A DNA stretch of 64,000 bases, from positions 4,947 through 68,946 of the forward strand of contig JAJZDN010000019.1 of assembly GCA_021805985.1 (NCBI GenBank), in the 5' to 3' direction. The notes beneath the pieces are model-generated. The model was not told where the DNA came from. It searched no databases and saw only the letters and a program-made list of their open reading frames with translations. The position numbers and the translations under genes are program-made. Positions 1-64,000 of this stretch are shown here, piece after piece. Numbering within the stretch: the first letter of the stretch is position 1; every line of letters begins with the position of its first letter. The DNA comes from Planctomycetota bacterium. GTDB taxonomy: Bacteria; Planctomycetota; Phycisphaerae; WQYP01.

Positions 1-280
1 GGCGATTTTCACGCTGCCTTTCTCTTCATAAACCGCAATGCGACATGGCAGCGCCGTGGCGAGCCTCATGTCCTTCTCCAAAACCCCTTTGGCTTGCACT
101 GGATTACAAACCTCGTAAATATTGCAGGCGTTGCCGAACGCGACACCTTTCTCGACCATCTTGGCCTTCAGATCAATGACGGCGATGACGCCGAATTTAT
201 GCGCCTTGACGGCTTCCTCCAGCCGCCGGCCAACGACTTCGACGGTGCCAGTTGCTTCCTTGATATACAGTAGTTTCATT
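1..280 (-). CDS. DUF302 domain protein (C-terminus cut by window edge)
   Basis: Reverse-strand ORF starting at ATG 280..278 and running off the window start. Translation MKLLYIKEATGTVEVVGRRLEEAVKAHKFGVIAVIDLKAKMVEKGVAFGNACNIYEVCNPVQAKGV...ALPCRIAVYEEKGSVKIA matches the DUF302 pattern (NIYEVCNP / lPlkilVYE-dGkv). Confidence 0.5.
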
Positions 281-540
281 TGCTTTACCCCTTACGCTTG
301 TGAATCGATACGAGTTCAGTCCGGACCCGTGCCCATCCTCCGTCTTGGATTGCCCGCGGTCACCAATCCTTAATCCACCGGACCTCGCCACGGGCCTGAA
401 CGCCAACAATTATATGCGTCCCCATCGGCTTATAGGAGAATAAGCAATGGAAAATTATTTCTGCTTCCAGCTCTGATCATTACCGCACTCGCTATTCCCC
501 ATCGGTCCCGTATCGGCGGGTTGTAATGTTCTCTCTGTCG

Positions 541-2763
541 TCATCTCCTTGGGCACCGGCGGCGGGGGGGAATTGCTCCGGCGGCACGGACGGCGTCGGC
601 AGTTGTTTGTACCACCACGGGCGCATCGCCTGCGCGGCCGCGCAGCCAACGATTTAACTGCCGCATAATTTTCCCAAATCCATCCGCTCTTTTTGCTGCC
701 ATGCCGGAATACAGTCGCTGATTTTCCAGCATAAACGGAATCAGATCACGCAATTGCGGGCCTATCGCATGGAGATAGGGCTGGATGCTGCATCCGCGAT
801 TGGCGTTCCAGTTCTGATCGGTGCTGCGTGAAACGCTGGTTTTGCTGAGGCGGTAATAGAGCAGCGATTCCGGAATCAGTTCCAGTTTATACCCCGCCAG
901 AACCGCCCGCGCAAAAAATTCCCAGTCTTCCTGATATCCGCTGAACCGCTCTTCAAAACCGCCAAGCTTTTCAAAGACGCTTCGCTTCACCAGGCAATGC
1001 ACGTCGCCGAACACATTCGTAAACGCACCGGCCGCAGCCGCCGGCCCCAGCGGCACCCACATTGGAAATTCTACGCCCGGCTCAGGCGGCGAGTGTCCCT
1101 CAAAAAGTGTCATGGTGGACGTTGCCAGGTCGGCGTGGGTTCTCTGCGCCACTTCCATGGCGCAGGCCAGCCAGTGAGGCATGGCAATATTGTCATCATC
1201 CATAAAGGCCAGATACTCGCCCCGCGCCTGTTTGGCGGCGTTATTCCGTGCACGCCACATGTATTGATTTTCCTGCCGAATAATGCGCCAGTGACGAATT
1301 GCAAATTCACTGTCTAATGTTTTCAAAAGAGCCTGTGCTACTGCTGAAGGGCTGCCGTCATCTACCAGGATAACTTCATAATTCCGGTAGCTTTGCGCTT
1401 TCAGCGAATCCACAGCCTGCCGGAGTGTTTCCGGCCGATTGTAATGCACCAGACATACGCTGATCATTGGCGTTGCGGCATCGGATCTCTGTTTGCCGCC
1501 TGCGACCCCTTTATCATCTACGCGCTGGCTTGCCGGCGTTTGCATGTGGACTATCGACTTGATCAGGCGTTCCCAATGTTGCGCGGTGTTGGGCACTGCG
1601 GCAGGCGTTTGTATAGCGGTGATGCCGATTTGCATTGCGGTTTGGATTGTTTTAGATAAAGCCGGCGCGTTGGATGGGAAGGAGATTTTCTGAAACACAT
1701 CAGCTGTAATAAAATCCCGCAGGCCGCAATCCTCACCGATCAAAACCGGAATGCTTTCCTCAAGGCAATTGACAAGCAATTGCGATAATCTTCCAGCCCG
1801 TGCCGCAAATACCGCCATCCGACCGGCATCGCGCAGGTATACCAATTGCCGCTCCACGTCCACCTCCGCCAGAATGCTGTATCGCCAGCCTGATCGACGT
1901 AGTGCCTTGCGAACATACCAGTCGCCGGCAAGTTGTCCGACCTCTCCGATAGCACCCATAAAAGTGATTTTTAGTTTCTCGCGAAGCGTTGCCGGCAATA
2001 GTTTGATGGCTTGGCAAAATAATTCCACCCCATCGCTGGAATCCATCGCGCCGGCGAAAACCAGCTCGGTCAGCGGGTTGCCAGCGGCTCGGTCGGCGGG
2101 CGCTGCGGCATTTACCTTTGGCTTTTCCAGCGATCCACCGGACTTTGCTAATGTTGTGGGTAACGGCGGAAGCACGCTGGTGTTAGCGGGTAGCACCCAT
2201 CCGCTGCTTTCAAGCCAGTCGCGTAATCCGCACGTGCCCACCACGGCCGCATCCGCCCGATGTACTATTTCCCGTTCCATAAACATGACCTCAAGGGCGT
2301 CCACACTGGTCGGCATAGACTGCCGCGCGTGGTATCGCCATTGGGTGGGAGCCATTAAATACGTTACAAATCGGGTTTTTTCAAAGGCGATTCCCTGCTG
2401 CCGGGCCAGAACGGCGTAATAGCTTATACCCTGCCAGACAGGCGTAATAACGCAGTCATACGAAGTGGTCTGCGATTTAAGCCAGCGATAAAATTCATAA
2501 CTGCGTCTGCGAAACCAGCCCCCGATAACCTGCGCTTCCGTAAGCCCATCCAGCGTTACCACGCGAACGCCCCGTGAGGCGGTCATTTGGGCGTAAGGAT
2601 CGTTATCCGCTTTTAATGCCCTGTCCGCCGTGGATATGCACAGGGTAATATCATGTCCGCTTACCGCTAATGCATCCGCCAAATTGATGCACGCCTGCTG
2701 GGCATCATCCGGTGCGAACGCCGCAGGCACTGGCGGTATTGCGATGCAAATCTTTAAGCCCAT
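541..2763 (-). CDS. bifunctional glycosyltransferase (N-terminal GT-B/GT4-like domain + GT2 family domain)
   Basis: 740-aa ORF. The N-terminal part resembles a retaining GT-B fold (MGLKICIAIPP...GISYYAVLARQQGIAF). The central segment VSVCLVHYNRPETLRQAVDSLKAQSYRNYEVILVDDGSP plus a DxD-like MDDD motif is typical of GT2. Confidence 0.7.
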   Translation of the reverse strand: MGLKICIAIPPVPAAFAPDDAQQACINLADALAVSGHDITLCISTADRALKADNDPYAQMTASRGVRVVTLDGLTEAQVIGGWFRRRSYEFYRWLKSQTTSYDCVITPVWQGISYYAVLARQQGIAFEKTRFVTYLMAPTQWRYHARQSMPTSVDALEVMFMEREIVHRADAAVVGTCGLRDWLESSGWVLPANTSVLPPLPTTLAKSGGSLEKPKVNAAAPADRAAGNPLTELVFAGAMDSSDGVELFCQAIKLLPATLREKLKITFMGAIGEVGQLAGDWYVRKALRRSGWRYSILAEVDVERQLVYLRDAGRMAVFAARAGRLSQLLVNCLEESIPVLIGEDCGLRDFITADVFQKISFPSNAPALSKTIQTAMQIGITAIQTPAAVPNTAQHWERLIKSIVHMQTPASQRVDDKGVAGGKQRSDAATPMISVCLVHYNRPETLRQAVDSLKAQSYRNYEVILVDDGSPSAVAQALLKTLDSEFAIRHWRIIRQENQYMWRARNNAAKQARGEYLAFMDDDNIAMPHWLACAMEVAQRTHADLATSTMTLFEGHSPPEPGVEFPMWVPLGPAAAAGAFTNVFGDVHCLVKRSVFEKLGGFEERFSGYQEDWEFFARAVLAGYKLELIPESLLYYRLSKTSVSRSTDQNWNANRGCSIQPYLHAIGPQLRDLIPFMLENQRLYSGMAAKRADGFGKIMRQLNRWLRGRAGDAPVVVQTTADAVRAAGAIPPRRRCPRR

Positions 2764-2865
2764 TATCCTGACCCAGTTTCCAAGAAGTGTGACCCTAACC
2801 CCCAGATACTATACCGGGTCTGCACCAGTTAGGTAACAGCGCAACAACCCCTCCATGATGTTAGC

Positions 2866-2948
2866 CGGCACATTCATGTGCCGCTGCCCCGCCAACCCAG
2901 ACCAGTGCCCCAACCCCCATGTTAGCCGGCACATTCATGTGCCGCTGG
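2866..2948. repeat. two direct copies of a 30-bp motif (catgttagccggcacattcatgtgccgctg) each containing a perfect 8-bp-stem hairpin (cggcacat/atgtgccg)
   Basis: Seen directly at 2866-2895 and 2919-2948. Intergenic, downstream of the glycosyltransferase. Confidence 0.6.
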
Positions 2949-3177
2949 AAGAGGCGCGCTGTCACAGCAAGAAACTAGGCTCCGCAGTGAAGTCCTGTGG
3001 TTCGAGGGGGATCCACCATGGAATCTCGGCACGCGGCATGTAGGTCAAAACAGACTGTAAAAAGGACCGCGGATCACGCGGATTACGCGGATAAAAGACG
3101 GGCATCTCAAATCTCAAATCTCAAATTTGAAATTTGAAATTCGCGCTATTGAGGCTCGATAGTAGGGAGTGGATCGT

Positions 3178-3560
3178 AGACCGCAGGCTGCAGGTGGGTG
3201 TTGTGTTTCGGCGACAGCCGCTCTTTTGTCCCCAGCCTTATTTGCTCTCCTGTTCACCTCTCTAAATTCGCCTGCTCTATTGGGCCTTTGGCCCAATGCG
3301 CAGATCAGGTGATTAGGTGACCGCAGGTGGGTGTTGTGTTTCGGCGACAGCCGCTCTTTTGTCCCCAGCCGAATTTGCTCTCCTGTTCACCTCTCTAAAT
3401 TCGCTGCTCTATTGGGCCTTTGGCCCAATGCGCAGATCAGGTGATTAGGTGACCGCAGGTGGGTGTTGTGTTTTGGCGACAGCCGCCCTGTTGTCCCGAG
3501 CCTTATTTGCTCTCCTGTTCACCTCTCTAAATTCGCCTGCTCTATTGGGCCTTTGGCCCA

Positions 3561-3570
<10 letters not shown>
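3178..3570. repeat. three tandem ~131-bp repeats abutting the 3' end of tRNA-Arg
   Basis: Units begin at about 3178, 3319 and 3450 and are near-identical. Each ends with the hairpin ttgggcctttggcccaa followed by a tgcgc motif that mimics the tRNA 3' end; the last unit runs directly into the tRNA acceptor stem. Confidence 0.8.
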
Positions 3571-3634
<64 letters not shown>

Positions 3635-4072
3635 CATGTCAATGTGCTTCCCGGCTCCATTAACGAATTCAATATTATCTTCAACTATCGCTGAAAAGCA
3701 AGGATTCGCCGATCAGCACCAAATTTCCTGCTGGGAGAAGAAGCGGTCGATTATTTTTCATACGATCCCAACAGGATTGAACCGCGGATTGTGCAGATAA
3801 CGCGGAGAATTGGCCTGCCACCCGGTTAAAGCAGGGCAACCTTTCATCGTGCTTTCCACCAATCGCGGCGGCGGAGCAGTGCGGTGTTGAATCAAACCGC
3901 GTCCCGCGGCGAGCTCGGCGCTGCCACATTGAGCTAAGGGTTAGCATCGCGGGCAGGGCGTTGTTGGAGAAAATGGTTGCGATGGATATTCATGTTGTTG
4001 AGTGGTTGATTCTCTGATTTCCGGTCCTACACTCTTGGGGCCTAAAATCTCGGCTAAATGGAGCTTGTGGCT

Positions 4073-4201
4073 ATGGATTTACAACTGAAAAATAAATCGG
4101 CGTTGGTTACAGGCTCCACTGCGGGTATCAGGTTGGCGATTACTAGGGCGCTGGCGGCCGAAGGGGCGCATGTGATTGTCAGGACAATAAAGCCATGAGA
4201 A
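4073..4201 (+). pseudogene. N-terminal remnant of a short-chain dehydrogenase/reductase (42 codons then stop)
   Basis: ATG 4073 translates to MDLQLKNKSALVTGSTAGIRLAITRALAAEGAHVIVRTIKP*. This is the classical SDR Rossmann start (TGxxxGIG ... GA.V) truncated by a stop; no continuation in frame. Confidence 0.4.
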
Positions 4202-4307
4202 CCATCTGGGGCGCGGCATGAATGTCCGAGTTGTGCAACGGGTGTGTTTGTGATTTTGAGGACACCCAGATTGTTTCAAAGCGGCTGTTGCGACTAAAAT
4301 CCCCCTT

Positions 4308-5660
4308 ATGCAGAGCAATGACACGATCGTGGCAATCAGTTCACCGGCGGGATCAGCTCCGCGCGGCATTATCCGACTTTCCGGGCCGCAGAGTTGGGCC
4401 ATCGCCCAAGGCGTGTTGCGGCCTTTGGCCCCTATACGGCCATACTGCTGGATAGATGCCTGGCTTGATGATCCTGCGTTGCCGGTCGGACTTATGCTTT
4501 TCCAGGCGCCGCGCAGTTTTACCGGGCAGGATGTTGCGGAATTACATATCCCCGGATCGCCGGCACTGCTGGCCATGACCATGGAGAAATTTCTGACCCA
4601 TGGGGCGCGGCAGGCGGAGGGGGGCGAATTTTCGGCCCGGGCATTTCTTAATGGCAAATTAGATCTTACCGAAGCGGAGGGAATTGCGGCGACCATTGCA
4701 GCACGCAGCGATCATCAGTTGCGTGCTGCGGCGAGTTTGCGCCATGGCAGCCTGCACCGCTGGGTGCAGAAGCAGGCTGATAATTTGGCAGACCTTCTTG
4801 CAATGGTGGAGGCGGGCATTGATTTCAGCGATGAACCGGGCGTAAGCTTCATCGCGTTGGATCAGTTACAACAACGCCTGAATGACATAAGCTGTGCGAT
4901 GCAGACACTGGAATCGCGATCGGTCAGTTGGGAGGCTCTGCCGGCTATGCCCACGGTGATCATGTTGGGGCGGCCCAATGTTGGGAAAAGTTCCCTGCTC
5001 AACGCGCTTTCCGGTCAACAGCGTGCCATTGTTTCACCGGTCGCGGGCACCACCCGCGATGCGCTGTCCGTTGAGATCTCTGATGCGTCCCGCTCGGTAC
5101 GATTGGTTGATGCCGCTGGCGTAGAAACTGACCTTACCCCAATGGCCAACCTGATGAACGATGCCCGGCGGCAAACGCTGTTGCGCGCGGATGTTATTCT
5201 CCTGGTCATCGACCATACCGATACGGATGGTTCATTACAGGCATTGCTGGGAGAGGTTCAAGACATCCATGTATGGAAAATTATTGTACGCAATAAATCC
5301 GATTTGTCCGCCGGGCTGCGTGCTTCACCCGCCGCCATACCGTTGCCTTGGATAAATGCTTCCGCTAAAACCGGTGACAGCCTCCCGGCCCTTCGCACGA
5401 CGCTCTTTGATTACGCGCACCGGCAGGCTCCCGTAACGGAAGATTGCCTGACGTTAAACAGCCGCCATCAGTTGCTGCTCCGGCAGGCGCGCGCCGCCGT
5501 GCAACGGGCTGGGGAAATTCTAGCGTCTTCCGGACAATTTCCGGAATTGCTGGCCGCGGATTTGCGAGCGGCGTTGGATGATCTGGGGGCCATTTCCGGC
5601 ACCATCAGCAGTGATGACGTGCTGGGCCGCATTTTCAGCAGTTTCTGCATCGGGAAATAG
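4308..5660 (+). CDS. mnmE: tRNA uridine-5-carboxymethylaminomethyl modification GTPase MnmE
   Basis: 450 aa. N-terminal THF-binding domain, G-domain with GRPNVGKSSLLNAL and VAGTTRD motifs, and the diagnostic C-terminal CIGK. Confidence 0.9.
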   Translation: MQSNDTIVAISSPAGSAPRGIIRLSGPQSWAIAQGVLRPLAPIRPYCWIDAWLDDPALPVGLMLFQAPRSFTGQDVAELHIPGSPALLAMTMEKFLTHGARQAEGGEFSARAFLNGKLDLTEAEGIAATIAARSDHQLRAAASLRHGSLHRWVQKQADNLADLLAMVEAGIDFSDEPGVSFIALDQLQQRLNDISCAMQTLESRSVSWEALPAMPTVIMLGRPNVGKSSLLNALSGQQRAIVSPVAGTTRDALSVEISDASRSVRLVDAAGVETDLTPMANLMNDARRQTLLRADVILLVIDHTDTDGSLQALLGEVQDIHVWKIIVRNKSDLSAGLRASPAAIPLPWINASAKTGDSLPALRTTLFDYAHRQAPVTEDCLTLNSRHQLLLRQARAAVQRAGEILASSGQFPELLAADLRAALDDLGAISGTISSDDVLGRIFSSFCIGK

Positions 5661-5689
5661 CACAGCAGCTTCTGGGTGACCATCTCCCA

Positions 5690-6370
5690 TCATATTTCCA
5701 AGGTCAGTTTCTCAGAGGCCAATGGGATCAGTTCGAGGCGCATTGGCTTGCGTGCGGCGGCCATGAGGGTGTCGCGCACTGTCGGAGAAAGCGTATGGAG
5801 ATCTCCGCCATCGAAGCAGGTTAAGGCCTTGAGACTTTCCATGGGCTGGAATGCCGCACCGAATAATGTCCGCGCCGCAGACAAGGCCTGTGCCAAACTT
5901 CCGCCTGCGGCTAACATCACCGCGATATCCTGGTAATCTTTCGCCTCCACGCGTTGCAGGATTACTTTCACCTTGAAAGCCAGCAAATCGGCCGGTGAGG
6001 CGGCTAACACGCTTCCGTCATCGGTAAATTCCGGCACACCAACACGACCATTGGTTATCCTGCCAAAGAAAGAGACCTGCACAGGTCTCTCGCCGGGCAT
6101 ATTATCTGCTGCCAGCAGGGTCCAGCTTTGGGCGGTCTCCTGAAGTACCTGGGCGGTGGCTAAAAATGGAAACGCCTCGGCCACGGCGGGTTTATCCAGC
6201 AAATTATCCGTGAAGAAATCAAAGTCGATGGATTGCCGATGCCCGAGTCGCAATGCCACCGCCGTGCCGCCGTATAGGACAAGCCCCATTGCGGCAGCAG
6301 CACGGAATTGAGGCCAGAGGCGTTTCTGCGCCAGCGGTAAGATATCCCATCGCGTTTTAAACTGCGTCAT
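5690..6370 (-). CDS. nucleotidyltransferase AbiEii/AbiGii-family toxin (type IV TA / abortive infection)
   Basis: 226 aa beginning MTQFKTRWDI...LYGGTAVALRLGHRQSIDFDFF..., recalled as the AbiEii-type (DUF1814) nucleotidyltransferase family. It is translationally coupled (4-nt overlap) to a small upstream ORF. Confidence 0.7.
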   Translation of the reverse strand: MTQFKTRWDILPLAQKRLWPQFRAAAAMGLVLYGGTAVALRLGHRQSIDFDFFTDNLLDKPAVAEAFPFLATAQVLQETAQSWTLLAADNMPGERPVQVSFFGRITNGRVGVPEFTDDGSVLAASPADLLAFKVKVILQRVEAKDYQDIAVMLAAGGSLAQALSAARTLFGAAFQPMESLKALTCFDGGDLHTLSPTVRDTLMAAARKPMRLELIPLASEKLTLEI

Positions 6371-6696
6371 GCCAATCTCCGTTGCGGAAGGGGCGGAATT
6401 TTTTCGCCGTCAGATAGTCCTAGCCGGTGGTGCCAGTAATGCCATGATCGCAAATTAAATTCGCCCGCTTCCGCAGAACACACTACTTCACGTAATCCCG
6501 CATCGCCCACTGCCTCGGTCAATTCGCAGACATCGTCAAAGTCCCCCATGTTCATAACCTGCGCCATGATGCGATGCGGGTACGCCACGGCATCTTCCGG
6601 CGATTTCCACCAGATATATTTTGCGGCCAAACGCTTGAGCAGTTCCTGGTCCATAAAGCACGCATAGAGCATACCCAAAGTGTCAGTAAAACGCAT
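6367..6696 (-). CDS. small protein translationally coupled upstream of the AbiEii toxin; putative cognate antitoxin of unknown family
   Basis: 109-aa ORF whose stop overlaps the toxin start (ATGA). Its start abuts a REP element. No recognisable DNA-binding motif was seen by eye. Confidence 0.4.
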   Translation of the reverse strand: MRFTDTLGMLYACFMDQELLKRLAAKYIWWKSPEDAVAYPHRIMAQVMNMGDFDDVCELTEAVGDAGLREVVCSAEAGEFNLRSWHYWHHRLGLSDGEKIPPLPQRRLA

Positions 6697-6702
6697 TCCG
6701 CG

Positions 6703-6950
6703 GAAAACTCAACGCGAAGAACTCAACGCTGCCGCATTGAGCTACGGTGTCATCGTGATTCGGTGCCGCGTGCCTTCAATGGAAACGATCTTTAGCCCGA
6801 CGCGGCAGCGTCGCGGTTGGACGCGGGATAGGGTGGCGGAAAAAACCGCATCCTCGCCCGGCGCGCACGGGGGTGCCGGCCACGGGGAAACTGCGTTACG
6901 TCCTGAAAACGCATTCCGCGAAGAACTCAACGCTGCCGCATTGAGCTAAT
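6703..6950 (+). repeat. ~250-bp REP-bearing element, copy 1 (REP motif gaactcaacgctgccgcattgagcta at both ends)
   Basis: Near-identical to 7637-7885 in the same orientation. The pair brackets the RAYT gene. Confidence 0.8.
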
Positions 6951-6965
6951 GATGTGCATCCTGAA

Positions 6966-7466
6966 TCAAGGCCGCACGCGGTCGCATAATCGGGGGATAT
7001 CCCTGCGCCAGAAAATTATTGCCTGGGCGGGCAGATAATCATAAAGCAAGTGCCGCAGGTGCGCCCTGTTCTTCACGCGTTGCGGATGGCCATTTCGCGC
7101 CAGCCACCGACGTCCGTAACCATAGGTTCTTCCCAACTGAAGGCTCATGATCTGCTTGAGGGTTTGCTGAACTTTTTTCGGGGAATGCTGCGTTTGCCAC
7201 GCAACAACAATATGCAAATGTGTAGCCTGCGTTGCAACCGCATAAATCTGCCAGTCGCGGCGCTGGGCTGATTCGAGAACAGCGTAAAGAAGAATTTCCT
7301 GATCCTCCCGATGCCAGTAGACGGCGGGGAAGCGGGCAGTGCGGGTCCAATGCAACGCCAGTTTTTCTTCCGGCGCATACCGTCCACGGTTGCGCCGGTA
7401 ATAACCCTTCGGGTTGTCAGCGTTCCAGGTGAAAAAACCGTGGACAATTACATGGTAAACTGGCAT
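6966..7466 (-). CDS. REP-associated tyrosine transposase (RAYT; IS200/IS605-like Y1 HuH transposase)
   Basis: 166 aa with HuH motif (ATHLHIVVAW) and a C-terminal Tyr-containing helix (RHLLYDYLPAQ). The size and the flanking REP elements are typical of TnpA-REP. RBS GGGAGG 5 nt before the ATG. Confidence 0.7.
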   Translation of the reverse strand: MPVYHVIVHGFFTWNADNPKGYYRRNRGRYAPEEKLALHWTRTARFPAVYWHREDQEILLYAVLESAQRRDWQIYAVATQATHLHIVVAWQTQHSPKKVQQTLKQIMSLQLGRTYGYGRRWLARNGHPQRVKNRAHLRHLLYDYLPAQAIIFWRRDIPRLCDRVRP

Positions 7467-7636
7467 GTTAACCTCCCTCTCTGTCTAACAAACCGACCAT
7501 ATTGTCTGCCGCCAGTGCCCGTTTGGCAAGCTGTGGCCGGATCTGCTGGCCGGATTTGCGGTGGCTGATGTGGTGGCACCCTTCACGCATTTGGACTAAT
7601 TGCGACGGGGGGGAGTTCCCTCGTGCCATGAAAACA

Positions 7637-7885
7637 CATCGCGCGAAGAACTCAACGCTGCCGCATTGAGCTACGGGGTCATCGTGATTCGGTGCCGCGT
7701 GCCTTCAATGGAAGCGATCTTTAGCCCGACGCGGCAGCGTCGCGGTTGGACGCGGGATAGGGTTGCGGAAAAACTCGCATCCTCGCCCGGCGCGCACGGG
7801 GGTTCCAGCCACGGGGAAACTGCGTTACGTCATGAAAACGCATCGCGCGGAAAACTCAACGCTGCCGCATTGAGCTACGGGGTCC
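7637..7885 (+). repeat. ~250-bp REP-bearing element, copy 2
   Basis: Direct repeat of 6703-6950 with a few mismatches. Confidence 0.8.
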
Positions 7886-7908
7886 GGACGAGGATCCGGC
7901 GGAGCGGA

Positions 7909-9357
7909 TTATTCTATTTCTGTGCGAAGTAATACGACAGAGGGTGCCTCACGCTGGGCGAGTTTGCGCTGTAAAGTACGCACCGAAATCCCGATGGCAT
8001 GGGCGGCTTTGGTGCGGTTGTTGGAAAAGCGGATCATCGCATTATTAATGGCCTGATGCTCAAGCTGGGCCAGCGTCAGGATGGGCGCGTTGCCCGATGG
8101 CGAGATCATGTTGGAGTCGCCGGAAAAGCTGACCGTGGTAACAGCGTGCGGCACCGTTGCTTCTATGAACGGTTTGGCCAGCATGGGTGGAAGATCACTT
8201 AGAGCAAGGGTGGTTCTGGATTTATCAGAAAGCACCATGGCCCGCTCGATGACATTGAGAAGTTCACGCACATTGCCAGGCCAGTTGTAACGTTCCAATG
8301 CTTCCAACGCTGGCGCACTGACCGAGCTTACATTGCAGTCATTTTGCAAATTCACGCGTTCGATAAAACCGCGCACCAGCAATGGAATATCTTCCACACG
8401 CTCCCGTGGCGGCGGCATGCGAATGGTGATGATGTTTAGGCGATAGTATAAATCTTCACGGAATTGGCCTTTGGCCACCATGGATGGCAAATCCCGGCTT
8501 GTGGCTGCCACCACGCGCGTATCGACTTTAATGTCCCGATGGCCGCCCAGCGGGGTCACAATGCGGTTTTCCAGAACGCGCAGCAGCTTGGCCTGCAGCG
8601 GCAGGGAACAATCACCAATTTCATCAATAAATAAGGTGCCTCCCTTGGCGGCTTCGAATCGGCCCACACGCGTACCAACGGCTCCAGTAAAGGCACCTTT
8701 TTCATAGCCAAATAATTCACTTTCTATCAGGGATTCAGGCATGGCTGCGCAGTTCAGGGCAATAAACGGGCCTGCACTACGGGGAGAATTTCGGTGAATG
8801 GCCTGGGCTGCAAGGTCTTTGCCGGTTCCGGATTCTCCCAGAATCAGAACGGTGCTGAAGGCCTGACTGGAGCGGGCGATCAAACGAAAAACATTTTTCA
8901 TGGCCGACGAATGGCCTAACATCCCATTCTTGGAGCCATCCAACTCCGGTTCGTCCACGGCACTGTCCGGTTTGGCGTTCCCCTGGCAGGCCTGCACCAG
9001 CCCCATGAGCCTGGTGAGCATGAGTTTGGCGTCTATGAGATTATCCATGCCGTGATGCTCCCCACCGCTGATGGATTTAACCATGTCGTCCACGGATTGC
9101 GTTTCATGAACCAGTGGCAGGGGCGTTTCAGGAAAATAAGTCTTCCAGTGGGCCATGAGATCAAGTCCTGAAATGTCGCCCGCAATCACGCCGGCGACAA
9201 TCCCGTCAACTCCCTGGTCCACAAAGTCTAAAGCCTTTTCCACAGAGTCCGTCAGTTTGACGTTGTACCCCGCGTCGGTCAGGAGTCGTTCCATCGCGGT
9301 GCGCTCGGAGGGATTATCTTCAATAACCAGTATCTCAAAGTGATCCTTTGTTTTCAT
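7909..9357 (-). CDS. sigma-54-dependent Fis-family response regulator (NtrC-like: REC + AAA+ + HTH)
   Basis: 482 aa. N-terminal receiver domain (ILVIEDNPSER...D), Walker A GESGTGKDLAAQAIH, a GAFTGA motif and a C-terminal Fis-type HTH. Confidence 0.85.
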   Translation of the reverse strand: MKTKDHFEILVIEDNPSERTAMERLLTDAGYNVKLTDSVEKALDFVDQGVDGIVAGVIAGDISGLDLMAHWKTYFPETPLPLVHETQSVDDMVKSISGGEHHGMDNLIDAKLMLTRLMGLVQACQGNAKPDSAVDEPELDGSKNGMLGHSSAMKNVFRLIARSSQAFSTVLILGESGTGKDLAAQAIHRNSPRSAGPFIALNCAAMPESLIESELFGYEKGAFTGAVGTRVGRFEAAKGGTLFIDEIGDCSLPLQAKLLRVLENRIVTPLGGHRDIKVDTRVVAATSRDLPSMVAKGQFREDLYYRLNIITIRMPPPRERVEDIPLLVRGFIERVNLQNDCNVSSVSAPALEALERYNWPGNVRELLNVIERAMVLSDKSRTTLALSDLPPMLAKPFIEATVPHAVTTVSFSGDSNMISPSGNAPILTLAQLEHQAINNAMIRFSNNRTKAAHAIGISVRTLQRKLAQREAPSVVLLRTEIE

Positions 9358-9604
9358 ATTCTTTGCTCCGTCATTTGTTCCCGTCCAAGATTCCAGGATA
9401 ATTCGCCGGTGAATTGCGAAGGGCGAGGAACGGCGGTCTATTTTTCGTCCTGTGTATTAACATATGCTCCCCTAATGCTTTTTCATCATACAGCTCATGC
9501 GCGGATAAAGCAAAAAAGCCGGGAATACCATTTGGAATGATATTCCCGGCTAGTTAAAGGCAAATCATGGATTCATCCTGATGAACTCATTGATGGGAAC
9601 TCGC

Positions 9605-10273
9605 TTAGAGGGTATTGCGGCGAAACTTCAGGCCGCCGACCACCGCCATGCCGGTTAAGGTCAGAAGCGCGGGCCAAAACGCCACAGGAAGCGGCGTAGC
9701 GGAGGGGCCGCCAGCTGGGCTACTGCTAGAAGGCACATTGACCTGCTTTTGCACAAGGTCCGTCTGGCCATTGGGATTGGTAATGGTCACATTGGTGGCG
9801 GACTGGGACATGTAATTAAGCGTTGGGCTGTTCACCGTGCTGGGATCGGAAGATACTACGGTGATGTACCCCAAAGCTTCCGTGCCTGATGAAACATAGG
9901 TTGCGCCGGTATACATCCATTTATACGTACCCCCATCGGTGCTGGTGTTGGCCGAGCTGCCAAACGACCCCATGACTCCGGAGTTGCTCTTTGTGAAGGT
10001 GGGAGTCGATAACAAGCCAGCGGAGGGGCCACCTAAGTCCAGGCTGACAAAGGCTTGGTTGACGCCTGAACCCAGCAGAGTGGTTCCCGAAGTACCAAAC
10101 GACACGTAGTACGTGTAATCATAGGTACCCTTGGCCGAGCCGTTGGTGCCGACGGGGCTGGCCGAAGTCAGTACGATTTCCGCTTGAGCGGTTGGACCGG
10201 AAGCAGAAATAAACCCGGCGCAAGCGACCGCAGCCACCAGAGCCATTCCAAGTTTTGTATAAGTTCTGTTCAT
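9605..10273 (-). CDS. secreted PEP-CTERM-like sorting-domain protein
   Basis: Signal peptide (MNRTYTKLGMALVAAVACAGF). Ser/Thr/Gly-rich body. C-terminus ...PLPVAFWPALLTLTGMAVVGGLKFRRNTL is a P-x-P motif followed by a TM helix and a basic tail. Start chosen at ATG 10273 with an RBS rather than the longer ORF. Confidence 0.55.
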   Translation of the reverse strand: MNRTYTKLGMALVAAVACAGFISASGPTAQAEIVLTSASPVGTNGSAKGTYDYTYYVSFGTSGTTLLGSGVNQAFVSLDLGGPSAGLLSTPTFTKSNSGVMGSFGSSANTSTDGGTYKWMYTGATYVSSGTEALGYITVVSSDPSTVNSPTLNYMSQSATNVTITNPNGQTDLVQKQVNVPSSSSPAGGPSATPLPVAFWPALLTLTGMAVVGGLKFRRNTL

Positions 10274-10853
10274 GTTAGCTTTCCTTTTTTTATGTATTCC
10301 AGAATGCTGCGCGAGACGTGAACACGTCGGGCCCAGAATATTCCGGAACATACGTTGCTTTTCTGGCTTTCATCCGTGCAACTGGCAAAAACCAATTAAA
10401 CACACGGATAAAATACCTTTGGATATCCCACTGGCCTTCATGTTTTGTAGTGTTGTGGTGCACCGCAATACTACAACGCGTGATTAAGCCGACGGAGTAT
10501 GTTGGTTCTCTCAACCTGGCTCTCTAATTACCGCGCCGCTGCCCACGCTGTCATCTCCCGATTTTCATCCGGATATCCCCTCGCGCTTTACCACCCCGGT
10601 CTGGCCAAGCCGGATGGGCCGGGCATGACCAGCACGGCGATCACGGATAGTGATCATAACAGCCAGGATCAGCGGTATCATCGAAGGAATGAATAACAAC
10701 AAAAACATGCGTCCACCGTTTCCTAAATCCCGATGCGAGATATGCCTGGCAGGCTACCGGTAGCATCGGGATGATCTCAATGAATCTATGACTCAAAGGG
10801 CTTCGACCACGGAACTATGTTTCATGCTTTTTCAGGTTCCGTGGTCATAGCGC

Positions 10854-11237
10854 CTATTGGTTACCTTGGCTGATCACGGAAATACTCGTTCGACCCGTGA
10901 CCCAGCGTCCATCACTGGTTTTGGCCGACGCCTTGATCATATATCCCCCTGGCTGTGAAGCAGAAAATCTTGCTTCTTGACCGCCCTGTGACCTGTCAGG
11001 CGTGATCGTGCCGGTGCTGGGAGATACCTTCCACATGAGACGACTACTGGTAAGATTCATCGTCGTGGCATGAACCCAGACTGTCCCACCAACCTGTACG
11101 GAATGGTGGTCTGCGTGGAGGCTGATTGCCGGAGCATCCGCGTTGGAATGGTAAGTTTGCGAACAACCTGCAACACCCAGAGCAAGTGTTCCAGCGAAGG
11201 CCGAAGCCATAACGAAACCGGGTAAACTGAACTTCAT
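10854..11237 (-). CDS. lipoprotein of unknown function
   Basis: MKFSLPGFVMASAFAGTLALGVAGC lipobox, then a ~100-aa beta-rich domain. Confidence 0.5.
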   Translation of the reverse strand: MKFSLPGFVMASAFAGTLALGVAGCSQTYHSNADAPAISLHADHHSVQVGGTVWVHATTMNLTSSRLMWKVSPSTGTITPDRSQGGQEARFSASQPGGYMIKASAKTSDGRWVTGRTSISVISQGNQ

Positions 11238-11362
11238 AACGATCTCCTGTAAGAATAAGAACCCAGAGTAAAATCTACACATAAAACATTGCCATCGTCA
11301 CCACTGGAGCATCCCGATACTGCGGGCGGCCCGGCAAAGCCGCCACCAGCCAGCCACAGATA

Positions 11363-11527
11363 TTAAAATCTTCCGGGAATCACGCCCATGAGAAGCAGCA
11401 CAATTACCACCAGAAGGATAAATCCCAGACCGCCGCTGGGGCCGTAACCCCAGGAGTTGCTGTATCCCCAAGTCGGAAGTGCGCCGATCAGCAAGAGAAC
11501 CACAATAATCAGAAGAATCAATCCCAT
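11363..11527 (-). CDS. DUF3309 family small membrane protein
   Basis: 54 aa MGLILLIIVVLLLIGALPTWGYSNSWGYGPSGGLGFILLVVIVLLLMGVIPGRF, the characteristic DUF3309 pattern. Confidence 0.6.
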   Translation of the reverse strand: MGLILLIIVVLLLIGALPTWGYSNSWGYGPSGGLGFILLVVIVLLLMGVIPGRF

Positions 11528-12363
11528 GATACAGACTCCTTTCCAGCGAGTACCGGCGGCCTTCGACTCCACTGGCACATCACATATTGATATACTCATA
11601 TCAATAGTCCAGAGAAGCATTTGAAGTGGCCCCCGCACAGTTGATAATGCAATTTACGTGCCGCGCAGATTTTTTTCCCAATCCCGCGATTTTACAAGCC
11701 CCCGGCCTAGCATAGCACAATGGATTTAGTCCTATAATTGCGACATTCTGGCGGATAACGCCAAATTGGCCCGGCCAATCCGGCGCGTATCTCCCCACGA
11801 AGTTGCCTGCGGTGTGTTAATCGGGGACAGCCAGCGGAAAGTATCATATATAAATACGCAAATAGGAACTGAGAGCATGGTACAGCTTACAGTTGGCTGG
11901 TTGCCAGCAAGCATGTATGGTTGAGCAGCAGGATTGCGGCAGCGCACTTCCGGGGAATTTACATCGGCGGAATTTGCTATTTCAGATTTCCGATACAAAA
12001 TTTAAAATGTGCAGTCTTAAGTTTCACGTTCCAGAATTCAACTCTCTTTTAGAAATACGCTGCGTTCCCCACTGCTGCGTTAAAAATGTCCCGTCCTTCC
12101 CGCCCTCATATCCGCTCTTGCGGAGGAAATAACTATTATTGCAGCCACTCATATTGGAAAACTACATCGATCAGACAATATGTCCGGGGCATTGTGTCAG
12201 ATAACGTCGTTTTGCCGCGGATTGCAGTCTGGCCTGGCCGTGAAGCACGCCAGGAAAATTCAGAACATGGGAAGCCCTCACGCTCATGTATTGCAAGGGT
12301 TTCGCGTGAATCGAAGTTCGGCATTGCGTGGATACGACGCCCCTTGGAAGAATTTCAAAACAC

Positions 12364-12378
12364 TGGCACCACATTTGC
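12364..12378 (+). promoter_or_regulatory. candidate sigma-54 (-24/-12) promoter TGGCAC-N5-TTGC
   Basis: ctGGCACcacatTTGCtt read directly. It lies ~130 bp upstream of the yciE-like gene start at 12512. A sigma-54 activator is encoded 3 kb away. Confidence 0.4.
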
Positions 12379-12511
12379 TTAAGATAACGCAGATGCTGCG
12401 TGCTTGATCTTCAGGGACGTTACCTGTTGACGGGTAGACTGTAATTATCAGGAACCGCAGGCACTGCAGCATCACCAGGTGCGGTTCATTATAAGTGAGG
12501 AGATTTTTACC

Positions 12512-13018
12512 ATGGGTAAAGTGAAGGATTTTCGAGCTTTATTTATTGATCAGCTCCGGGACATTTATAGTGCGGAATCGCAATTGCTCAAGGCCCTGAA
12601 AAAAATGGCCGAAGCAGCCACCTTGCCAGCGCTAAAAGATGCGTTTCTCAATCATCTGGAGGAGACACGCGATCATGTAGAGCGGCTAAAGGAATTATTC
12701 AATACCTTTGATGAGAAACCCACAGGCAAAACCTGCGAAGCCATGAAAGCCTTGATTGCCGAAGGCGAGGATATTGCCGCCGAACACTATTCCCCGGCCG
12801 TTCGCGACGCAGGACTCATTGCCGCAGCTCAAAGAGTTGAGCATTATGAAATGGCGGCGTATGGCACAGTGCGGGCGTTTGCCCTTCTGCTGCGTGATGA
12901 ATCAACCGCGGACCTGCTGCAACTGACGTTCAAGGAAGAGGAGCAGTGCGATAAAAAACTCACTGTCCTGGCGCGTACTCCCATCAATGAGTTGGCTTTG
13001 CAGGAAGAATGTGTCTGA
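12512..13018 (+). CDS. ferritin-like YciE/YciF-family (DUF892) protein
   Basis: MGKVKDFRALFIDQLRDIYSAESQLLKALKKMAEAA...VEHYEMAAYGTVRAFA is the typical YciE signature. RBS GAGGAG 9 nt upstream. Confidence 0.7.
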   Translation: MGKVKDFRALFIDQLRDIYSAESQLLKALKKMAEAATLPALKDAFLNHLEETRDHVERLKELFNTFDEKPTGKTCEAMKALIAEGEDIAAEHYSPAVRDAGLIAAAQRVEHYEMAAYGTVRAFALLLRDESTADLLQLTFKEEEQCDKKLTVLARTPINELALQEECV

Positions 13019-13102
13019 ACAACGATTAAGTGGGTGATGGGGAAACCCGAATCACTTCAAGGCGAATAACAACAGCTTGTTTTCCCATCCCCCGTTCCGA
13101 TT

Positions 13103-13141
13103 TGGAGGCCCGTTCCGTTACGGGCCTCCAAATTGTTTTTA
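13103..13141 (+). terminator. rho-independent terminator
   Basis: ggaggcccgttccgttacgggcctcc stem followed by a T-run (aaattgttttt), ~85 bp after the yciE-like stop. Confidence 0.5.
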
Positions 13142-13283
13142 TACCCCGATATACTGCCCCCAATCGTGATTTATCCGATCTCGGTTGGGCACGCCCTGAA
13201 AATGCTCTTACGGTTCTGAGGAATTCGTGGCGTAGCAGTCCTGACGGGTTGGACGCACCGGTGTCATGGAACCGTGTTCCGCA

Positions 13284-13705
13284 GGCGAACTCAACGCTTC
13301 CGCATTGAGCTACGGGACGTAAATCTGGGTTAATCGGTGAAATCTGTGGATCCATTCCGCGGTGGATTGCGTTGGCGATTCGGTAATGGCCGTTCCGACG
13401 GGCGGAACACGACCTTTTATCACCTTGCATTCCGCGGCGAACTCAACGCTTCCGCATTGAGCTACGGGACGTAAATCTGTGTTAATCGGTGAAATCTGTG
13501 GATCCATTCCGCGGTGGGTTGTGTTGGCGATTCGGTAGTGGCCGTTCCGACGGGCGGAACACGGCGTGTCATCACATTGCATCCCGCGGGCGAACTCAAC
13601 GCTTCCGCATTGAGCTACGGGACGTAAATCTGTGTTAATCGGTGAAATCTGTGGATCCATCGCGCGGTGGGTTGCGTTGGCGACTCGGTAGTGCCATTTC
13701 GATGC
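13284..13705. repeat. three tandem ~154-bp repeats, each carrying a REP motif (gaactcaacgcttccgcattgagctacgg)
   Basis: Units begin at about 13284, 13436 and 13590. The ORFs predicted across them translate to repeating peptides and are artefacts. Confidence 0.8.
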
Positions 13706-13946
13706 ATCCTGATAATTGTCACCACAATACTCGCTTTGACTATCCCATGGACGACTATAATTAACTAGCAGCCTGTGCATGGAGCGATTGCTGCGGTTCC
13801 CAATGGGTTAACTGCACAATACACATCTGGGCTACCTCCCGTTCAAGCCGAGGCTGGCTTGTGGTGTCAATGACGATGTCCAGCTTTGAATTGGGACTTC
13901 ATGTTGACAAAGGCTGCAGATGTTGGCAGCGCTTGGAGATCTACCC

Positions 13947-14648
13947 ATGAAAAATAAAACACTGGTTCTTTTAGTAGTACCGCCAAAGCGTCCAGAGCCT
14001 GGAGCGGCCCGCAGCCGCGTTAAACTTCATTCCGCGGCCAGATTTGCGGTACTTGGCGCTACAGCAGTAGAAAACACCGGTGAAACCGCGGTTCACGGTG
14101 GGGATGTAGGAACCAGTCATAGCCGGGAGATTATCGGATTTCCGCCAGGAACCGTGTCTCCGCCCCATACCACGCGCGCCGCGGATGGTGCTGCGCAGCA
14201 GGCGCACGCGGACCTCACTGCCGCTTATAGCGCTGCTGCCGCAATGCCGTCTACGCATGACCTCAGTGGGCATGACCTTGGAGGATTAACGCTGTTGCCC
14301 GGCGTTTATCGCTTTTCCTCGGCGGCTACGCTCAACGGAACTCTGACGCTTAATAATCAGGGGGACCCCAAAGCGAAATTTGTTTTTAAAATCGGTACCA
14401 CGTTGACAACGGGCAGTGACTCATCGGTCATTTCGATCAATGGCGGTCGTGGCCCGGAGACAAAAAGCGACGTGACCTGGCAGGTCGGCACCTCCGTAAA
14501 CATCGGGGCCGACAGCGCTTTTGAAGGCAATATCCTCGCCCATGACGATATCATGATGAGCGCAGATGCTTCGATTCGTGACGGCAGTGCTCTATCGGAA
14601 GGCGGAGAAGTTACGCTGGATTCCAATCAGATTACCAAAGGCTCCTAG
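13947..14648 (+). CDS. ice-binding-like (DUF3494) family secreted protein
   Basis: Signal-like N-terminus, then FAVLGATAVENTG...GDVGTS...GFPPG...LTAAYSAAA...LGGLTLLPGVYRFSSAATLNGTLTLNNQGD...VFKIG..LTTGS...WQVGTS, which matches the DUF3494 beta-helix pattern. Confidence 0.65.
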   Translation: MKNKTLVLLVVPPKRPEPGAARSRVKLHSAARFAVLGATAVENTGETAVHGGDVGTSHSREIIGFPPGTVSPPHTTRAADGAAQQAHADLTAAYSAAAAMPSTHDLSGHDLGGLTLLPGVYRFSSAATLNGTLTLNNQGDPKAKFVFKIGTTLTTGSDSSVISINGGRGPETKSDVTWQVGTSVNIGADSAFEGNILAHDDIMMSADASIRDGSALSEGGEVTLDSNQITKGS

Positions 14649-14739
14649 CGCTTAAGGAATTTGTGCTAAGGGCCGGATCGCGCAATTTGCCAAACCGGCG
14701 ATAAGTCAGGGCAACCGCATTGGCAGTGCTGCGGCGACT

Positions 14740-15624
14740 CTATCGTCCTTGTTGGAACTTACCAGGCTTTTCCCAAGCGGAGCTTTGTGCTGTGGTAGAG
14801 TTGCCGGCAAAACAATAGCCGCAGCCGTCCGCTTTAGCTTTGTACATTGCGGTATCAGCATTTTTCAATAACATTTCAGCGGTGACGCCATCACGCGGAC
14901 ACATGGCAATGCCGATGCTGGGTTTCACAATTATATTAATGTCGGCGGAGCTACCGGCTTGTGCCACCAGATCAATCATGGACTGTGCAATATTGGCAAT
15001 AACCGCGTCCTGCTGGACTTCCATCAACAGACAGAGAAACTCATCGCCTCCGGCGCGGCTCACGGTATCCTCATCGCGCACGCACGCCTGCAAACGTTGC
15101 GCGACTAAGTGCAGAACCTTGTCTCCCACATCATGCCCGCAGGTGTCATTAATGTGCTTGAACTTATCGAGATCTATGAATAACACTGCGAAGGGCCGAT
15201 CGCGGCGCTGCCCCTGGGCCAAGGCCTGATTTAAACGGTCAGTAAATAACGCTCGGTTGGCCAGACCGGTAAGTGCATCATGAAATGCCAGGAATCGGTG
15301 CTGGTCACCCAGTACCTCACTTCTTTTTAATCTTTCTTCCAAGTCTGCGCGTGCAGAAATTGCCTCGGCCACCGCGGCGCTCAATCTCTCCAGTTCTTCC
15401 GCGCAGTTACGAACGGTGGCTTCAACGCTTTCGCAGGACGAAAGTGCTTCCCGCACGCCATCGGGGGCATTGGGATTGGTGAGTCTTTCCTTGAGAGTTT
15501 GACTGGCGGTGGAAAGTTCGCGAGCACAGGCCGCCATCGCTTCCTTTATCTTTCCGCTGTTTTGCAATGTTTGAGACAAAAGAATGTCAGGCGGATGCAT
15601 AAATTGCGAAAATGCCTCGCCCAT
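14740..15624 (-). CDS. GGDEF-domain diguanylate cyclase with N-terminal coiled coil
   Basis: ALTGLANR...FIDLDKFKHINDTCGHDVGD...RAGGDEFLCLL contains the active-site GGDEF. RBS AAGGA. Confidence 0.8.
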   Translation of the reverse strand: MGEAFSQFMHPPDILLSQTLQNSGKIKEAMAACARELSTASQTLKERLTNPNAPDGVREALSSCESVEATVRNCAEELERLSAAVAEAISARADLEERLKRSEVLGDQHRFLAFHDALTGLANRALFTDRLNQALAQGQRRDRPFAVLFIDLDKFKHINDTCGHDVGDKVLHLVAQRLQACVRDEDTVSRAGGDEFLCLLMEVQQDAVIANIAQSMIDLVAQAGSSADINIIVKPSIGIAMCPRDGVTAEMLLKNADTAMYKAKADGCGYCFAGNSTTAQSSAWEKPGKFQQGR

Positions 15625-16008
15625 GAATGATCCTTAATTTCTCTCTCCATAACATTAAAAATCCATCTTCGGACATCTCTCCCCCCACCGTTCATGCAAT
15701 TTCTGTGCCGCAATGTAATTTTCTGACAAAGCAGGGTCACTGGGGCGTTCTAAAGGCCCACAATTGCGTGGACCGGACAATTTGTCCGGGGCATTTTGTC
15801 CGGTTAGGCCTTTTTGGCCTTGGTATCCTACTGGCACGATATAGCTAGATCATCGCCATTTCCCCGGAATAAGCGCAAGACGGTGTAAGCAGGTAATTCT
15901 GAAAGTGGCATGAAGTTTGCATATTCATAATTTGTTGATTGCTTGGCTTCACAGATTTCGTTCTGTGGGCGTAATTTTACCCTTATTGCCTTAACTAGGA
16001 GTTGGCAG

Positions 16009-16551
16009 ATGAAACAAGAACAAAAAACTGAGGAAATGAAAAAGTCGCAGCATGATGCGAATCGTGATCCGCTTAGCGGTGCCGCCGGTGCGCATCCCGT
16101 TGGAACCGGCGTAGGTACGGTCACGGGTGGCGTTATTGGTGGTGTAGCCGCCGGTGCTGCCATTGGCACGGTAGCCGGTCCAGTGGGCACACTGGTAGGT
16201 GGGGCCGCGGGTGCCGTTATCGGTGGCGTGGCAGGGGGGCTGGCCGGTAAAGCGGTGGCTGAGAATATTGATCCAACCGTTGAACATGGCTATTGGCGTG
16301 AAAGCTATACGGCGCGGCCTTATATCACCAAAGGTGTAACCTATGATGAATACGCCCCCGCGTATCAATATGGCTGGGAATCCCAAGCGCAGTATCACGG
16401 TCGCAGCTTCGAGGAAAGTGAACCCATGCTGTCGCGTGACTGGCCAGCGCACCGGGGAAAATCCAATTTGACGTGGGAGCAAGCCAAACATGCCGTCCGT
16501 GATTCCTGGCAGCGTGTCGATCACCGAAAACCCCGCATGGAAAAAAAGTAA
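16009..16551 (+). CDS. glycine-zipper-containing protein of unknown function
   Basis: After a charged N-terminus, a long GxxxG-type run (GAAGAHPVGTGVGTVTGGVIGGVAAGAAIGTVAGPVGTLVGGAAGAVIGGVAGGLAG), then a YxxY/W-rich tail. RBS AGGAG upstream of ATG 16009. Confidence 0.5.
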   Translation: MKQEQKTEEMKKSQHDANRDPLSGAAGAHPVGTGVGTVTGGVIGGVAAGAAIGTVAGPVGTLVGGAAGAVIGGVAGGLAGKAVAENIDPTVEHGYWRESYTARPYITKGVTYDEYAPAYQYGWESQAQYHGRSFEESEPMLSRDWPAHRGKSNLTWEQAKHAVRDSWQRVDHRKPRMEKK

Positions 16552-16640
16552 AGTGGATAGTGGGTTAGTGGGGAAAAGTGGTCAGTGGGGCGCGTGAAGT
16601 GGGACGCGTAGAGTGGGGCATCCCAATAGGGGGCTTAGTG

Positions 16641-16692
16641 TGCAGCGGGGACGTTTCTGCCGACAGGCCGGAACGTCCCCGTTTCGCGTTTT
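16641..16692 (+). terminator. stem-loop terminator candidate
   Basis: cggggacgtt ... aacgtccccg 10-bp stem followed by tttcgcgtttt. Confidence 0.4.
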
Positions 16693-16722
16693 ATACACAT
16701 TTAAAATAGGAGTAATAATTTA

Positions 16723-17217
16723 ATGGCAACGAATTCATCCGTAACGGAAAAAAATAAACCCAAGGTGGGGCGCAAAGATCTTATCAATCTGCTCAACGAA
16801 GACTTGGCCCGTGAATACCAGGCGATAATCGCCTATGTGGTTTATTCCCAGGTTATCAATGGGGCACAGTACATGAATATCGCCGACGAACTGGAAGTTC
16901 ATGCCGCCGAAGAGCTTTCCCATGCCATTATCCTGGCGAATCAAATTGACTATCTTGGCGGAATGCCGACGGTAACCCCTAAGCCGGTCAAGACTTCCGA
17001 TAAGGCGGAGGATATGCTGCGTTTTGATTTGGATAATGAAAATGAAACGATCCGCAATTATCGCCAGCGTGTCCAACAATGCGAAGAAATTGGCGAATAC
17101 GCGCTGGCCGAACATCTGCGTAAGATATTGATGCAGGAACAGGACCACCAGATCGCCCTGGCCACAGCACTGGGCGTAGACATCCCCGACGTAACCCATA
17201 CAGATCAACGCGCATAA
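16723..17217 (+). CDS. ferritin-like / bacterioferritin-like di-iron protein
   Basis: LINLLNEDLAREYQAIIAYVVYSQVINGAQYM...ELEVHAAEELSHAIILANQIDYLGG resembles the Bfr helices and iron ligands (E...ExxH). RBS AGGAG. Confidence 0.6.
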   Translation: MATNSSVTEKNKPKVGRKDLINLLNEDLAREYQAIIAYVVYSQVINGAQYMNIADELEVHAAEELSHAIILANQIDYLGGMPTVTPKPVKTSDKAEDMLRFDLDNENETIRNYRQRVQQCEEIGEYALAEHLRKILMQEQDHQIALATALGVDIPDVTHTDQRA

Positions 17218-17223
17218 ATAGCT

Positions 17224-17640
17224 GCATGAGCACCGGATGATTAATCCGGTGGTTGATCCAATGCCACCGGGGCGGACGGGGTTACGGGTTACAGGGGACA
17301 GGGGACGCAATGAATGAGTAATGAGTAGAAGCTGGGGAACGATGGGGATATCACCGGAGCACCGGATGGTAATCCGGTGGTTGATCCAGTGCCGCCAACC
17401 ACCACCAAGTTATCAGAACGGCGCTCTATGACACGCTGCACCCTCCGTGAGCACCGGATGGTAATCCGGTGGTTGATCCAGTGCCGCCAACCCACCACCG
17501 GGTTATCACCACGGTGCTCGATGACACGCTGCGCCCTCCGTGAGCACCGGATGGTAATCCGGTGGTTGATCCAATGCCGCCAACCCACCACCGGGTTATC
17601 ACCACGGTGCTCCATGACACGCTGCGCCAGTCGCGACAGG
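17224..17640. repeat. MITE-like palindromic elements: one partial copy plus three tandem 93-bp units (gagcaccggatggtaatccggtgg...ccaccgggttatcaccacggtgctc)
   Basis: Each unit has ~24-bp terminal inverted repeats with an internal caccggat/atccggtg hairpin. The same ends recur at 28773, 31083 and 59325. Confidence 0.75.
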
Positions 17641-17818
17641 CGGACCCACAACTGTGTCATCACGCTATATTCCGCGATCAACCCAACGCTGCCGCGCTGG
17701 GCCAATGGACGGAAATTGGTAGATCGCTATTTCTGCAGCCACGTTGGCGCTCCCGGGAACGGTTAGCTGATATTTCACTCATTGCTGGGCACACAGACTT
17801 TAATAGAAAGATTTTTTC

Positions 17819-18052
17819 ATGGGCAACATACCGCACAATCATCAGCACGAACGCCAGGAACATGAGAAAAAACTTCAGCACCGCGAAATCGACGCATCCG
17901 TTCCTTATTGGAAAAGAGCCCACCGTGACTGGCGATTTTGGGTCGCACTATTATTGATGTTGGGAGCAATGGCGGCCTATCTGTTTACAGATGATGAAGC
18001 CTTTCGATCCAGCGGGCCTCCGCAACGCCCGGTTCCGGCGCTGGGCGGTTAA
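17819..18052 (+). CDS. hypothetical small membrane protein
   Basis: 77-aa ORF, His/Glu-rich N-terminus then one TM (FWVALLLMLGAMAAYLF). No clear RBS. Confidence 0.25.
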   Translation: MGNIPHNHQHERQEHEKKLQHREIDASVPYWKRAHRDWRFWVALLLMLGAMAAYLFTDDEAFRSSGPPQRPVPALGG

Positions 18053-18118
18053 TACTTGCCCACGCCCGAAAATTAAGATTGATGGGCCGCAATCGCAACT
18101 GCGGCGGAGGATGTGGTA

Positions 18119-18266
18119 GTGGTATCAGCCATGGCGGTCTTTGGAATTTTGATGGCACCAGTACCCCTTATGATGGTGCTGGGTTTATTGGCCGCGACCA
18201 TCGTGATGGTGTTCCTGCTGGATGCTGTTAAAAAGCCGTTAATGCGTCGTCTCGTAAGTACATGAG
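18119..18266 (+). CDS. hypothetical small hydrophobic peptide immediately upstream of the ClC gene (GTG start)
   Basis: GGAGG 8 nt before GTG 18119; 48 aa with one TM and a basic tail (..VMVFLLDAVKKPLMRRLVST). Below the ORF-track size cutoff. Confidence 0.25.
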
Positions 18267-18275
18267 AAAACATTA

Positions 18276-19967
18276 ATGAAGACAATGCCATTTATACAAC
18301 CCAATGATTCATCGGGCTACGTGGTATTGAATTTGTCACCGAGATTCTGGCTGCTGGTTGTGTTCACCGGTATCGGTGCCGGACTGGGGGCGTCGTTGCT
18401 GATGGCATTGCTGGCGGTGGTGCAGCATTGGTCTTATTCCTACAATTCGGGTGATTTTCAGAGTGCCGTAGAACTGGTGTCACCTTGGCGGCATGTCTGG
18501 ATAATGGCGGCTGCTGGTCTGTTGGCAACCGTTGTGGTCTGGCTGTTGAAGCACTATTGGCCGGGAAAGGATAGTGACGTTCCTAAATCGATTTGGTTCA
18601 GGTCCGGCCACTTGCCCGTCGTTCGCACGATCATCGATGCCGCACTATCGATGACCCTTGTTGGCATGGGCGAATCGCTGGGGCGGGAAGGGGCACCTAA
18701 GCAATTGGGTGCCGCCGTTGCCAGTGTACTTTCCCGTTGGGCTAAATTGGAACCAGCGGAGAAGCGATTTCTAGTCGCGTGCGGAGCCGGCGCGGGTATG
18801 GGCGCTGTCTATAATGTGCCGCTCGGTGGTGCCCTGTTTGCACTTGAGATATTGCTGGGAACTCTGGCATTGCCGCTGATTCTTCCCGCGTTAACAGCTT
18901 CCTTCGTGGCCACTGTGGTTTCCTGGCTAACGCTGACCAACCATGCGACTTATCTGGTGCCCAATTATACTTTTACAGCCGGCCAACTGGTCTGGGCGCT
19001 GGCCTTCGGCCCAATGGCTGGCATTGCATCCGTCTTATTTGTACGTTTGATTATTTGGGCGGATGGGCATAAACCGCAGCGCGGCTGGGCCAGGATGGCA
19101 CCGCTTTGGATGTTTACACTGTTGGGATGTGTCGCTATTGCATTTCCGCAGCTATTGGGCAATGGGAAGGACGTCACCGAATTAACATTTACCAATAAAC
19201 TGGGCCTGCCGCTGCTGCTGATTCTGATTTTCCTCAAACCACTGGCCACCGCCGGTTGCCTGGGTAGCGGCGCGCCAGGTGGTCTGTTTACACCCAGCAT
19301 TACCATCGGAGCCGTATTCGGCGGATGTTTTGGCCGCCTCTGGTCGCTTATCTGGCCAGGTGCAACGCCGGGGAGTTATGCCGTCATTGGCGCCGGCGCG
19401 GTGTTGGCTGCAACAACGCAAGCCCCGGTTTCTTCAATTGTGCTGCTGCTTGAGCTTACGCATCATACGCTGGGTATTTTCGTGCCGATTTTGTCAGCAG
19501 CGGTCGGCGCGGGGCTAACGGCACGGCTCTTGGATCGACGGTCGGTGTACTCCGGTCCGGCTGACACGATTCGTCCGGCGATAAAAATGCCGCCTGAGAA
19601 CCTGGAGATTTCATATAAAGCGAGCATCCGTTCAAATATTGAAGTCATTTCAATATCTACCGGTTACCGAACCATTTTGCGGCGGTTTCTGAATTCCGAC
19701 CACGTGCCGAAAATTCTTTACGTCCTGGACGAAAAAGGCGTTTTTGTCGGTCGTATTCTACTGCCGGATGTGGTTGCGTGCCGCCCATTGGCCCGCGTTC
19801 TGGATACCGGCGCGGCGGCTGATATGGTAACACCCGTGAGTTGCCTGCTTCCGCAAATGACTCAGGCTGATGTACAACGCCAAGTGGATTGTGAGCCAAC
19901 GGGAGAACTTCCGGTTCTCGATACCCCGGGCGGCCATCTATGCGGTGTGGTCAGGCGAAATGTATAA
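18276..19967 (+). CDS. ClC-family chloride channel / H+-Cl- antiporter with C-terminal CBS pair
   Basis: 563 aa. The GESLGREGAPKQLGAAV selectivity-filter motif (GREGx), multiple TM helices and a C-terminal soluble ~130 aa consistent with CBS domains. Confidence 0.85.
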   Translation: MKTMPFIQPNDSSGYVVLNLSPRFWLLVVFTGIGAGLGASLLMALLAVVQHWSYSYNSGDFQSAVELVSPWRHVWIMAAAGLLATVVVWLLKHYWPGKDSDVPKSIWFRSGHLPVVRTIIDAALSMTLVGMGESLGREGAPKQLGAAVASVLSRWAKLEPAEKRFLVACGAGAGMGAVYNVPLGGALFALEILLGTLALPLILPALTASFVATVVSWLTLTNHATYLVPNYTFTAGQLVWALAFGPMAGIASVLFVRLIIWADGHKPQRGWARMAPLWMFTLLGCVAIAFPQLLGNGKDVTELTFTNKLGLPLLLILIFLKPLATAGCLGSGAPGGLFTPSITIGAVFGGCFGRLWSLIWPGATPGSYAVIGAGAVLAATTQAPVSSIVLLLELTHHTLGIFVPILSAAVGAGLTARLLDRRSVYSGPADTIRPAIKMPPENLEISYKASIRSNIEVISISTGYRTILRRFLNSDHVPKILYVLDEKGVFVGRILLPDVVACRPLARVLDTGAAADMVTPVSCLLPQMTQADVQRQVDCEPTGELPVLDTPGGHLCGVVRRNV

Positions 19968-20469
19968 AAGCGGGTGTGCCGCATTTTCCTTGTCGCACGC
20001 GGGATAGCGGATGTCGGCCGCCAAGTGGACTTTCAATGACGGCCACGCGGCGGCACCGATCGATGTTTTGTTGGCCGCGATAGCAGCATCCGCTTTACCA
20101 TTTCCTGCGCACGTTCGGGGCCAACGGGTTTTCTATTACGTCGAAGACGTCATTATGAATCGCCACATGTTGACTGCTATTGCAGCTTGCGGAGATGCAC
20201 CACGATGTCATATAAATTTTGATTCGTCAGGTTGGCATTACCGCCGAAGGGCGGCATGGCAATGTGCCGGTGATTGGTGGGATTTATAGCGGAGCGACCA
20301 TGCTTGATAACCGTTCACTTTCTGGATATTTGCATAGCCACTGCGACCAGTAGTACAACTACCAGCACGCCCATCACCATCCCCAGCCATGTTCCGCTGC
20401 CCATCCAGGGCATTATCGTATTGCTTGCATGATTCATCATAATTAAGGTCCTTTCATGACCGGCCAACT

Positions 20470-23298
20470 TTAGTTATTCAATGGCATTGCGCCTCGGCTG
20501 GTGGTTGGGCCGGTGCCCGGGTTGCCGCCCGGTGCTGGATGGGTGCTGGGCGGATTCAGGGTGCTGCCGGACGTCCCGCCCGTTGCAGAAATTGTGCTCT
20601 GGCCATGGGACTTGGCTTTGTTGCCCATCATGCCGCCTGGGGCGGAAGATTTGCCTTGGCCACTTCCGGCACTGGCGGCTGTATTGCCCACGTCGCCATT
20701 GCCACCTTGGCCGCTTGTGGAATTACCCGCTGTGCCGCCCGGGGGAGTTGCGCCTGGGCCATTTCCCGTATTACCCGCTGCGCCCGCAGTGCCGCCTGGT
20801 GTGGAAGCTGATCCTTGGCCAGCTGCGGAGTTGCCGGCGGCAGCGCCGTTTGTTCCGGCGGACGTGCCCTGGTTACTATCCGAATCCTCCCCCTTATTGC
20901 CATTGCTGGCCGTTCCCCTTTGGTCCTTATCAGAACCAGCAGCCGCACCACTTGGAGGGGTGGCACCCTGGCCATTTCCGGAATTGCCGGTTGAGCCAAC
21001 GGCTGCGCCCGGCGTGGAAGATGGGCCTTGAGCATTGGGGGAATCGCCCGTTGAATTGCGTTGTTGTGAATTTCCACTTTGGTCATTTTTAGAATTACCC
21101 TTCATGCCACCACTGCCTGACGTCCCGGTTTGATTGTTTCCGGAATTTGCTGCTGTGCTACCTTGTCCGGCAGTACCACTTTGGCTGCTTCCAGAATTAC
21201 CCGATGCGCCCGCTGTCCCCGAATTGCCGCTTTGAGCATTGCCCGAATCACCGCCAACTGCGGTCTGCTGGTCAACTGACATTAAAAGTGCCGATTGGCC
21301 GCCGGGAGTGCCAGCTCCGCCTTGAACGCTCGTGGAATTACGCATCATTCCGGCTGTGCCGGTAGATGGGCCGTGACCAGTCTTGGCATGGCCTGGCATG
21401 CCAGTTGTCCCGGAATTTCCATTTCTCCCCGATGCGTTGTTACCACCAGTGTTGGAACTTCCGCTTTGGCCGGCCGCGGAATTACCTGTGCCGGAATTTC
21501 CGCTTTGGCCCGCTGCAGAATTACCACCGGTGCCGGCGGCTCCGCCTTGACCGGCAGCGGAGTTACCAGCAGAACCGGAGTTCCCACTTTGGCTATTTTT
21601 AGAATTACTCTTCATGCCACCACTACCTGATTTGCCGTTTTGATTGTTTCCGGAATTCCCGGCTGTGCTGCCCTGTCCGGCAGTACCACTTTGGCCATTT
21701 TTAGAATTACCCTTCATGCCACCAGTACCTGAGGTCCCGTTTTGGTTGTTTCCAGAATTTCCGGCTGTGCTACCTTGTCCCCCAGTACCACTTTGGCTGG
21801 CTCCGGAATTTCCGGCCATGCCGCCCGCTCCACTTTGGCTGTTTCCAGAATTATTCGCTGCACCATTTGCCCCAGGAGTTGCACCTTGGGCAATTCCTGA
21901 ATTGCGCCCCGCACCGCCGGCAGTGGTTTGCTGGTCAACCGACATTAAAAGTACGCCTTGGCCACCTGCTGTTGAGCCGCCGCTTTGCCCGGCTGCAGAA
22001 AAATTACCTGTTGTGCCACCGGTGCCGGAAGTTCCGCTTTGACCCGCTGCAGAATTACCACCGGTGCCGGCGGCTCCGCCTTGACCGGCGGTGGAGTTAC
22101 CAGCAGAACCGGAATTTCCACTTTGGCCATTTTTAGAATTACCCTTCATGCCACCAGTACCTGAGGTCCCGTCTTGGTTGTTTCCAGAATTTCCGGCTGT
22201 GCTACCTTGTCCCGCAGTTCCGCTTTGGCTGCTTCCAGAATTACCCGATGCGCCCGCTGTCCCCGAATTGCCGCTTTGAGCATTGCCGGAGCCGCTGCCC
22301 GCACCGCCGGCTGCGGTCTGCTGGTCAACCGACATTAGAAGGATCGATTGGCCACCTGGTGTTGAGCCGCCGCTTTGCCCGGCTGTAGAAGAATTACCTG
22401 TCGTGCCACCGGTGCCAGCGGCTCCGCCTTGACCGGCGGCGGAGTTACCAGCAGAACCGGATGTTCCACTTCGGCTATTTTTAGAATTACCCTTCATGCC
22501 ACCACTACCTGATGTCCCGTTTTGGTTGGTTCCGGAATTCCCGGCTGTGCTACCCTGCCCGGCAGTTCCGCTTTGGCTGCTTCCAGAATTACCCGATGCA
22601 CCCGCTGTCCCTGAATTGCCGCTTTGAGCATTGCCGGAAGTGCCCCCGTTGCCACCAGCTGCGCTCTGCTGATCAATCGACATTAAAAGTGCAACGCGTC
22701 CACCTGGCGTCGAGTTTCCGTTTTGCCCCGCTGTGGAGCTACCTGTGCCTGAATTTCCGCTTTGGCCTCCTGCGGAATTACCACCGCTGCCGGAATTACC
22801 CGCTGTGCCAGATGATCCACCCGTGCCAGAAGATGATCCTTGGCCACTTCCCGAGTTACCTGCGGTACTGCCGGCCCCCGAAGTCCCGCTCTGACCCGCT
22901 CCAGAATTGCCCGCTGTGGTGCCTGTCCCCGAAGATGTCCCTTGACCGTTTCCGGATTTACCCATCATGCCACCTGTGCCGGCGGCTCCGCTTTGGCCTC
23001 CTGCGGAATTACCCATTGTGCCGCTTTGGCCATTGCCCATCGTGCCGCCTGTACCGGCAGCGGCCCCTTGACCGGTTGTGGAATTGGTCAAGTTTGGTGT
23101 TGTGTCCGCCGAACCTCTGTTCTGCACATCGCGCACAACCTTATTTTTATCCGAGCGTATTTTTGCTTGGTTCATACTCATCGTAAGATGGGAATTATTG
23201 TTGCCGCTGGCACCCGACACGCGAAACCATCCGCGATCGAACCCCACGACAACCAGAACAAGTACCAGTAAAACCAACAATGTAGATATGATTTTCAT
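20470..23298 (-). CDS. secreted/anchored low-complexity Gly/Ser/Thr/Asn/Gln-rich repeat protein (~940 aa)
   Basis: Start set at ATG 23298 (MKIISTLLVLLVLVLVVVGF signal/anchor) with RBS AAGAGGA. The body is almost entirely G/S/T/N/A/Q with at least four ~120-aa tandem repeats marked by LLMS[VI]DQQ[TS]AAGG. The DNA shows matching tandem repeats between 21270 and 22700. Confidence 0.6.
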   Translation of the reverse strand: MKIISTLLVLLVLVLVVVGFDRGWFRVSGASGNNNSHLTMSMNQAKIRSDKNKVVRDVQNRGSADTTPNLTNSTTGQGAAAGTGGTMGNGQSGTMGNSAGGQSGAAGTGGMMGKSGNGQGTSSGTGTTAGNSGAGQSGTSGAGSTAGNSGSGQGSSSGTGGSSGTAGNSGSGGNSAGGQSGNSGTGSSTAGQNGNSTPGGRVALLMSIDQQSAAGGNGGTSGNAQSGNSGTAGASGNSGSSQSGTAGQGSTAGNSGTNQNGTSGSGGMKGNSKNSRSGTSGSAGNSAAGQGGAAGTGGTTGNSSTAGQSGGSTPGGQSILLMSVDQQTAAGGAGSGSGNAQSGNSGTAGASGNSGSSQSGTAGQGSTAGNSGNNQDGTSGTGGMKGNSKNGQSGNSGSAGNSTAGQGGAAGTGGNSAAGQSGTSGTGGTTGNFSAAGQSGGSTAGGQGVLLMSVDQQTTAGGAGRNSGIAQGATPGANGAANNSGNSQSGAGGMAGNSGASQSGTGGQGSTAGNSGNNQNGTSGTGGMKGNSKNGQSGTAGQGSTAGNSGNNQNGKSGSGGMKSNSKNSQSGNSGSAGNSAAGQGGAAGTGGNSAAGQSGNSGTGNSAAGQSGSSNTGGNNASGRNGNSGTTGMPGHAKTGHGPSTGTAGMMRNSTSVQGGAGTPGGQSALLMSVDQQTAVGGDSGNAQSGNSGTAGASGNSGSSQSGTAGQGSTAANSGNNQTGTSGSGGMKGNSKNDQSGNSQQRNSTGDSPNAQGPSSTPGAAVGSTGNSGNGQGATPPSGAAAGSDKDQRGTASNGNKGEDSDSNQGTSAGTNGAAAGNSAAGQGSASTPGGTAGAAGNTGNGPGATPPGGTAGNSTSGQGGNGDVGNTAASAGSGQGKSSAPGGMMGNKAKSHGQSTISATGGTSGSTLNPPSTHPAPGGNPGTGPTTSRGAMPLNN

Positions 23299-23993
23299 AA
23301 TATTCCTCTTATGTTTCAGCCGCCAAAGGTGACACAAACAAACATCACCTAACTTTCTACCCTTGCAATTCCCATGCCCGGAGAATAATTTGGCCAACTT
23401 TCGTTCGCAGGGCACATGCTGGCACGGCGATCGCGCACTTATCCGCCAACCTGTCGGTGTCAGGGTGTCTGATTGGGCCTTAATGCCGCGACATACCACG
23501 TATTTCACATCTTCGGCACGACGAGACGCTTGGATTATTTCTTTCTGATCAACGGCCCCTTCTTTACGTGGGTCACTAAGACAATAATCCGCCAGGCGGC
23601 ATGATTCCTAAACGAAGGCGCTTGCACGCATCATCGTGTAATTGCATACGTTACAGATGATTTCGCATGTACGGCTTCCGCACAGCGCCCCGTGCGCGGG
23701 ACTGCAACTCATGCAAAGGCGGTAATGTAACTTCAATGCCGCATGGCCTGGGAAACCGTTACAGACACTACCTGTTATTAGCTCTGGTACGGCGTTTGCT
23801 AACTTTATTATGCGGTTAGTGAATGTCTGGAGTCATAGATTCGGAGAAAGAAGAATGACTTTAAGGATTCTATAAAACGAAGAAACCCTACCGGGAGGAA
23901 ATCTATTGTGCCTGACCTGCGTAAGGTGTTGCACAGCGAACTTGCCGGAGCAAAGTAGTAGGAAAAAACCATTAATTTTTAGGAGTACGTATT

Positions 23994-24206
23994 ATGAACA
24001 CGCAGCGCATTGTAGGAATTGTTCTTTTAATCATCGGCATTGCACTGTTATTTACAGGGCTGCATGCCTCGAATTCACTGGGTGATCAAGCGCACAATCT
24101 GGTCTTTGGGCGCTACACGGAAGCCACCGCCTTTTATATCTTCGGCGGCGGCGCGATTGCACTCATAGGGCTGCTCATGGCCGTAATTCCGGGACGCGTG
24201 CGTTAA
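23994..24206 (+). CDS. DUF3185 family small membrane protein
   Basis: 70 aa MNTQRIVGIVLLIIGIALLFTGLHASNSLGDQAHNLVFGRYTEATAFYIFGGGAIALIGLLMAVI, a two-TM pattern typical of DUF3185. RBS AGGAG. Confidence 0.6.
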   Translation: MNTQRIVGIVLLIIGIALLFTGLHASNSLGDQAHNLVFGRYTEATAFYIFGGGAIALIGLLMAVIPGRVR

Positions 24207-24257
24207 GCAAGCGTCTCCCTGGCGGGGGTCGCACGAAGCGCGACGCCCGAAACCCAG

Positions 24258-24309
24258 GAGCCTGTCCGCGTAATAGCCGTCGCAACCCGGCCATTACGCG
24301 GACAGGCTC
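24258..24309. other. 17-bp-stem perfect hairpin (gagcctgtccgcgtaat / attacgcggacaggctc)
   Basis: Read directly; 18-nt loop. Lies 50 bp after the DUF3185 stop and is followed by degenerate REP motifs at 24330-24525. Confidence 0.5.
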
Positions 24310-24797
24310 TTAGATCCCCCGGCGGACCGCATTCATCCTCGGCGCCTCCGCATCGAGCTACGTATTTGCCGTTAGCTGATGCGGAAGCGTCGCGGTAGGA
24401 TGCGGTTCGTTATACTGATTACCGATGCTGCATCGATCTGGATGGCCGCATCGGTCCCGACGCATGAGATCTCTGTATCATCAAACCATATTCCGCCTCT
24501 AACCCAACGCTGCCGCATTGGGCTGGGGGCGATCGTCAGGCTTGGGCATCGAATATAGCGGCGGAAAATAACTGGACCTTTCATCGTCACGCAGAATTGC
24601 AAAACACGAATACGTCTTTCTGGTATGCACTTGGCATGACCGCCCACTTGTTGTGCCCGCCTCATCGCCATGGTCCCCAACTTGAGTCATCAACTTAGCG
24701 CATCACCTTCCGGCATATCTTGGGGCTTACCTTGGGGCCTTGGCAAGGATGCCTTTGCGTGCGATAATCCTTTCTGAAAATTGAACCCGCACTGGAG

Positions 24798-25103
24798 TTG
24801 CATGTGATTATCGCAAAAATTGTCGGCACGGTTGTCGCAACCGTCAAAGATGCCGGTTTCGACGGCAAAAAACTGGTCTTAGCGCATGCTCATGTCCTCA
24901 AAGACGGACAACTTGTGCCGGGGCAGACGGTGCTGGTGGCCAATGATGATCTCGGTGCCGGAGAAGGGGAATTCGTGGTCCTTACGCAGGGCAGTTCCGC
25001 CCGTATGACCTCGAGTATGAAAAGCACCTCCACGGATGCTGTGGTCATCGCGTTAATAGATCGTATCGATGCCAACGGCCAACTGGTTTTTAAACGCAGC
25101 TGA
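24798..25103 (+). CDS. BMC vertex (pentamer) protein, EutN/CcmL/PduN family, paralog 1
   Basis: MHVIIAKIVGTVVATVKDAGFDGKKLVLAHAHVL...DDLGAGEGEFVVLTQGSSAR...DAVVIALIDRID aligns by eye with E. coli EutN (GAGTGEWVLLVSGSSARQA...VDLCVIGIVDEV). RBS GGAG 5 nt upstream. Confidence 0.8.
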   Translation: MHVIIAKIVGTVVATVKDAGFDGKKLVLAHAHVLKDGQLVPGQTVLVANDDLGAGEGEFVVLTQGSSARMTSSMKSTSTDAVVIALIDRIDANGQLVFKRS

Positions 25104-25143
25104 AATAATGTGTCCGCCTGGCGCGGTCCTCTTGAGGTTCTGT

Positions 25144-25422
25144 ATGTTTATTGCCATGGTTAAAGGCACGGTAACCGCCACCAAAAAGCACCCCTCCATG
25201 GCTGGTGCCCGGCTTTTAATTGTCCAGCCCATTGACGCGATGAGTGGTCAGCCCAACGGGTTTCCGCAAATTGCCGCTGATGTGCTGGGGGCGGCGAAAG
25301 GTATGCGGGTACTGGTGGTAAGTGATGGCCGGGGCGTGCAGGATATGCTCAAAACCGATCACCATTGCCCCCTGCGGCTAGGTATCATGGCCTTAATTGA
25401 TCCGCCCGCGGGCGGCAGGTAA
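25144..25422 (+). CDS. BMC vertex protein, EutN/CcmL family, paralog 2
   Basis: MFIAMVKGTVTATKKHPSMAGARLLIVQPID...ADVLGAAKGMRVLVVSDGRG...LGIMALIDP has the same fold signature. Start chosen at ATG 25144 after GAGG. Confidence 0.7.
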   Translation: MFIAMVKGTVTATKKHPSMAGARLLIVQPIDAMSGQPNGFPQIAADVLGAAKGMRVLVVSDGRGVQDMLKTDHHCPLRLGIMALIDPPAGGR

Positions 25423-25460
25423 CGCAGCAGCTGACGCCCGGCAGTATTTTGGAATAACGT

Positions 25461-25727
25461 ATGTATTTAGGTAAAGTCATTGGTCGAATTGAAGCTCGCA
25501 TTCGGCTTCCAGGCTTGGAAACCCAGCGCCTTGTATTGCTTGAGCCGTTAGATTTTAATCAACAACCCATTCGCTGGACTATCCTGGCGGTAGATGTCAC
25601 GGGTGCTTCGGAGGGGGCGCTGGTGGTATATGAAGAGGGGCGCGAGGCGGCCAATCCATTTGATCCACCGCTGGCAGTCGATGCCTGCATCGTGGCGATT
25701 GTCGATGATTATCAATACCAGGCTTGA
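25461..25727 (+). CDS. BMC vertex protein, EutN/CcmL family, paralog 3
   Basis: MYLGKVIGRIEARIRLPGLETQRLVLLEPLD...VDVTGASEGALVVYEEGREAA...DACIVAIVDD. Confidence 0.7.
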   Translation: MYLGKVIGRIEARIRLPGLETQRLVLLEPLDFNQQPIRWTILAVDVTGASEGALVVYEEGREAANPFDPPLAVDACIVAIVDDYQYQA

Positions 25728-25742
25728 GACATCGGAGTCGGC

Positions 25743-26717
25743 ATGGGGTCCATATTCGCTGTTTTTCAAATTATGCGCGTTGCTCTGGCGTTCACGGCGG
25801 TGGCGGACGTCTGGACGCTGATGCTTCTCAAAATTCCCGGACAAAAACCCATCAACGACCCAATCGCTGAATTTGCCCTGGCGGCCTTGGCGTCGTTTTT
25901 CCTTTACACCTTCGGCATGGCTCTTAATGATCTGCTGGACTCGCGCCGCGATCGTCTTTTTGCCCCCTGGCGGCCCATTCCCAGCGGACGGCTTAGTGTG
26001 CCGGCGGTCATTGTACTAAGTTTGGTGCTGATGCTCTTAGGTTTATTTTCCGCAACGTTGTTATCCTGGTTTGAACCCCTGCACTTTCCCGTCGCTTTGA
26101 TGCTGGCTATGACCGTCAGCCTGATGATTGTTTTTTATAACGCCACGGGGAAATATCTCGGATACATCGGCTTTATTGCTCTAGGCCTGATTCGCGGCGT
26201 GAACTGCCTGATTGGTCGGCCCAATGCGGGATTTTTAATTTTATCGTTGTTTCTCTTTACCCACATCGCCGTGGGTACCGCTATATCCTACCGTCTGGAA
26301 TCCAAACGTCCGCGGCTGCGAATTGCCGGCATCTGGAAACTCTTAGGCTCGGTTGCCTTGATCGATGCCGTCGCAATTTTAATCATGCTGCTGCGCGGCA
26401 GTATCACACGCAGCGTGCTTATGGACGCCTTGGGGCCGGCCGTGGTGGCTGTGATTTACTTCAGTTGGGTCGGGCGACAAATATTTAATCATCATGAAGC
26501 ACCGAGAAAACGCGGTGAGCGCATCATGCTGGTGGGGTTATTTACCCTCTTCGCCTATGACGCTTCTCTGTTGGCCGCTAACGGGGCGTTTCATGGAATG
26601 GCAATAATATTGGCGCTGGCGGTTGTATCCTGCATCGCGTTCTGGGTCATGCGACTGGCCGGAAAAGGTCTCACGGTTGGCCGCCCACGCTACCGTATTC
26701 GCGCCGGGCGCTCATGA
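25743..26717 (+). CDS. UbiA-family membrane prenyltransferase
   Basis: 324 aa with ~8 TM helices and the NDLLDSRRD motif (NDxxDxxxD, the Asp-rich prenyl-diphosphate site of UbiA enzymes). It starts 16 nt after paralog 3. RBS GGAGT. Confidence 0.6.
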   Translation: MGSIFAVFQIMRVALAFTAVADVWTLMLLKIPGQKPINDPIAEFALAALASFFLYTFGMALNDLLDSRRDRLFAPWRPIPSGRLSVPAVIVLSLVLMLLGLFSATLLSWFEPLHFPVALMLAMTVSLMIVFYNATGKYLGYIGFIALGLIRGVNCLIGRPNAGFLILSLFLFTHIAVGTAISYRLESKRPRLRIAGIWKLLGSVALIDAVAILIMLLRGSITRSVLMDALGPAVVAVIYFSWVGRQIFNHHEAPRKRGERIMLVGLFTLFAYDASLLAANGAFHGMAIILALAVVSCIAFWVMRLAGKGLTVGRPRYRIRAGRS

Positions 26718-26790
26718 ATTTCACTCACTATGTCCGTTGAAAGTTAGCCACTATGCGCCACAGCCTGCGCGATTGGCTGCCCGCCCTTTA

Positions 26791-28635
26791 TCAGTGCAGC
26801 AATCCATAGCAGTTCAACGCTTGGGTAGTGCTTACATAAACTCGACCATCGGCCACGGTGGGTGTAGAATTCATATCAATTTCGCGGCCCACAATCTTAT
26901 TGGACAGACCGTGGCGCCCTGTGCCGTTACTGCTGTCAAAAAGCTCAAAGCGAAGATTATTGGCACGATACGCCACAAGCCGATTGTTATTTCGGTTCAG
27001 CAACCAGACAATACCGTGGCGTTTTCCATTGGCAGATATCTCGGCGGTGGAACCGGGATAGGGGAATCTATCGCGTGATTCGGTAACGGGTTGAGGCGTG
27101 ATGTGCGCATGAGCGATAAGAAATGCTTTGGCGAAATCGGCGACTTCCGCGTAATAAATCCAGCCGCTGTGGCGATGCGGTCCTGCGAAAAAAGCCCCGG
27201 TGCTAAAGCCACTGCCCGTTGCGAGGGGTAATTCCTGAACCACCGCATTATAACCGGAGTGTCCGTTCCCTTTTTTGCCGCCGTGATATCCGCCCATATC
27301 ATTGCGATCCAGTAAATAAATCGTCCCCGGCTTATCGTTAATGACCAGCAGATGGCGATGACGCTTATCCCCCACCGATGCCGGCAGCAGCACCGGACTG
27401 GAAGATCCCAGATCAAGATCGCTGCGCAGGAGGTGATTTTCATCCTTTGGCACAAAATAATCCGCCACATGCAACCCAAAACCATTGGGGTTATCACGAT
27501 GTTGCCGCGTATCCGAATCTGGAACCAGCTTCAGGGCCGCATCGCCAAAGTCGCCCAACGCGGGTATCTGCAGATGCGACGAATCAACTTTAAGCCGATG
27601 GCGATAGGGTGCGGGGATAAGATGCGTTTCAAACGTACCGTTGCCGGTTTCAACAAACAGATTGCCTGCATGATCAACAGCAATGGGGCCTCCCCATATT
27701 CCTGCGGCCCAGCCACTGGGCGTCGCGCTCCAGACCGCTTTAACCGGTAAATTACCGTCCTGGTTTTTTACCGTTCCATACCCGAGGATCCATCCGTTAT
27801 AGGGTCCAATATCGCCCGGATCAGCACAGGCCATGTATAAAACATGATTAACCGGATCAATGGTGAGATAGCGGAATGTGATCTCAAAACCATAAAAATG
27901 ATCCAACTTACCATTGGCCTTGCGGACCGTTGGACCGGTGATGTATTGGCCGCGCGGCCCGCTTTCTGAAATTTTTATCTGGTGGGCATAAAATTTCCCG
28001 TTGCCAAGCCGCAGCGCAGACAGAACGTGAATCCAATGCAGTTGCCCATGGGTTCCCGGACCTTTCTCCGTTTCCTCACATTCCACATAAATGACACCGG
28101 TCGCCAGATCAATGGCCGGCGTGTCTTCCAAAGGTTCATTTTTTGCGGCCCAGTTGGGGTTTTCCTCCTGCGCTTTGACGGTATCCGAAGCGTTGTCAAA
28201 ATGTTTAAGCAGATTGCGTTTCCATAGCACTTGTCCGTTGTTGGCATTAATGGCATAAACGGCATCCCGGGAAGTAGTGGCAATGATGATGTTCTGCATG
28301 CCCGGATGTGGACCTGTCGTGATATTTACATGCGATACAAACAGCGGTTGGCCATAATCCACCCCGTTAAGCCGCGTGACAAACAGCTTTCCGAAAAGAC
28401 CCACGCGAACGTTGTGCGGGGTCAACACATGCTCCTGCAGGTTTTCGCCAGTGTTGGCCAGATCATTGTGATTAATGAGGATATTGACCGCCGCTTGCGC
28501 GCGCGGGGCGCCCAAAAGCATAAGCCCCAGGGAAACTCCGGTCAGGATAATATTAAATAAAGTTCTCCCGCGCTGCTGAACTCCCCGGATAAATGCCACC
28601 AGCAACTCGCGCGGACTGAAAAAATTACCACTCAT
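26791..28635 (-). CDS. secreted PQQ-like / beta-propeller repeat protein
   Basis: 614 aa with an N-terminal signal anchor and repeated motifs (AVYAINANNGQVLWKRNL, VYVECEETEKG.., LYMACADPG...) typical of PQQ-type beta-propeller blades. RBS AGGTGG. Confidence 0.5.
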   Translation of the reverse strand: MSGNFFSPRELLVAFIRGVQQRGRTLFNIILTGVSLGLMLLGAPRAQAAVNILINHNDLANTGENLQEHVLTPHNVRVGLFGKLFVTRLNGVDYGQPLFVSHVNITTGPHPGMQNIIIATTSRDAVYAINANNGQVLWKRNLLKHFDNASDTVKAQEENPNWAAKNEPLEDTPAIDLATGVIYVECEETEKGPGTHGQLHWIHVLSALRLGNGKFYAHQIKISESGPRGQYITGPTVRKANGKLDHFYGFEITFRYLTIDPVNHVLYMACADPGDIGPYNGWILGYGTVKNQDGNLPVKAVWSATPSGWAAGIWGGPIAVDHAGNLFVETGNGTFETHLIPAPYRHRLKVDSSHLQIPALGDFGDAALKLVPDSDTRQHRDNPNGFGLHVADYFVPKDENHLLRSDLDLGSSSPVLLPASVGDKRHRHLLVINDKPGTIYLLDRNDMGGYHGGKKGNGHSGYNAVVQELPLATGSGFSTGAFFAGPHRHSGWIYYAEVADFAKAFLIAHAHITPQPVTESRDRFPYPGSTAEISANGKRHGIVWLLNRNNNRLVAYRANNLRFELFDSSNGTGRHGLSNKIVGREIDMNSTPTVADGRVYVSTTQALNCYGLLH

Positions 28636-28772
28636 AGATCAGGACCACCTTTCAAAGGAAACTATAGCGATTCCGGGGGCACACGCAAGGCTGGCCCGGA
28701 GTAAAACTGGCTCCGCATCTTACCGCTATATACGATCATCGCCTGGAAAAGTTGGGCCTGTTGGGGGAGCAT

Positions 28773-29061
28773 CCCGCCATAGAGCACCGTGGTGATAACC
28801 CGATGGTTGGCCTGGGGACCAGGTTACGGGTTACGGGGGACAGTTACAGGGAGGGGGGTGTCAGTAATTGCAGTAATTGCAGTATTATCAGTACATTCAG
28901 AGTTTGGAACCTAGAACCTGGAATCTGGAATGTCGAACGTACTGCCAATACTGATAATACTGAATGTACCGCCAATACTGTCCCCTGTAACCCCGTCCGC
29001 CCCGTCCGCCCCGGCGGCACTGGATCAACCACCGGATTATCATCCGGTGCTCTACAAGATT
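28773..29061. mobile_element. MITE-like element (~290 bp) with terminal inverted repeats and internal microsatellites
   Basis: Left end gagcaccgtggtgataacccg...gggttacgggttacgggggacag; right end ctgtcccctgtaacccc...cggattatcatccggtgctc is its reverse complement. The interior has cagtaattgcagtaattgcag and ggaacctagaacctggaatctgg repeats. A reverse-oriented REP motif follows at 29075-29103. Confidence 0.6.
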
Positions 29062-29188
29062 AACACAGATTTTCGTCCGTAGCTCAATGCGGCAGCGTTG
29101 AGTTCGCGGCGGAATGCAATGCGATGACACGCCGTATTCCGCCCGTCGCAAACCGCTCCTCCTCAGATAATCTCTCCCGCGCGGGCGA

Positions 29189-29587
29189 TCAGTTAAATAG
29201 CCCGCGGTGTTTATAAATTTTGGAGCATGTCAGGCTGTAATGCTCCACCACGCCATGGCGATTAAATAAAATCACCAGCGATTTTCTGGTGCCGCGGGCG
29301 TTGGTTTCCACCGCGTTGATAAACGGGAGAAAATCGGTGGTTGTCAAATGTAGCCTGGTATAGTCATATTCCCATTGCTGACAGCCGTTGCTGTTATATG
29401 AAACCTTCAACGGATCACCAAGATCATCCTTTACCTGGCAGCTGGTGGTTTTTCCGCGAATAATTTTCCGCGAAACCTGTGATGCGGTGAGGTGGTCAAT
29501 CTGCTGATTGCCCTGACTCGAGCAACCAACCAGACCCGCGGATAACAGCGCCGCTATGGCAAGGATGGTAAAACGCACAGCTTTCAT
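29189..29587 (-). CDS. lipoprotein of unknown function
   Basis: MKAVRFTILAIAALLSAGLVGCSS lipobox, 132 aa. RBS AGGAG. Confidence 0.5.
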   Translation of the reverse strand: MKAVRFTILAIAALLSAGLVGCSSQGNQQIDHLTASQVSRKIIRGKTTSCQVKDDLGDPLKVSYNSNGCQQWEYDYTRLHLTTTDFLPFINAVETNARGTRKSLVILFNRHGVVEHYSLTCSKIYKHRGLFN

Positions 29588-29838
29588 AGCATGGACTCCT
29601 GTTGATTGATTGCACCTTTCTTAGTCCGTTCCGGCCGAACGGGACTGGAATCCAGTATATTGTCGGAGTTCACATCCAAAAGTCAATTAAAAAAACCGGA
29701 ATCCACGTTTGTTGTAAACTTCCGGAGCCGGTCTAAGTAATCGCAATCCTGGCCATGACTCGTAGAGGCTCCCGTATCGGATAACATATCGGATAACTGG
29801 TCTTGACTGGCAATCAGTATTAGTATATTATTAAACCA

Positions 29839-30327
29839 ATGAGCAGCGCATCCAATAGCTCCGGGGTGTCACAGAAACTAAACGTGCTGGTGCCTGACGC
29901 GCAGTTGCCGCGGGAAAATTGGCTGGCCATTGCCCGGGTCGATTCTCTGATGACCAAGCAGTTGGACCGCAGCTTGCGCGACATTGAGCTGACCATTTCT
30001 CAGTTTGAAGTGCTGATGATTTTAAACAGCAAAGCGGGTTTATCGCAGCAGGATTTGGCACAATGTCTGCTGGTTACCAAAGGAAATGTCTGCACGGTGC
30101 TGGGGCGGATGGAAAAAAACCAATGGATTGTCCGGCAGCAGGATCCGCATGATGGCCGCGCGCATTGTCTGCATCTGACGGAAAAGGGCCGGGAAATGGT
30201 TAAAAAAGCTGCCCCCTTGGCCGCCAAACAGGTGCGTCTGATGATGGACAGCTTATCGCTGGTACAACAAAGGGCGCTGCATGATTTGTTGGATCGCCTG
30301 GAGGGCTCCTTAGGCCATTGGGTGTGA
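29839..30327 (+). CDS. MarR-family transcriptional regulator
   Basis: LTISQFEVLMILNSKAGLSQQDLAQCLLVTKGNVCTVLGRMEKNQWIVRQQDPHDGRAHCLHLTEKG is a winged-HTH MarR pattern. The exact start is uncertain. Confidence 0.7.
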   Translation: MSSASNSSGVSQKLNVLVPDAQLPRENWLAIARVDSLMTKQLDRSLRDIELTISQFEVLMILNSKAGLSQQDLAQCLLVTKGNVCTVLGRMEKNQWIVRQQDPHDGRAHCLHLTEKGREMVKKAAPLAAKQVRLMMDSLSLVQQRALHDLLDRLEGSLGHWV

Positions 30328-30405
30328 CCCTTGGATTTGACTCTCTTCGGTGTAAAGTATAGTATTAAACCAGTTGGTGGTGATGTCTTTTTTCAGGAGC
30401 TTGTT

Positions 30406-31026
30406 ATGTCGGTTAAAGTTCACGTCGTATTTTACAGCATGTATGGCCACATCTGGCATATGGCCGAAGCTATTGCCGCCGGAGCGCGGGAAGTCAGCGG
30501 CGCGGAAGTAAAGATTTTCCGTGTGCCCGAAACCATCCCCGCGGATGTTCTTGAAAAGCACGGCGCCGCCGGAGCGCAAAAGGCCTTTGCCCATATTCCC
30601 GTTATCGCGCCGGCGGAGCTTACCCAAGCCGATGCCATCATTTTTGGTACCCCGACACGCTTCGGAAACATGGCCGCACAAATGCGGAATTTTCTGGATC
30701 AGACCGGCCAAATTTGGGCTACCGGTGGTCTGATTGGTAAAGTCGGCAGTGTTTTCGCCAGCTCCGCCTCACAGCACGGCGGCCAGGAAACCACCATTAC
30801 CAGTTTTCACTCCACCTTGCTGCATCATGGAATGGTCATTGTCGGCGTACCTTATTCTGAACAACGGCTCGTTGCCATGGATCAAATCACCGGCGGAACA
30901 CCGTACGGAGCCACCACCTTGGCCGGCCCAAAGGGTGAGCGCACCCCCAGTGAAAATGAACTGGCCATCGCCCGATTTCAAGGGAAACATGTTGCCCAGA
31001 TCGCCGCCAAGCTAGCGCGTAAGTAA
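30406..31026 (+). CDS. wrbA: NAD(P)H:quinone oxidoreductase WrbA (flavodoxin-like)
   Basis: [42 protein letters not shown]...[24 protein letters not shown] matches WrbA. RBS AGGAG. Terminator-like hairpin plus T-run at 31040-31066. Confidence 0.8.
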
Positions 31027-31082
31027 ACCGTGTGAAAAAAAGGTGTCAGGTACCTTTTTTCTTTAACGCGGTGCGCCCGCCG

Positions 31083-31331
31083 AGCACCGGATGATTAATC
31101 CGGTGGTTGATCCAGTGCCGCCGGGGCGGGCGGGGTTACAGGTTACGGGTTACAGGTTACAAGGGGACAAGTATTGGCGGTACATTCAGTATTATCAGTA
31201 TTGGCAGTACGTTCGACATTCCAGGTTCCAGGTTCCAGGTTCCAGGTTCTAGGTTCTAGGTTCTAGGTTCTAGGTTCCAATCCCTGAATGTACTGATAAT
31301 ACTGCAATTACTGGTTTATCACTGCGGTGCT
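31083..31331. mobile_element. MITE-like element of the same family as 28773-29061
   Basis: Left end gagcaccggatgattaatccggtggttgatccagtgccgcc...gggttacaggttacgggttacagg; interior ggttccagg/ggttctagg microsatellite; right end ...cactgcggtgctc. Confidence 0.6.
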
Positions 31332-31349
31332 CTATGACCCGATTGAAAA

Positions 31350-32501
31350 TCACGGCTTTGCCCGTACAGCCGATTTACCGGCTTTAATAAATGCGTCCAC
31401 CTGTTGTCCAACATACAGTGGAAACGGTGCCGAACCCATGCGGTAAACCACTTGCAGCACGCGGGTTTCAACTTGCTCGGTCGGAGCGCCGGTAAGATTC
31501 TGCTTGGGCACGACAAAAGGCTCAATACGTAAAAACGTCAATGGAATTTGCTGGCGTGTCATGCCGCGCACAAAGCACATGGCAGCTTCCGCAGGATTAA
31601 ATCTAGACGCATCTTCCTGATCTATTTGCAGCCGCACGTTTAAATGCCGAATATCTCCCAGAATGAGCGCCGCCAGCTGGGGATTGTCGGTGATGTTCTC
31701 TATCGCGGCGGTATCCGCAAATTGCCCGGGACGGATGTTAATGCGCAGAACTGTGCCATTAATGGGCGCACGGACTGTCAGTAAATCGAGACTGACCATC
31801 GCCTGTTCCAACTGCGCGTCATTGCCTGCAATCGTGGCGCGGGCAGCCAGCACCTGGGTTTTGGCGATGGTAATATCCCGGCTCCATGTGCCGGCATTAA
31901 ACTGTGCCAAATCGGCTTTCGCCTTTGCCAACTGCGCTTGGGCTGTCAGCCAGGCAAAGCGTCGATCCGCGACGTCATCAACGGATAGGGCATCCGTGCC
32001 GATCAACGGCTTGATGCGTTGCCAGCGCTGTTGGTCATTGCTATACGTGGCCTGGGCCGCCTGCACCGCCGCCAGATAGGTCAGGCGATCCACCGCGCGC
32101 GGCGGTGATTGCAGCTTTGCTAAATTGGCCTTGGCCTCCGCCAGTTGTGCCTGGGCTGTCAGTACCCCGGCTCGGGCCAACGCCACTTGCGCCTTGGCCT
32201 GCCGGGTATCCAGTTGAAAGAGTTTCTGCCCCTTAACCACCCGCTGATTCCATACGACAAATACATGCGTCACCACGCCGCTGATGAATGGCGAAACCGC
32301 GATGGTGCGGCTTTCAGGCTCAATAATGCCGGACGCGGCAATCGCGTTGGTATACGGATTCCCCGCTGGATGCACCGCCGGCGGAACTGACCGGTAATGA
32401 TGGGTACTGCGTTTTACCGCAATAACGCCAATAGCAGCGCCGGCGATGGCCAGAATAGGAACCAAATATTTCCGAATCATATATTTCCTCAAACAACTCA
32501 A
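31350..32501 (-). CDS. HlyD-family membrane fusion (periplasmic adaptor) protein, DevB/MacA-like
   Basis: N-terminal TM, long coiled coil (AKAQVALARAGVLTAQAQLAEAKANLAKL...) and a beta-barrel C-terminus. The ATG overlaps the ATPase stop (ATGA); an alternative ATG at 32480 has a good RBS. Confidence 0.8.
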   Translation of the reverse strand: MSCLRKYMIRKYLVPILAIAGAAIGVIAVKRSTHHYRSVPPAVHPAGNPYTNAIAASGIIEPESRTIAVSPFISGVVTHVFVVWNQRVVKGQKLFQLDTRQAKAQVALARAGVLTAQAQLAEAKANLAKLQSPPRAVDRLTYLAAVQAAQATYSNDQQRWQRIKPLIGTDALSVDDVADRRFAWLTAQAQLAKAKADLAQFNAGTWSRDITIAKTQVLAARATIAGNDAQLEQAMVSLDLLTVRAPINGTVLRINIRPGQFADTAAIENITDNPQLAALILGDIRHLNVRLQIDQEDASRFNPAEAAMCFVRGMTRQQIPLTFLRIEPFVVPKQNLTGAPTEQVETRVLQVVYRMGSAPFPLYVGQQVDAFIKAGKSAVRAKP

Positions 32502-33214
32502 GCTGCGCCGGTTACGACCGTATCAATAATTTTGCCATCTTCCATGTGGGCGATTCGATCGGAAAAGTGGAAAATGCGACTATCATGCGTCACCACAATC
32601 ACCGCCCGATCAGGCCGCACCGCGATGGTTTTAAGTAAACTGATGACCTGTTCGCCGGTCTTTCCGTCCAGAGCGCTGGTGGGTTCATCACATACCACCA
32701 GCTTAGGTTCGTGCACCAGCGCCCGAGCAAATGCGATACGTTGCTGCTGTCCGCCGGAAAGTTCACGGGGGTAGCTTGTCAGCCGCGTACCCAGTCCCAT
32801 TTTATCAAGGAAATCCCCCGCCCGATCCAATGCCCTCCGCCGCGGCCAGCCCAGTACCAACAGCGGTATGGCGGCATTTTCGACAGCCGTGAGTTGCGGC
32901 AAAAGATTAAACTGTTGAAATGCAAAGCCGACATTTCTTCCACGAAATCGGGCCTTAGCGTTGTTGCCCAAGGCCAGAAGATCCTGCCCAAATAGATGAA
33001 TCTCGCCGTCATCGTGATTCAAAATGCCGGCAATTACCGAAAGTAATGTGGTTTTACCACAGCCGGATGGCCCAACCAGCATCAGCAGTTCACCAGTGAA
33101 AACATCCAGTGTTACACCGGCCAACGCGTAATTAACCGCATTCCCCTGGCCGAAGGATTTTTTAACTCCGCGGCACTGCACCGCAACATTTCCCTGCTGC
33201 AAACTCATTGGCAC
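32498..33214 (-). CDS. ABC transporter ATP-binding protein (MacB/LolD/DevA-like)
   Basis: Walker A GPSGCGKTT, signature LSGGQQQR, Walker B LVVCDEPTSALD, H-loop VTHD. Confidence 0.85.
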   Translation of the reverse strand: MPMSLQQGNVAVQCRGVKKSFGQGNAVNYALAGVTLDVFTGELLMLVGPSGCGKTTLLSVIAGILNHDDGEIHLFGQDLLALGNNAKARFRGRNVGFAFQQFNLLPQLTAVENAAIPLLVLGWPRRRALDRAGDFLDKMGLGTRLTSYPRELSGGQQQRIAFARALVHEPKLVVCDEPTSALDGKTGEQVISLLKTIAVRPDRAVIVVTHDSRIFHFSDRIAHMEDGKIIDTVVTGAA

Positions 33215-33251
33215 CCCATGCGCTGTGGTAACTGCTGGTGGGTTTCACAAC

Positions 33252-34391
33252 TCATTTGAACACCACTGCCGGCTCAAGTTTCACAACCGATACCAACGAG
33301 AACAGACTGGCGAAAATAACAATGAAAATCATTCCAATTCCGGTTACGGCCATAATTTGCCATAGAAAAACCGCCAGCCGTTCGCTGGGCGGGGTAAAAT
33401 GCAAAATCAGCATGTTCGCCGCGCCGCTTATGCCAATTCCGATACCAAAGCCCAGTACCCCGGTAACAATCGCCTGCAGCAATACCATGCGGACAAGTGT
33501 GAAATCGGTTGCTCCCATGGCCTTTAGTGCGCCCAGGTACCGCAGATTATCATGCGTGAATTGATACAGCGTCTGGCCGGCAATGGCGATTCCAACCAAT
33601 GCGCCCAGGCTGATGGTAATGCAGAAATTGATCGGAATACCCGTTGATTTCATGTAATACCAGAATGTTTTACTGGCGATGCCAGCCTTGGTGTACGCCT
33701 CCAGCCCGGTGCGGTGCTCAATGCGCTGGCACAGAGCTGTGAAATTCTGCTTTGGCCGCGCCTTAACCAGTATTACCGCGAGCTGATGGCGCTGCGCGGG
33801 TGCCCAATTGGCGGCGCGACTATACGTGGTATAAATAATGGGTAGCCCCTGGAAACTTAAAGCGGTTCGGCACAACCCCGTTACTAATGCACGGTTGCCA
33901 TTAATCTGTATGGTTTGACCGGGCTTGATGTTGCCAAGTTTGTCCTGTGCATAGGCCGCATCTACCAGCACGCCATGCGATATTCTCAGCGCGTTAATGG
34001 TTATGCCGCCCAGCAATTTTGGCGGTCCGCCCGCCAGAGCCTGATCGCCCAGACCAAGTAGAAGACAGGTTTGAAATTTGCCATCCGAAAGCCGCACTTG
34101 AACATCCTGCCGGAATAGCCGCGTGGCCCATAAAACACCGGGTATCGCTTTAACCCGATATAGGTCATCCTCGCTCATGGGTCGCAGATCATCGACATCT
34201 TCCATGGGACGATTTGTCACCCAGATATCGGGCGTGCTGATGTTGGTCACAATGCCATAAGTGCTGCGCATCAGGCCGACGAAAATATTTAACTGCTGCG
34301 AAATAAGAAATGTCGCCAGCGCAATGCCGATAATAATACCAATATATTTAACGCGATCACCAACCAACATCCTCAGGGCGATAAAATTCAT
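33252..34391 (-). CDS. ABC transporter permease, FtsX/MacB-type (DevC-like)
   Basis: ~380 aa with an N-terminal TM, a large periplasmic domain and three C-terminal TM helices. Start at ATG 34391 after GGGAGA. Confidence 0.75.
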   Translation of the reverse strand: MNFIALRMLVGDRVKYIGIIIGIALATFLISQQLNIFVGLMRSTYGIVTNISTPDIWVTNRPMEDVDDLRPMSEDDLYRVKAIPGVLWATRLFRQDVQVRLSDGKFQTCLLLGLGDQALAGGPPKLLGGITINALRISHGVLVDAAYAQDKLGNIKPGQTIQINGNRALVTGLCRTALSFQGLPIIYTTYSRAANWAPAQRHQLAVILVKARPKQNFTALCQRIEHRTGLEAYTKAGIASKTFWYYMKSTGIPINFCITISLGALVGIAIAGQTLYQFTHDNLRYLGALKAMGATDFTLVRMVLLQAIVTGVLGFGIGIGISGAANMLILHFTPPSERLAVFLWQIMAVTGIGMIFIVIFASLFSLVSVVKLEPAVVFK

Positions 34392-34498
34392 GATTCGTTT
34401 CTCCCTAGGTTGGCCGCAAGACTTCCACAGTACCATTTGGGCGTAAAATCAGCCGCAGCATTTTAGGCGTGCCAGCGTGGCCGGGCTACTTCACGCTC

Positions 34499-34861
34499 TC
34501 ATGCTTTCATGCCAATCATGACCACACCAATTAAAATGAAAAGAATGCCCAGCCAGCGTTGCCGGGTCATGTGCTCTTTGAGGAAATATGCCGAACAGAA
34601 CGCGACTGTGGCAAAACAGATAGCACCCATCGGAAAGGCGATAATCAGCGGCATAAAATGTAACGTCCAGGTCCAGAAAATTGACTCGGCAATAAAGGAT
34701 ACAATCGCCGCCTGAGTCCAGTGGTTGGTGAGAATTTGCCGCAGTATGCCACCGGCTCCCGGCGGCATTCCGCGGGTGCCGACTTTCATGGTCACCTGTC
34801 CCACTGTTTCCAAAACCACCGCGCCGGAAAAACTCAGCAGCCCCGTCCAATACACGTTCAT
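34499..34861 (-). CDS. small EamA/DMT-superfamily 4-TM transporter (ArnE/ArnF-like)
   Basis: 120 aa, four TM helices. ATGA overlap with the upstream paralog. Confidence 0.5.
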   Translation of the reverse strand: MNVYWTGLLSFSGAVVLETVGQVTMKVGTRGMPPGAGGILRQILTNHWTQAAIVSFIAESIFWTWTLHFMPLIIAFPMGAICFATVAFCSAYFLKEHMTRQRWLGILFILIGVVMIGMKA

Positions 34862-35298
34862 CCAGTCGCCTCCGAAGTACCCGGCGGCTGCTGCGCGGCC
34901 ATGACCCGCCGGGGCGACTCGGACGGCGTGCGACTAACCAGAACCACTCCAACCAACACCAGGGCGATACCGCAAAATTGAAGCGGATCCAGATTTTCTG
35001 AAAAAAGCCAATGGGAACTTATCGCCACGACAATATAGCTTAAGGCTGTGATTGGCTGGACAAAGCTTAAATCCGCCAAAGCCAGAACCATCATCCAGTT
35101 AAACAACTGCCAGACGTGTAATAGCAGGCTCAGCAGAAATAGAGGTTTAATCAGCGTAGCCCCCAGAGCATGCGCCATTCCGCCGTGCTGGGGAACTGAG
35201 GCACGCCAGCACAGTTGCACGCTGGTGTCCAGAGAAATCGCCAGAAAAAGCCCGATCCACAGCAGTAGCCGGGGACGCTTTGGAGCAGGAATGCTCAC
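34858..35298 (-). CDS. small EamA/DMT-superfamily transporter, paralog (ArnE/ArnF-like)
   Basis: 146 aa, four TM helices. GTG start overlapping the SGNH gene stop. Confidence 0.45.
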   Translation of the reverse strand: MSIPAPKRPRLLLWIGLFLAISLDTSVQLCWRASVPQHGGMAHALGATLIKPLFLLSLLLHVWQLFNWMMVLALADLSFVQPITALSYIVVAISSHWLFSENLDPLQFCGIALVLVGVVLVSRTPSESPRRVMAAQQPPGTSEATG

Positions 35299-36029
35299 GC
35301 TTTAAATCCCATCTCCGCGGAGCGGGATTGTTCCAGTACCGTTTGAAGGACCACCGCTAATTCGCCGGCGATCAGCGCATGGGCATGATCGTTGGGATGC
35401 ACGCCATCGGGCCCGGATACGCTTTCCGGTGGCAAGCGGCTTAGCGACGTGCCGTACCGCACAAACGGGCAATCCAGTTCCGCGGCTACTTCTGCAGCTG
35501 CTACGCGATACACTTCCAGTTCCCTATCGGATACCGGCTGCCCTCCATGCCCCTGGATCATCGCGCTGACATCTTTGCCGCTTAATTGCGATAAATATCG
35601 GCCGCGAATTTCCAGCGAGTGATTAGGCATATCCGTGAGAATCGGCCGCGATCCGGCGGCGATTATTTTATGCGCAATTTTTGTCAAGTTGGCGGCATAT
35701 CGATCCACGCGAATGCGATTCTGTACAATTTTTCCGTTGCTGATAACAAAACGTTTCCACAGCAAATCCACATCATTGCCGCCCAGCATCACCAGCACCG
35801 CATCAGGATGGTGCTCCTGCAGCAAGGGGTCCATAAGTTCCACCGCGTCGGCTGTGGTGCGATGAATGTCCGCGTCCACAATAAATTTGATGTCCGGCAA
35901 TTGTGTCCGGAGGATATCCAGATAGCTCCGCTGGACGCGACCCGTTACATCGGTGCCACGGATTTCTGCAATTCCCAGGCTGATGCTGTCGCCGACAATC
36001 AATAACGTTCGCTGTTGTTTATCAGGCAT
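35295..36029 (-). CDS. SGNH/GDSL-family hydrolase
   Basis: LLIVGDSISLG (GDS block I), GGNDV (block III) and DGVHPN (block V with the catalytic His). Confidence 0.7.
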   Translation of the reverse strand: MPDKQQRTLLIVGDSISLGIAEIRGTDVTGRVQRSYLDILRTQLPDIKFIVDADIHRTTADAVELMDPLLQEHHPDAVLVMLGGNDVDLLWKRFVISNGKIVQNRIRVDRYAANLTKIAHKIIAAGSRPILTDMPNHSLEIRGRYLSQLSGKDVSAMIQGHGGQPVSDRELEVYRVAAAEVAAELDCPFVRYGTSLSRLPPESVSGPDGVHPNDHAHALIAGELAVVLQTVLEQSRSAEMGFKA

Positions 36030-37434
36030 GGGCGGCCTCCTTGCTATTTGGCACTCCGGAATTTACGGCCGCGTCAGTGTAATCGTGCCGGTGATCCACC
36101 ATGCGTTTGAGCTTGCGATCATGACGCAGAGAACCGGGCGCATGCGTAATCAAACGCATATCAAATATACCAATATCCAGGTTTTTGGTCAGATCCGGAT
36201 ATTGTAAACGCATCTGCTCCTGGACCTCCCGTCGCAACTGTTGGTCATCGGTGCCAAGGCACTCCACGTGAATTTCCATGATCTCTCTTAACCCATCGAG
36301 TTTGAACACCACCTGCCAGTCATGCGTTAAACCCTTCACAGGCCGCAAAATATTTTCAAACATCAGTGGATATAAATTGCCCCCGCTGGCGACAATTAAT
36401 TCGTCACGGCGACCCCGGAGGCGGCTCATGCGCATACCTTTTAGGCCGCAGGGACATTGTTCAGTAATCAAACGCGTGATGTCTCGGGTACGATAGCGCA
36501 ACAGGGGCATCACTGTGCGGCGCAAGGTTGTAAACACCAGTTCCCCAAGACCGCTGGTGTCCGGTTCAAGGATCTCCGGGTAAAAGTCAGTGTCGTCGAG
36601 ATGATAAACGTCCGGTTGATCGCAGGGTTGATATCCCATGCCGCCGCCGAGTTCTACGCTGCCATAGCACATGCGAACTTTAGCACCGTGCCAGACGCGG
36701 TTCATCCATCCGATGGCGTCGCGCGGCATTTCTTCCGCTCCGCCGATCAACAGTTTCAGCGGTACACTGCCGTGTTCTTCAGCTAATTCCGTCAGACGAA
36801 TCAGCCAGGTGGGTTCACCCATGATGACATTAAACTCATACTGCTTAAGCCGCCGATAGACCTCCATCGGATCAACTTTTCCAAAGGCCATGCAAAAGCA
36901 CTTGGTCCTCATCAAAGCATTATGCACCAGCATGCCGGGAATCCACATGGAAAAATCAAACGCGTTGGCCACCCGATCGGTGGATCGCAGCCCCATCACC
37001 TGCAAGCCTGCCGCATCAATTTGGGCAATTTGCGACAACTCGCTTTGATCATAATAAATCTGTTTATTTTTTCCGCTGGTTCCGGAAGATTCAAAAACAA
37101 TATTTGGTGCCCGACAGATAAAGGCCTTGGGATCTGCGACAATATCCTCCGGCATGGTATAAAAATCACCGAGATCTGCCGGCGTGCGAACTTTAGCCGG
37201 ATCAATGCCGCGGTCATGGAAGGATTTGCGATAAAATGCGCTGTGGCGACCGACATATTTCACAATCTTTCGGAAGCGCTGTGCCCGAAGTGTCGCCACG
37301 AGCCCCGGCGGCATGGCCTGATAAATGCGCGCCGTGTTCTCCGGACTAAGCTGGTCAGCAAAAAAGTCTACCGGATTGAATTTCAGATAACATCCTTTCA
37401 AACGTCGGCTGCTGTTTACCGCAGCTCTGAGCAT
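36022..37434 (-). CDS. phenylacetate-CoA ligase-family adenylate-forming enzyme (PaaK/CapK/F390-synthetase-like)
   Basis: 470 aa. SSGTSGKNKQIYY is the AMP-binding P-loop; the overall length and layout match the PaaK-like acyl-adenylating family. Confidence 0.65.
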   Translation of the reverse strand: MLRAAVNSSRRLKGCYLKFNPVDFFADQLSPENTARIYQAMPPGLVATLRAQRFRKIVKYVGRHSAFYRKSFHDRGIDPAKVRTPADLGDFYTMPEDIVADPKAFICRAPNIVFESSGTSGKNKQIYYDQSELSQIAQIDAAGLQVMGLRSTDRVANAFDFSMWIPGMLVHNALMRTKCFCMAFGKVDPMEVYRRLKQYEFNVIMGEPTWLIRLTELAEEHGSVPLKLLIGGAEEMPRDAIGWMNRVWHGAKVRMCYGSVELGGGMGYQPCDQPDVYHLDDTDFYPEILEPDTSGLGELVFTTLRRTVMPLLRYRTRDITRLITEQCPCGLKGMRMSRLRGRRDELIVASGGNLYPLMFENILRPVKGLTHDWQVVFKLDGLREIMEIHVECLGTDDQQLRREVQEQMRLQYPDLTKNLDIGIFDMRLITHAPGSLRHDRKLKRMVDHRHDYTDAAVNSGVPNSKEAAHA

Positions 37435-37438
37435 GTTT

Positions 37439-38794
37439 CTATCGCGCTGCCTTCATGGCCTGCCCGATAGCCCGCGTTGTAATTTCCAGGTCCTCGGCAC
37501 TGTGTGCCGCGCTGATAAACCAACAGGCCGAACCGGAACTGTTGACATGCACACCCTGCATCAACAACGAATGCCTGAATGCCGCGTAGCGCTGTGTGTC
37601 CACCTTCAGCAAATCGCGATAATGCTTCAACGCCTGTCCGTCCTCATTAAACAGCACCTGAAACATGCTACCCACGCCCTGCACCACGCACGCAATGCCC
37701 GTGTCTGCCGCAGCCCGGCGAATCGCTTCCATGCAGCTTCGGCCATGGCTGTGGATTTTTTCCAATGTTCCCGGCTCATTTATTTTGCGCAACGTATAAA
37801 GTGCGGCCGCGGCACACAACGGATTGCCATTGTACGTGCCGCCGTGTTTTACAACATTGGCACCCACCTGTTCCATTATCGCCCGGCGGCCCGCAAAAGC
37901 GCTAATGGGAAATCCGCCGCCGATAGCTTTGCTGAAAATAGTCAGATCCGGCGTAACCCCAAAGTATTGTGCCGCTCCGCCCCGCGCCAGGCGAAAGCCA
38001 GTAACAATTTCATCATAAATCAGCAAAATTCCCCGTTTGTCGCATTGCTCCCGCAGCCATGGCAGCAGTCCGTCTTCCGGCATAATGCAGGCATTATTAG
38101 CCACAATCGGTTCTAAAATAATCGCCGCCGACTCCTCGCCATGTTCATTAAGCAATTGTTCAATAAGGTCCTTGTGATTCCATGGGGCAATAATGACATC
38201 CCCGCTGACACCTTCCGGAATCCCCCGCGAATGCGGGCTGTTATGCGGGTGATCCAGCGGGCCGGCTTCAGCGGTCGTCGGACGGTTGCTCACGGCCAGC
38301 ACATCGATCCAGCCATGATAGTGTCCCTCAAATTTGATAATCCGATTGCGACCGGTAAATCCGCGCGCCGCGCGAATGGCCCCGCTGATGGCTTCCGATC
38401 CGGAATTCGCATAACGCACCAGTTCAGCTCCGGGAACCATGGCGCAAATTTGTTCAGCCAATTCCACCTCTACCGTGTTGCACGTGCCGAACATCGTGCC
38501 GCGGTCCAGTTGTTGCTGCACTGCCCCGATCAGGCCGCCGTCAGCATGCCCCAGAATTGCACTACCATAGCTAAGCAGATAATCAATAAATTCGTGGCCG
38601 TCCACATCCCACACGTGTGATTTGTTCCCCCGGTCAATGTACAGCGGATAAGGCAGCGGCCCAGTAGTGGAACTGCGCGCCGAACTGCTAATTCCGCCCG
38701 CCAGCACCTGCTTGGCCCGCCCAAACCATTGTTGAGATTGGCTCGTGGCATGAAGGTCTGTTAGGCCCAGAGGATGTACCATCGTTTGTGTCAT
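37439..38794 (-). CDS. class-III PLP aminotransferase (glutamate-1-semialdehyde aminomutase-like)
   Basis: YGSAILGHADGGLIGAVQQQLDRGTMFG...YANSGSEAISGAIRAARGFTGRNRIIKFEGHYHGW is a diagnostic HemL-like pattern. Confidence 0.8.
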   Translation of the reverse strand: MTQTMVHPLGLTDLHATSQSQQWFGRAKQVLAGGISSSARSSTTGPLPYPLYIDRGNKSHVWDVDGHEFIDYLLSYGSAILGHADGGLIGAVQQQLDRGTMFGTCNTVEVELAEQICAMVPGAELVRYANSGSEAISGAIRAARGFTGRNRIIKFEGHYHGWIDVLAVSNRPTTAEAGPLDHPHNSPHSRGIPEGVSGDVIIAPWNHKDLIEQLLNEHGEESAAIILEPIVANNACIMPEDGLLPWLREQCDKRGILLIYDEIVTGFRLARGGAAQYFGVTPDLTIFSKAIGGGFPISAFAGRRAIMEQVGANVVKHGGTYNGNPLCAAAALYTLRKINEPGTLEKIHSHGRSCMEAIRRAAADTGIACVVQGVGSMFQVLFNEDGQALKHYRDLLKVDTQRYAAFRHSLLMQGVHVNSSGSACWFISAAHSAEDLEITTRAIGQAMKAAR

Positions 38795-38798
38795 AGGT

Positions 38799-40121
38799 CT
38801 ATTTTACCGGTAAAGTTGTCCAATGTATTGCACACAGCGCAAATGACAGCGCCGCTTCATGCACCGCTTTAAGCTCTACGTATTCATCCACGCCATGCGC
38901 CTGCTCCAAGCTGCCGGGACCCCATACCAGCGTGGGTGTCTGATCCATACCCCAACGCAAGCCCGCTTCGCAACCTGCGTTAAAACCCCGCCATGACATG
39001 GTGTTTGCTGTTAAACCACTATCTGTCATTGCCGCCAATGCACTTTGCGCCAGCGGATGTTGCTTGGATAATTCATGGCCGCCATATTCTTCAGAAAATT
39101 CAATATCCAGGCGGCACCCGCTATCTTTCCCTTTTTGCTGCAATTCGCACAGCCGATCTTGAAACCGCTTTTTCCAAACTTCAACATCATCCGCTGGCAG
39201 CAGTTCCAGGTACCCCGCACACCCGGCCAGGTCACACGTGGCACCCTGCCAATTTCCCCCCTCTATATGATCCACCGTAATGGGGCGCATAATAGGATAG
39301 TGGGCAAACAGCTCATTGGGGTCGAGCACGGCAAATTCCGTTTCCATAAGCTCCAGGTGTTCCAGCACCGCCCGCAAAGCGACAATGGCGTCGGTTCCCA
39401 ACCATTTGACTGTGCCATGCACCGCTTTACCGTGTAATCCAATGGCGAATCTTACGCCGCTGCGCGACGCATTCCGCGGTTGTCCCTCCGTGGGTTCCAG
39501 CACAATTAATCCATCCGGATGATAGCCCCGCACGTAACTGGTTAATGTGCCCAAACCTACGCAATCCTCTTCGCCAGGAACAATTTCCACCATCACATCG
39601 CCGGGCAGGCCCTGCGGATACGCGTTTTTCAACGCCAATAGCGCCGCCAACGCACTGGCCAGCGGGCCTTTTACATCGCAAGCGCCCCGGCCATAAATCC
39701 GCCCCTCGGCTATTTCCCCCGACCATGGGCCATGCGCCCATCGCTGTGCATCACCGGGTGCAATGACATCGCTGTGCGCATTAAACATCAAGCTGCGGCC
39801 AAGGCCACGTCCTGGAAATTTGATAACCAGAGTGGGTCTCCCGGCCAGCGGAATATGCCGTAAAGTTGCTTGCCGATAGGCACTAAGTTGCGTTTCTGAA
39901 GACTCAAACAAATCCGCTTCAAAGCCATTTTGCTTCGCCCATCGGCTGATAAATACGACCAGATCGCGCTCGTTGCCGCTGGTGGAGGGAATTTGCAACA
40001 GTTTCTCCAGCAGTTCCTGCGTGGCTGCCTGACGCTGACGCAGAATATTTTCCAGTTCGCGTTGTAGATTCTGCGATGGTGTGGGAGATGCTGCGCGTTG
40101 GGTCGTGGTTATTGCAGGCAT
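38799..40121 (-). CDS. M20-family metallohydrolase (ArgE/DapE/N-acyl-amino-acid deacylase-like)
   Basis: MFNAHSDVIAPG and GRGACDVKGPLAS are the metal-binding blocks of the M20 family. Confidence 0.7.
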   Translation of the reverse strand: MPAITTTQRAASPTPSQNLQRELENILRQRQAATQELLEKLLQIPSTSGNERDLVVFISRWAKQNGFEADLFESSETQLSAYRQATLRHIPLAGRPTLVIKFPGRGLGRSLMFNAHSDVIAPGDAQRWAHGPWSGEIAEGRIYGRGACDVKGPLASALAALLALKNAYPQGLPGDVMVEIVPGEEDCVGLGTLTSYVRGYHPDGLIVLEPTEGQPRNASRSGVRFAIGLHGKAVHGTVKWLGTDAIVALRAVLEHLELMETEFAVLDPNELFAHYPIMRPITVDHIEGGNWQGATCDLAGCAGYLELLPADDVEVWKKRFQDRLCELQQKGKDSGCRLDIEFSEEYGGHELSKQHPLAQSALAAMTDSGLTANTMSWRGFNAGCEAGLRWGMDQTPTLVWGPGSLEQAHGVDEYVELKAVHEAALSFALCAIHWTTLPVK

Positions 40122-40155
40122 AAGGCTCGCATTCTTCCGTTTGGTTTAGAGCGAT

Positions 40156-40851
40156 TTATATCGCTGCTACCTGCGATGTCCATGCCCCATTCATGGTCGC
40201 GGCAATTTCGTGCAGGCTGTTGTATGGAATATAGGCGTGTTGCCGGTCCGCCAATTCCTGCGCCAGAACTCCTTTGGCAAATACCACATCGGCCTGCCGG
40301 GCCGGGCAAATATCACTGCGGCCGTCGCCTATATAAATAGTTTTCCGCCGCCCTACATGCAGTTCGCGGGCGCTGCTGCATTTACAATGGGCTGCCGCTG
40401 ATAAGCAAAATTCCGTTTTATGTGGACAGACCAAGTGAAGCTGCTGATCCATTCGAGCGATTCGATTGGCCCGAATTTTAACATCGCCCACATTAAAGCG
40501 GTTGAGAATTCTCCGGATAAATTTTTCAATCCCATCGCTGAGAATAGCAAATGGGACGTGATACTGCCGGAGCAGGGCAATAAGAGGAAGAAATCCCGGA
40601 TCAATTTCCACTTGATCGATAAAATCGTAAAGATCGTTATCTGAAATGTCCAAAAGTGAAAATTCTTCCCGTAAACACGCTTCTGAGCCGATCAATCCAG
40701 CTTTCCATCGCTCTTCCACGAGTTTCCATGATTCATTGCGCGAGAACTTATTCACCAGTTCGTCCAGCACATCTTGACGCGAGATCGTGCCGTCAAAATC
40801 AAACCACACCTGTGCGGCATGGGGATCCGGTAAAATCACTTTTTTCACCAT
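40156..40851 (-). CDS. HAD-IB-family phosphatase (PSP/MtnX-like) with an extra Cys cluster
   Basis: WFDFDGTIS (motif I DxDGT), later IYIGDGRSD (motif IV). Insert CPHKTEFCLSAAAHCKC. Start at ATG 40851 after AAGAGGAA. Confidence 0.6.
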   Translation of the reverse strand: MVKKVILPDPHAAQVWFDFDGTISRQDVLDELVNKFSRNESWKLVEERWKAGLIGSEACLREEFSLLDISDNDLYDFIDQVEIDPGFLPLIALLRQYHVPFAILSDGIEKFIRRILNRFNVGDVKIRANRIARMDQQLHLVCPHKTEFCLSAAAHCKCSSARELHVGRRKTIYIGDGRSDICPARQADVVFAKGVLAQELADRQHAYIPYNSLHEIAATMNGAWTSQVAAI

Positions 40852-41046
40852 GACAATTCCTCTTAACCCAATCATGGCTTTTCGGCCCCGCAGGGCCTTA
40901 TGTTGCCGCCGGGAGTGCTGTGAGAAAACCAGTTTTAAATCCTCGAAAAATGGGAATTTTTATCCCATTAATCGCCTGCGTTCCAAAGTCGATTAATATC
41001 TTATAGCAAACGGGGGGTGAATATCAACCGTGGTCAATAGTGGCCG

Positions 41047-41112
41047 CCGATGCTGCATCTTAGCCGATCCAAATTTAAGACAGTCTTACAATAACCGAAG
41101 GGGCTATGCCAT
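41047..41112. repeat. 66-bp low-GC repeat (gccgatgctgcatcttagccgatccaaatttaagacagtcttacaataaccgaaggggctatgcc), copy A
   Basis: Identical over 66 bp to 50595-50660; a degenerate third copy lies at about 53995-54055. In all three cases it sits immediately 5' of a minus-strand gene. Confidence 0.7.
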
Positions 41113-41423
41113 CGATGTTGCGAATCCATGTTGCGAATCCAGGGCCTCAACGGCGGCTATAATGCAGCAGGCTAATGCGGATGGAAAATAACAAGCGGAT
41201 TGGAGTATCCGACATTTGTGCCAGTGCTTTGCTTAATGCGGTACGGAGGCTTGCAGGGTTATTACCGGCGGCCGCCAAACTTGGTCCTAGGCAATCCATG
41301 ATGGGGCTTGATTCCAAGTGAAAAGTGGGATTCTGAAGAAGCCAGATCCGCCGACGACAGGGGAAAGGAAATGGCTTTCTCAAAGCGGTCAGGCGGTTTC
41401 GTTGAAACAGTCGGGGAACGTCT

Positions 41424-42392
41424 ATGCTGTACGACCGAATGAACCGGAGTATCGGATACCTGCGATTATCCATCACACAGGCTTGCCAATTGCGCTGCAT
41501 CTATTGTCGGCCCGCGCTCCACCAAAATCATACCGACGGCATGTTGACACCTGCGGAATTCGGGCAGATCGCGCATCACTTCATCCTCCACCATGGGGTG
41601 CAGAAAATTCGCATTACCGGCGGTGATCCAACCGCCCGTGGGGATTTGCCGGAAATAATTGGAACAATTGCCACAGGGCATTCGGATATTGACCTGGCGA
41701 TGAGCACCAACGGTTTGGCATTGGGCCGCCTGGCGGCTACCTGCAAAGCCTCCGGCTTAAAACGTGTGAATATCAGCATGGACACGCTGGATGAATCAAC
41801 ATTTGAACGTTTAAGCGGCCGGCGCGGCGTTGGTCAGGTCATTGCCGGCATTGATGCCGCGATTGCCGCAAACCTCGCCCCGGTAAAACTCAATATGGTG
41901 GTAATGCGCGGCATCAATGACGGGCAATTGGCATCCATGGTCGATTTCGCGGCACAGCGAAACATAACACTCCGTTTTATTGAACTTATGCCCATGGGAC
42001 CCCTGGCACCGAATTGGCATCAGCATTACGCACCGGCGGCCAGCATCCGCAGAAGCCTCGAGCCTCTGACGCTCTCTTGGCGACCCCTCGAGCAGGGTGC
42101 AGAAAGCAGCCGGAATTTTCGCGTCGTGCTGCGCGATGGAAGAGAAGTATCGCTGGGTTTTATCACCCCGATGAGTTGCAATTTCTGCGGCAACTGCAAT
42201 CGCCTGCGCATTTCCTGCACCGGCGATATTTTTCCTTGTCTGATGAACCGGCCGCGCGGAACGCTTCTGCCCGCGCTGCGGCCGAAATATGACCCGTTGC
42301 GTTTTGACGCACTTCTGGCGGAGGCGTTGGCGGCAAAAGAGGCGGAACATCCGCACGATGGCTTTGCAGTGATGACCAGTATTGGAGGCTAA
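41424..42392 (+). CDS. moaA: GTP 3',8-cyclase MoaA (radical SAM)
   Basis: YLRLSITQACQLRCIYCRP (CxxxCxxC) and a C-terminal second cluster motif. Confidence 0.9.
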   Translation: MLYDRMNRSIGYLRLSITQACQLRCIYCRPALHQNHTDGMLTPAEFGQIAHHFILHHGVQKIRITGGDPTARGDLPEIIGTIATGHSDIDLAMSTNGLALGRLAATCKASGLKRVNISMDTLDESTFERLSGRRGVGQVIAGIDAAIAANLAPVKLNMVVMRGINDGQLASMVDFAAQRNITLRFIELMPMGPLAPNWHQHYAPAASIRRSLEPLTLSWRPLEQGAESSRNFRVVLRDGREVSLGFITPMSCNFCGNCNRLRISCTGDIFPCLMNRPRGTLLPALRPKYDPLRFDALLAEALAAKEAEHPHDGFAVMTSIGG

Positions 42393-42508
42393 TTCATGGG
42401 GCACCCCGCGGGTAACCACACGACCGCATTCAAAAACATTACAGGCGGGGGATTAATGCGCGACCCCTGCCCTGAGTATGAGGCCAGAGTTGGAAAGCGT
42501 GAATACCT

Positions 42509-42757
42509 ATGAAATTGACCGTACAGCTCTTTGGATCGGCGGCCGAACTGGCCAACCGGACGCGGCTAGTGGTGGAAGTGTGTGATAAAACCGTGACTTG
42601 CACACGCTTGCGTACTGTCATCGTTCAATATTGTCCGCAGATTGAGAACCTTATGCCGTCTGCGCGGCTGGCGATAAATTGTTCCTATGTCGCGGAGGAT
42701 ACGCTCGTGTCGGATCAAGATGAAATCGCGCTAATTCAGGCGGTGGGGGGCGGATGA
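42509..42757 (+). CDS. moaD: molybdopterin synthase sulfur-carrier subunit MoaD
   Basis: 82 aa, ubiquitin-like, ends in GGG. Confidence 0.7.
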   Translation: MKLTVQLFGSAAELANRTRLVVEVCDKTVTCTRLRTVIVQYCPQIENLMPSARLAINCSYVAEDTLVSDQDEIALIQAVGGG

Positions 42758-43167
42758 GCGTGACTGTTGAATTTTGTGACGGCCCGGTCGTTGTGCGTCG
42801 GCCTCGGCCTGAACCAGTCGTTGGAGCAGTGGTGATGTTCGAAGGCATTGTGCGGGCGGAAGAAAATGGCCGGCGGATTGTCGCCTTGGATTATCGCACG
42901 TATGACCCCATGGCGGAACGGGAGTTAAAACGCCTTGCGGATTCCGCAGTCAGCGCATTCGATTTGGCCATGCTGCTGGTGCTGCATAGTCGCGGATTGG
43001 TGCCGGAGGGGAATTGTTCCTTTCTGTTGGTGACGGCGGCCAAGAATCGCAAACCCGCGCTGCTGGCGATGGATTGGTTTATCGATGCGCTTAAACGCGA
43101 TGTGCCGATCTGGAAATACCCTGTGTGGGCAACTGAAATGAACACTGCGATGGGAGTTGGATCATGA
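42754..43167 (+). CDS. moaE: molybdopterin synthase catalytic subunit MoaE
   Basis: VGAVVMFEGIVR...LVLHSRGLVPEG...AAKNRKPALLAMDWFIDALKRDVPIWK. ATGA coupling to moaD. Confidence 0.85.
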   Translation: MSVTVEFCDGPVVVRRPRPEPVVGAVVMFEGIVRAEENGRRIVALDYRTYDPMAERELKRLADSAVSAFDLAMLLVLHSRGLVPEGNCSFLLVTAAKNRKPALLAMDWFIDALKRDVPIWKYPVWATEMNTAMGVGS

Positions 43168-44354
43168 ATGCCCCACATCCTGAGACAGCCTTCAGGCAAC
43201 TGGCAGAGCGGATGCCCGATATCGGAGTTCAGACCGTACTTTTATCAGATGCCGCTGGCCGGATTCAGGCCATGCCTCTGCTTGCCAATCGCGATAGTCC
43301 ACCGTTTGATTGCAGTTCAATGGATGGATTCGCCGTCAGGTTGAAGGACCTGACAGCATCCGATCTGCCCGTGCGGGGCGAAGGGCGTTTGGGGCAAGAG
43401 CCGCCAGCACTGGAGGCGAATGCCGCCGTGCGAGTCTCCACGGGCAGTCCAATTCCGATCGGTGCAGACACTGTGATTCCCGTGGAAGATGCCCAGGAGA
43501 AAGACGGACGCATCGCCCTGGCCGGCGGAGCGCAACCGCATATTGGCCAGAACATCCGCCGACGCGGAGAAAATGCAGTCGCAGGTACAACGATATTGGG
43601 AAGTGGTGTCATTCTCCGTGCAGCGCACATAGGAGCGATGGCGGCTTTCGGACACTCGAAGGCAAGCGTCCGTAACCGCCTGCGCATAGCGGTAATTACC
43701 ACCGGTGATGAATTAATACCTCCCGGCTGCCCCGTGACCCAATGGCGCATTATAGACAGCAATTTGGCGGCCTTATGCGCCTCGGTCTTGTGTATTCCAT
43801 GGCTGGAACTGGTGGCGGCTGTGCGGGTAGCCGATGATGTCGCCGCCATGACGGCCGCCCTTCACGGCGCGCTGGCGAATGCGGATGTAATATTAACCAC
43901 GGGCGGCGTATCCAGGGGACATCGCGATTTTATGCCGGCGGCAATACGCGCTGCCGGTGGGGAAGTCTTATTTCACCGCCTGCCAATCAAGCCCGGCGGC
44001 CCGGTTCTTGGAGCGATAGCTGCGGGAAAGGCAGTATTCGGCTTACCAGGAAATCCAGTATCCGCGTTGGTCTTATGGAGGCGTTTCGTTTTGCCATGTC
44101 TGGCATTGCACGTTGGCTGTAGCCGAAGTTTCGGTGCCGACCTCCAGGTTGAGCTGACCAATCCGCCGGATGATCTGCCTATGAAATGGTGCTATCGCCT
44201 CGTACGGATTGCGGGCATTGGACGGGCGGAACTGATCCGCTGCGCCAGCTCTGGCGATATTCCGGCGGCCGCAACCTCGGATGGATTTATTGAGGTACCA
44301 CCTGATAAAACGACGGACGTGACATTCCCTTTTTTTTCCTGGAGTATTGCATGA
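43164..44354 (+). CDS. moeA: molybdopterin molybdotransferase MoeA
   Basis: VRVSTGSPIPIGADTVIPVED, ITTGDEL and TTGGVSRG motifs. Confidence 0.85.
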   Translation: MNAPHPETAFRQLAERMPDIGVQTVLLSDAAGRIQAMPLLANRDSPPFDCSSMDGFAVRLKDLTASDLPVRGEGRLGQEPPALEANAAVRVSTGSPIPIGADTVIPVEDAQEKDGRIALAGGAQPHIGQNIRRRGENAVAGTTILGSGVILRAAHIGAMAAFGHSKASVRNRLRIAVITTGDELIPPGCPVTQWRIIDSNLAALCASVLCIPWLELVAAVRVADDVAAMTAALHGALANADVILTTGGVSRGHRDFMPAAIRAAGGEVLFHRLPIKPGGPVLGAIAAGKAVFGLPGNPVSALVLWRRFVLPCLALHVGCSRSFGADLQVELTNPPDDLPMKWCYRLVRIAGIGRAELIRCASSGDIPAAATSDGFIEVPPDKTTDVTFPFFSWSIA

Positions 44355-44857
44355 ACAAACGCACGCATCCAACCGATACGTTGACACATATCAATGAAGA
44401 TGAATTGCCATCAATGGTGCGCATTGTGAACAAGCCGGTCGCTGCGCGAAAAGCCGTCGCGATAGGGACGGTGTATATTAATGCCGCTCTGGCTGCGGCA
44501 ATCCGCCAGAACGCCGTCAGCAAAGGGCGGGTACTGGATGTCGCGCGATTGGCGGGGATACAGGCCGCCAAGAAGACTTCGGAACTGATCCCGCTGTGCC
44601 ATCTGATCCTGTTGGAAAGCATCGACCTTACGGTGCAATTGCGGGGGCACCGGGTGCAAATCCGCGCAGCGGTTGAAGCCAACTGGAAAACCGGTGTTGA
44701 AATGGAAGCACTTACCGCGGTCGCAGTGGCCGCGTTGACGGTATATGACATGGGGAAGGCTCTGGACCGTGCGATCCGGATCGATTCCGTACAACTCTTG
44801 GAAAAAACCGGTGGAACGCGTGGCAACTATCGTTTAAGGAAAGGGAAAAAGCCGTGA
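44351..44857 (+). CDS. moaC: cyclic pyranopterin monophosphate synthase MoaC
   Basis: ELIPLCHLILLE...GVEMEALTAVAVAALTVYDM. Confidence 0.9.
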   Translation: MNKRTHPTDTLTHINEDELPSMVRIVNKPVAARKAVAIGTVYINAALAAAIRQNAVSKGRVLDVARLAGIQAAKKTSELIPLCHLILLESIDLTVQLRGHRVQIRAAVEANWKTGVEMEALTAVAVAALTVYDMGKALDRAIRIDSVQLLEKTGGTRGNYRLRKGKKP

Positions 44858-45363
44858 CTTGGAAAGCCGCCATCCTCACCTGTTCCGACCGCTGCGCCCG
44901 TGGTGAAGCGGAGGATCGAAGCGGGCCGGCGCTGGCTGAAGCGGCGCGGAAACACCTTGATGCGGAAATCATCGCCATGGCGTGCGTTGCGGACGATATT
45001 CCAGCGATTCAGGCCAGATTACGGGAATGGTCATCGGGAAATCAGGCCGTGGATCTGATTTTGACCACCGGAGGCACCGGCCTTTCACCGCGCGACAATA
45101 CGCCGGAAGCGACGCGGCCTCTGATTGGTAAGTGCGCTCCCGGCTTAATGGAGCTGGGGCGACTGCGTTGTCTTTCTAAGACACCACGGGCATATCTGGG
45201 CCGCGGAGAGGCCGGGCTGATTAATCGCACGCTAGTGCTGAACCTCCCCGGATCGCCGCGTGGTGCCGTGGAATTTTTGGAATCGCTTGCCGATGTGTTA
45301 CCCCACGCTTTGGCCATCGCCCGCGGAGCGAATCATGACCACGGCGATGAATTACATCAATGA
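44854..45363 (+). CDS. mogA: molybdenum cofactor biosynthesis protein MogA/MoaB
   Basis: AAILTCSDR...DLILTTGGTGLSPRDNTPEATRPL...PGSPRGA. Confidence 0.8.
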   Translation: MTWKAAILTCSDRCARGEAEDRSGPALAEAARKHLDAEIIAMACVADDIPAIQARLREWSSGNQAVDLILTTGGTGLSPRDNTPEATRPLIGKCAPGLMELGRLRCLSKTPRAYLGRGEAGLINRTLVLNLPGSPRGAVEFLESLADVLPHALAIARGANHDHGDELHQ

Positions 45364-45457
45364 CGAAATTCCAAATTCACCGGCTGAAGAAGTCATTTTT
45401 TCTCAGGATTCGCGTTGCCAAAATTACCGCCGCCGTTTAGTCACCCGTAACCACCAC

Positions 45458-47008
45458 TCAATGGATTGATATCTTCCCATTCTTGATGGAAAGCCATGTG
45501 TCAGCGGAGCGGGCGATGTCACGGTCATGGGTCGCCATGAGAATCTTGGTATCGTGGTCGCGAACCATTTCCTGCAAAATCGCCATCAACGCATCCGTGG
45601 CCTCGAAGTCCAACGCAGCCGTGGGCTCGTCCAACAGCAGTACGTCTGGATCACCGGCCATCGTTCGCGCAACGGAAACCATTTGGGCCTGCCCGGCGGA
45701 AAGATCCGCGGGCATTCTGGCGGCCAGGTGCTCCAGGCCGAATTGCCCGATAATCATCATCGCTCGGTGCTGGCGATCCTGCCCCCGAATCCCGAAGGCA
45801 ACATTCTGCATCACCGTTAAATGCGGGAAAAGCAGCGACTGTTGAGCAGCGTATCCAATCCGGTGGACGGCCAACGCTGCCAGGGTTTCCGGCGATGGTT
45901 TGTGGGCCGTCAGGCCCGCGATGGCGCGAAGTAAAGTCGTTTTGCCCGAACCGGTTGGACCGGTCAAGACCGTGACGCCTTGCAGATTAAAATCCACCTT
46001 GAGCCTTATCGGTGACGCGATCGAAGTATCGATATGAATCGAGCTTTCGAGCCTGCGCCGATTATTGCACACCCGCCTGTTCGATCCGCTGATCCGCCGC
46101 GGCATAAACCATGCGAACAGGCCGGTAAGTCTGTCCATCGCCTTAAGCTGGCCGCCCCATCGGCGAACAGATGACAGGCCTAACAGCAGGGGTGCCGGAA
46201 TGGCCACAAGTATCAACATCCACAACAGCGGATAGACCGCACGCGGCCCGGCGTCCTGCAGATTTACCCACATCTGGATTGGAATACCGTGCGGAAAATA
46301 GGCGATAATGATTGCCACGCCAAATTCGCCCAGCGCCCTTAACCACCCGATCATCAGCGCCCAGAACAACCCGCCGGCTGCCATTGGAAGCGTTATGCCA
46401 AACCAAATGGCCATAGGGGATTTCCCCAGCATCCGGCCCACATCCTCATACCCCGGCTCAACTGCGCCAAAGGCCAGCCTTGCGGCGAATAAGTAATACG
46501 GAGCAGCCGCGTAAAAGCCAGCTATGATCAGCGCGAAAACGCTATTGGTAAGCGAAATATCCAAATGCCAGGCCAGCCGGCCCAGAATGCTCTCCGGCCC
46601 CAATACGTTGGCCAGCAACATGCCCATCGCCAATGGCGGGGTCAACAAGAAAATCAGCATCAGCCCTTCCAGAACTGCTTTGCCCGGAAATTGCTTTCGT
46701 GCCAAGATCCAGGCCAGCGGCGTGGCGAAAATGATCATAAGTACGCCATCGCTGGTGGCGCAAAATACCGACACCATCACGGCATGCCAATCAGCCAGTG
46801 CGATAGTGGGATGCTGTATCTGCCACCAGCCGGCGCCGGCAATAAAAGGCCATAGCATGATCGCGCAAAATAGTGACGCCAGCGCCGCAGTTATCGCAAC
46901 CCCCAAGGACCGCGCGCCGCCCCGAAATAGAGTCGTCCCCTCCGTCGAGACGCGCTGTTCACTGCGCTTAGCGGCGGTGCCCCGCCCATCGGTCTGGTGT
47001 GCCGTCAT
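45458..47008 (-). CDS. modBC: molybdate ABC transporter, fused permease (ModB) + ATPase (ModC)
   Basis: N-terminal 5-6 TM helices with an EAA-like loop. C-terminal LTGPTGSGKTT, LSAGQAQMVSVARTM and LLLDEPTAALD. Confidence 0.8.
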   Translation of the reverse strand: MTAHQTDGRGTAAKRSEQRVSTEGTTLFRGGARSLGVAITAALASLFCAIMLWPFIAGAGWWQIQHPTIALADWHAVMVSVFCATSDGVLMIIFATPLAWILARKQFPGKAVLEGLMLIFLLTPPLAMGMLLANVLGPESILGRLAWHLDISLTNSVFALIIAGFYAAAPYYLFAARLAFGAVEPGYEDVGRMLGKSPMAIWFGITLPMAAGGLFWALMIGWLRALGEFGVAIIIAYFPHGIPIQMWVNLQDAGPRAVYPLLWMLILVAIPAPLLLGLSSVRRWGGQLKAMDRLTGLFAWFMPRRISGSNRRVCNNRRRLESSIHIDTSIASPIRLKVDFNLQGVTVLTGPTGSGKTTLLRAIAGLTAHKPSPETLAALAVHRIGYAAQQSLLFPHLTVMQNVAFGIRGQDRQHRAMMIIGQFGLEHLAARMPADLSAGQAQMVSVARTMAGDPDVLLLDEPTAALDFEATDALMAILQEMVRDHDTKILMATHDRDIARSADTWLSIKNGKISIH

Positions 47009-48057
47009 TTGTTATTAACTCCTCGGGCTTCTGTTTTGGCAGCGATCGGAATATAGCCACACTTCCGCATCCAGACCTTGGCGGCCTTGCTAAATAGATA
47101 CCTTGCAAATTCCGCAGCTATCCGCGGATGATGGGAATGTCTTAAAATAGTGCTGTAAAAGATCAGCGGATGCGCCTTAAAACGCCAGATGTGCCCATCG
47201 TCCGATCGGACCTGCATGCTTACGCTTGAGTACTGCCGCCTGAAGCGCGACTCTCCAAGATTTATTTCCGGCGGAAGCTGCAGAAACGGTAGCGCGGCGG
47301 CACGGGCCGCAGATTGGTACGTGACGCACGCATCAAGCTGCCCCGCTCGCAACCGGAAGATCAACGACGCTTCAGTGAATATCTGCGACGGATTTTCCAC
47401 CTGCCCTAAAATTTGCTGCGCCAAAAGTGGCTGATGATAATATTTGGCCGCCAGCATCAGACATAAAACCGTGGCCTCTCCCTGCGGGTCGGTCAGCGGA
47501 TCTGTGCGGCCAAAGCGGATGTTCCCCATCTCAAGAATTTTATACCAGCTATCGGCACCATTTTTGACGGCAAGAAACTTTTTCGCCAAAGAGCTGTGCG
47601 GGCTCCACGCAAGCACCATGCGCGTGCGCGCAAAAGGCAGAGGGTTTTGCGCCATACCTGCTTTCGCAAGCAACTGAATCGGGCCGCGCGTAATGGAAAT
47701 AAACACATCGGGATTCATCTGCCGCGCCTTGATCATGCGCGCTAAACCAAATGCGCCTCGGCCAATTCCCTGGTACTGGATGTTGTGAGCCTTTGCAAAT
47801 CCGGGGCCTATGTACTGATCCATTAACGGCCCCATGGACCCGGCATAAGCGATCACCAAGGTCTTGGCCGATACGCTGCTGCACAGGAGGGCCACGCTGG
47901 AGAAAAACAGCCCGGCGAATAAGCCATCGTGGAGCGGGCGATTTCGTGTGCCTGGCCTCGATGTGACTGACTTGGCCGACGAAGCGGAAGATGGCCGCCA
48001 TCGAGTCCACGACACATGATCAAGGTTGCATAGATCAGAAAACAAAGCTTTTAGCAT
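47005..48057 (-). CDS. modA: molybdate/tungstate ABC substrate-binding protein (ModA-like)
   Basis: Signal peptide, then VIAYAGSMGPL...GIGRGAFGLARMI...PDVFISI resembles the ModA anion-binding blocks. Stop overlaps modBC. The N-terminal extension is probably shorter than the ORF shown. Confidence 0.65.
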   Translation of the reverse strand: MLKALFSDLCNLDHVSWTRWRPSSASSAKSVTSRPGTRNRPLHDGLFAGLFFSSVALLCSSVSAKTLVIAYAGSMGPLMDQYIGPGFAKAHNIQYQGIGRGAFGLARMIKARQMNPDVFISITRGPIQLLAKAGMAQNPLPFARTRMVLAWSPHSSLAKKFLAVKNGADSWYKILEMGNIRFGRTDPLTDPQGEATVLCLMLAAKYYHQPLLAQQILGQVENPSQIFTEASLIFRLRAGQLDACVTYQSAARAAALPFLQLPPEINLGESRFRRQYSSVSMQVRSDDGHIWRFKAHPLIFYSTILRHSHHPRIAAEFARYLFSKAAKVWMRKCGYIPIAAKTEARGVNNK

Positions 48058-48440
48058 TTAATTATTCCCCGCTGATAGACATTGTCACGGGCCTCCGTGC
48101 CGCCACATTGTCATTCTAGTATTCCGCAAGCGCCAAAGGAAAATGAAATTTGTGCCCACAGATGCCGCCGAATGTAACGACACTGCATGTCGTAAGGAAA
48201 AGGCTTGGCAACCCCGCGGCAAAATAAGTAATGAACTACTTGCGAATGCCGCAGAGACGCCAAGTCAGACCACTTCCAATTGAAGAATACCGCCCATGGC
48301 CCAATTTCTCGCTCCGAAATTGACTTATCGCGGGATCCGGGAATATACTGAATCGAAGAACAGTAAAATATGTTCTTCATCAAGAAGAAGCGGGGAATCA
48401 CGAGCCATCAGTAGTGTCACATGCCTATGTGGAGGTCTGT

Positions 48441-50048
48441 ATGCGTATTAAACTCCGAACGCTTCTGGCATTGATCTCGCCGGTCCTGCTTGCTGTGGCT
48501 GCCGCATACATCCAGTGGGGCACTTTGGGGCTGCCCGCGCTGCCCGCTCTCCACCATATGACGCCGCAGACAGCGAGCCAACCTTACGGCTTTCCCGCCT
48601 GGATTCGTATAACGCATCTCATCAATTTCTTCCTTATTATTCTCTTGATTCGCAGCGGTCTGCAAATTCTTATGGACCACCCTCGCCTGTATTGGAATGT
48701 CCATTGCACGCCCGGCTCTGAATGGCTTCGGCTGACGCCCGTCAAAGTACCCCGCGACCGGGTCTGGACGTCAAAGGACGATGCACGCAATCTTTCACCC
48801 TGGATAGGTCTGCCGGGCGGACGGCATACGGTTGGAATGGCGCGGCACTGGCACTTTCTTAGCGTACTATTTTGGGTTGTCAACGGCGTGGTCTTTGTGG
48901 TGCTGTTGTTCGGCACCCGGCAGTGGGAGCGCCTGGTACCGACCTCCTGGCACATTGTGCCTGCGGCGTGGGCGGTATTTGTTCACTATGCCACGTTCCA
49001 TCTGCCCCCTGAACCTGACGGCTTTTACAGTTATAATGCATTGCAGCAGTTGTCATATTTTGGCGTGGTTTTTATTCTTCCGCCGCTGGCCATGCTGGCG
49101 GGCCTCGCGATGTCTCCGGCGCTGACGAATCGCTTCAAGCGGTATCCGAAGCTACCGGGCAACCGGCAGATAGGGCGATCCCTACACTTCTTTGTCATGT
49201 GCGCCTTTGTCGCATTCATTATCGCACACGTTACGATGGTGGTGATATCCGGATTTGCCAGAAATATGAATCACATTGTAATGGGGACGGATAATACCAA
49301 TCCGATTGGATTGATAATCGGGCTGATCGCAATAGCCGTGGTGGTGGCGTTAAACGTGGCGGCAAATTGGGCAGCCCACAAGCATCCGCGCAAGGTGCAA
49401 CATGCGGCCAAGGCCATCGTGACACCCATAATGAGTTTATTGCTGGACCGCGCTGGTCCGGTGGCGCAGTTTCGCCGTGAAGACATTTCTCCATATTTTT
49501 GGCCAAACGGCAAAATGCCAGTCAGTGATGAATGGAAGAGTTTGGCTGCTGACGGCTTTAAGGATTATCGGTTGAAGATCTATGGTCTGGTACAAAATCC
49601 CGTCGAGCTTTCGTTGCGCGACATTGCGGCCCTGGAGAAGAAAACACAGATCACGCTGCATCATTGCATACAAGGCTGGTCGGGCATTGCCGCATGGAGC
49701 GGCATTCCGCTGGCACAGCTCATCGCGATGGTCGTGCCGGCACCGGAAGTAAAACATGTCGTATTTTATTCGTATGGTGAGGGCTGGCATGGCGGACAAT
49801 ACTATGACAGCTTGTCCATGCGCGACGCCCTGCATCCCAACACCACGCTGGCCTACGAGATGAACGGCAAGGCGCTGACGGATTTACATGGAGCACCACT
49901 ACGGTTACGCGTTGAGAACCAGCTTGGGTTCAAGATGGTCAAGTGGATACAGGCCATTGAGTTTGTTGAGAACATTGAATCGATTAAGCAGGGAGAAGGC
50001 GGCTATAGCGAAGATCGTGAGTATTTCGGGGAATTAGCAAACATTTGA
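48441..50048 (+). CDS. membrane-anchored molybdopterin-dependent oxidoreductase (sulfite-oxidase/MsrP-YedY family catalytic domain fused to a multi-TM N-terminal domain)
   Basis: N-terminal ~300 aa with 5-6 TM helices and conserved His residues. The C-terminal ~200 aa with HHCIQGWSGIAAWSGIPL...NGKALTDLHGAPLRLRVENQLGFKMVKWIQAIEF resembles the Moco-binding fold of the SO family. RBS GGAGG. Sits next to the Moco and mod genes. Confidence 0.6.
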   Translation: MRIKLRTLLALISPVLLAVAAAYIQWGTLGLPALPALHHMTPQTASQPYGFPAWIRITHLINFFLIILLIRSGLQILMDHPRLYWNVHCTPGSEWLRLTPVKVPRDRVWTSKDDARNLSPWIGLPGGRHTVGMARHWHFLSVLFWVVNGVVFVVLLFGTRQWERLVPTSWHIVPAAWAVFVHYATFHLPPEPDGFYSYNALQQLSYFGVVFILPPLAMLAGLAMSPALTNRFKRYPKLPGNRQIGRSLHFFVMCAFVAFIIAHVTMVVISGFARNMNHIVMGTDNTNPIGLIIGLIAIAVVVALNVAANWAAHKHPRKVQHAAKAIVTPIMSLLLDRAGPVAQFRREDISPYFWPNGKMPVSDEWKSLAADGFKDYRLKIYGLVQNPVELSLRDIAALEKKTQITLHHCIQGWSGIAAWSGIPLAQLIAMVVPAPEVKHVVFYSYGEGWHGGQYYDSLSMRDALHPNTTLAYEMNGKALTDLHGAPLRLRVENQLGFKMVKWIQAIEFVENIESIKQGEGGYSEDREYFGELANI

Positions 50049-50079
50049 CCAACCGGCGGGGGCCGTGTGGGCCGTTTCT

Positions 50080-50415
50080 CTAGTTTATAACCCGATCAAA
50101 AATCACCATGGACAGATGGATGCAAGCTTCCGCGACCGCTTGCCAACTCTTCCACTGCGAGATCAAATTGCGATATTCGGCAAGACCTTCCTCACTAAGA
50201 TCAAATGGCATGGGATTGGCCAGTTGAATAACCAACTGGAGTGTTGCTGATTCTCCACTGGGTTGCGGATAAAGTGCGTCCAGAGTTTTAAGTGCGATAA
50301 TAACGTCAGCGTCACCCATGTTGGCGGCCAGCGCGACAAAATCCAGATAATCGCGTGTGGCGTTGCGTTTAATGTTATCAGTCAGGTTGAGTGTTGTCGG
50401 ACATAATGCATCCAA
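50080..50415 (-). CDS. hypothetical protein (possibly the downstream half of a frameshifted gene with 50382-50573)
   Basis: 111-aa ORF overlapping the upstream 63-73-aa ORF by 34 nt in a different frame. Confidence 0.3.
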   Translation of the reverse strand: MDALCPTTLNLTDNIKRNATRDYLDFVALAANMGDADVIIALKTLDALYPQPSGESATLQLVIQLANPMPFDLSEEGLAEYRNLISQWKSWQAVAEACIHLSMVIFDRVIN

Positions 50416-50573
50416 AAGTGATAACGCTGAGCGTAAGGATCCGGCAGATGGGTCTTACAGACTTGAACTACTTTTGCGGCAACCGCTATATCACCTGGCA
50501 CGTTCTGCCGCAGCTCTACCCAATCTTGCCGCTGGCCGCGGGAGATAATGTCATCAATCGCCGCCAGCGTCAT
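50382..50573 (-). CDS. hypothetical small protein
   Basis: MTLAAIDDIISRGQRQDW.... The longer ORF version starts inside the 66-bp repeat. Confidence 0.3.
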   Translation of the reverse strand: MTLAAIDDIISRGQRQDWVELRQNVPGDIAVAAKVVQVCKTHLPDPYAQRYHFWMHYVRQHST

Positions 50574-50594
50574 AGTTGAAGAATTCAAATGCCG

Positions 50595-50660
50595 ATGCTG
50601 CATCTTAGCCGATCCAAATTTAAGACAGTCTTACAATAACCGAAGGGGCTATGCCGTCAA
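50595..50660. repeat. 66-bp repeat, copy B (identical to 41047-41112)
   Basis: Read directly. Confidence 0.7.
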
Positions 50661-50905
50661 ACGAATACAGTGATGGCACGGAGGCTGGCCGGCAGCGGCT
50701 CGGAAAAGATTTACGCCCGAATATAGCTTGGTGGTCCGTGCCATACCTTTCATAGATGAATCTCAAATTTAGAAATATGCCGGCGATCTGAGAGTTGCAA
50801 TTACGCTTCGCTGGGGCAGATGATATCCAATCGCGGAAAATATGTTCTGTAGCGTCCCACGTCGCGCGTGATCAGTCGGAGTCCTTCGTCACTTCCGCGT
50901 AAGTT

Positions 50906-51451
50906 TCATGATCTCATCGGTGGATACGTGATGACGGGATGACGTGTCTTTTTCCCGCGGATGCGGGCGAAGGCTGTCAACGCGTGCGGCACGGCCGCCC
51001 GTTGCGTCATAATATGCCGCACAGGAATGCCGCGGATTAGTTCCGCATCGGCGATCATCCGGCGATGACAGCGCCACCAAACGGCTTCTGCGCACATCAC
51101 GCACACACGATGCTTCGTCCGCCGCCGGTTCAGCTCCTTCAACCCCAATTCAAACTCTTCGCTTTGCATGTAGTCAGCATACCCGCGAAAGCTGGCATTG
51201 CGCCAGCCTGTGTTGACCGAGTCTTTTTTAGAATAGCGCAGGCCCCCAAGCGCAGCCAGATGGCAATAAGCGATGCCTGCTTTTGGAAGAGCCTTTTGCA
51301 TGTGTGTTTTTTCAAACCACGGAAATGCCCGCGAACGCGGAACCGTCCGCACATCAATAAGTTCCTGTATCTTCCACGTCTCCAATAACAATACAAATTC
51401 TTTCCACGTTCTTGTGGAATGGCCCACCGTGAATAACAGGCGTTTACTCAT
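50906..51451 (-). CDS. DUF488 family protein
   Basis: MSKRLLFTVGHSTR...LIDVRTVPRSRAFPWF...GIAYCHLAALGG...WRNASFRGYADYM...CVMCAEAVWWRCHRRMIAD. Confidence 0.65.
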   Translation of the reverse strand: MSKRLLFTVGHSTRTWKEFVLLLETWKIQELIDVRTVPRSRAFPWFEKTHMQKALPKAGIAYCHLAALGGLRYSKKDSVNTGWRNASFRGYADYMQSEEFELGLKELNRRRTKHRVCVMCAEAVWWRCHRRMIADAELIRGIPVRHIMTQRAAVPHALTAFARIRGKKTRHPVITYPPMRS

Positions 51452-51495
51452 TGTGCTAATCCAAATGCCGCATCCAAGCCCGGCAACCGATGCCG

Positions 51496-52432
51496 TTACG
51501 CTTCAATGTGTCCCGCTTCCGCCAGGCTTCGCAGCAGCAGATGAAAGTATACCAAGCCGCCAAAGTGGTGCCATTCTCCCAACGACTTGTGAACCTCTTG
51601 ATAATCCAGTGGTTTGGTAATATGAAGCCACCGTTGGAGGTTATTGCGAGCGCCTACATCGTCGCCGGGGAAAATATGCACCCGGCCCAGGCCGCGCAGC
51701 AGCGTATATTCCGCGGTCCAGCGCCCGACGCCCCGCAGAAGCTGCAATTGCCGCAGTGCCTGCGCATCCGGTAACGCCTCAAACCGATCGAGTTCAAGTT
51801 GGCCGCTTGCAATACCCTGCGCCAGTTCAATGATCGCCCGACTCTTGTTGTGACTGAAGCCCAGCTCCCGCAATTTCCCGGGTGATGCAACAGCCAGCGC
51901 CTGCGGTTGAGGAAATGCATGGACCGCCGCCCTTTCGATAAAAACGGCATCGCCGTAGGCCGTGGCAAGACGGTTCAGGAACCCAATGCCAACTGTCAAT
52001 GTCAGTTGCTGGCAGGCGATCGCGTTAATAATGCCTTCAAACATTCCGGTAAACCGGGGTGGTTTCATCCCACGAAATCGCCGTGCTAACTCATGCAATG
52101 GCGGATGATTTGCGGCAAAACGATAAAATTGACCCATGTTAATATTTAACCCCAGCAAACGAGGCAAGATGACGCCAATTTCCGCTTTTACCACCCTGCT
52201 CAACTCATCGCCTAGCACGGTTACATGCAGCTTTGGCGCAGTCGCTGAACCCGACTGCGTAACCGCAACGTCGACCGGCCCGCCCGGCAGCGCAATCACC
52301 CGGCGATACGTTTCACCGTCCCAGCGATCCACAGCATTTTCCTTACGGCGGCGTAAGGTCCATACGGTCAGATCGAGCCGGAACGGCGCAGTTGGCGCAA
52401 TGCAAAAGCAACTTTCACGCATGAGTATGCAA
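51496..52432 (-). CDS. HhH-GPD DNA glycosylase, AlkA-like (3-methyladenine glycosylase II family)
   Basis: AlkA-type N-terminal domain, then a HhH-GPD core with LLRGVGRWTAEYTLLRGLG and a catalytic-Asp region (FPGDDVG). Start set at the internal ATG 52432 rather than the 393-aa ORF. Confidence 0.65.
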
Positions 52433-52981
52433 CCGCCTAAATCGGCCGCCCTCCTGCCGTTGGGGACCCATGAGAACCTTGATCTGTAGCACTTGATCTG
52501 AAGCGCTTCGCCGGAATGCGGGGCGGGTAGTACACTCAACGGCTCCGCCCAGTGGGCGGGCGCACATGCACCGGCTCTGTCGAGGCTCCAGACCGATGGC
52601 GGTCGCGAGAAACTCTTCCGCACACGGACGGGGAGCGATGTAAACCGTCCCGCTCTGGCGGTCAAGCACCAGAACATCCTGCCCGATGTGCTCCTGGTCG
52701 GTCAGATCGGCTTGAAACCGCCGTGCCAAAGGCAGCAACCGCCGGAAATAAAAATCCCATCCGCCTTCTTCAAATCCGGAGCGGTATCCATCTTTCCAGA
52801 TCACTGCATCGGCTTCGGGATGGTAAGCCGTAATGATAAATCGTTCCTCGCGAAGATAACCCAGCTGATGCGCAGCCAGCACTGCTTCCATGTCCGGCAG
52901 CGGCCGAAATCCGGCTAGAACAACAATGGCCGTATGTGCGGGGTTGAATGGGGATGTGCCGTTGTCAGTGTGTCTTTCCAT
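52415..52981 (-). CDS. hypothetical protein
   Basis: 188-aa ORF upstream of and slightly overlapping the alkA-like gene. No recognisable motif. Confidence 0.3.
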   Translation of the reverse strand: MERHTDNGTSPFNPAHTAIVVLAGFRPLPDMEAVLAAHQLGYLREERFIITAYHPEADAVIWKDGYRSGFEEGGWDFYFRRLLPLARRFQADLTDQEHIGQDVLVLDRQSGTVYIAPRPCAEEFLATAIGLEPRQSRCMCARPLGGAVECTTRPAFRRSASDQVLQIKVLMGPQRQEGGRFRRLHTHA

Positions 52982-53150
52982 GTTCGGACCCTGCCGTCCA
53001 CCGGCATGTTGCGTGCGAAGCAGCTTTCCGTTCGCACTTCCTTCATCCAGACGGCGGTACGGTCCGCTATATTCTGGACTTCTTTATCTACACTATAGTA
53101 GCGCCAACTTTGCAATTCTACATTGCATAGCCGGCGATGTTTCCATTCCT

Positions 53151-53348
53151 ATGCGTAAAAAGCGACTGTTGATGATGGTCATCATCGGTGCCGGCCTTGT
53201 AGGTGTGGAACTCGTGGGGGAATTAACTGAGTTTCTGCACAGTATCTGCCGGACATATCAGCATGTCCGCTGTGAAGATATCACTATTTTGTTATGTGAA
53301 GCCGGTCCGGTATTTTTGAGGGAATTGCCATCCGATATTGATCTTTAA
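53151..53348 (+). pseudogene. internal fragment of a pyridine-nucleotide-disulfide / NDH-2-like oxidoreductase
   Basis: MRKKRLLMMVIIGAGLVGVELVGELTEF... matches the second (NADH) Rossmann block of NDH-2-type enzymes (GGGxTGVExAGEL) but is only ~65 codons long. Confidence 0.35.
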
Positions 53349-53374
53349 AGCGTCATTATAAAATATTCGTGGTC

Positions 53375-53824
53375 TTACTGCTGCTGGGAAAGTTCCTGAG
53401 CGTCCCCCATGTCCTTGGGGCGGCCCGCGGCGATCTTATTCTGAATCAGCAGTTCGCGGCTGATAAAGTTTACCGGCAGGTCATCCATTGTCGCCGCCGT
53501 CCGCGAGGCCCACGCCTGATCGAAGGTCACGCCATCAATAGATGTCATCAGATCAATGCGATTGGGTGGAAAACCGAGCTGCAATACCAGATTATCGCGG
53601 CTCAAATCCTGGGCGCTGATGTTCAATTCTTCAAAACCAAAGGTGTTGAGTGCGCCGACGATCCTTTCCCCATTATCAATTGAACTTTCAATAAACAGAT
53701 CAATATCGCCTGTGAATCGTGGTCGGCCATGAAAAGCCACCGCATATCCACCGACGATAACGTACTTAGCGCGGCTGGCGTTTAACAACGCGACAAACTC
53801 GCGCAAGTCTTTGGGAAGTTTCAT
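53375..53824 (-). CDS. nucleotidyltransferase-fold protein (putative toxin/MNT-like)
   Basis: LLNASRAKYVIVGGYAVAFHGRPRFTGDIDLFI is a classic pol-beta NTase motif (G[GS]...D.D). Confidence 0.5.
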   Translation of the reverse strand: MKLPKDLREFVALLNASRAKYVIVGGYAVAFHGRPRFTGDIDLFIESSIDNGERIVGALNTFGFEELNISAQDLSRDNLVLQLGFPPNRIDLMTSIDGVTFDQAWASRTAATMDDLPVNFISRELLIQNKIAAGRPKDMGDAQELSQQQ

Positions 53825-53999
53825 CGTTGCTCCGTTGCGCGTTAATCAGATCCAATAGAATATCCAGACGCTGGGCGGGTGAAAGAGACCTGTAGTAAGC
53901 TCCATCCGCAGCATCCGCCGCCTGATGCGAGTCAAATTTGCGGGCGGTCTTTTCCATGCCGATATTATACCGCAGAATGTCAAAGAGGCTTTTACTCAA
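53766..53999 (-). CDS. hypothetical small protein upstream of the NTase (possible partner)
   Basis: 77 aa with a TTG start that lies inside the third copy of the 66-bp repeat. Confidence 0.3.
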   Translation of the reverse strand: MSKSLFDILRYNIGMEKTARKFDSHQAADAADGAYYRSLSPAQRLDILLDLINAQRSNDETSQRLARVCRVVKRQPR

Positions 54000-54157
54000 T
54001 CCAAATTTTAGACAACGTTACAATAACTGAAGAGAATATCCCGTCAAACCAGCACAGCGATTCCATCCGGGCGCGGCGAATTTCCACTCTATACGCCCGC
54101 GCGGGAAAACGTCACGTAACCGCCGGCGCCCCCGCGAACAGTAACGTACGTTCTCAT

Positions 54158-54511
54158 TCATGTCCGCTCCAGATATTCCCGCAATGCCAAGGCGCCATTG
54201 TGCCTTTCATCACGCGCCGCGTAGACAAATGTTACGTTGCCTTTCTTCATGTATGCCCGCAAGTTTTCCACCGCCGGCTGATTATGTCGCAGTTCACACC
54301 AATACCGCTTTTTGAATTCTTCCCATTTCACGGGATCGTGCCCAAACCATTTCCGCAGTCCGGCGCTGGGCGCTATATCTTTAAGCCACAGGCCGAGTTT
54401 TGCCTTTGCTTTGGTTACGCCGCGCGGCCAAAGCCGCTCCACCAGAATCCGCATTCCATCCTCGGACGAAGCCTTATCATAAACCCGCTTGATTTGAATT
54501 CGGGCGGTCAT
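54158..54511 (-). CDS. DUF488 / YeaO-like protein
   Basis: IQIKRVYDKASSEDGMRILVERLWPRGV...WLKDIAPSAGLRKWF closely parallels E. coli YeaO. Confidence 0.7.
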   Translation of the reverse strand: MTARIQIKRVYDKASSEDGMRILVERLWPRGVTKAKAKLGLWLKDIAPSAGLRKWFGHDPVKWEEFKKRYWCELRHNQPAVENLRAYMKKGNVTFVYAARDERHNGALALREYLERT

Positions 54512-54514
54512 ACA

Positions 54515-54862
54515 TCACTCGCGAATCATCGTCAAAAGCATTCGTAATTCCACCGGTGCCTGAACCGCATGAGGTTTTCCCGCCGGCAATAGCAGCGCTT
54601 CCCCGGCGCCAATCGTTGTGGAATTCCCCGCAATCGTGATCTTCGCCTCGCCCTGGAGCACCTGTACAAGGGCATCAAACGGAGCCGTGTGTTCGCTAAG
54701 CTCCTGCCCAGCGTCAAACGCGAAGAGTGTGATATTTCCGCTTTTGCGTTTCAGCAGGATGCGGCTGACCACCCCTCCGGGCTGGACCTCAATGAGCTTG
54801 ATAAGATTTACCGCTCCATCCGGCCAAGTGTTCCGACCTTTATTTACGGGTGGTAGTTCCAT
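54515..54862 (-). CDS. cupin-domain protein
   Basis: GVVSRILLKRKSGNITLFAFDAGQELSEHTAPFDALVQVLQGEAKITIAG...GEALLLPAGKPHAV is a cupin barrel motif. ATG 54862 with AGGAT RBS. Confidence 0.6.
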   Translation of the reverse strand: MELPPVNKGRNTWPDGAVNLIKLIEVQPGGVVSRILLKRKSGNITLFAFDAGQELSEHTAPFDALVQVLQGEAKITIAGNSTTIGAGEALLLPAGKPHAVQAPVELRMLLTMIRE

Positions 54863-54986
54863 TTGATAGATCCTGTACTGGTTCTTATTTTGGCCGAGCA
54901 ACGCAAATTAATCCCAATTTTATCACGTGCCGACAGTTATTTCGGAAATGTTTTCATATCCGCGAGCACCCGCCAGACGCGCAACG

Positions 54987-56180
54987 TTACGGCGAAATTC
55001 GTCCGACCAGATCGGCTGCCGTAAACGGCCCCGGTGCGGCAATTAATGCCCGCGCAGCGTCAACCTGGCCAAAAATATTCCACAACAATACTCCCCGCAC
55101 GCGATCGGCTTGGAGGTAATACACCACTCCTTGTTTCAATGGCGTTTGCCAGTCGGCCAGCATTTCCAGACGCGAATCCACCTCACCGACAGCCTCATAG
55201 CCCATATCGAACAGATCGGAATAAAAGAACGGCAAATGGCTATAGGCAACCGTTCGTCCCGCCATGGCCACACCGGCAAACCCTCCCATCGTGTTCGCGT
55301 TATCCTCATGCTCCACCCGCAACCACGTAGCGAGTGCCGGACTATAAAAACTCGCCGCATCACCGGCTGCGTATATATCCGGGCTGCTGGTGCGCAGCGA
55401 AGCGTCAACGCGAATGCCATTATTGACTTTAAGCCCTGCTGCGGCGGCCAAGGTCACATTCGGTTCGACCCCAATCCCCGCGATCACGCCGTCAACGCTG
55501 ATTTCTTTTTCATTGCTGTTGCTGCGGTGTGAAATCTTCACAGCCAATTTTGCATGTCGCATCTCGCAACCGGTTACTTTACTGTCCGTGAGGATGGTGA
55601 TTCCTTTCTCCCGATAATAACCGTTCAAGAAGTCCGCCAGTTCCGGCGGGTACATGCGGGATCCGATCGCCTTATCGGGAAAGATCAGCGTGACGTTTTT
55701 GCCATTCATGGCCAGGGCGGCGGCTATTTCCGAACCGATAAATCCACCGCCGATGACGGCAAAGCGATCGCCGTTCCGCGCAATCTCCCGTAATTTGGTA
55801 TAGTCATCAAGGGTGCGGAAATAAATGATGTGATCTTCACCAAAGGGTAAGCGACGAGGCGTGCCGCCGGTCGCCAGAAGCAACTTGTCGTAGGCGTAAA
55901 TACCGCCCTGGTCGTCCACCACACTTTTCTTTTCAGGGTTCAACGTCCGGACTGTTCGCCCTAAATGCAGAGTCAATGCGGTTTTCTCCAGTGACCGCCA
56001 GATGCTCGACTGCGGTTTATCTTTCCACAGTCCTTTGGACAGCGGAGGCCGATCATACGGCGGATGCGTCTCTGCACCAATAAGTCCAATAGTGCCCGCG
56101 CGATCCACTTCGCGGATACCCGCAACCGCCGCCGCCGCCGCCATTCCGCCGCCGATGATCAAATATCTGTATTGTTGCAT
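54987..56180 (-). CDS. FAD/NAD(P)-dependent pyridine nucleotide-disulfide oxidoreductase (ferredoxin/rubredoxin reductase or AIF-like)
   Basis: YLIIGGGMAAAAA (FAD GxGxxA), FAVIGGGFIGSEIAAAL (NAD GxGxxG), IYAAGD. Confidence 0.75.
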   Translation of the reverse strand: MQQYRYLIIGGGMAAAAAVAGIREVDRAGTIGLIGAETHPPYDRPPLSKGLWKDKPQSSIWRSLEKTALTLHLGRTVRTLNPEKKSVVDDQGGIYAYDKLLLATGGTPRRLPFGEDHIIYFRTLDDYTKLREIARNGDRFAVIGGGFIGSEIAAALAMNGKNVTLIFPDKAIGSRMYPPELADFLNGYYREKGITILTDSKVTGCEMRHAKLAVKISHRSNSNEKEISVDGVIAGIGVEPNVTLAAAAGLKVNNGIRVDASLRTSSPDIYAAGDAASFYSPALATWLRVEHEDNANTMGGFAGVAMAGRTVAYSHLPFFYSDLFDMGYEAVGEVDSRLEMLADWQTPLKQGVVYYLQADRVRGVLLWNIFGQVDAARALIAAPGPFTAADLVGRISP

Positions 56181-56366
56181 AAGCAATCCCCACATAAAGA
56201 TTATTGAGAGGCTGATACGAGAAGTCAATTGCGGTGGCCAATTTGGCCGCCGTCCGTCGGAGCAGATGGCCGCTATAATAATCATCGGCGCGAAGGGGAC
56301 GCAGAACCCCGATGCCCACCGCGCCCGCCGACACTAACGCACTAGTTATTTGAAGGAGTTCACATC

Positions 56367-56714
56367 ATGACCGAAAGTATCTACCCCGTTGGTACACCGG
56401 AATTAGCTCGTCAGCGGCGGGAAACCGTTCCCGCACAGTTTGAAGCATTCCATAAGTTCAGCAAGCAGGTCTTTGAGCCCGGCGCGCTGGATGCGAAAAC
56501 CAAGCAACTCATCGCGGTGGCTGTGGCGCATGTAACCCAATGTCCCTATTGTATCGCGGGGCATTCCCAGCAGGCGGTCAAACAGGGAGCCACGCGTGAA
56601 GAGATCATGGAAGCAATCTGGGTAGCCGCGGAAATGCGGGCCGGTGCCGCTTATGCCCATTCGATTATCGCGCTCAAAGCCATTGACGATGCGAACGCCG
56701 CCGCCGCTACGTAA
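56367..56714 (+). CDS. carboxymuconolactone decarboxylase / AhpD-like family protein
   Basis: 115 aa with LIAVAVAHVTQCPYCIAGH (CxxC-H). RBS GAAGGAG. Confidence 0.75.
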   Translation: MTESIYPVGTPELARQRRETVPAQFEAFHKFSKQVFEPGALDAKTKQLIAVAVAHVTQCPYCIAGHSQQAVKQGATREEIMEAIWVAAEMRAGAAYAHSIIALKAIDDANAAAAT

Positions 56715-57058
56715 CTGCAAAGTATCGGCCGGGAAGGTACAGGATAATCCCTGGCATTTTCCAGGCAAGCGCATCAGGGAATCATGTGCGCGGCGCGGTC
56801 GCCCCCGTTGGGGTAGGCCCAACCGCTCCGCCTTAAGTGAGACAAGCAAGGGCACAACCCGCAAAATCCCCACCTCGGCTGACATGCGCGTCCCGTATGG
56901 AAGAAAAAGCATCGCGATGGCCCTGCACACTGCTATACTTAGAGACAAGAGCCGGCCGGAAAAGCCAGCGAACCACCGGTACCTGACCGGCTGGCCAAAT
57001 GGTGGGCGATTACTGAATATCCGCGGCCGACGGTATAGCGGCCTCAAAGGAGTGCTCC

Positions 57059-57451
57059 ATGATGAAAGATGCGGAAAATCAACGGTTAAGGCCTCATCCT
57101 GCCGTTCGCTTCGCGGAACCTCCCGCGCCGGTGGATTTACACGCCCTTGCGACAGCCTTGCGTTCCGAACCAAATACCGGAGAACGAGGACATCGACAGG
57201 AAACTGTTTTTAAGCATGGTAATGTGACCGTGGCGCTGTTTGTGTTTGACCGCTTTTCTCATTTGGCGGAGCATGCCGCACAGGGGATCGTCACCATGCA
57301 TGTGCTGAAAGGCCGGATGAAGATCAGCGCCGGGGCTGTGGAGCATGAACTCAAAGCCGGACAGATACTGGTTTTGGACGCAGGTGTTCGCCATGCCCTT
57401 AAGGCGGAAGAGGAAAGCGAAATTCTAGTAAGTGTGCACCTTGGGTCATAA
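57059..57451 (+). CDS. cupin-domain protein
   Basis: HGNVTVALFVFDRFSHLAEHAAQGIVTMHVLKGRMKISAG...GQILVLDAGVRHALKA. RBS AAAGGAG. Confidence 0.6.
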   Translation: MMKDAENQRLRPHPAVRFAEPPAPVDLHALATALRSEPNTGERGHRQETVFKHGNVTVALFVFDRFSHLAEHAAQGIVTMHVLKGRMKISAGAVEHELKAGQILVLDAGVRHALKAEEESEILVSVHLGS

Positions 57452-57452
57452 T

Positions 57453-57629
57453 CCCGAATCTGGAAAAACTGCAAAGTCTAAGCAACAATTACACCGCGCC
57501 AGAAGACGCATGCAACACCTTTCTCGCCATGCTTGATGCACTGCGGGAAATTCAAGCCGATACGCATGTGCATGTACATAAAGAGAATAACATACTGTTC
57601 CCCCGGGCTATTGCATCATCGCGTTGATT
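57453..57629 (+). pseudogene. C-terminal remnant of an iron-sulfur cluster repair di-iron protein (RIC/YtfE/ScdA)
   Basis: The frame reads ...LSNNYTAPEDACNTFLAMLDALREIQADTHVHVHKENNILFPRAIASSR*, which matches the conserved YtfE C-terminus (vPEDAC.T ... H.h.ENN.LFP). There is no in-frame start and it begins 1 nt after the cupin stop. Confidence 0.5.
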
Positions 57630-57633
57630 CGGA

Positions 57634-58118
57634 TCAACTGACGGTAACGGTTTTAATTTTCGGGGCAGTCTGTGGCGCACCCGACCGCGAATCTTTCAGC
57701 GGCGTGGCGGCCAATTTATCCACCACGTCCAGCCCGGTGGTTACTTGGCCGAAGCAAGTGTATTGACCATCCAGGTGCGGGGAATCCGCGTGCATAATAA
57801 AAAACTGCGAGCCGGCAGAATCCGGATCGGATGAACGGGCCATGCTGATGACGCCGCGCACATGCTTACGCTTGCTGAATTCCGCTTTGATGTGATAACC
57901 CGGGCCGCCGGTGCCGGTGCCGGTGGGGCAGCCGCCCTGTATCATGAATCCCGGAATAATGCGGTGAAATGTCAGGCCGTTATAGTAGCCCTTATTGGCG
58001 AGCGTGACAAAATTCTCAACCGTCTTGGGGGCAACATCAGGCCAAAGGTCCAGTTCAATAACGCCCTGATCTGTTTCCATACGAATATGCGGCGCAGCGA
58101 GTTTGGCGGTGTCGGTCA
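57634..58118 (-). CDS. ppiB: peptidyl-prolyl cis-trans isomerase, cyclophilin type
   Basis: FHRIIPGFMIQGG..GTGTGGPGY...ARSSDPDSAGSQFFI. Confidence 0.85.
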
Positions 58119-58729
58119 TGGTATGAATCCTCAAAAATAACTCCGCCATCAACATCAACGTAATGGCTCCAGTCTTTTATACCCGATTAACAGCCGCCGC
58201 AAAAGCTCGTGCCCCAACCCGACGATTCGACCGAAAGATGCAAAAAAAGCAAAACGCTATTCCCTGGCAACGATTTGCCACACACGGGGGCCGACTAGGG
58301 TGATCAGCCTCCATTTTAGGTAAGCAGTGGGTCAATGTGGCCAAGATGGCCAAGTTACGGGGTAGGACCCTGTCCGAGTAATCGCTGGGTTGCGACGGCG
58401 TGATTTTTGGCACCCATCAAGAAGCCGCGACGATGGCGTACCTGACAGGGATGGTACTCCGAGGAGCCGCGCCGCAGAGGGGGGCCAAAAAGCACGCCGC
58501 CCTACGGGTGGGCCTGAAATGCCCCGTCTGCTTTGTTGTCGGATCTCGCAGACTCATCATTAAGAGTCGGCTCAATCCTCCGCCGCGCATACGGGACATT
58601 TCAGACCCATCGCAATCCCGGCCATTACTCGGACAGGCTCCCAGGTGGCCAAGTTGGACATGTTGATGAATGGATTGATTTTGGCGGGTCTGATTCAAGG
58701 TGGCCAAGATGGCCAAGATGTTTGAGGTT

Positions 58730-59465
58730 TTAGTATTTAGTATTTAGGAGTTAGGAGTTGGGAGTTAGGAACTGGCTTAGGTTACAGGTTACGGGTTACA
58801 GGGGACAGCCGGCGAAATGCGGGGCAGTGATTTTCTTTAGGGTCACGACGGGAAAGAACCGCGGATCACACGGGCATCGGGCGGCGGCTCGATAGAGCAG
58901 AGAAAGTCGAGCAGGTGAGCAGTAGAGCAGATTCGGCTGGCGCAAAAGAGTGGCTTTCGCCGTAATAAAAGGCCTCCTGCGGCCGAGTGGAGCCGTGGCG
59001 TATCGGGCGGGTTATTTACTTTTCAAGCAGCAGCAGCATCAATGATCAATGATCAAAGAGCGGTATTGGGAAAGCTATAGGGCGCGGAGGGCGAGCGTAA
59101 TGGGTAGTGAATAATGAGTAATGAGTAATGAATAGAGAGGAGGAGTTGGCTTAGGTTCCAGGTTCCAGGTTACAGGCCGCACGGGGCGGAGGATCCACCG
59201 ATTTCACCGATTACACAGATTTCTGGTCTGGCGGCGCACGAGGTTACGGGTTACGGGTTACAGGGGACAGCGGCCGACGCAAAGAATAACGGGTAATGAG
59301 TAACAACTGGGGAACGATGAGGATATCACCAGAGCACCGGATGGTAATCCGGTGGTTGATCCAGTGCCGCGAGCCAACCGCGGGCTGGATGAGATTTCAG
59401 ATCTCAGATTCCAGGTTCCAGATTCCAGATTCCAAATTCTTTCGGCAGTATGGTCGCCAGATCGG
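58730..59465. repeat. composite repetitive region (microsatellites ttagtatttag/gttaggagtt/ggttacaggttacgggttacagg/ggttccagg, REP-module fragments, one gagcaccggatggtaatccggtgg copy)
   Basis: Shares modules with 13284-13705, 17224-17640, 28773-29061 and 31083-31331. The ORFs called here are artefacts. Confidence 0.6.
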
Positions 59466-59504
59466 CCGGGGCAGACCGCGTTCGCCTTCCATCTGCACTG
59501 CGGT

Positions 59505-60407
59505 CTATTGCCGGGGGACGGAGCTAACCAGGTGGAATATGAACGTGCGTTTGGAGGTGGAGGGGTGCCAATTAACCGCGTAGTGTTTATTGCGGGCGAA
59601 GAGCTCCAGGGCTTGATAGGTGGCAAATCCGCTGGGGCGGACTAAGAAAATCAGAACGGTTTGGCTGGGGCGATTATTCGTCAGGCATGGGGGTGGATTA
59701 TTGGGCGAAATAAACTGCGAAAGCGTATCGGGGACCGCGCCGGACCGGCGGGAATATTCCTCCTCAAATACCGATAGCATCTTGTGGTGGAAATCCTTGG
59801 ATCCGATACGCCAAATACGGTCCTTGGCAACTTCAAAGAGGATATCTTGTCGACTGGTTTTGCGCACATATGGAATATAAAACCGGATAGTGTGCAGGGC
59901 TTTGAGCTTGGCCAGCGCTGCCATTTGTTGTTTGCAGGCGGCGATTTGTTGCTGCGTGGCGGCAAGGGCGGCGCGCAGTTTCGTCGCTTTGGATGGCTTG
60001 TTGAGCCGTTGAGTTTTTTTCAGGAGTTTGCGGGCCGCAGCAATCTTGATCTTGGTTTGTTGGACGATTCGCTTGTAGTCTAAAGTCTGACGGTCCATGC
60101 GGGCGATTTCGCGGCGCAAATGAGCGTCCGCACCTTTAAGGTTCAACGTCTGTGCCGCCCTATGCCTAAGTAAATTCGCATAGGCGGCCTCGCTTTTCCG
60201 GGCCTGTGCCAAGCTGGCCTTGGCCATGGCCTGCATGCGCGCGATTTTCGCAATCTTGGCCACCGCCTTAGGATTCCCCGAGGAACTGCTGGTGATGGCG
60301 ATAATGGTCATGATGAAAATAAGCAGGCCGATGGTGCACGCCAGCACATCCAGAAACGAGAAGTTAAACAAATCCACACGACTGCGGCCCCGGCCTTCCA
60401 TCCTCAT
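59505..60407 (-). CDS. ExbD/TolR-like N-terminal TM + long coiled coil + unknown C-terminal domain (paralog 2)
   Basis: N-terminus ...SRVDLFNFSFLDVLACTIGLLIFIM parallels the ExbD/TolR TM with its conserved Asp. The Lys/Ala/Gln-rich heptad region is ~130 aa. ATGA overlap with the upstream paralog. Confidence 0.55.
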   Translation of the reverse strand: MRMEGRGRSRVDLFNFSFLDVLACTIGLLIFIMTIIAITSSSSGNPKAVAKIAKIARMQAMAKASLAQARKSEAAYANLLRHRAAQTLNLKGADAHLRREIARMDRQTLDYKRIVQQTKIKIAAARKLLKKTQRLNKPSKATKLRAALAATQQQIAACKQQMAALAKLKALHTIRFYIPYVRKTSRQDILFEVAKDRIWRIGSKDFHHKMLSVFEEEYSRRSGAVPDTLSQFISPNNPPPCLTNNRPSQTVLIFLVRPSGFATYQALELFARNKHYAVNWHPSTSKRTFIFHLVSSVPRQ

Positions 60408-61255
60408 TTTCCAGCCCCTGTATTAACCATAAATTTCCAACGATGCAGCGCGGGTTCATAGCCGTAATGAACTCCGGATGGGATTTCATCTTTGGCCTGA
60501 TCGAAAGCTTCAACGCCGCTTGCGTATATCCAGAATATCACCAGAGGATTATGCCTCTCGCTGATTGCTGCTACGGCCAGCCGGTAAGCGGAATTAGCAT
60601 CGCCAATGTCATCGGTCGGAGTCATCAATGCCACGGATACTCCGCCATTGTGATGAACATCAAGAATCTGTAAGCCGCGCGAACTGCAGAGAATGTGCAG
60701 GATGTTAAAATGCTTTTTGCCGTGGGTATTCATGGGTTGAAAAAAGACACTGGCGTAGGCATGGGCTTTCCGCGCTGCGGATTGATTCTCCTGTAATTTG
60801 GCCAGCTTCCGCATGACGGCAGAAAGCTTGTTATTGAGCGACTTTAGCGTCACTTTCGTTTGCTGGGTATAGACCGCCTGCTGTGATTCAATACCGGCCT
60901 GCAGGCTCGATAATTCTGTGGTGTGCACATGGGCGTCCTGCCTGGCACGGCGCATTTCCGCACGCGCCGCCTTCAGGAGCAGCAGCAGTCGCGGATCTCT
61001 GCGGTCCCGCATCTTGGAAAGTTGCGATTCAATGGAACTGGCAATGTGGGCCGTGCTTTTCGCCTCAGCCTGGACTTCGCGCAAAGCCTTCATCTTGGTT
61101 TGGATAATCTTCTTGTAATCGGTAAGCCGTGAGGCGGACTGCAGCAGAAATATCATCACCAAAATGAAGATCAGTAAGCCAATTGTGCAGGCCAGAATAT
61201 CCAGAAATGAAAAATTGAATATTTCTACCTGCCGGGCACTTCGCCGGTACGCCAT
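60404..61255 (-). CDS. ExbD/TolR-like N-terminal TM + coiled coil + unknown C-terminal domain (paralog 1)
   Basis: ...RQVEIFNFSFLDILACTIGLLIFIL then a coiled coil and a ~130-aa C-terminal domain. Starts 3 nt after the MotA-like stop. Confidence 0.55.
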   Translation of the reverse strand: MAYRRSARQVEIFNFSFLDILACTIGLLIFILVMIFLLQSASRLTDYKKIIQTKMKALREVQAEAKSTAHIASSIESQLSKMRDRRDPRLLLLLKAARAEMRRARQDAHVHTTELSSLQAGIESQQAVYTQQTKVTLKSLNNKLSAVMRKLAKLQENQSAARKAHAYASVFFQPMNTHGKKHFNILHILCSSRGLQILDVHHNGGVSVALMTPTDDIGDANSAYRLAVAAISERHNPLVIFWIYASGVEAFDQAKDEIPSGVHYGYEPALHRWKFMVNTGAGK

Positions 61256-61258
61256 AAT

Positions 61259-62296
61259 TTAACTCCCAGCCTTGGGAGCCGAGGGGGCAGCATCCGCACG
61301 GGGAGAATTCTCCACCGGAACCCCCACAGGTGCGACTGGGGCAGTTTGTTCGGTCAGGCGTTCCAGGAGTTTTTGGATGCTCTGGAATAATCGGCGATTG
61401 TCATCGGCGGTGGGCTGATCATAGCCAAGCGTGGCTTTTTGCAGGAGATTCTCAGCACAATACTCATCAATGGAAGCCAGCAGTTGATCCTCGCGCCGCT
61501 GGATGATGCTCATAATCAGCATGAGAATCAAGCTCATGGTCAAGGCGAGCATCGTAGTTTGAAACGCCTGCCCCAAGCCGTAGGTGACTCCTTTCAAGGA
61601 ATGTCGCAAGCCCGAAAGGTTGGACGCATTTTGAATCAGCGTGCTGAAATTCTGCACGCCCGCGCTGATTCCCATGACGGTTCCGACAAACCCCAGAACA
61701 GGAATCGCCCAGATGATAAACCGCGGTGCCGCGTAGCTGGATTCCATAGCCGCCAGGTCAGTCTCTGCCCGATAGCGCAGTAAATCATCCAATTTTTCTG
61801 CGGTGCCCAGTTGCGTAAAGCGCATCAGCGCGTGGCGGATACGCGATACCAGCAGCCGCTTTTTCTGGGCCTCGTTAAGGCGATTGATGCGGGCGAGAAT
61901 TTTGCGGCTCATCGCGGCGTCAATAATCTGATTATGTTCCAGTGGCAGCAGGTCCAGGTCAAAGACCGCAAACTCGCGGTTGATGACTGGAAATTTCAGC
62001 ACCAACATCCAGAATGCCACAAAGAACAGCAGCACGCACACGTAAGGCACCCACCCGTGGTTGAAGAACAGGTAATACAGCGCGGATTGCGGTGGCAGCA
62101 GGATCGGAGCCAACCCGAGGAAAGCCGCCGTGCATACCACACCTAACCCAATGGCCAGCATGGCCAGACGATCAGAAAACAGGCCGTTGCGCCGGGTGTG
62201 CGGCGCGGCGCCGTCACAAAATTCACAGCGCGCGGCCTGACTTTGGGCGTCAACTTTCAGCTCTCCACCACAGGTTTTACAGGTTGCAAAGGTCAT
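61259..62296 (-). CDS. MotA/TolQ/ExbB-family proton-channel protein with N-terminal zinc ribbon
   Basis: N-terminal CKTCGG...CEFC. TM helices. C-terminal IWAIPVLGFVGTVMGISAGVQNF...LGQAFQTTMLALTMSLILMLIM is typical of MotA/ExbB TM3/TM4. Start at ATG 62296 with GGAG RBS. Confidence 0.7.
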   Translation of the reverse strand: MTFATCKTCGGELKVDAQSQAARCEFCDGAAPHTRRNGLFSDRLAMLAIGLGVVCTAAFLGLAPILLPPQSALYYLFFNHGWVPYVCVLLFFVAFWMLVLKFPVINREFAVFDLDLLPLEHNQIIDAAMSRKILARINRLNEAQKKRLLVSRIRHALMRFTQLGTAEKLDDLLRYRAETDLAAMESSYAAPRFIIWAIPVLGFVGTVMGISAGVQNFSTLIQNASNLSGLRHSLKGVTYGLGQAFQTTMLALTMSLILMLIMSIIQRREDQLLASIDEYCAENLLQKATLGYDQPTADDNRRLFQSIQKLLERLTEQTAPVAPVGVPVENSPRADAAPSAPKAGS

Positions 62297-62386
62297 TGAA
62301 TACTCCTTATGCGAATACGTAATCCGGCATTCCATGGACGCCACTGCTGGAACCGTAGCACGCCATCCCGCCGCGCCCGGTCCGCA

Positions 62387-63832
62387 TTATCCTCCAGCGG
62401 CCTTACGTGCCGGGAACCGGAATCGCAGACTGTGGTTCCATCCAATGTTGCCGCCCGGCAACCGTAGCTGGAGAACCTCCGCTGCAGCGACCGGTCGCTC
62501 AAAAACCAAAACATCGCGGACAGTCTTTCCGGGGTAGACATCTGCGGTTTGTCGCGACTGCCCCCGCAACTTGACGCCCACGCCGAAGTTGCATTGGCGG
62601 TAATAGTTTCCCGCGTCGTCTCCGAGCGACCCTTGGTGGTTGCCGAGGACGTCGCCGCGCCAGGTGTGATAGTGGAGAATTCTCGTAGCGGAAGCATCGT
62701 GTATCGAAAGAAAAACCTCACAAAGCCGGTGCGCCGATTCGCCGGCTGAACCGTCAATGTTAATAAGCGGGATACCCCGGATTTCCACAGCGGTTAGCGT
62801 AACAATCGCGTCCCCAGCCCGAACCGGGAGTCCAATTTTGTGCCACGGGTGTGCCGCCGCCCTGGCGTTCCTAGCGTTCGCCGCCGCAGCAGATGCAGCC
62901 CTAGCCACTGCTGCCTTCACTCCCGCCGTCACGCCGGCCCTATTTGCCTCCGCCGGTTTCGTGGGCACTCCTCCGGCCTGCCCCGCTCTGGCCGCGGCTC
63001 TCGCCGCGGGTCCCGCCGCCACTTGCGTGGCTCCTGCGGCTTTCGCCCCACCTCCCTGACCTGCAGCCGTAGTAATTTGGGGCGGCGTCGCATTCGGCTT
63101 CATCACAACATAACCTACCATAAAAGTGGAAACCATTATGGCGGCCACCGCCGAGGCACAGACAGTCAGCCATCTTCCCCTTGATGTTGCTGGCGGCGGG
63201 GGTGCGAAGCCTCCCAGGGGCGGGGCAGCCACCGCCGTGGTGCCACCCGATCCAGGCACGGGCCGCGATGCTCTGCATTTCTCGTAGCGGCCCGGTACAT
63301 CAAAGGCGGCTCCGCATTGTGGGCAATGATCCTCCTTGCCCGCTTCATCCAGTGCGGATTCAAGGTCGCCCTGACATTGCGAGCAGCGGTAGATTATGCT
63401 GCGGCCGCCCCAACGGGTTTTCTTTTTTCGGTAAGATGTCGTCCCCAAGCCCTCTTTCTTGGCACAGGCGTGGCACACCAGATCTCCATCAAAATTGCAG
63501 AGAATTGTCTTGGGTGCTTCGGCCCTGCATAGAACACAAATGGCCGACTCGCTTGCGGCTCCCGGCTCTGCAGTTGACGAAGCTTTCGCTGCCTCGGCCT
63601 CCGCCGCGTTTTGTTTTGTTTTTGTGCACTGTGCGCAGTAATAATTCCCGGCAGCATCTTTCGTGCGTTCGGTGTGGGTAACATCAACCTGACACGCGCA
63701 GCAGCGTTTCACGGCGCCGCCGGGGACGTAAATTACGTTCTTGCACCGTTCGCATTTGCCCTGCATCCCCGCCGCTGAATCCGGCACGGTGGCCAGCGTC
63801 CCGCATTTATGGCATACCACGATTATCGGCAT
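62387..63832 (-). CDS. four-zinc-ribbon cytoplasmic domain + single TM + Ala-rich linker + C-terminal domain (TonB-like topology)
   Basis: CHKCG..CERCK; CCACQ..CAQC; CVLC..CHAC; CSQC..CPQC. The TM is WLTVCASAVAAIMVSTFMVGYVVM. Then AAGQGGGAKAAGATQVAAGPAARAAARA... low complexity, then a ~170-aa domain. RBS GGGGGAAG. Confidence 0.55.
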   Translation of the reverse strand: MPIIVVCHKCGTLATVPDSAAGMQGKCERCKNVIYVPGGAVKRCCACQVDVTHTERTKDAAGNYYCAQCTKTKQNAAEAEAAKASSTAEPGAASESAICVLCRAEAPKTILCNFDGDLVCHACAKKEGLGTTSYRKKKTRWGGRSIIYRCSQCQGDLESALDEAGKEDHCPQCGAAFDVPGRYEKCRASRPVPGSGGTTAVAAPPLGGFAPPPPATSRGRWLTVCASAVAAIMVSTFMVGYVVMKPNATPPQITTAAGQGGGAKAAGATQVAAGPAARAAARAGQAGGVPTKPAEANRAGVTAGVKAAVARAASAAAANARNARAAAHPWHKIGLPVRAGDAIVTLTAVEIRGIPLINIDGSAGESAHRLCEVFLSIHDASATRILHYHTWRGDVLGNHQGSLGDDAGNYYRQCNFGVGVKLRGQSRQTADVYPGKTVRDVLVFERPVAAAEVLQLRLPGGNIGWNHSLRFRFPARKAAGG

Positions 63833-64000
63833 ACTGCTTCCCCCGTTTTGATTTAATTATCTTAATACTTAATTTTGACTATACTTCGTTTTCCTGCTGT
63901 GTCAAATTAATGGGTGGTAAAAAAACGCCGTTGCAGCCCGGCGATTTCGCGGGCGGACTCCTGGATTATTATGGCGCACAATTTATCCCCACCCAATTTA

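Follow-up and report, generated by a model that had tools for sequence, protein, structure and literature searches.

A 64,000-nt stretch of DNA from an uncultured planctomycete of the class Phycisphaerae (hereafter the window) carries a small transposase gene bracketed by two near-identical repeats, which raises the question of what these repeats are and how they relate to the gene between them. In an earlier note the gene was taken for a RAYT and the repeats for a recent duplication or a composite unit mobilized by the RAYT; what was observed there is borne out, and the interpretation is borne out in part. The reading favored here, with a probability of roughly 0.8, is that the locus is a REPtron, in which one RAYT-like Y1 (HUH) transposase gene resides inside a head-to-tail array of its cognate repeat. 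Systems of this kind are already known; the present one is found in an uncultured planctomycete and has an unusually divergent transposase.

Layout of the locus and of its relatives

The two same-orientation elements of about 250 bp described in the earlier note align without gaps as 236-nt direct repeats (6713–6948 and 7642–7877) with 95% identity and a start-to-start spacing of 929. None of the 12 mismatches between the copies falls into a REP core, and most are located in the L1 spacer. Between the direct repeats lies one gene, which encodes a 166-aa Y1 HUH transposase (6966–7466, minus strand). An independent assembly from another sample (L001) is 99.76% identical over 4981 nt and has an identical structure, which indicates that the arrangement in the window is not an assembly artefact.

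Each element corresponds to 1.15 units of a 204-nt array unit that consists, in order, of REP-a, a 113-nt spacer (L1), an inverted REP-b, and a 46-nt linker (L2), with the gene and its leader standing where the distal half of one unit would be (Table 1). The inverted REP-b copies and the 204-nt period had been missed in the earlier note, and its contrast with the inverted REP pairs of canonical loci was overstated, since each element itself holds an inverted REP-a/REP-b doublet and the gene therefore has inverted pairs of the BIME/REPIN type on its flanks, as in the Escherichia coli REPtron (PMC6006769). The notion of a recent duplication likewise gives way: the two elements are array stumps on either side of the nested gene, and relatives keep this layout, with as many as 6 + 7 assembled units.

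Table 1. Features of the transposase locus and other REPs in the window (CM, covariance model)
Feature	Coordinates	Strand	Details and basis
REP-a copy 1	7855..7878	-	GTAG + CTCAATGC-GGCA-GCGTTGAG; exact core; CM 46.1 bits
Spacer L1, right unit (about 110-113 nt)	7745..7854	-	between REP-a and REP-b
REP-b copy 1, inverted partner	7721..7744	+	TTAG + CCCGACGC-GGCA-GCGTCGCG; CM 43.3 bits; inverted repeats I4, I8
Linker L2, right unit, 46 nt, REP-b to next REP-a	7675..7720	-	unit alignment
REP-a copy 2, directly upstream of transposase gene on sense strand	7651..7674	-	exact core; CM 45.8 bits
Partial L1 (5' part, ~85 nt), then gene-specific leader	7467..7650	-	unit alignment
RAYT-like Y1 HUH transposase, 166 aa	6966..7466	-	Pfam Y1_Tnp; AF2; Foldseek
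REP-a copy 3, TTAG variant, 16 nt past transposase stop codon	6926..6949	-	CM 44.9 bits
Spacer L1, left unit	6816..6925	-	unit alignment
REP-b copy 2, inverted partner	6792..6815	+	CM 43.3 bits
Linker L2, left unit	6746..6791	-	unit alignment
REP-a copy 4, final REP of array	6722..6745	-	exact core; CM 45.3 bits
Truncated 3' extension of REP-a copy 4	6682..6721	-	repeat family D2
Three REP-a, 152-nt-period tandem array, different linker, without REP-b	13290..13618	-	CM
Three diverged REPs including a tight inverted pair	24334..24529	24334-, 24369+, 24499-	CM
Single REP-a with conserved 3' extension	29079..29102	+	exact core; CM
Diverged REP-a (CCCAGCGC-GGCA-GCGTTGGG)	17682..17705	-	compensating stem changes; CM
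Degenerate REP-a between tRNA-Arg and mnmE	3914..3937	-	CM

On one side, REP-a copy 1 lies 30 nt from the stop codon of a sigma-54 regulator gene; in the MAG ZJ5.bin40 (L020), an orthologous REP-a adjoins the orthologous regulator gene. On the other side, the extension of REP-a copy 4 contains a 14-nt internal duplication (TTGAGTTcttcgcg / TTGAGTTttccgcg) and the start codon (ATG, 6696) of a 109-aa ORF upstream of an AbiEii toxin gene, so the antitoxin-like ORF reported to abut the left element in fact begins within the last REP's 3' extension. REP-a copy 3 occupies the same position in L002–L008 and L055. Upstream of the gene, the L1-derived segment can be aligned to the array unit up to about GTGCGTGCCGGG, beyond which the sequences diverge. 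The leader, which is conserved in L003 and L055, contains ATCCGGCC repeats (7534–7559), a GGAGG ribosome-binding site (7476–7472), and a promoter-like TTGCCA-17-GACAAT (7529–7501) that does not score above chance in a promoter scan; across 6300–8100, scans for sigma-70 promoters and intrinsic terminators stayed at chance level.

The nested gene-in-array layout is kept in relatives with RAYT ORFs that are ~81–88% identical at the nucleotide level. In L055, 6 assembled units upstream and 7 downstream are all co-oriented with the gene, and L006, L007, and L003 are arranged similarly. It should be borne in mind that these copy numbers derive from short-read metagenome assemblies, in which near-identical contigs disagree (L007 has 3 upstream units, L055 has 6). 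Units are 90–94% identical within a genome and 70–80% identical between genomes, the latter below the identity of the RAYT ORF. Gene neighborhoods differ among the window, L003, and L055, which belong to different genomes, and loci with 96.8% identity differ in the presence or absence of the RAYT, with homology beginning exactly at the REP foot. A second upstream context in L003 was considered as a sign of mobility and rejected, as the flank is a group II intron (RF00029, 54.4 bits) that ends exactly at the junction.

When GTDB representative genomes were scanned with a peptide pattern of the RAYT, no match emerged, not even in the six REP-bearing MAGs among them. Its absence from these MAGs could be due to binning dropout or to REPs outlasting the enzyme. 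More generally, because the arrays break short-read assemblies, the gene tends to land on small contigs and is probably left out of bins, while the REPs stay visible in MAGs.

The REP family and its doublet

With up to 3 mismatches allowed, the window contains 8 sites of the REP core GAACTCAACGCTGCCGCATTGAGCTA, versus 0.00 expected (100 shuffles). On the plus strand, sites at 6719, 6923, 7648, and 7852, all co-oriented, place a core at both ends of both elements, as had been noticed before, and further sites lie at 13287, 13439, and 13592; the site at 29080 is on the minus strand. The dispersed copies listed in the earlier note (13284–13705, 24330–24525, 29075–29103, and 17683–17705) were all recovered by core or covariance-model searches.

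Read on the sense strand of the gene, the REP takes the form (G/T)TAG followed by an 8-bp stem with a GGCA loop. REP-a has the two parts that define a REP, a 5' GT[AG]G tetranucleotide and a subsequent imperfect palindrome. The hairpin is more stable on the GTAG strand (-6.4 kcal/mol) than on the complementary strand (-4.0 kcal/mol) because of a T-G wobble pair in the former. Its pairing is conserved, with 90.7% of cells paired versus 24–48% in slid controls; both sides change in three of eight pairs, and the observed covariation score was reached by 0 of 500 shuffles. The REP-a core, a GTAG followed by an imperfect palindrome that is dispersed and extragenic, is hence a true REP. Its exact sequence was found only in six Phycisphaerales/Planctomycetota MAGs and, judging by the tools used, it represents a new sequence family.

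The covariance-model search identified 15 family members in the window, six at the locus and nine elsewhere, all within 3.9–29.1 kb and all between long ORFs. The diverged copies at 17683–17705 and 24330–24525 scored 36.2, 34.3, 40.5, and 20.1 bits. REPs show a strand bias of 11:4, the REP-a at 29079..29102 being the sole full REP-a on the plus strand. GC skew was uninformative over 64 kb as to replication direction or a lagging-strand bias of the GTAG strand. Other long-period tandem arrays are present in the window, with periods of 152 nt (13277–13693, without REP-b), 132 nt (3190–3566, without REPs), and 93 nt (17357–17628, without REPs); the last of these is adjoined by the REP-a at 17682..17705.

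REP-a copy 1, L1, and REP-b copy 1 together form a ~158-nt REPIN-like doublet with its GTAG ends pointing outward. Of 90 REP-a instances, 36 have a REP-b within 260 nt downstream; the distance is 106–116 nt (mostly 113–115 nt) in 33 of these, and doublets with matching spacing recur at other loci in six Phycisphaerales/Planctomycetota MAGs. The doublet is dispersed as one unit, and two inverted REPs at a fixed distance that are replicated as one unit constitute a REPIN. Alternating REP subtypes, conserved linkers, and tandem reiteration, the features of a BIME-type cluster, are found at the locus as well, here over 1.15 + 1.15 units. Conserved blocks in L1 (GCGGAA/GCGCGA, CATGAC, CCCCGT, and GTGCGCGCCGGG) came to light when 78 instances of REP-a and 35 doublets were aligned. 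For the 35 doublets, RNAalifold recovered the two REP hairpins and no consensus fold inside the 113-nt L1. Folded as a whole, the unit has both arms paired (z = -2.1 for the GTAG strand and -0.7 for the other strand).

A CRISPR array was rejected as an identity for the repeats: the would-be spacers are not unique but recur with 95% identity between copies, and no cas-like ORF adjoins the locus. At the gathering threshold, Rfam models matched only tRNA-Arg in the window and only the group II intron at related loci.

The transposase and its family

The protein matches Pfam Y1_Tnp with 25.6 bits (cut-off 23). Its HUH motif is H83-L-H85, the putative nucleophile is Y144, and Q148 follows four residues further; H83, H85, and Y144 are invariant among 62 family members. 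The AF2 model (pLDDT 94.8; a first model from 6 sequences, with a pLDDT of 59, was not used) places Y144 and Q148 on the C-terminal helix, and the best 30 Foldseek matches are all IS200, IS608, ISDra2, or TnpA-REP structures, including the RAYT 4er8 (E = 1e-4 to 4e-4). The predicted structure thus has the Y1 HUH-nuclease fold, complete with HUH motif and C-terminal-helix tyrosine. A phmmer search with the single protein found no match in the PDB, so that the link to solved Y1 transposases runs only through the family profile (E = 0.003 against ISDra2 TnpA; E = 0.13 against E. coli TnpA-REP, 4er8) and the predicted fold. The sole NCBIfam match, the IS200 model NF033573, reaches 23 bits, below its cut-off of 55.

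Pfam and the fold support a RAYT-like Y1 HUH transposase, while the motifs do not carry the signature of RAYT groups 1–5. In the protein these motifs are T-H-L-H, RRWL, and Y-L-P-A-Q (family consensus THxH, RxWF, and YLPxH, with H rather than Q as the +4 residue after Y in most of the family). When compared with Table 1 of PMC6006769, neither the class-2 RAYT signature (YIxxNP; D/N-H-u-H; WQ/WE) nor Bertels groups 1–5 are matched, and judged by its motifs (THLH, YLPAQ) the transposase fits no published RAYT or IS200 subclass.

The family comprises 314 representatives among 1.84 billion, and all members carrying an organism name are planctomycetes; it is apparently centered on Planctomycetota. 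In a tblastn search, the gene was detected once in the 64-kb window and once in each related contig. Each of the distant members (L050, L051, L052, and L053; 28–37% identity) has flanking repeats of its own that combine a tetranucleotide with a palindrome, with GTAG-like feet in three of four ((G/A/C)TAG or CCAG/GCAG) and CTAA in L050. In all, five of five family members examined are REP-flanked.

Proposed mechanism, alternatives, and known systems

Taking E. coli TnpA-REP and the IS200/IS605 transposases as models, we infer a mechanism for the REPtron that covers catalysis, the cleavage site, the active strand, and the building of arrays by the protein rather than by host recombination. When DNA is transiently single-stranded, REP hairpins would form on the sense strand of the gene, the one that carries the GTAG. 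The protein would recognize the hairpin together with its GTAG foot, cleave beside the hairpin via Y144 while H83/H85 (and Q148) coordinate the metal ion, and rejoin the strands. As an outcome, REP-a/REP-b doublets (REPINs) and half-elements would be copied into other intergenic sites and, combined with ordinary recombination between units, arrays would expand, shrink, and homogenize. That the RAYT–REP system is active is plausible.

Alternatively, the arrays could be host-made, arising by unequal crossing-over or replication slippage between REPs, with the gene present by chance and maybe an inactive relic. Such an origin is possible, if doubtful. The window's other tandem arrays, which lack REP-b or REPs altogether, suggest a general array-forming tendency; homogenization within genomes is expected from gene conversion; and REP clusters are "reiterated in tandem along with flanking DNA" in many species (PMC3733652). 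A relic is hard to reconcile with the intact ORF, its invariant catalytic residues, the ribosome-binding site, the leader conserved in relatives, and the REPs flanking every family member examined, and recombination alone leaves the ~158-nt doublet at unrelated intergenic sites unexplained. Since this alternative concerns array growth only, it is compatible with the REPtron reading.

Two further proposals start from the gene and its nearest hairpins. In one, which we regard as unlikely, the gene and the two nearest co-oriented REP-a hairpins form a still-mobile IS200-like unit, intermediate between IS200-type insertion sequences and domesticated RAYTs; by linking successive REP feet, the enzyme would seed the dispersed REPINs and build head-to-tail arrays able to carry cargo, the gene itself among it. 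The class-1-like Y-x3-Q, the direct hairpins, the differing gene neighborhoods, and the break at the GTAG foot hint at such a unit. In the other, a fully autonomous IS200/IS605-like insertion sequence, the ~750-bp segment from REP-a (7674) through leader and gene to REP-a (6926) mobilizes itself, and dispersed REPs are its isolated ends or miniature versions. The hairpins nearest the gene (7651–7674 and 6926–6949) are both on the sense strand, which is also the arrangement in IS608 and ISDra2; in length the segment is similar to IS200; the Y144-L-P-A-Q148 spacing matches the class 1 signature Y---Q (Table 1 of PMC6006769); and an IS200 model is the only NCBIfam hit. The differing neighborhoods of the window, L003, and L055, as well as the closely related genome that lacks the gene and breaks homology at the REP foot, could be taken the same way. 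However, only one copy of the gene is seen in the window and per related contig, the apparent second context in L003 is a group II intron insertion, the +4 residue is H in most of the family, and the IS200 score is far under the equivalog cut-off. What recurs in many copies is the gene-free REP doublet, the pattern expected of a REPtron (PMC6006769), and losses of RAYTs by deletion are known in E. coli strains (PMC3733652). An autonomous insertion sequence is therefore improbable.

The repeats might instead serve mainly as RNA or regulatory elements (terminators, mRNA stabilizers, or sites for gyrase or nucleoid proteins), their link to the transposase being historical. G-T stem pairing on one strand, also seen in RNA hairpins and used as an argument in PMC3733652, and the run of T that often follows REP-a would agree with such a role, which nonetheless has little probability as the principal one: none of the REPs at the locus overlaps a terminator-like site, several REPs in the window are found in the spaces between divergent genes and not at 3' ends, and the REPs match no Rfam family. 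A host function would, moreover, be compatible with the mobilization mechanism. Finally, an origin of the elements as remnants of a duplicated protein-coding gene, the finding that the earlier note said would overturn it, is very improbable, as mechanical ORFs do span them (6680–6949(+), 89 aa; 7600–7932(+), 110 aa) but no Pfam or NCBIfam family matches at E up to 1, the length differences among homologous units (185, 186, 190, 191, 197, 198, and 203–219 nt) do not follow a three-nucleotide step, many intergenic spaces contain the same sequence in one orientation or the other, and conservation is concentrated in hairpins with compensatory changes.

As a REPtron, the locus offers a clean, well-delimited example from the Phycisphaerae (Planctomycetota) in a field where REP/RAYT work has been almost entirely in Proteobacteria, and its transposase belongs to a family that standard models barely detect. 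The natural series of array sizes around the gene, from ~2 to 13 assembled units, would be a convenient substrate for tests of array growth.

Among known systems, the IS200/IS605 transposases (IS608 and ISDra2 TnpA) share the Y1 fold, the Y-x3-Q spacing, same-strand subterminal hairpins, and a ~0.75-kb segment, whereas here the hairpins rather than the gene are seen in multiple copies, tnpB is absent, and the model score is 23 versus 55 bits. Class 3 TnpA-Y1 of Planctomycetes/Acidobacteria (Quentin et al. 2018, PMC6006769) are likewise rare, found in planctomycetes, about 170–180 aa long, and associated with REPtron-like flanking structures and a Y-motif ending in Q. Their signature is NHVH, W[TA], and YV[VI]xEQ (Y-x4-Q), with flanking structures that have a CnGA foot and no GTAG (PMC6006769); in contrast, THLH, YLPAQ (family YLPxH), and canonical GTAG REPs set the present transposase outside that class. 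Canonical GTAG REPs can thus pair with a non-class-2 Y1 enzyme. With the GTAG REP super-family (Di Nocera et al. 2013, PMC3733652), the repeats share the GTAG tag at one end of the stem-loop, G-T stem pairs, GTAG-outside dimers ("HH"), dimer clusters reiterated with flanking DNA, and occurrence in the PVC superphylum; their dimer spacing is 113–115 nt rather than the usual 20–100 bp (PMC3733652).

The Pseudomonas REPIN–RAYT system (Bertels & Rainey, PMC3116915; groups 2/3, PMC5581495) has the same replicating unit, an inverted REP doublet with a conserved spacer, and one cognate transposase gene flanked by lineage-specific repeats. Here, however, the doublet is longer (~158 nt), half elements (REP-a plus a ~90-nt conserved extension) are numerous, long tandem arrays are common, the transposase falls outside groups 1–5 by motif, and conserved gene synteny across species is not seen among the few loci available. 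A further known system is the E. coli REPtron (tnpA-REP/yafM and its BIMEs; 4ER8; PMC6006769). In both, a single Y1 HUH gene is flanked by its own GTAG REPs, two REP subtypes alternate in orientation (Y/Z2 there, REP-a/REP-b here) and form inverted doublets, the flanking repeats are also dispersed in intergenic DNA, and the protein folds match. The two proteins nevertheless share only ~12% sequence identity, with YLPAQ in place of YIHYNP and THLH in place of DHLH; the doublet spacer is ~113 nt versus tens of nt in E. coli BIMEs; and the planctomycete gene is nested in a strictly head-to-tail array, so that the hairpins closest to it, upstream and downstream, share one orientation on the sense strand.

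Composition of the repeat units

The earlier note had described two near-identical elements in the same orientation on either side of the RAYT gene, and these were measured as a gapless 236-nt direct repeat; L001, assembled independently from a different sample, has the same layout at 99.76% identity over 4981 nt. The core GAACTCAACGCTGCCGCATTGAGCTA is indeed scattered in the window, with eight matches at up to three mismatches versus 0.00 expected: four, in the same orientation, at the element ends, three in a tandem array of 152-nt period at 13.3 kb, and one, inverted, at 29.08 kb. The two copies differ at 12 positions, all outside the ~70 nt of REP cores; under a uniform spread this has a chance of ~0.015 by our own calculation.

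On the minus strand the core reads GTAG-CTCAATGC-GGCA-GCGTTGAG, with an imperfect palindrome after the tetranucleotide GTAG, the layout by which a REP is defined (here REP-a). The hairpin folds at -6.4 kcal/mol on the GTAG strand, with a T-G wobble, and at -4.0 kcal/mol on the complementary strand, with a C-A mismatch. Over 27 distinct variants, 90.7% of stem cells are paired versus 24-48% in slid controls, and three of the eight pairs have changed on both sides (19 cells); the observed covariation score was reached in 0 of 500 shuffles. A covariance model made from these variants found 15 family members in the window (11 minus, 4 plus), all within 3.9-29.1 kb and all between long ORFs.

Each element also holds an inverted, diverged second REP (REP-b), overlooked in the earlier note. 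The true unit is therefore 204 nt long: REP-a is separated by a spacer of 113 nt (L1) from the inverted REP-b, after which comes a linker of 46 nt (L2); each "250-bp element" amounts to 1.15 units, and the proposed contrast of direct instead of inverted REPs largely dissolves. Across the window and the fetched loci, REP-b lies within 260 nt downstream of 36 of 90 REP-a instances, at a distance of 106-116 nt in 33 of these (mostly 113-115). Such doublets stand at unrelated intergenic sites in several genomes, with blocks of the spacer conserved, and most other REP-a copies consist of REP-a with a conserved ~90-nt 3' extension. The doublet corresponds to the REPIN/BIME concept of two inverted REPs replicated as one unit, termed an 'HH' dimer in PMC3733652.

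Coordinates of features in the window and, where named, in related contigs
Feature	Position	Strand	Description
Direct repeat	6713-6948 and 7642-7877		95% identity, 12 mismatches, start-to-start 929
RAYT ORF	6966-7466	-	166 aa, between the repeat copies
REP-b	6792-6815 and 7721-7744	+	(T/G)TAG-CCCGACGC-GGCA-GCGTCGCG
Direct copies in RAYT leader	7534-7559; L003 about 180-235		2-3 direct copies of (A/G)ATCCGGCC
Region with 3' extension of last REP-a	6682-6729		GCGGAATGCG
Antitoxin-like ORF	6367-6696	-	109 aa
AbiEii toxin gene	5690-6370
132-nt array	3190-3566		2.8 copies, 95% matches
tRNA-Arg(ACG)	3561-3636	-
152-nt array	13277-13693		2.7 copies
ORF across 152-nt array	13310-13780	-	156 aa
GAGCACCGGATGGTAATCCGGTGGTTGATCCAGTGCCGCC array	17357-17628		93-nt period, 2.9 copies
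GAGCACCGGATGGTAATCCGGTGGTTGATCCAGTGCCGCC single copies	29020-29060 (inverted), 59327-59368
GAGCACCGGATGGTAATCCGGTGGTTGATCCAGTGCCGCC in L011	4207-4371
Heptamer tandem runs	3104-3141, 28900-28940, 31134-31279, 58696-58802, 59097-59261, 59392-59439		ATCTCAA, GGTTACA, TTCCAGG, AGGTTAC, GTAATGA, AGATTCC
Repetitive protein	20470-23508	-	1012 aa; internal 51-, 102-, 348-nt tandem repeats
Group II intron 3' end	L003 61-140		Rfam RF00029, 54.4 bits
Hairpin	L020 5490-5560		~55 nt, near-perfect, AAAGGTACCTGACACCTTT...AAAGGTGTCAGGTACCTTT

The antitoxin-like ORF does begin at the left element, as had been noted, its ATG lying within the conserved 3' extension of the last REP-a, which contains a 14-nt duplication. 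This ORF has no family match, and 4 nt of it are shared with the beginning of the AbiEii toxin gene; translation may truly start eight codons further down, at another ATG, and the two genes, which resemble a toxin-antitoxin pair, may have the REP as their 5' UTR or promoter region. The 152-nt array carries REP-a with a different linker and without REP-b, and the ORF across it is probably spurious. The tRNA gene borders directly, with its 3' end, on the 132-nt array, every unit of which terminates in a TTGGGCC-ttt-GGCCCAA hairpin, and L001 ends within this array. A second repeat family, GAGCACCGGATGGTAATCCGGTGGTTGATCCAGTGCCGCC, lies within ~100 nt of a REP-a at three of four sites (window 17.4 kb and 29.0 kb, and L011); no REP stands near the fourth copy, at 59.3 kb, and in MAG ZJ5.bin40 it is again beside a REP (86% identity). 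The intergenic heptamer runs, which are short and numerous, are reminiscent of the heptamers that cyanobacteria carry as short tandem repeats.

The transposase and its family

The RAYT ORF matches Pfam Y1_Tnp at 25.6 bits, slightly above the threshold of 23, and the NCBIfam IS200 model at 23 bits, far under the threshold of 55. Close homologues number only five among 5.8 billion clusters, and 314 relatives at E up to 1e-3 were found on searching all 1.84 billion representatives with HMMER; those with names are Planctomycetota, and the JGI annotation of some is 'REP element-mobilizing transposase RayT'. All 62 aligned members share H83 and H85, which form the HUH motif, and Y144. The AlphaFold model built from this alignment (pLDDT 94.8) places Y144 and Q148 on the C-terminal helix, and the best 30 Foldseek matches in the PDB are all Y1 transposases, including IS200, IS608, ISDra2, and the E. 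coli REP-associated 4er8. The family profile matches ISDra2 at E = 0.003 and 4er8 at E = 0.13; by profile the family is equally remote from IS-type and REP-type enzymes.

The motifs THLH, RRWL, and YLPAQ (family consensus THxH, YLPxH) fit none of the 11 subclasses tabulated by Quentin et al. (PMC6006769). The comparison with RAYT groups 1-5 that had been called for thus gives no fit: class 2, which comprises these groups, has the Y-motif YIxxNP. In class 3, which is rich in planctomycetes, the motifs are NHVH and YV[VI]xEQ, and the structures bear a CnGA foot (PMC6006769).

Four distant members, with 28-37% identity to the window protein, were examined in their own contigs. Posidoniimonas polymericola (L051) has one inverted doublet on each side, GTAG/GCAG-CCCACCCC-GCCA-GGGGTGGG, the doublets being mutually direct; a Phycisphaeraceae MAG (L050) has one inverted pair as its flanking repeat; an NCBI MAG (L052) has co-oriented tandem (A/C)TAG/CCAG-CCGCGGGT-GGCA-ACCCGCGG on both sides; and an ENA/NCBI metagenome contig (L053) has palindrome doublets tagged ATAG. 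With the window included, all five loci examined are REPtron-like, a REPtron being a single Y1 transposase gene flanked by its own REPs.

Arrays and gene content among related genomes

In relatives with an 84-85% identical protein, the gene is placed in the array as it is in the window: a gene-specific leader comes after REP-a and ~85 nt of L1, and the next REP-a follows 16-17 nt past the stop codon. Six units upstream and seven downstream, all co-oriented with the gene, are present in contig L055; the near-identical L007 has three upstream, so copy numbers from these short-read assemblies are best taken as approximate or polymorphic. Within one genome, unit identity is 90-94%, and between genomes it is 70-80%, below the 81-88% of the gene, and the arrays are therefore homogenised or re-amplified per lineage. 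The direct copies in the leader adjoin, on the upstream side, a conserved promoter-like TTGCCA-17-GACAAT and could be an operator for autoregulation.

Among GTDB representative genomes, the exact REP-a core occurs in 41 stretches, all in six MAGs labelled Planctomycetota or Phycisphaerales (ZJ5.bin40, clean5707, clean1592, WY1.bin60, YP3.bin105, and JA3.bin18; L009-L049), with at least 20 REP-a loci in ZJ5.bin40. Syntenic genes are ~88% identical to the window in clean1592 and 81-85% in ZJ5.bin40. A peptide-pattern scan of these six MAGs did not find RAYT. Most RAYT-bearing contigs are just 1-7 kb long and end within arrays; the gene was probably lost from the bins through assembly breaks, true absence being the other possibility. 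The ZJ5.bin40 hairpin stands between a REP-a extension and an MFS transporter gene, and L045 has a AAAGGTGTCAGGTACCTTT-like motif after a REP.

The search for empty-site alleles proposed earlier yielded gene-less loci in two of these MAGs. The sigma-54 regulator orthologue of ZJ5.bin40 is followed by one REP-a, oriented as in the window, without the transposase gene and with different genes beyond. In clean5707 (L010), 96.8% identity to the sequence downstream of the P0001 gene, a RAYT relative on L003, begins exactly at the REP-a foot, upstream of which a TPR-like gene takes the place of the transposase. These comparisons show that RAYT was either gained or lost at the REP foot, by whatever mechanism; in E. 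coli, strains with deleted REPtrons have been described (PMC3733652). The apparent second upstream context of L003 was discounted as a sign of gene mobility, this flank being a group II intron 3' end that terminates exactly at the junction, 143 nt upstream of the RAYT start and within the L1 spacer remnant. L003, L004, and L005 each start 140 nt ahead of the junction (k-1 of k141 assemblies), a common start that marks a de Bruijn graph branch at the repeat end; the 140-nt flank of L004 and L005 differs from that of L003.

A probable REPtron and its alternatives

With the observed anatomy, fold, residues, covariation, and dispersal, a REPtron is the best-supported reading of the locus. Catalysis, cleavage site, and active strand are inferred from E. 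coli TnpA-REP and IS608/ISDra2. By this analogy, when the DNA is single-stranded, the hairpins of the REPs and their GTAG foot would be recognised by the enzyme on the sense strand of the gene. Y144 would cleave, H83/H85 and probably Q148 would coordinate the metal ion, and the strands would then be rejoined, spreading doublets and half-elements; together with recombination, the enzyme would expand and homogenise arrays. Host recombination could also grow arrays alone, which is compatible with the REPtron reading. An autonomous IS200-like element would account for the direct hairpins, the Y-x3-Q spacing, and the ~0.75 kb size, but multiple gene copies were not seen in the window and related contigs. 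A primarily RNA or regulatory role of the REPs finds no support in the terminator scan or in gene context. The elements as degraded coding DNA, which the earlier note had raised against its own reading, were rejected: ORFs spanning them match no protein family, homologous units (185-219 nt) differ in length by other than multiples of three, and units are present in both orientations.

Known REPtrons, REPINs/BIMEs, and GTAG REPs already cover all essentials of the REPtron described here, including tandem reiteration of dimers and presence in the PVC superphylum (PMC3733652, PMC6006769, PMC3116915). The new features are the lineage (Phycisphaerae) and the REP sequence family, the long 113-nt doublet spacer, the strictly head-to-tail nesting of the gene, and a transposase clade beyond the published subclasses, set apart by its motifs.

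Follow-up and report, generated by a model that had tools for sequence, protein, structure and literature searches.

Three PVM-type BMC-P genes form a free-standing cassette in an uncultured Phycisphaerae lineage, probably as a satellite of a dispersed microcompartment

In the 64-kb window (the whole stretch of DNA that was analyzed), three consecutive genes encode genuine paralogs of the BMC-P family, and a gene for a UbiA-family protein directly follows them. The best explanation of this arrangement, to which we assign a probability of about 0.65, is that the three genes form the satellite triplet of a dispersed, PVM-derived microcompartment and that the UbiA-family gene is an incidental neighbor. 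Such a locus is of a known kind, the "satellite" shell-gene locus, and does not represent a new system; in particular, no new pentamer-prenyltransferase system is needed to account for it. Among the possibilities raised in the initial annotation, a satellite locus with a mis-associated neighbor is the one favored by the evidence.

All genes of the locus are located on the + strand. Gene 1 (24804..25103; 99 aa) encodes the "standard pentamer", assigned to the PvmH class; gene 2 (25144..25422; 92 aa) encodes "special pentamer 1", assigned to the grey clade and the PvmK class; and gene 3 (25461..25727; 88 aa) encodes "special pentamer 2", assigned to the orange/yellow clade and the PvmM class. 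The fourth gene (25743..26717; 324 aa) encodes a UbiA-superfamily integral-membrane prenyltransferase-like protein. The set of genes in the initial annotation stands, with some boundaries refined. Gene 1 starts with the GTG at 24804, which has a GGAG 6 nt upstream, and not with the TTG at 24798, and the gap between gene 3 and the UbiA-family gene measures 15 nt instead of 16 nt, with no terminator between the two genes. The start of gene 2 is at 25144 and not at position 25069 of the long ORF. Upstream of the cassette, between it and the DUF3185 gene, a repeat search identified a strong inverted repeat (24258..24309, + strand) with 22-nt arms, 95% complementary, and an 8-nt loop, where the upstream transcription unit probably ends. 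A promoter-like site, TTGGCA-17 nt-GATAAT with a TG extension (24740..24768, + strand), is located ~35 nt 5′ of gene 1. It was identified by consensus match only, with a score of 10/12 in a region where such sites are not above shuffled expectation, and it is weak evidence for a putative cassette promoter. No regulatory RNA was detected 5′ of the cassette, the one Rfam match being a tRNA located elsewhere in the window.

The assignment of the three tandem genes to the EutN/CcmL family, proposed from the letters of the sequence alone, was borne out by profile and structure comparisons. The products of genes 1, 2 and 3 match the Pfam family PF03319 (EutN_CcmL) with 71, 75.9 and 61.5 bits (E = 1e-19, 4e-21 and 1e-16), against a gathering score of 25. 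None of the three proteins reaches an NCBIfam equivalog cut-off for CcmL, EutN or CsoS4, and therefore none of them is one of those specific orthologs. Solved BMC-P chains (5V74, 6OWF, 2HD3 and others) match all three proteins by sequence. Chain 5V74, the BMC-P of the solved Haliangium ochraceum (HO) shell, is the best PDB match of genes 1 (E = 3e-13) and 3 and the second best of gene 2. This likeness to the HO BMC-P triplet does not extend to the surroundings, as HO belongs to another phylum and has a recognizable main locus with BMC-H, BMC-T and AldDh. The AlphaFold (AF2) model of gene 2 (pLDDT 87, pTM 0.77) gave 46 PDB matches at E ≤ 1e-3, all 46 of which are BMC-P pentamer subunits, with a TM of ~0.75; the BMC-P fold is thus based on a model for gene 2 and on sequence matches to solved chains only for genes 1 and 3. 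Each of the three is predicted to assemble into pentamers and to be incorporated into a shell.

The sequence motifs differ among the three positions. Gene 1 carries the canonical GAGEGE and GSSAR motifs and retains the GAGxGE-type motif, which is the one that contacts BMC-H. Gene 2 is characterized by KHPSxxGxRLL and SDGRGVQDML, and gene 3 by EEGREAANPFDPPLxVDA. The last position of GAGxGE is non-acidic in genes 2 and 3, and the position concerned in gene 2 is occupied by D in four PVM-type second-position sequences.

From the 70 loci in which the triad is complete, we took 64 non-redundant triplets and constructed a neighbor-joining (NJ) tree in which each gene position forms one clade, composed of a monophyletic Phycisphaerae lineage and the BMC-P found at that position in PVM-layout loci. 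Amino acid identity across the two groups is 46, 40 and 34% for positions 1, 2 and 3, respectively, and 27-29% between paralogs. Judged from this tree, each of genes 1, 2 and 3 is orthologous to the BMC-P at its own position in PVM-type loci, with the gene order unchanged, where "PVM-derived" denotes the closest relatives among the sampled loci, as the outgroup was sampled via a motif shared with PvmH and other triplet-bearing BMC types lay outside the comparison. This 1:1:1 orthology makes the triad a PVM-style triplet, in agreement with the initial annotation, which had recognized the PVM-type pentamer triad. The order in the comparison loci is BMC-H, BMC-H, ~1.4 kb, P1, ~1.5 kb, P2, ~1 kb, P3. 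Loci reached via PVM-type BMC-H show the same order and are annotated as DeoR-PTAC-BMC-H-BMC-H-acetate kinase-BMC-P-AldDh-BMC-P-288 aa-BMC-P-class II aldolase. From this gene order and the Planctopirus locus, we take positions 1, 2 and 3 to be PvmH, PvmK and PvmM. The table of Sutter et al. 2021 (PMC8217296) places PvmH in the standard class, PvmK in the greys and PvmM in the yellows. The three genes comprise one member of each class of a BMC-P triplet, i.e., standard, grey and orange/yellow.

The cassette resembles the PVM locus (PvmH/PvmK/PvmM) in its 5′-3′ order and in the shared motifs VTQGSSAR, KHPS..G.RLL with SDGR, and EG.EAA.PF..P.DA. In contrast, the PVM locus interleaves AldDh and the 288-aa gene between its BMC-P genes, which are contiguous here, and its flanks contain two BMC-H, PTAC, acetate kinase, class II aldolase and DeoR genes, none of which occurs in the window or in the flanks of its relatives. 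PVM loci are present in cultured Phycisphaerae (Tepidisphaerales).

An isolated triplet of this kind has been described before: isolated BMC-P triplets are a feature of the FRAG BMC types, Planctomycetes included (FRAG2, FRAG5 and FRAG8), and in FRAG7 and some FRAG6 the triplet stands alone at one location (Sutter et al. 2021, PMC8217296). In FRAG1-8 and other satellite loci (PMC8217296; Axen et al. 2014, PMC4207490), shell genes are scattered, a BMC-P triplet is the shared element and the neighbors are unrelated to BMC enzymes, a pattern that the cassette resembles. A satellite locus contains either PF03319 or PF00936 but not both, and at this locus we found PF03319 only. The FRAG triplets described so far differ in that the third member belongs to the "green" clade, whereas the closest sampled relatives of the standard member are PvmH-like here. 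Membership in a FRAG type also requires BMC-H elsewhere in the genome, which is presumed for the cassette-bearing genomes. The Phycisphaerae cassette lineage does not appear in the consulted portion of the 2021 BMC-P tree file, and the sole Phycisphaer* entries are PVM main-locus proteins.

The initial annotation listed no BMC-H, BMC-T, aldolase or aldehyde dehydrogenase gene in the 64 kb, and dedicated searches gave the same result. A tblastn search of the window with four BMC-H queries returned no match, a BMC-H HMM returned none at E ≤ 1 against all six frames, and a Pfam survey of the window genes detected no PF00936, PF00171, PF00596 or PF06130, i.e., no BMC-H, AldDh, aldolase or PTAC. 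BMC-H is absent from the -25/+38 kb around the cassette in the window and from the ≤10 kb surroundings of all ~30 related loci; over the 64-kb window and these ±10 kb flanks, no PVM main locus (BMC-H and BMC-P with class II aldolase, AldDh, PTAC and acetate kinase) was found. Extension of the right side via the 122.8-kb contig of a close relative revealed no BMC genes; the left-side extension consisted of a 3.9-kb contig only. In total, no BMC-H was found in ~650 kb of partly redundant sequence (window, related loci and 10-kb extension), which is a small fraction of each genome, and this absence neither supports nor excludes a BMC-H elsewhere in the genome. A search with a consensus PVM BMC-H protein gave 7,996 matches, the best 120 of which are all canonical PVM hexamers from other organisms, with at least 86% identity to the query. 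One BMC-H match was traced to its contigs, on which it lies in full PVM loci of other, unrelated assemblies.

The separation of the cassette from all BMC genes in every sublineage, together with the lack of BMC-H at the distances given above, would also be expected if the lineage had lost BMC-H and the PVM enzymes and had kept the three BMC-P for a shell-free role, such as a hetero- or homo-pentameric scaffold or cap. The long branches between the Phycisphaerae versions and the PVM proteins (34-46% identity), the non-acidic residue at the end of GAGxGE in gene 2, the strong purifying selection on all three genes and the documented loss of BMC loci within Phycisphaerae are consistent with such a role. 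Nevertheless, we consider it unlikely. FRAG-type BMCs also lack BMC-H near the triplet yet have BMC-H elsewhere (PMC8217296), GAGEGE/D and GSSAR are invariant in gene 1 throughout the Phycisphaerae cassette lineage, and no organism with BMC-P but without BMC-H has been reported in the literature searched. Were a lineage without BMC-H to keep this pentamer operon, which we likewise hold to be unlikely, BMC-P triplets would have a role that needs no microcompartment shell. With the satellite triplet as the preferred reading, we infer that BMC-H is encoded elsewhere in the cassette-bearing genome.

We identified the cassette, with its gene order kept, at ~30 related Phycisphaerae loci, namely 19 loci in 18 MAGs and 12 metagenome contigs. 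Some of the triad proteins have NCBI accessions (NNM84544.1, NNM87321.1, MGC8552640.1, MGC8625213.1 and MDA8375500.1). A literature search on the cassette-bearing MAGs found nothing relevant. The intergenic gaps within the cassette do not exceed 117 nt, a few adjacent genes overlap by 1-7 nt, and order and spacing are kept over deep divergence. The dN/dS values are 0.02-0.19 for gene 1, 0.03-0.34 for gene 2 and 0.04-0.21 for gene 3, at dS values of up to >1, and strong purifying selection thus acts on each of the three. The disappearance of the genes between the PVM BMC-P genes and of the flanking BMC genes could suggest that the triad is non-functional debris of a deleted PVM locus, a reading that we find scarcely credible. 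The ORFs are intact in the ~30 loci, the sole irregularity being at L022, where the second ORF stops four codons sooner; the conserved order and spacing also argue against decay, and the remnant or pseudogene reading was rejected on the dN/dS values (0.02-0.34).

The cassette occurs in at least six unrelated neighborhoods, mostly of housekeeping genes, and its neighbors vary by sublineage (Bac_transf, GT1, 6PGD, DHODH, PNPase and S12/S7). Lipid-linked envelope chemistry (UbiA, Bac_transf and GT1) was considered as a shared theme of these neighbors and rejected, as other sublineages adjoin 6PGD, DHODH, PNPase and ribosomal protein genes.

The protein encoded 3′ of the triad belongs to the UbiA superfamily, as the initial annotation had recognized from the NDxxDxxxD motif. 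It matches PF01040 with 44.8 bits, above the cut-off of 34.2, has a multi-pass membrane architecture, and is matched best by sequence in the PDB by chlorophyll a synthase and DGGGP synthase. The first Asp-rich motif, LNDLLDSRRD, conforms to NDxxDxxxD, and all of the 14 homologs compared share N62, D63, D66 and D70 (LNDLLDxRRDR). In contrast to other members of the superfamily (EboC-like proteins, chlorophyll synthase and DGGGP synthase), a second Asp-rich motif is not recognizable. No DxxxD is conserved among the 14 homologs, in which D273 is the single invariant Asp, and the homologs instead share an invariant KRPRL with LE/Q before it. As the second Asp-rich motif is missing, the catalytic competence of the protein is uncertain. 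The protein is far under every NCBIfam equivalog cut-off; its best match is EboC (NF035940), at 89.7 bits where 250 are required, which does not identify it as EboC.

The pairing of pentamer genes with a UbiA-family gene had been presented as an operonic fusion of possible functional meaning, and its recurrence in relatives had been proposed as the check. Among the related loci, only a single subclade (L001/2, L016-L022 and L035) has the UbiA-family gene 3′ of the cassette, and at L043, which is nested among these loci, it is missing. In at least eight other sublineages, the cassette is present and UbiA is not beside it. From the side of the prenyltransferase, EutN genes are never adjacent to UbiA homologs at 34-51% identity, which have other recurring partners, i.e., a PfkB gene upstream and a gene for a PKD-domain protein downstream. 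Additionally, in the MAG GCA_021790475.1, contig JAJYDU010000045.1 carries the triad and a different contig, JAJYDU010000003.1, the closest UbiA homolog. The adjacency is thus not conserved across the relatives of either gene, and a meaningful BMC-P and UbiA module is not upheld.

Within the subclade of the window, a functional module, e.g., a pentameric cap or channel at a membrane prenyltransferase, could be envisaged from the 15-nt gap without a terminator and the single promoter-like site 5′ of gene 1. Members of the subclade hold the adjacency down to 75% UbiA identity and dS >1, mostly with the same 15-nt gap, and two other sublineages have an envelope-glycan enzyme (Bac_transf or GT1) as the upstream same-strand neighbor. 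We regard such a module as very improbable, given the distribution described above and the absence of membrane-anchoring segments from the three proteins, which have the look of ordinary BMC-P. As judged from the sequences, the UbiA-family gene is most likely a recent, incidental neighbor of the cassette, confined to one subgroup, although in the window it is probably co-transcribed with the cassette.

According to the satellite reading, the three genes would encode a BMC-P triplet composed of one standard vertex pentamer (PvmH class) and two "special" ones (PvmK/grey and PvmM/orange). In an uncultured Phycisphaerae lineage, a PVM-type locus would have lost the genes between its BMC-P genes, i.e., those for the aldehyde dehydrogenase and the ~288-codon product, and the three BMC-P genes would have been drawn together into a compact cassette that has its own promoter and is no longer linked to BMC-H and enzyme genes. 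This cassette would most likely supply vertex and cap subunits to a shell that obtains its hexamers and cargo enzymes from genes at other places in the genome, and the result would be a satellite or "fragmented" BMC organization. The UbiA-family gene would have arrived directly 3′ of the cassette in one subclade, with no conserved functional tie to the pentamers, and in the window it would probably be read through from the cassette promoter.

The documented result, of modest value for the study of microcompartments, is a Phycisphaerae lineage in which three PVM-type pentamer paralogs have been brought together in a strongly conserved cassette that stands by itself. Sutter et al. 2021 (PMC8217296) raised the question of why many BMCs retain three distinct genes for pentamers although a shell is capped by only 12 of them. 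A triplet that travels as a unit, possibly without hexamers, would offer a convenient test of whether the "special" pentamers do more than cap vertices.

Four genes lie close together on one strand of the window: three small genes at 24804-25103 (gene 1, 99 aa), 25144-25422 (gene 2, 92 aa) and 25461-25727 (gene 3, 88 aa), and a fourth at 25743-26717 that starts 15 nt past gene 3. The start of gene 1 is a GTG at 24804, with GGAG 6 nt 5′ of it, a start that the public gene calls and the 99-aa length of its orthologs also support. As the initial annotation proposed, the three small genes belong to the EutN/CcmL family of vertex pentamers (BMC-P), since each passes Pfam PF03319 (EutN_CcmL; 61-76 bits, gathering score 25). 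They also match the sequences of solved BMC-P chains, e.g., the Haliangium shell pentamer 5V74, CcmL and EutN, and the 46 significant PDB matches of the AlphaFold model of gene 2 (pLDDT 87) are all BMC-P subunits. Pairwise identity between the three paralogs is only 27-29%, which excludes a recent tandem duplication and points to an old triplication. A strong hairpin (24258-24309) lies 3′ of the upstream DUF3185 gene and a promoter-like site is predicted at 24740-24768; together with the 15-nt junction, these make a single transcription unit of the three BMC-P genes and the fourth gene plausible in the window.

ENA metagenome contigs contain identical genes, and near-identical copies occur in MAGs with the labels Phycisphaerae, Phycisphaerales or Planctomycetota. 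Scanning species-representative genomes with a gene 2 alignment gave 19 loci in 18 MAGs, and scanning JGI metagenomes with a gene 1 alignment gave 12 more (70-92% identity). All 19 + 12 loci contain the three genes in the same order, with spacers of at most 117 nt and overlaps of 1-7 nt between a few adjacent genes, and pairwise dN/dS of genes 1-3 is 0.02-0.34 (dS up to >1). The constant order, tight spacing and low dN/dS indicate that the cassette is functional and passed on as a unit; decay of the triad is hardly credible.

One MAG (ZJ5.bin40) carries two different loci of cassette plus fourth gene (JAKBCC010000015.1 and JAKBCC010000050.1; 83-95% identical to the window's proteins), meaning that the bin mixes strains or the locus is duplicated. 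In one sublineage (L011, 10684-11936, with equivalents in L025, L026, L028 and L029), the cassette is followed by two conserved same-strand genes of 117 and 299 aa without Pfam match and then by a PTPS/QueD-like gene, which could all be sublineage-specific cassette partners. The close relative L115 (DAICIG010000028.1) encodes a 481-aa protein identical to the window's (~59500); its 15167-20618 region, where the window continues straight into other genes, is a strain-specific integrated element with integrase, D12 methyltransferase, HTH_17 and DUF5131.

In the metagenome scan, identities fall sharply from 70% to 49% or less, and all loci at or below 49% have the order BMC-H, BMC-H, ~1.4 kb, BMC-P, ~1.5 kb, BMC-P, ~1 kb, BMC-P. 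Loci retrieved via PVM-type BMC-H, for which public Pfam annotation is present, match this order and read DeoR, PTAC, BMC-H, BMC-H, acetate kinase, BMC-P, AldDh, BMC-P, a 288-aa protein, BMC-P and class II aldolase. This layout is the PVM microcompartment locus. A neighbor-joining tree of 64 non-redundant triplets showed one clade per gene position, each comprising the monophyletic Phycisphaerae lineage and the same-position PVM protein, with class-specific motifs common to both. The PVM type initially suggested for the triad was thus borne out, "PVM-derived" meaning here closest among those sampled, as the outgroup was retrieved via a motif shared with PvmH and other triplet-bearing BMC types lie outside the sample. 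Positions 1, 2 and 3 are presumably PvmH, PvmK and PvmM, from gene order and the Planctopirus locus. PvmH is a standard pentamer, PvmK "special pentamer 1 / greys" and PvmM "special pentamer 2 / yellows" (Sutter et al. 2021, PMC8217296). In the PVM main locus the BMC-P genes are interleaved with AldDh and the 288-aa gene, whereas in the window they are contiguous. Based on the position-wise clades, motifs and published classes, genes 1-3 are a PvmH-, PvmK- and PvmM-class triplet from which the intervening genes were deleted. A long branch separates the lineage from the PVM proteins, and gene 2 has a non-acidic residue at the position whose partner in solved shells is a hexamer arginine, as would suit a triplet acting independently of a shell; we consider this unlikely, and the canonical interface motifs, invariant in gene 1, speak against it.

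The fourth gene encodes a UbiA-family protein, as first annotated, with a PF01040 match and an invariant NDxxDxxxD motif. Its scores stay below every NCBIfam equivalog cut-off (the highest is EboC, 89.7 vs 250), and a second Asp-rich motif is not recognisable. The small subfamily found (46 proteins) has an invariant KRPRL, preceded by LE/Q, where that motif is expected. In the concatenated-triad tree, only one subclade (window, L016-L022, L035) has UbiA directly 3′ of the cassette, at a gap of 15-38 nt; L043 nests within it yet lacks UbiA there. At least eight other sublineages have no UbiA there; their cassettes adjoin genes for a polyprenyl-phosphate sugar transferase, GT1 glycosyltransferase, 6-phosphogluconate dehydrogenase, dihydroorotate dehydrogenase, PNPase, ribosomal proteins or uncharacterised proteins. 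UbiA homologs at 34-51% identity have no EutN genes beside them; their recurrent partners are instead PfkB on the upstream side and, downstream, a ~685-aa PKD-domain protein. Among six distant-homolog contexts examined, the latter was next downstream in three and PfkB upstream in two. MAG GCA_021790475.1 has the two on different contigs: the cassette lies on JAJYDU010000045.1, and JAJYDU010000003.1 carries the closest UbiA homolog, preceded by unrelated genes. From this distribution, with other partners and separate contigs, the adjacency is a rearrangement specific to one subclade, where cassette and UbiA may be co-transcribed. Neither the "fusion" envisaged earlier nor a pentamer-prenyltransferase machine finds support, and true functional coupling within the subclade is improbable.

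No BMC-H or BMC-T was detected in the window by tblastn (PduA, CcmK2, EutM and HO hexamer queries) or by a BMC-H HMM on six frames, and a Pfam survey of essentially all larger genes found no aldehyde dehydrogenase, class II aldolase, PTAC or DeoC, in accordance with the initial annotation. BMC-H was likewise missing from a 10-kb extension past the window and from ~650 kb of partly redundant sequence flanking the cassette in the lineage, which covers only a minor part of each genome. A protein search with a PVM hexamer gave thousands of matches, the best 120 of 7,996 being canonical PVM hexamers.

The window also encodes, at 20470-23508 (-), a ~940-1012-aa protein without Pfam match, whose N-terminal transmembrane helix precedes a G/S/N/T/A-rich low-complexity body with long internal repeats (periods 102 and 348 nt) and a 'LLMSVDQQTAAGG' motif that recurs as punctuation. 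In one ORF at 48414-50048 (+), a cytochrome b561-type domain (Ni_hydr_CYTB) is joined with a molybdopterin oxidoreductase domain (Oxidored_molyb), resembling an MsrQ-MsrP fusion; beside it (41424-45363, 45458-48057) are a gene cluster for molybdenum-cofactor biosynthesis and a molybdate-type ABC transporter whose permease and ATPase are fused. An Ice-binding-like protein (13920-14648 (+); PF11999, 169 bits) adjoins a GGDEF diguanylate cyclase gene, and an AbiEii-type nucleotidyltransferase toxin gene (5690-6370 (-)) and an IS200-like Y1 transposase gene (6966-7466 (-)) suggest a small mobile or defence patch.

Satellite loci contain only PF03319 or only PF00936 and are complemented by a locus elsewhere (Axen et al. 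2014, PMC4207490). In the "fragmented" types FRAG1-8, which have the BMC-P triplet in common, shell genes occur in up to six places, usually apart from the enzymes; Planctomycetes are represented in FRAG2, FRAG5 and FRAG8, and in FRAG7 the triplet occupies one site by itself (Sutter et al. 2021, PMC8217296). The locus is thus a stand-alone BMC-P triplet, an arrangement already on record. It shares the isolated triplet with the FRAG types; what it adds is a Phycisphaerae lineage in which the triplet is closest, among those sampled, to PVM BMC-P and forms a single tight cassette. PVM loci are present in cultured Phycisphaerae of the order Tepidisphaerales and were lost in one isolate. We favor a satellite or fragmented-BMC locus, with a probability of roughly 65%; a lack of BMC-H near the cassette would also be the expected appearance of a fragmented BMC. 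If the lineage truly had no hexamer genes at all, the locus would be far more noteworthy.

Follow-up and report, generated by a model that had tools for sequence, protein, structure and literature searches.

A REPIN/BIME-like family of palindromic intergenic repeats in uncultured Phycisphaerales

Introduction

In a 64-kb stretch of DNA from a Planctomycetota bacterium (hereafter the window), an earlier note had described MITE-like elements with long terminal inverted repeats (TIRs) and built-in microsatellites, two complete copies of which were placed near positions 29 and 31 kb. The locus raises the question whether this DNA belongs to a discrete repeat family and, if so, what its basic unit is and by which route the unit could have spread. 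To our knowledge, nearly all work on REP/REPIN systems concerns Proteobacteria. A clearly bounded family in uncultured Phycisphaerae would offer a comparative case for the persistence of intragenomic sequence populations, and its comparative value would lie in conservation across species, in its arrays and in a rare extended palindromic form with heptamer microsatellites.

Results

Copies in the window and distribution of the family

The flagged DNA is a real, discrete and dispersed family of intergenic palindromic repeats, present far above chance. The 28-nt core CACCGGATG(N1-2)TAATCCGGTGGTTGATCC occurred seven times in the 64-kb window (17231+, 17360+, 17452+, 17545+, 29022-, 31085+, and 59335+) and never in 100 dinucleotide-preserving shuffles. 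The perfect hairpin reported near the ends, CACCGGAT-nnnn-ATCCGGTG (caccggat-nnnn-atccggtg), was found in every window copy. The copies occupy four sites, A to D, and all four were intergenic, as claimed before, by gene calls on public contigs of the window's species; the flanking gene pairs are ferritin-like/CLC channel, PQQ-repeat protein/132-aa protein, FMN reductase/HlyD-like protein, and 300-aa protein/cyclophilin. The copies and the repeats next to them are as follows.

17228-17356, plus strand: mosaic copy with left arm (REP-L) at 17228-17268, GGTTACG/GGGGACA heptamers, a GTAATGA block and the module CTGGGGAACGATGGGGATATCACCG
17357-17633, plus strand: three-unit array with hairpins at 17357-17426 (right arm degenerate), 17449-17519 and 17542-17612
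28782-29052, minus strand: extended form B, left arm 29052-29013, right arm 28812-28782, tail ~28763-28781
29077-29130, plus strand: GTAG-tagged REP CCGTAGCTCAATGCGGCAGCGTTGAGTTC... from a second family, abutting copy B (D9, D10, I2-I21)
31034-31062, plus strand: T-REP AAAAAAAGGTGTCAGGTACCTTTTTT, a separate repeat 20 nt upstream of copy C
31082-31343, plus strand: extended form C, left arm 31082-31122, degenerate right arm to 31332, tail TATGACCCGAT at 31333-31343
59097-59331, plus strand: mosaic upstream of copy D with (GTAATGA)5, (AGGTTCC)3, GGATCCACCGATTTCACCGATTACACAGATTT, (GGTTACG)3GGGGACA and CTGGGGAACGATGAGGATATCACC (D7, D14, I22)
59332-59439, plus strand: copy D, left arm and variant spacer GCGAGCCAACCGCGGGCTGGATGAG leading into an (AGATTCC)n array

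The copy at 17228-17356 has no right arm, and the same composite recurs at 59288-59376 with 90% identity (family D7). Copy D is likewise without a canonical right arm, and its type of junction was also found at locus L022 of a related species. In the three-unit array, each hairpin is followed by a tail of ~21-22 nt, TATGACACGCTGCgCCCTCCGT. The three tandem 93-bp copies described earlier were recovered by TRF as an array at 17357-17628 (period 93, 2.9 copies, 94% matches), and nhmmer gave E = 2e-24, 6e-24, and 3e-18.

Further copies of the GTAG-tagged REP lie at 6682, 6896, 7621, 7825, 13285-13740, 17652, and 24473. In the genome ZJ5.bin40, about one quarter of the units are centred in a ~230-nt composite bounded by GGAGCCTGTCCGAG...CTCGGACAGGCTCC; the window holds this composite without the central unit at 58360-58645 and in a minimal hairpin version at 24256-24312, which is missing from the lineage of contig L075. 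Units are joined in varying order with T-REP, GTAG-REP, a GGAGCC...GGCTCC composite, heptamer blocks, and the module CTGGGGAACGATGGGGATATCACC. Modules common to other repeats had been pointed out before, and GGATCCACCGATTTCACCGATTACACAGATTT indeed also occurs in the array at 13277-13693 (pair I22). Taken together, the composite, the GTAG-REP family, T-REP, and the heptamer blocks make up a BIME-like mosaic. A composite transposon formed by the inverted copies B and C around 2 kb of DNA was also considered and rejected: the genes between them encode a hypothetical protein, a MarR regulator, and an FMN reductase, and no transposase.

When one genome per prokaryotic species was scanned, the core was found in 58 stretches, all of them from Planctomycetota/Phycisphaerales MAGs. 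The number of exact cores reached 52 in ZJ5.bin40, with fewer in clean1592, clean5707, and DBS1-1.bin91, and a metagenome scan added eight loci, none of them with a transposase. The plasmid and phage collections contained no match to the repeat. The family is restricted to one clade of Phycisphaerales (Planctomycetota), all of them uncultured. Public sequences of the window's species comprise GCA_027428555.1, whose contig DAICIG010000028.1 contains the same region, and several ENA assemblies; ZJ5.bin40 (JAKBCC01) is a different species with coding DNA 77-82% identical to the window. A profile model, which had been proposed as a check, was run with nhmmer on the window and the genomic loci and returned 103 non-redundant matches, 67 of them full length; full doublets numbered 67 against two singlets. 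The copies have a fixed length and a sharp 5' boundary. In several short-read MAGs the repeats lie at or near contig ends, and spurious ORFs can read through them.

Anatomy of the basic unit

The basic unit was defined from every exact core in the window and the related genomes. It is an imperfect palindrome of 71-72 nt, GAGCACCGGATGATAATCCGGTGGTTGATCCAGTGCCGCCAACCAACCACCGGGTTATCACCACGGTGCTC, followed by a 3' tail of ~20 nt, which gives 91-93 nt in total. The 71-bp minimal palindromic unit named in the earlier note was thereby upheld: a strict pattern retrieved 49 short copies, of which 39 measure 71 nt and eight 72 nt, and a length of 71 nt was also found in 47 of 65 nhmmer matches. The unit is predicted to fold as one hairpin of ~26 bp with a 16-nt loop, at -43.2 kcal/mol as RNA (z = -8.0) and -24.5 kcal/mol as DNA (z = -7.4); folds of similar stability are predicted for the opposite strand.

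The left arm holds a perfect local stem-loop, CACCGGAT-GATA-ATCCGGTG, and the stem of the left REP, GAGCACCGGAT-GATA-ATCCGGTG(CTC), spans 8-11 bp. The right arm, CACCGGGTTATCACCACGGTG, is an inverted and degenerate copy of the left arm with the loop TTATCA versus TGATAA, and its REP-like stem-loop is degenerate (CACCGGGTTATCACCACGGTGCTC). The unit thus consists of two inverted REP-like palindromes with a 24-nt spacer, and it is this arrangement that lets the whole fold as a ~26-bp hairpin. A distant lineage from the metagenomes has a right arm that is a perfect hairpin by itself, CACCGCAT-TATC-ATGCGGTG. Terminal inverted repeats around a core, as assumed before, do not describe this structure, as the unit is a single hairpin built from two inverted REP-like stem-loops. 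Inverted repeats of 60-70 bp apply to extended copy B, whose interior is palindromic, but not to the basic unit, in which arm-to-arm pairing spans ~26 bp.

When copies B and C are aligned, similarity starts at G1 of GAGCACC, ends ~12 nt beyond GGTGCTC (TATGRCnnGAT), and is absent outside these limits. Both copies earlier placed at 28773-29061 and 31083-31331 are real, but the first runs exactly from 28782 to 29052 (minus strand) and the second from 31082 to 31332 (plus strand), and a 3' tail of ~12-20 nt (TATGRCnnGAT...) is also part of the unit. The 3' flank TATGACGCGA is conserved over 63 copies, while the 5' flanks fall into unrelated classes. Of 21 tandem pairs, 15 have a spacing of 91-93 nt; as this spacing equals the length of hairpin plus tail, the arrays are head-to-tail concatenations of whole units. 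GTA precedes G1, which gives a GTAG abutting the stem, in 16 of 64 left arms, and TAT follows C71 (ATAG on the opposite strand) in 26 of 64.

Extended forms and microsatellites

Copies B and C are one variant of the unit, with ~180-230 nt added in the apical loop after GTGCCGCC. Heptamer and 9-mer microsatellites fill the ~200-nt interior of copy B in mirror image, so that each arm has GGTTACR/GGGGACA and CAGTAnnnn blocks, and the 277 nt of this copy are predicted to fold into one hairpin (DNA -66.2 kcal/mol, z = -7.8). The interior of copy C consists of (GGTTACR)n, CAGTAnnnn 9-mers, and (AGGTTCC)4(AGGTTCT)4. The two copies differ in the copy number of GGTTACN; copy C has five extra AGGTTCC/AGGTTCT, and relative to B it shows a 70-nt deletion in the right-hand interior. 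With its interior truncated, copy C folds weakly (z = -2.1). Extended copies accounted for seven of the 69 exact-core copies from the window and the genome loci, and four of the seven lie in the window. The idea that the 250-290-bp form is the complete element was therefore dropped, and the long forms are seen as minority derivatives of the 71-72-nt unit.

The microsatellites found by TRF comprise GGTTACG/GGTTACA/ACAGGGG, GTAATGA, AGATTCC, and 9-mers such as CAGTAATTG, as well as TTCCAGG repeated 8.7 times at 31219-31279. Those of period 7 and period 9 are confined to the intergenic repeat clusters of the window. Heptamers vary between extended copies, for example AGGAGTT/AGAAGTT in L022 and L056, and the same heptamer blocks occur outside units, in one case beside the gene for a transposase in a related genome. 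With few copies extended, with differing heptamers and with blocks outside the units, the microsatellites are a trait of the intergenic clusters of this lineage. They sometimes lodge in the loop and are not intrinsic to the family, so that the built-in microsatellites of the earlier note are present in the extended window copies but do not characterize the family as a whole. Heptamer arrays specific to the family were rejected: 19 of 46 arrays occurred within 300 nt of a unit, in loci that had been selected as unit-bearing, but arrays also flank a Y1 transposase and other repeats. Hypervariability of the microsatellites was rejected as well, since sites C and D do not differ in length between any of the species' public contigs.

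Conservation and variation between genomes

The copies in ZJ5.bin40 form a cloud around one master. Five of them are identical to it outside the search core, the modal distance is one difference, and divergence from the master amounts to 12% in the loop and 4.5% in the right arm. Outside the search pattern, the right arm has a 27-nt stem (CAACCACCGGGTTATCACCACGGTGCTC minus its first base) that is identical between the window units and the ZJ5.bin40 master, whereas the genes of the two differ by ~20%. The core of the left arm was set by the search pattern, and its apparent perfect conservation is therefore partly ascertainment. Copies at orthologous sites were found in genomes ~85% identical in DNA (L008/L030, L001/L015, L029/L048, and L009/L031/L062). 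The element is clearly more conserved than its flanks in L001/L015, and right-arm drift is about equal to flank drift in L008/L030.

At site A, one contig of the same species carries two units instead of three in otherwise identical sequence, which could be an assembly collapse. At site B, a related lineage has a REP singlet with a long stem, cataGAGCACCGGATTATCATCCGGTGCTtTAcaag, instead of the 271-nt form. REPIN singlets have been explained by deletion between the two REPs, which leaves a long palindrome with one REP (PMC3116915), and the singlet at site B corresponds to this deletion product. The repeats coincide with an abrupt change of strain identity on one public contig, L075, where identity to the window is 76-90% on the left of site B and 100% on the right. 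The switch reflects either recombination at the repeat cluster or a chimera made in assembly. No clean pair of a filled and an empty site was found for the 71-nt unit. One syntenic comparison with a related species concerned the region upstream of mnmE, where ZJ5.bin40 has the element and the window has none, but upstream synteny is broken at mnmE and the comparison is thus not decisive. The polymorphisms seen may be deletions, assembly collapse, or a chimeric contig.

Target sites and transposases

A classical MITE would be a deletion derivative of a DDE-type IS that is mobilised via its TIRs and makes target-site duplications. The small unit with inverted-repeat ends, its dispersed, intergenic, and AT-poor character, the existence of 250-290-bp extended forms, and a TA to the left of 19 and to the right of 31 of 64 copies are all consistent with such an origin. 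However, TA stands on both sides in 10 of the 64 only, despite arms that are >95% conserved. Target-site duplications, for which the earlier note had suggested a search, were not found for k of at least 3 at any offset; no direct repeat of 3-8 nt appeared at any offset pair, and 2-nt matches were barely above permuted controls. An IS or transposase with matching ends (GAGCACCGGATG...) was likewise not found in the window or the 66 related loci, and no multi-copy or transposase-like ORF adjoins the copies. The unit is moreover asymmetric, having a conserved 3' tail with no 5' counterpart, and its arms are themselves stem-loops. As duplications and a recurring ORF or transposase are absent, double TA is rare and the unit is asymmetric, a DDE-type MITE does not fit, and we consider this origin very improbable.

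All six-frame ORFs of the window and the 66 loci were queried with RayT of E. coli, the protein from L030, and a profile built on 122 sequences. The sole Y1 ORF in the repeat-bearing loci was L030:757-1446 (PF01797, E = 5e-12), and the window has none. Six copies of a different repeat, AAAGGTGTCAGGTACCTTT, lie within 1.4 kb of this gene. Its homologues P0001, P0002, and P0003 (at 97, 65, and 66% identity) have inverted T-REP copies on their flanks. All four inspected Y1 genes of the lineage are thus flanked by AAAAAGG(T/G)GTCAGGTACCTTTT (T-REP) and not by the 71-nt unit, and P0092, a homologue from unrelated assemblies, showed only a GGTGTCAGG-like motif. The 71-nt unit was absent near the four homologues that were looked up (P0001, P0002, P0003, and P0092). 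The GGGGWSAS motif of TIRYT genes is matched in full by the P0003 version of the repeat, GGGGTCAG, and at seven of eight positions by GGTGTCAG of the other copies. A solo T-REP lies beside three 71-nt units, namely copy C (20 nt upstream) and units in L026 and L042.

Since these Y1 transposases come with a flanking repeat of their own, HUH-transposase/repeat biology of the REPtron/TIRtron kind operates in the lineage. A Y1 transposase flanked by the 71-nt repeat (inverted GAGCACCGGATGnTAATCCGGTG) was found neither in the window nor in the 66 loci, which stem from fragmentary MAGs. P0001 occurs mostly on contigs of 1-2 kb; with fragmentary MAGs and repeat-flanked genes on tiny contigs, the missing cognate Y1 gene is a weak negative.

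RNA and host functions

The strong predicted fold (z about -8) and the tolerance of G-U pairs on the plus strand would suit small structured RNA genes, or a cis-regulatory RNA, repeated through the genome. None of the covariance models of Rfam 15 matched at gathering score, so that a known structured RNA family is not indicated, and permissive thresholds gave chance-level miRNA-like matches (E~0.01). Both strands fold equally well, neither covariation nor an orientation bias was seen, and no promoter-like site is consistently placed. In an alignment of 68 sequences, compensatory change in the long hairpin was no higher than in shuffled controls; the local arm hairpins showed few compensatory cells, mainly from the distant lineage with the right arm CACCGCAT-TATC-ATGCGGTG. 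Termination, a role raised in the earlier note, found no backing in a terminator scan, which gave no site at any unit: TATGACGCG follows the units with no T-run, so the hairpin-plus-T-run signature is lacking, and there is a mild excess of gene 3' ends (75 vs 52). These null results from Rfam, covariation, orientation, and T-runs make a strand-specific RNA function unlikely, and an RNA gene or cis-regulatory RNA seems highly improbable. The units may have a symmetric structural or mRNA-stabilising role. Riboswitches were rejected for want of an Rfam match and of covariation, attC sites because the unit has no RYYYAAC/GTTRRRY boxes, and a CRISPR because the 'spacers' of the array are conserved.

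The units could alternatively be structural elements selected by the host and not mobile, serving as mRNA stabilisers or terminators at 3' ends or as binding sites for proteins on DNA, which would have spread mainly by recombination or duplication and been kept by purifying selection. An analogy is given by BIMEs, which are bound by IHF and gyrase. Copies kept at orthologous sites across species, arms conserved beyond nearby coding DNA, and a very stable predicted hairpin agree with this explanation. Each of the four window sites follows a gene 3' end, and across loci the element sides face gene 3' ends in 75 and 5' ends in 52 cases by crude ORF calls. The orientation to the upstream gene is nevertheless near random (39 co-oriented, 36 mirror), the stem is not followed by a T-run, and compensatory changes are absent, with 95.6% of cells paired as in shuffles. 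The dozens of near-identical copies share a sharp 5' boundary and radiate star-like from one master, which points to copying and not to independent origin, and a regulatory reason for tandem arrays of whole units is not obvious. A primarily host-selected element is thus rather unlikely.

Discussion

A REPIN-like family in a familiar class

The family looks like REPIN/BIME-type non-autonomous palindromic repeats, closer to the REP/REPIN class than to a classical miniature transposon. It is a short imperfect palindrome with many extragenic copies (seven cores in 64 kb of the window, 52 in ZJ5.bin40), in which inverted REPs stand at a fixed distance (47 of 49 short copies at 71-72 nt) and in which an excess of direct repeats is absent for k of at least 3 at any offset. 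As in BIMEs, REPs are mixed with other conserved motifs in variable mosaic arrays. A cognate RAYT flanked by the same REPs was not found in the window and the 66 loci. REPINs have been described as hairpin-forming doublets of inverted REPs with fixed spacing; singlets are far rarer than doublets, and some REPINs occur in tandem clusters together with their flanks (PMC3116915). Action of a RAYT-type transposase in trans has been proposed for them. Given the resemblance to REP/REPIN repeats of other bacteria, the repeats form a new family within a familiar class and are ordinary in kind.

On balance, a REPIN-type mechanism, with mobilisation in trans by an HUH Y1 transposase via a hairpin intermediate, is slightly favoured, where we infer the link to the enzyme. 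Counting against it are the failure to find a Y1 gene flanked by this repeat in the window and the 66 loci, a GTAG tag on no more than 16 of 64 left arms, and the lack of a clean pair of filled and empty sites. The mover is probably an HUH tyrosine transposase. A single-stranded hairpin intermediate would be copied by a RAYT-like Y1 transposase acting in trans, and insertion beside an existing unit would give the head-to-tail arrays. Other modular repeats and heptamer microsatellites may then accumulate in the apical loop and so produce the extended forms. Any use by the host, such as protection of mRNA 3' ends or protein binding, would be secondary.

It is also conceivable, but quite improbable, that the unit is a self-sustaining hairpin replicator that has no dedicated flanking RAYT and is moved in trans, for example by the TIRYT-type Y1 transposase, whose own T-REP lies next to several units, or by an undescribed mechanism, with the apical loop as a preferred landing and expansion site for heptamers. 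If this were true, the planctomycete repeats would be linked mechanistically to the STRR heptamers of cyanobacteria.

Comparison with known systems

The REPIN-type reading can be set against several known repeat systems. Among classical bacterial MITEs, the Correia elements of Neisseria have a TA target duplication and IS-like TIRs. Like the family, they measure 70-300 bp, end in inverted repeats, lie between genes, and may affect transcripts, while the TA target duplication and the IS-like TIRs were not found for the 71-nt family. In cyanobacterial STRR, small dispersed repeats are nested in heptamer repeats. Similarly, the intergenic heptamers of this lineage (GGTTACR, GGGGACA, AGGTTCY, AGGAGTT, and GTAATGA) are interleaved with small palindromes, but phylum and sequences differ, and the heptamers lie in the loops or flanks of several repeat families and not of one. 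An excess of heptamers in bacteria has been reported (PMC4692102).

TIRtrons, with tyrosine transposases of the TIRYT type, have inverted repeats of the GGGGWSAS kind (PMC3733652). The same genomes that carry the 71-nt unit contain comparable ~230-aa PF01797 proteins with inverted AAAAAGG(T/G)GTCAGGTACCTTTT; this repeat is unlike the 71-nt unit in sequence, and there is no sign that the TIRYT enzyme recognises the unit. GTAG-tagged REPs and head-to-head dimers are also on record for the PVC superphylum, with Rhodopirellula baltica and Opitutus terrae as examples (Di Nocera et al. 2013, PMC3733652). Stems of 8-11 bp, loops of 4-5 nt, head-to-head dimers with outside tags, several families per genome, and mosaics are common to both systems, as is a GTAG abutting the stem, which is found here in a subset. 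The tag is present in ~25% of left arms here, compared with >90% in most of the families described there; the right arm has ATAG, and the sequence is unrelated to the consensus families listed there, as far as could be judged.

The closest comparison is with the GI-GIII REPINs of Pseudomonas fluorescens SBW25 (PMC3116915). The family differs from these in that no RAYT flanked by the repeat was found in the window and the 66 loci, in that its arms are unequal (one perfect, one degenerate), in its conserved 3' tail, and in a minority of copies with a microsatellite-rich loop of 180-230 nt, which is palindromic in copy B. Both are extragenic inverted doublets that form one hairpin and make no target duplication, and both occur in dozens to hundreds of copies, with tandem clusters that include the flanks and with conserved REP arms.

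Repeat families

Further repeats accompany the 71-nt REPIN-like unit. The T-REP, AAAAAGG(T/G)GTCAGGTACCTTTT, has the appearance of a bidirectional terminator. In all inspected clade members of this lineage, inverted T-REP copies lie on both sides of the ~230-aa PF01797 (Y1/TIRYT-like) transposase genes. Solo T-REPs adjoin three of the 71-nt units. The repeats CCGTAGCTCAATGCGGCAGCGTTGAG, with a stem of 8 bp and the loop GGCA, are a classical GTAG-tagged REP family; its copies frequently carry the extension ACGTAAATCTGTGTTAATCGGTGAAATCTGTGGATCC, and the family forms a tandem array (152-nt x3) at 13277-13693.

31034-31062: T-REP in the window
L030:276-1700 and L082, L086, L087: T-REP in related public loci
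6682-6715, 6896-6946, 7621-7671, 7825-7875, 13285-13740, 17652-17702, 24473-24523, 29077-29130: GTAG-tagged REP copies
24256-24312, 58360-58645: third palindromic family, ends GGAGCCTGTCCGAG...CTCGGACAGGCTCC

The third family has its minimal form in a 58-nt hairpin at 24259; the related lineage represented by the public contig L075 (ERZ27237206:k141_486802) lacks exactly this hairpin. A ~230-nt version in ZJ5.bin40, a metagenome-assembled genome of a different, related species, carries the 71-nt unit at its centre, while the window copy at 58360-58645 is without it.

Junctions and possible rearrangements between related contigs

DAICIG010000028.1 (NCBI) and one ENA contig come from the window's own species and match it at 99.98% identity as far as 58506. 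Past ~58506 they encode a phage-type integrase of 474 aa together with a D12 DNA methyltransferase, where the window continues into the cyclophilin side. This difference is an island presence/absence polymorphism, and its junction falls inside a repeat cluster.

~58506 in the window; L088:4902-6903 and L089 in public contigs: island junction

Compared with window positions 23839-36300, L075 is 76-90% identical to the left of copy B, an extended form of the 71-nt unit (28782-29052, minus strand), and 100% identical to the right of it. Either the lineages have recombined, with the REP cluster as the breakpoint, or the metagenome assembly is chimeric at the repeat. One short public contig, L073 (Logan SRR13201269), places the DUF892 gene directly upstream of the ferritin-like gene when compared with window positions ~12660-16720; in the window and the other contigs the two are ~3.5 kb apart, and the genes in between include those for an ice-binding-like protein and a GGDEF protein. 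The gene order of L073 suggests a deletion or rearrangement variant.

Other repeats and period-7 microsatellites

3190-3566: tandem repeat, 132-nt x2.8 (95% matches), directly against a tRNA gene (3562-3635, minus strand)
41046-41113, 50591-50658, 53978-54045: 68-nt sequence GCCGATGCTGCATCTTAGCCGATCCAAATTTAAGACAGTCTTACAATAACCGAAGGGGCTATGCC
20470-23508, minus strand: 1012-aa ORF with dozens of degenerate 42-51-nt (14-17-aa) repeats
3104-3141, 17291-17327, 28822-28930, 31134-31279, 58729-58802, 59038-59439: period-7 arrays

Two GCCGATGCTGCATCTTAGCCGATCCAAATTTAAGACAGTCTTACAATAACCGAAGGGGCTATGCC copies, 9.5 kb apart, share 99% identity and the third 65%; the sequence possibly serves as a common promoter or leader. 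Higher-order periods of 102 and 348 nt run through the 1012-aa repeat ORF.

Period-7 microsatellites are in strong excess: they make up 16 of the window's 56 TRF rows, and the related loci hold 50 such arrays in 552 kb. The arrays are located inside or beside intergenic repeat clusters. Their mutually related heptamer units (AGGTTCY, GGTTACR, AGGAGTT, AGAAGTT and GTAATGA) are reminiscent of the cyanobacterial STRR heptamers.
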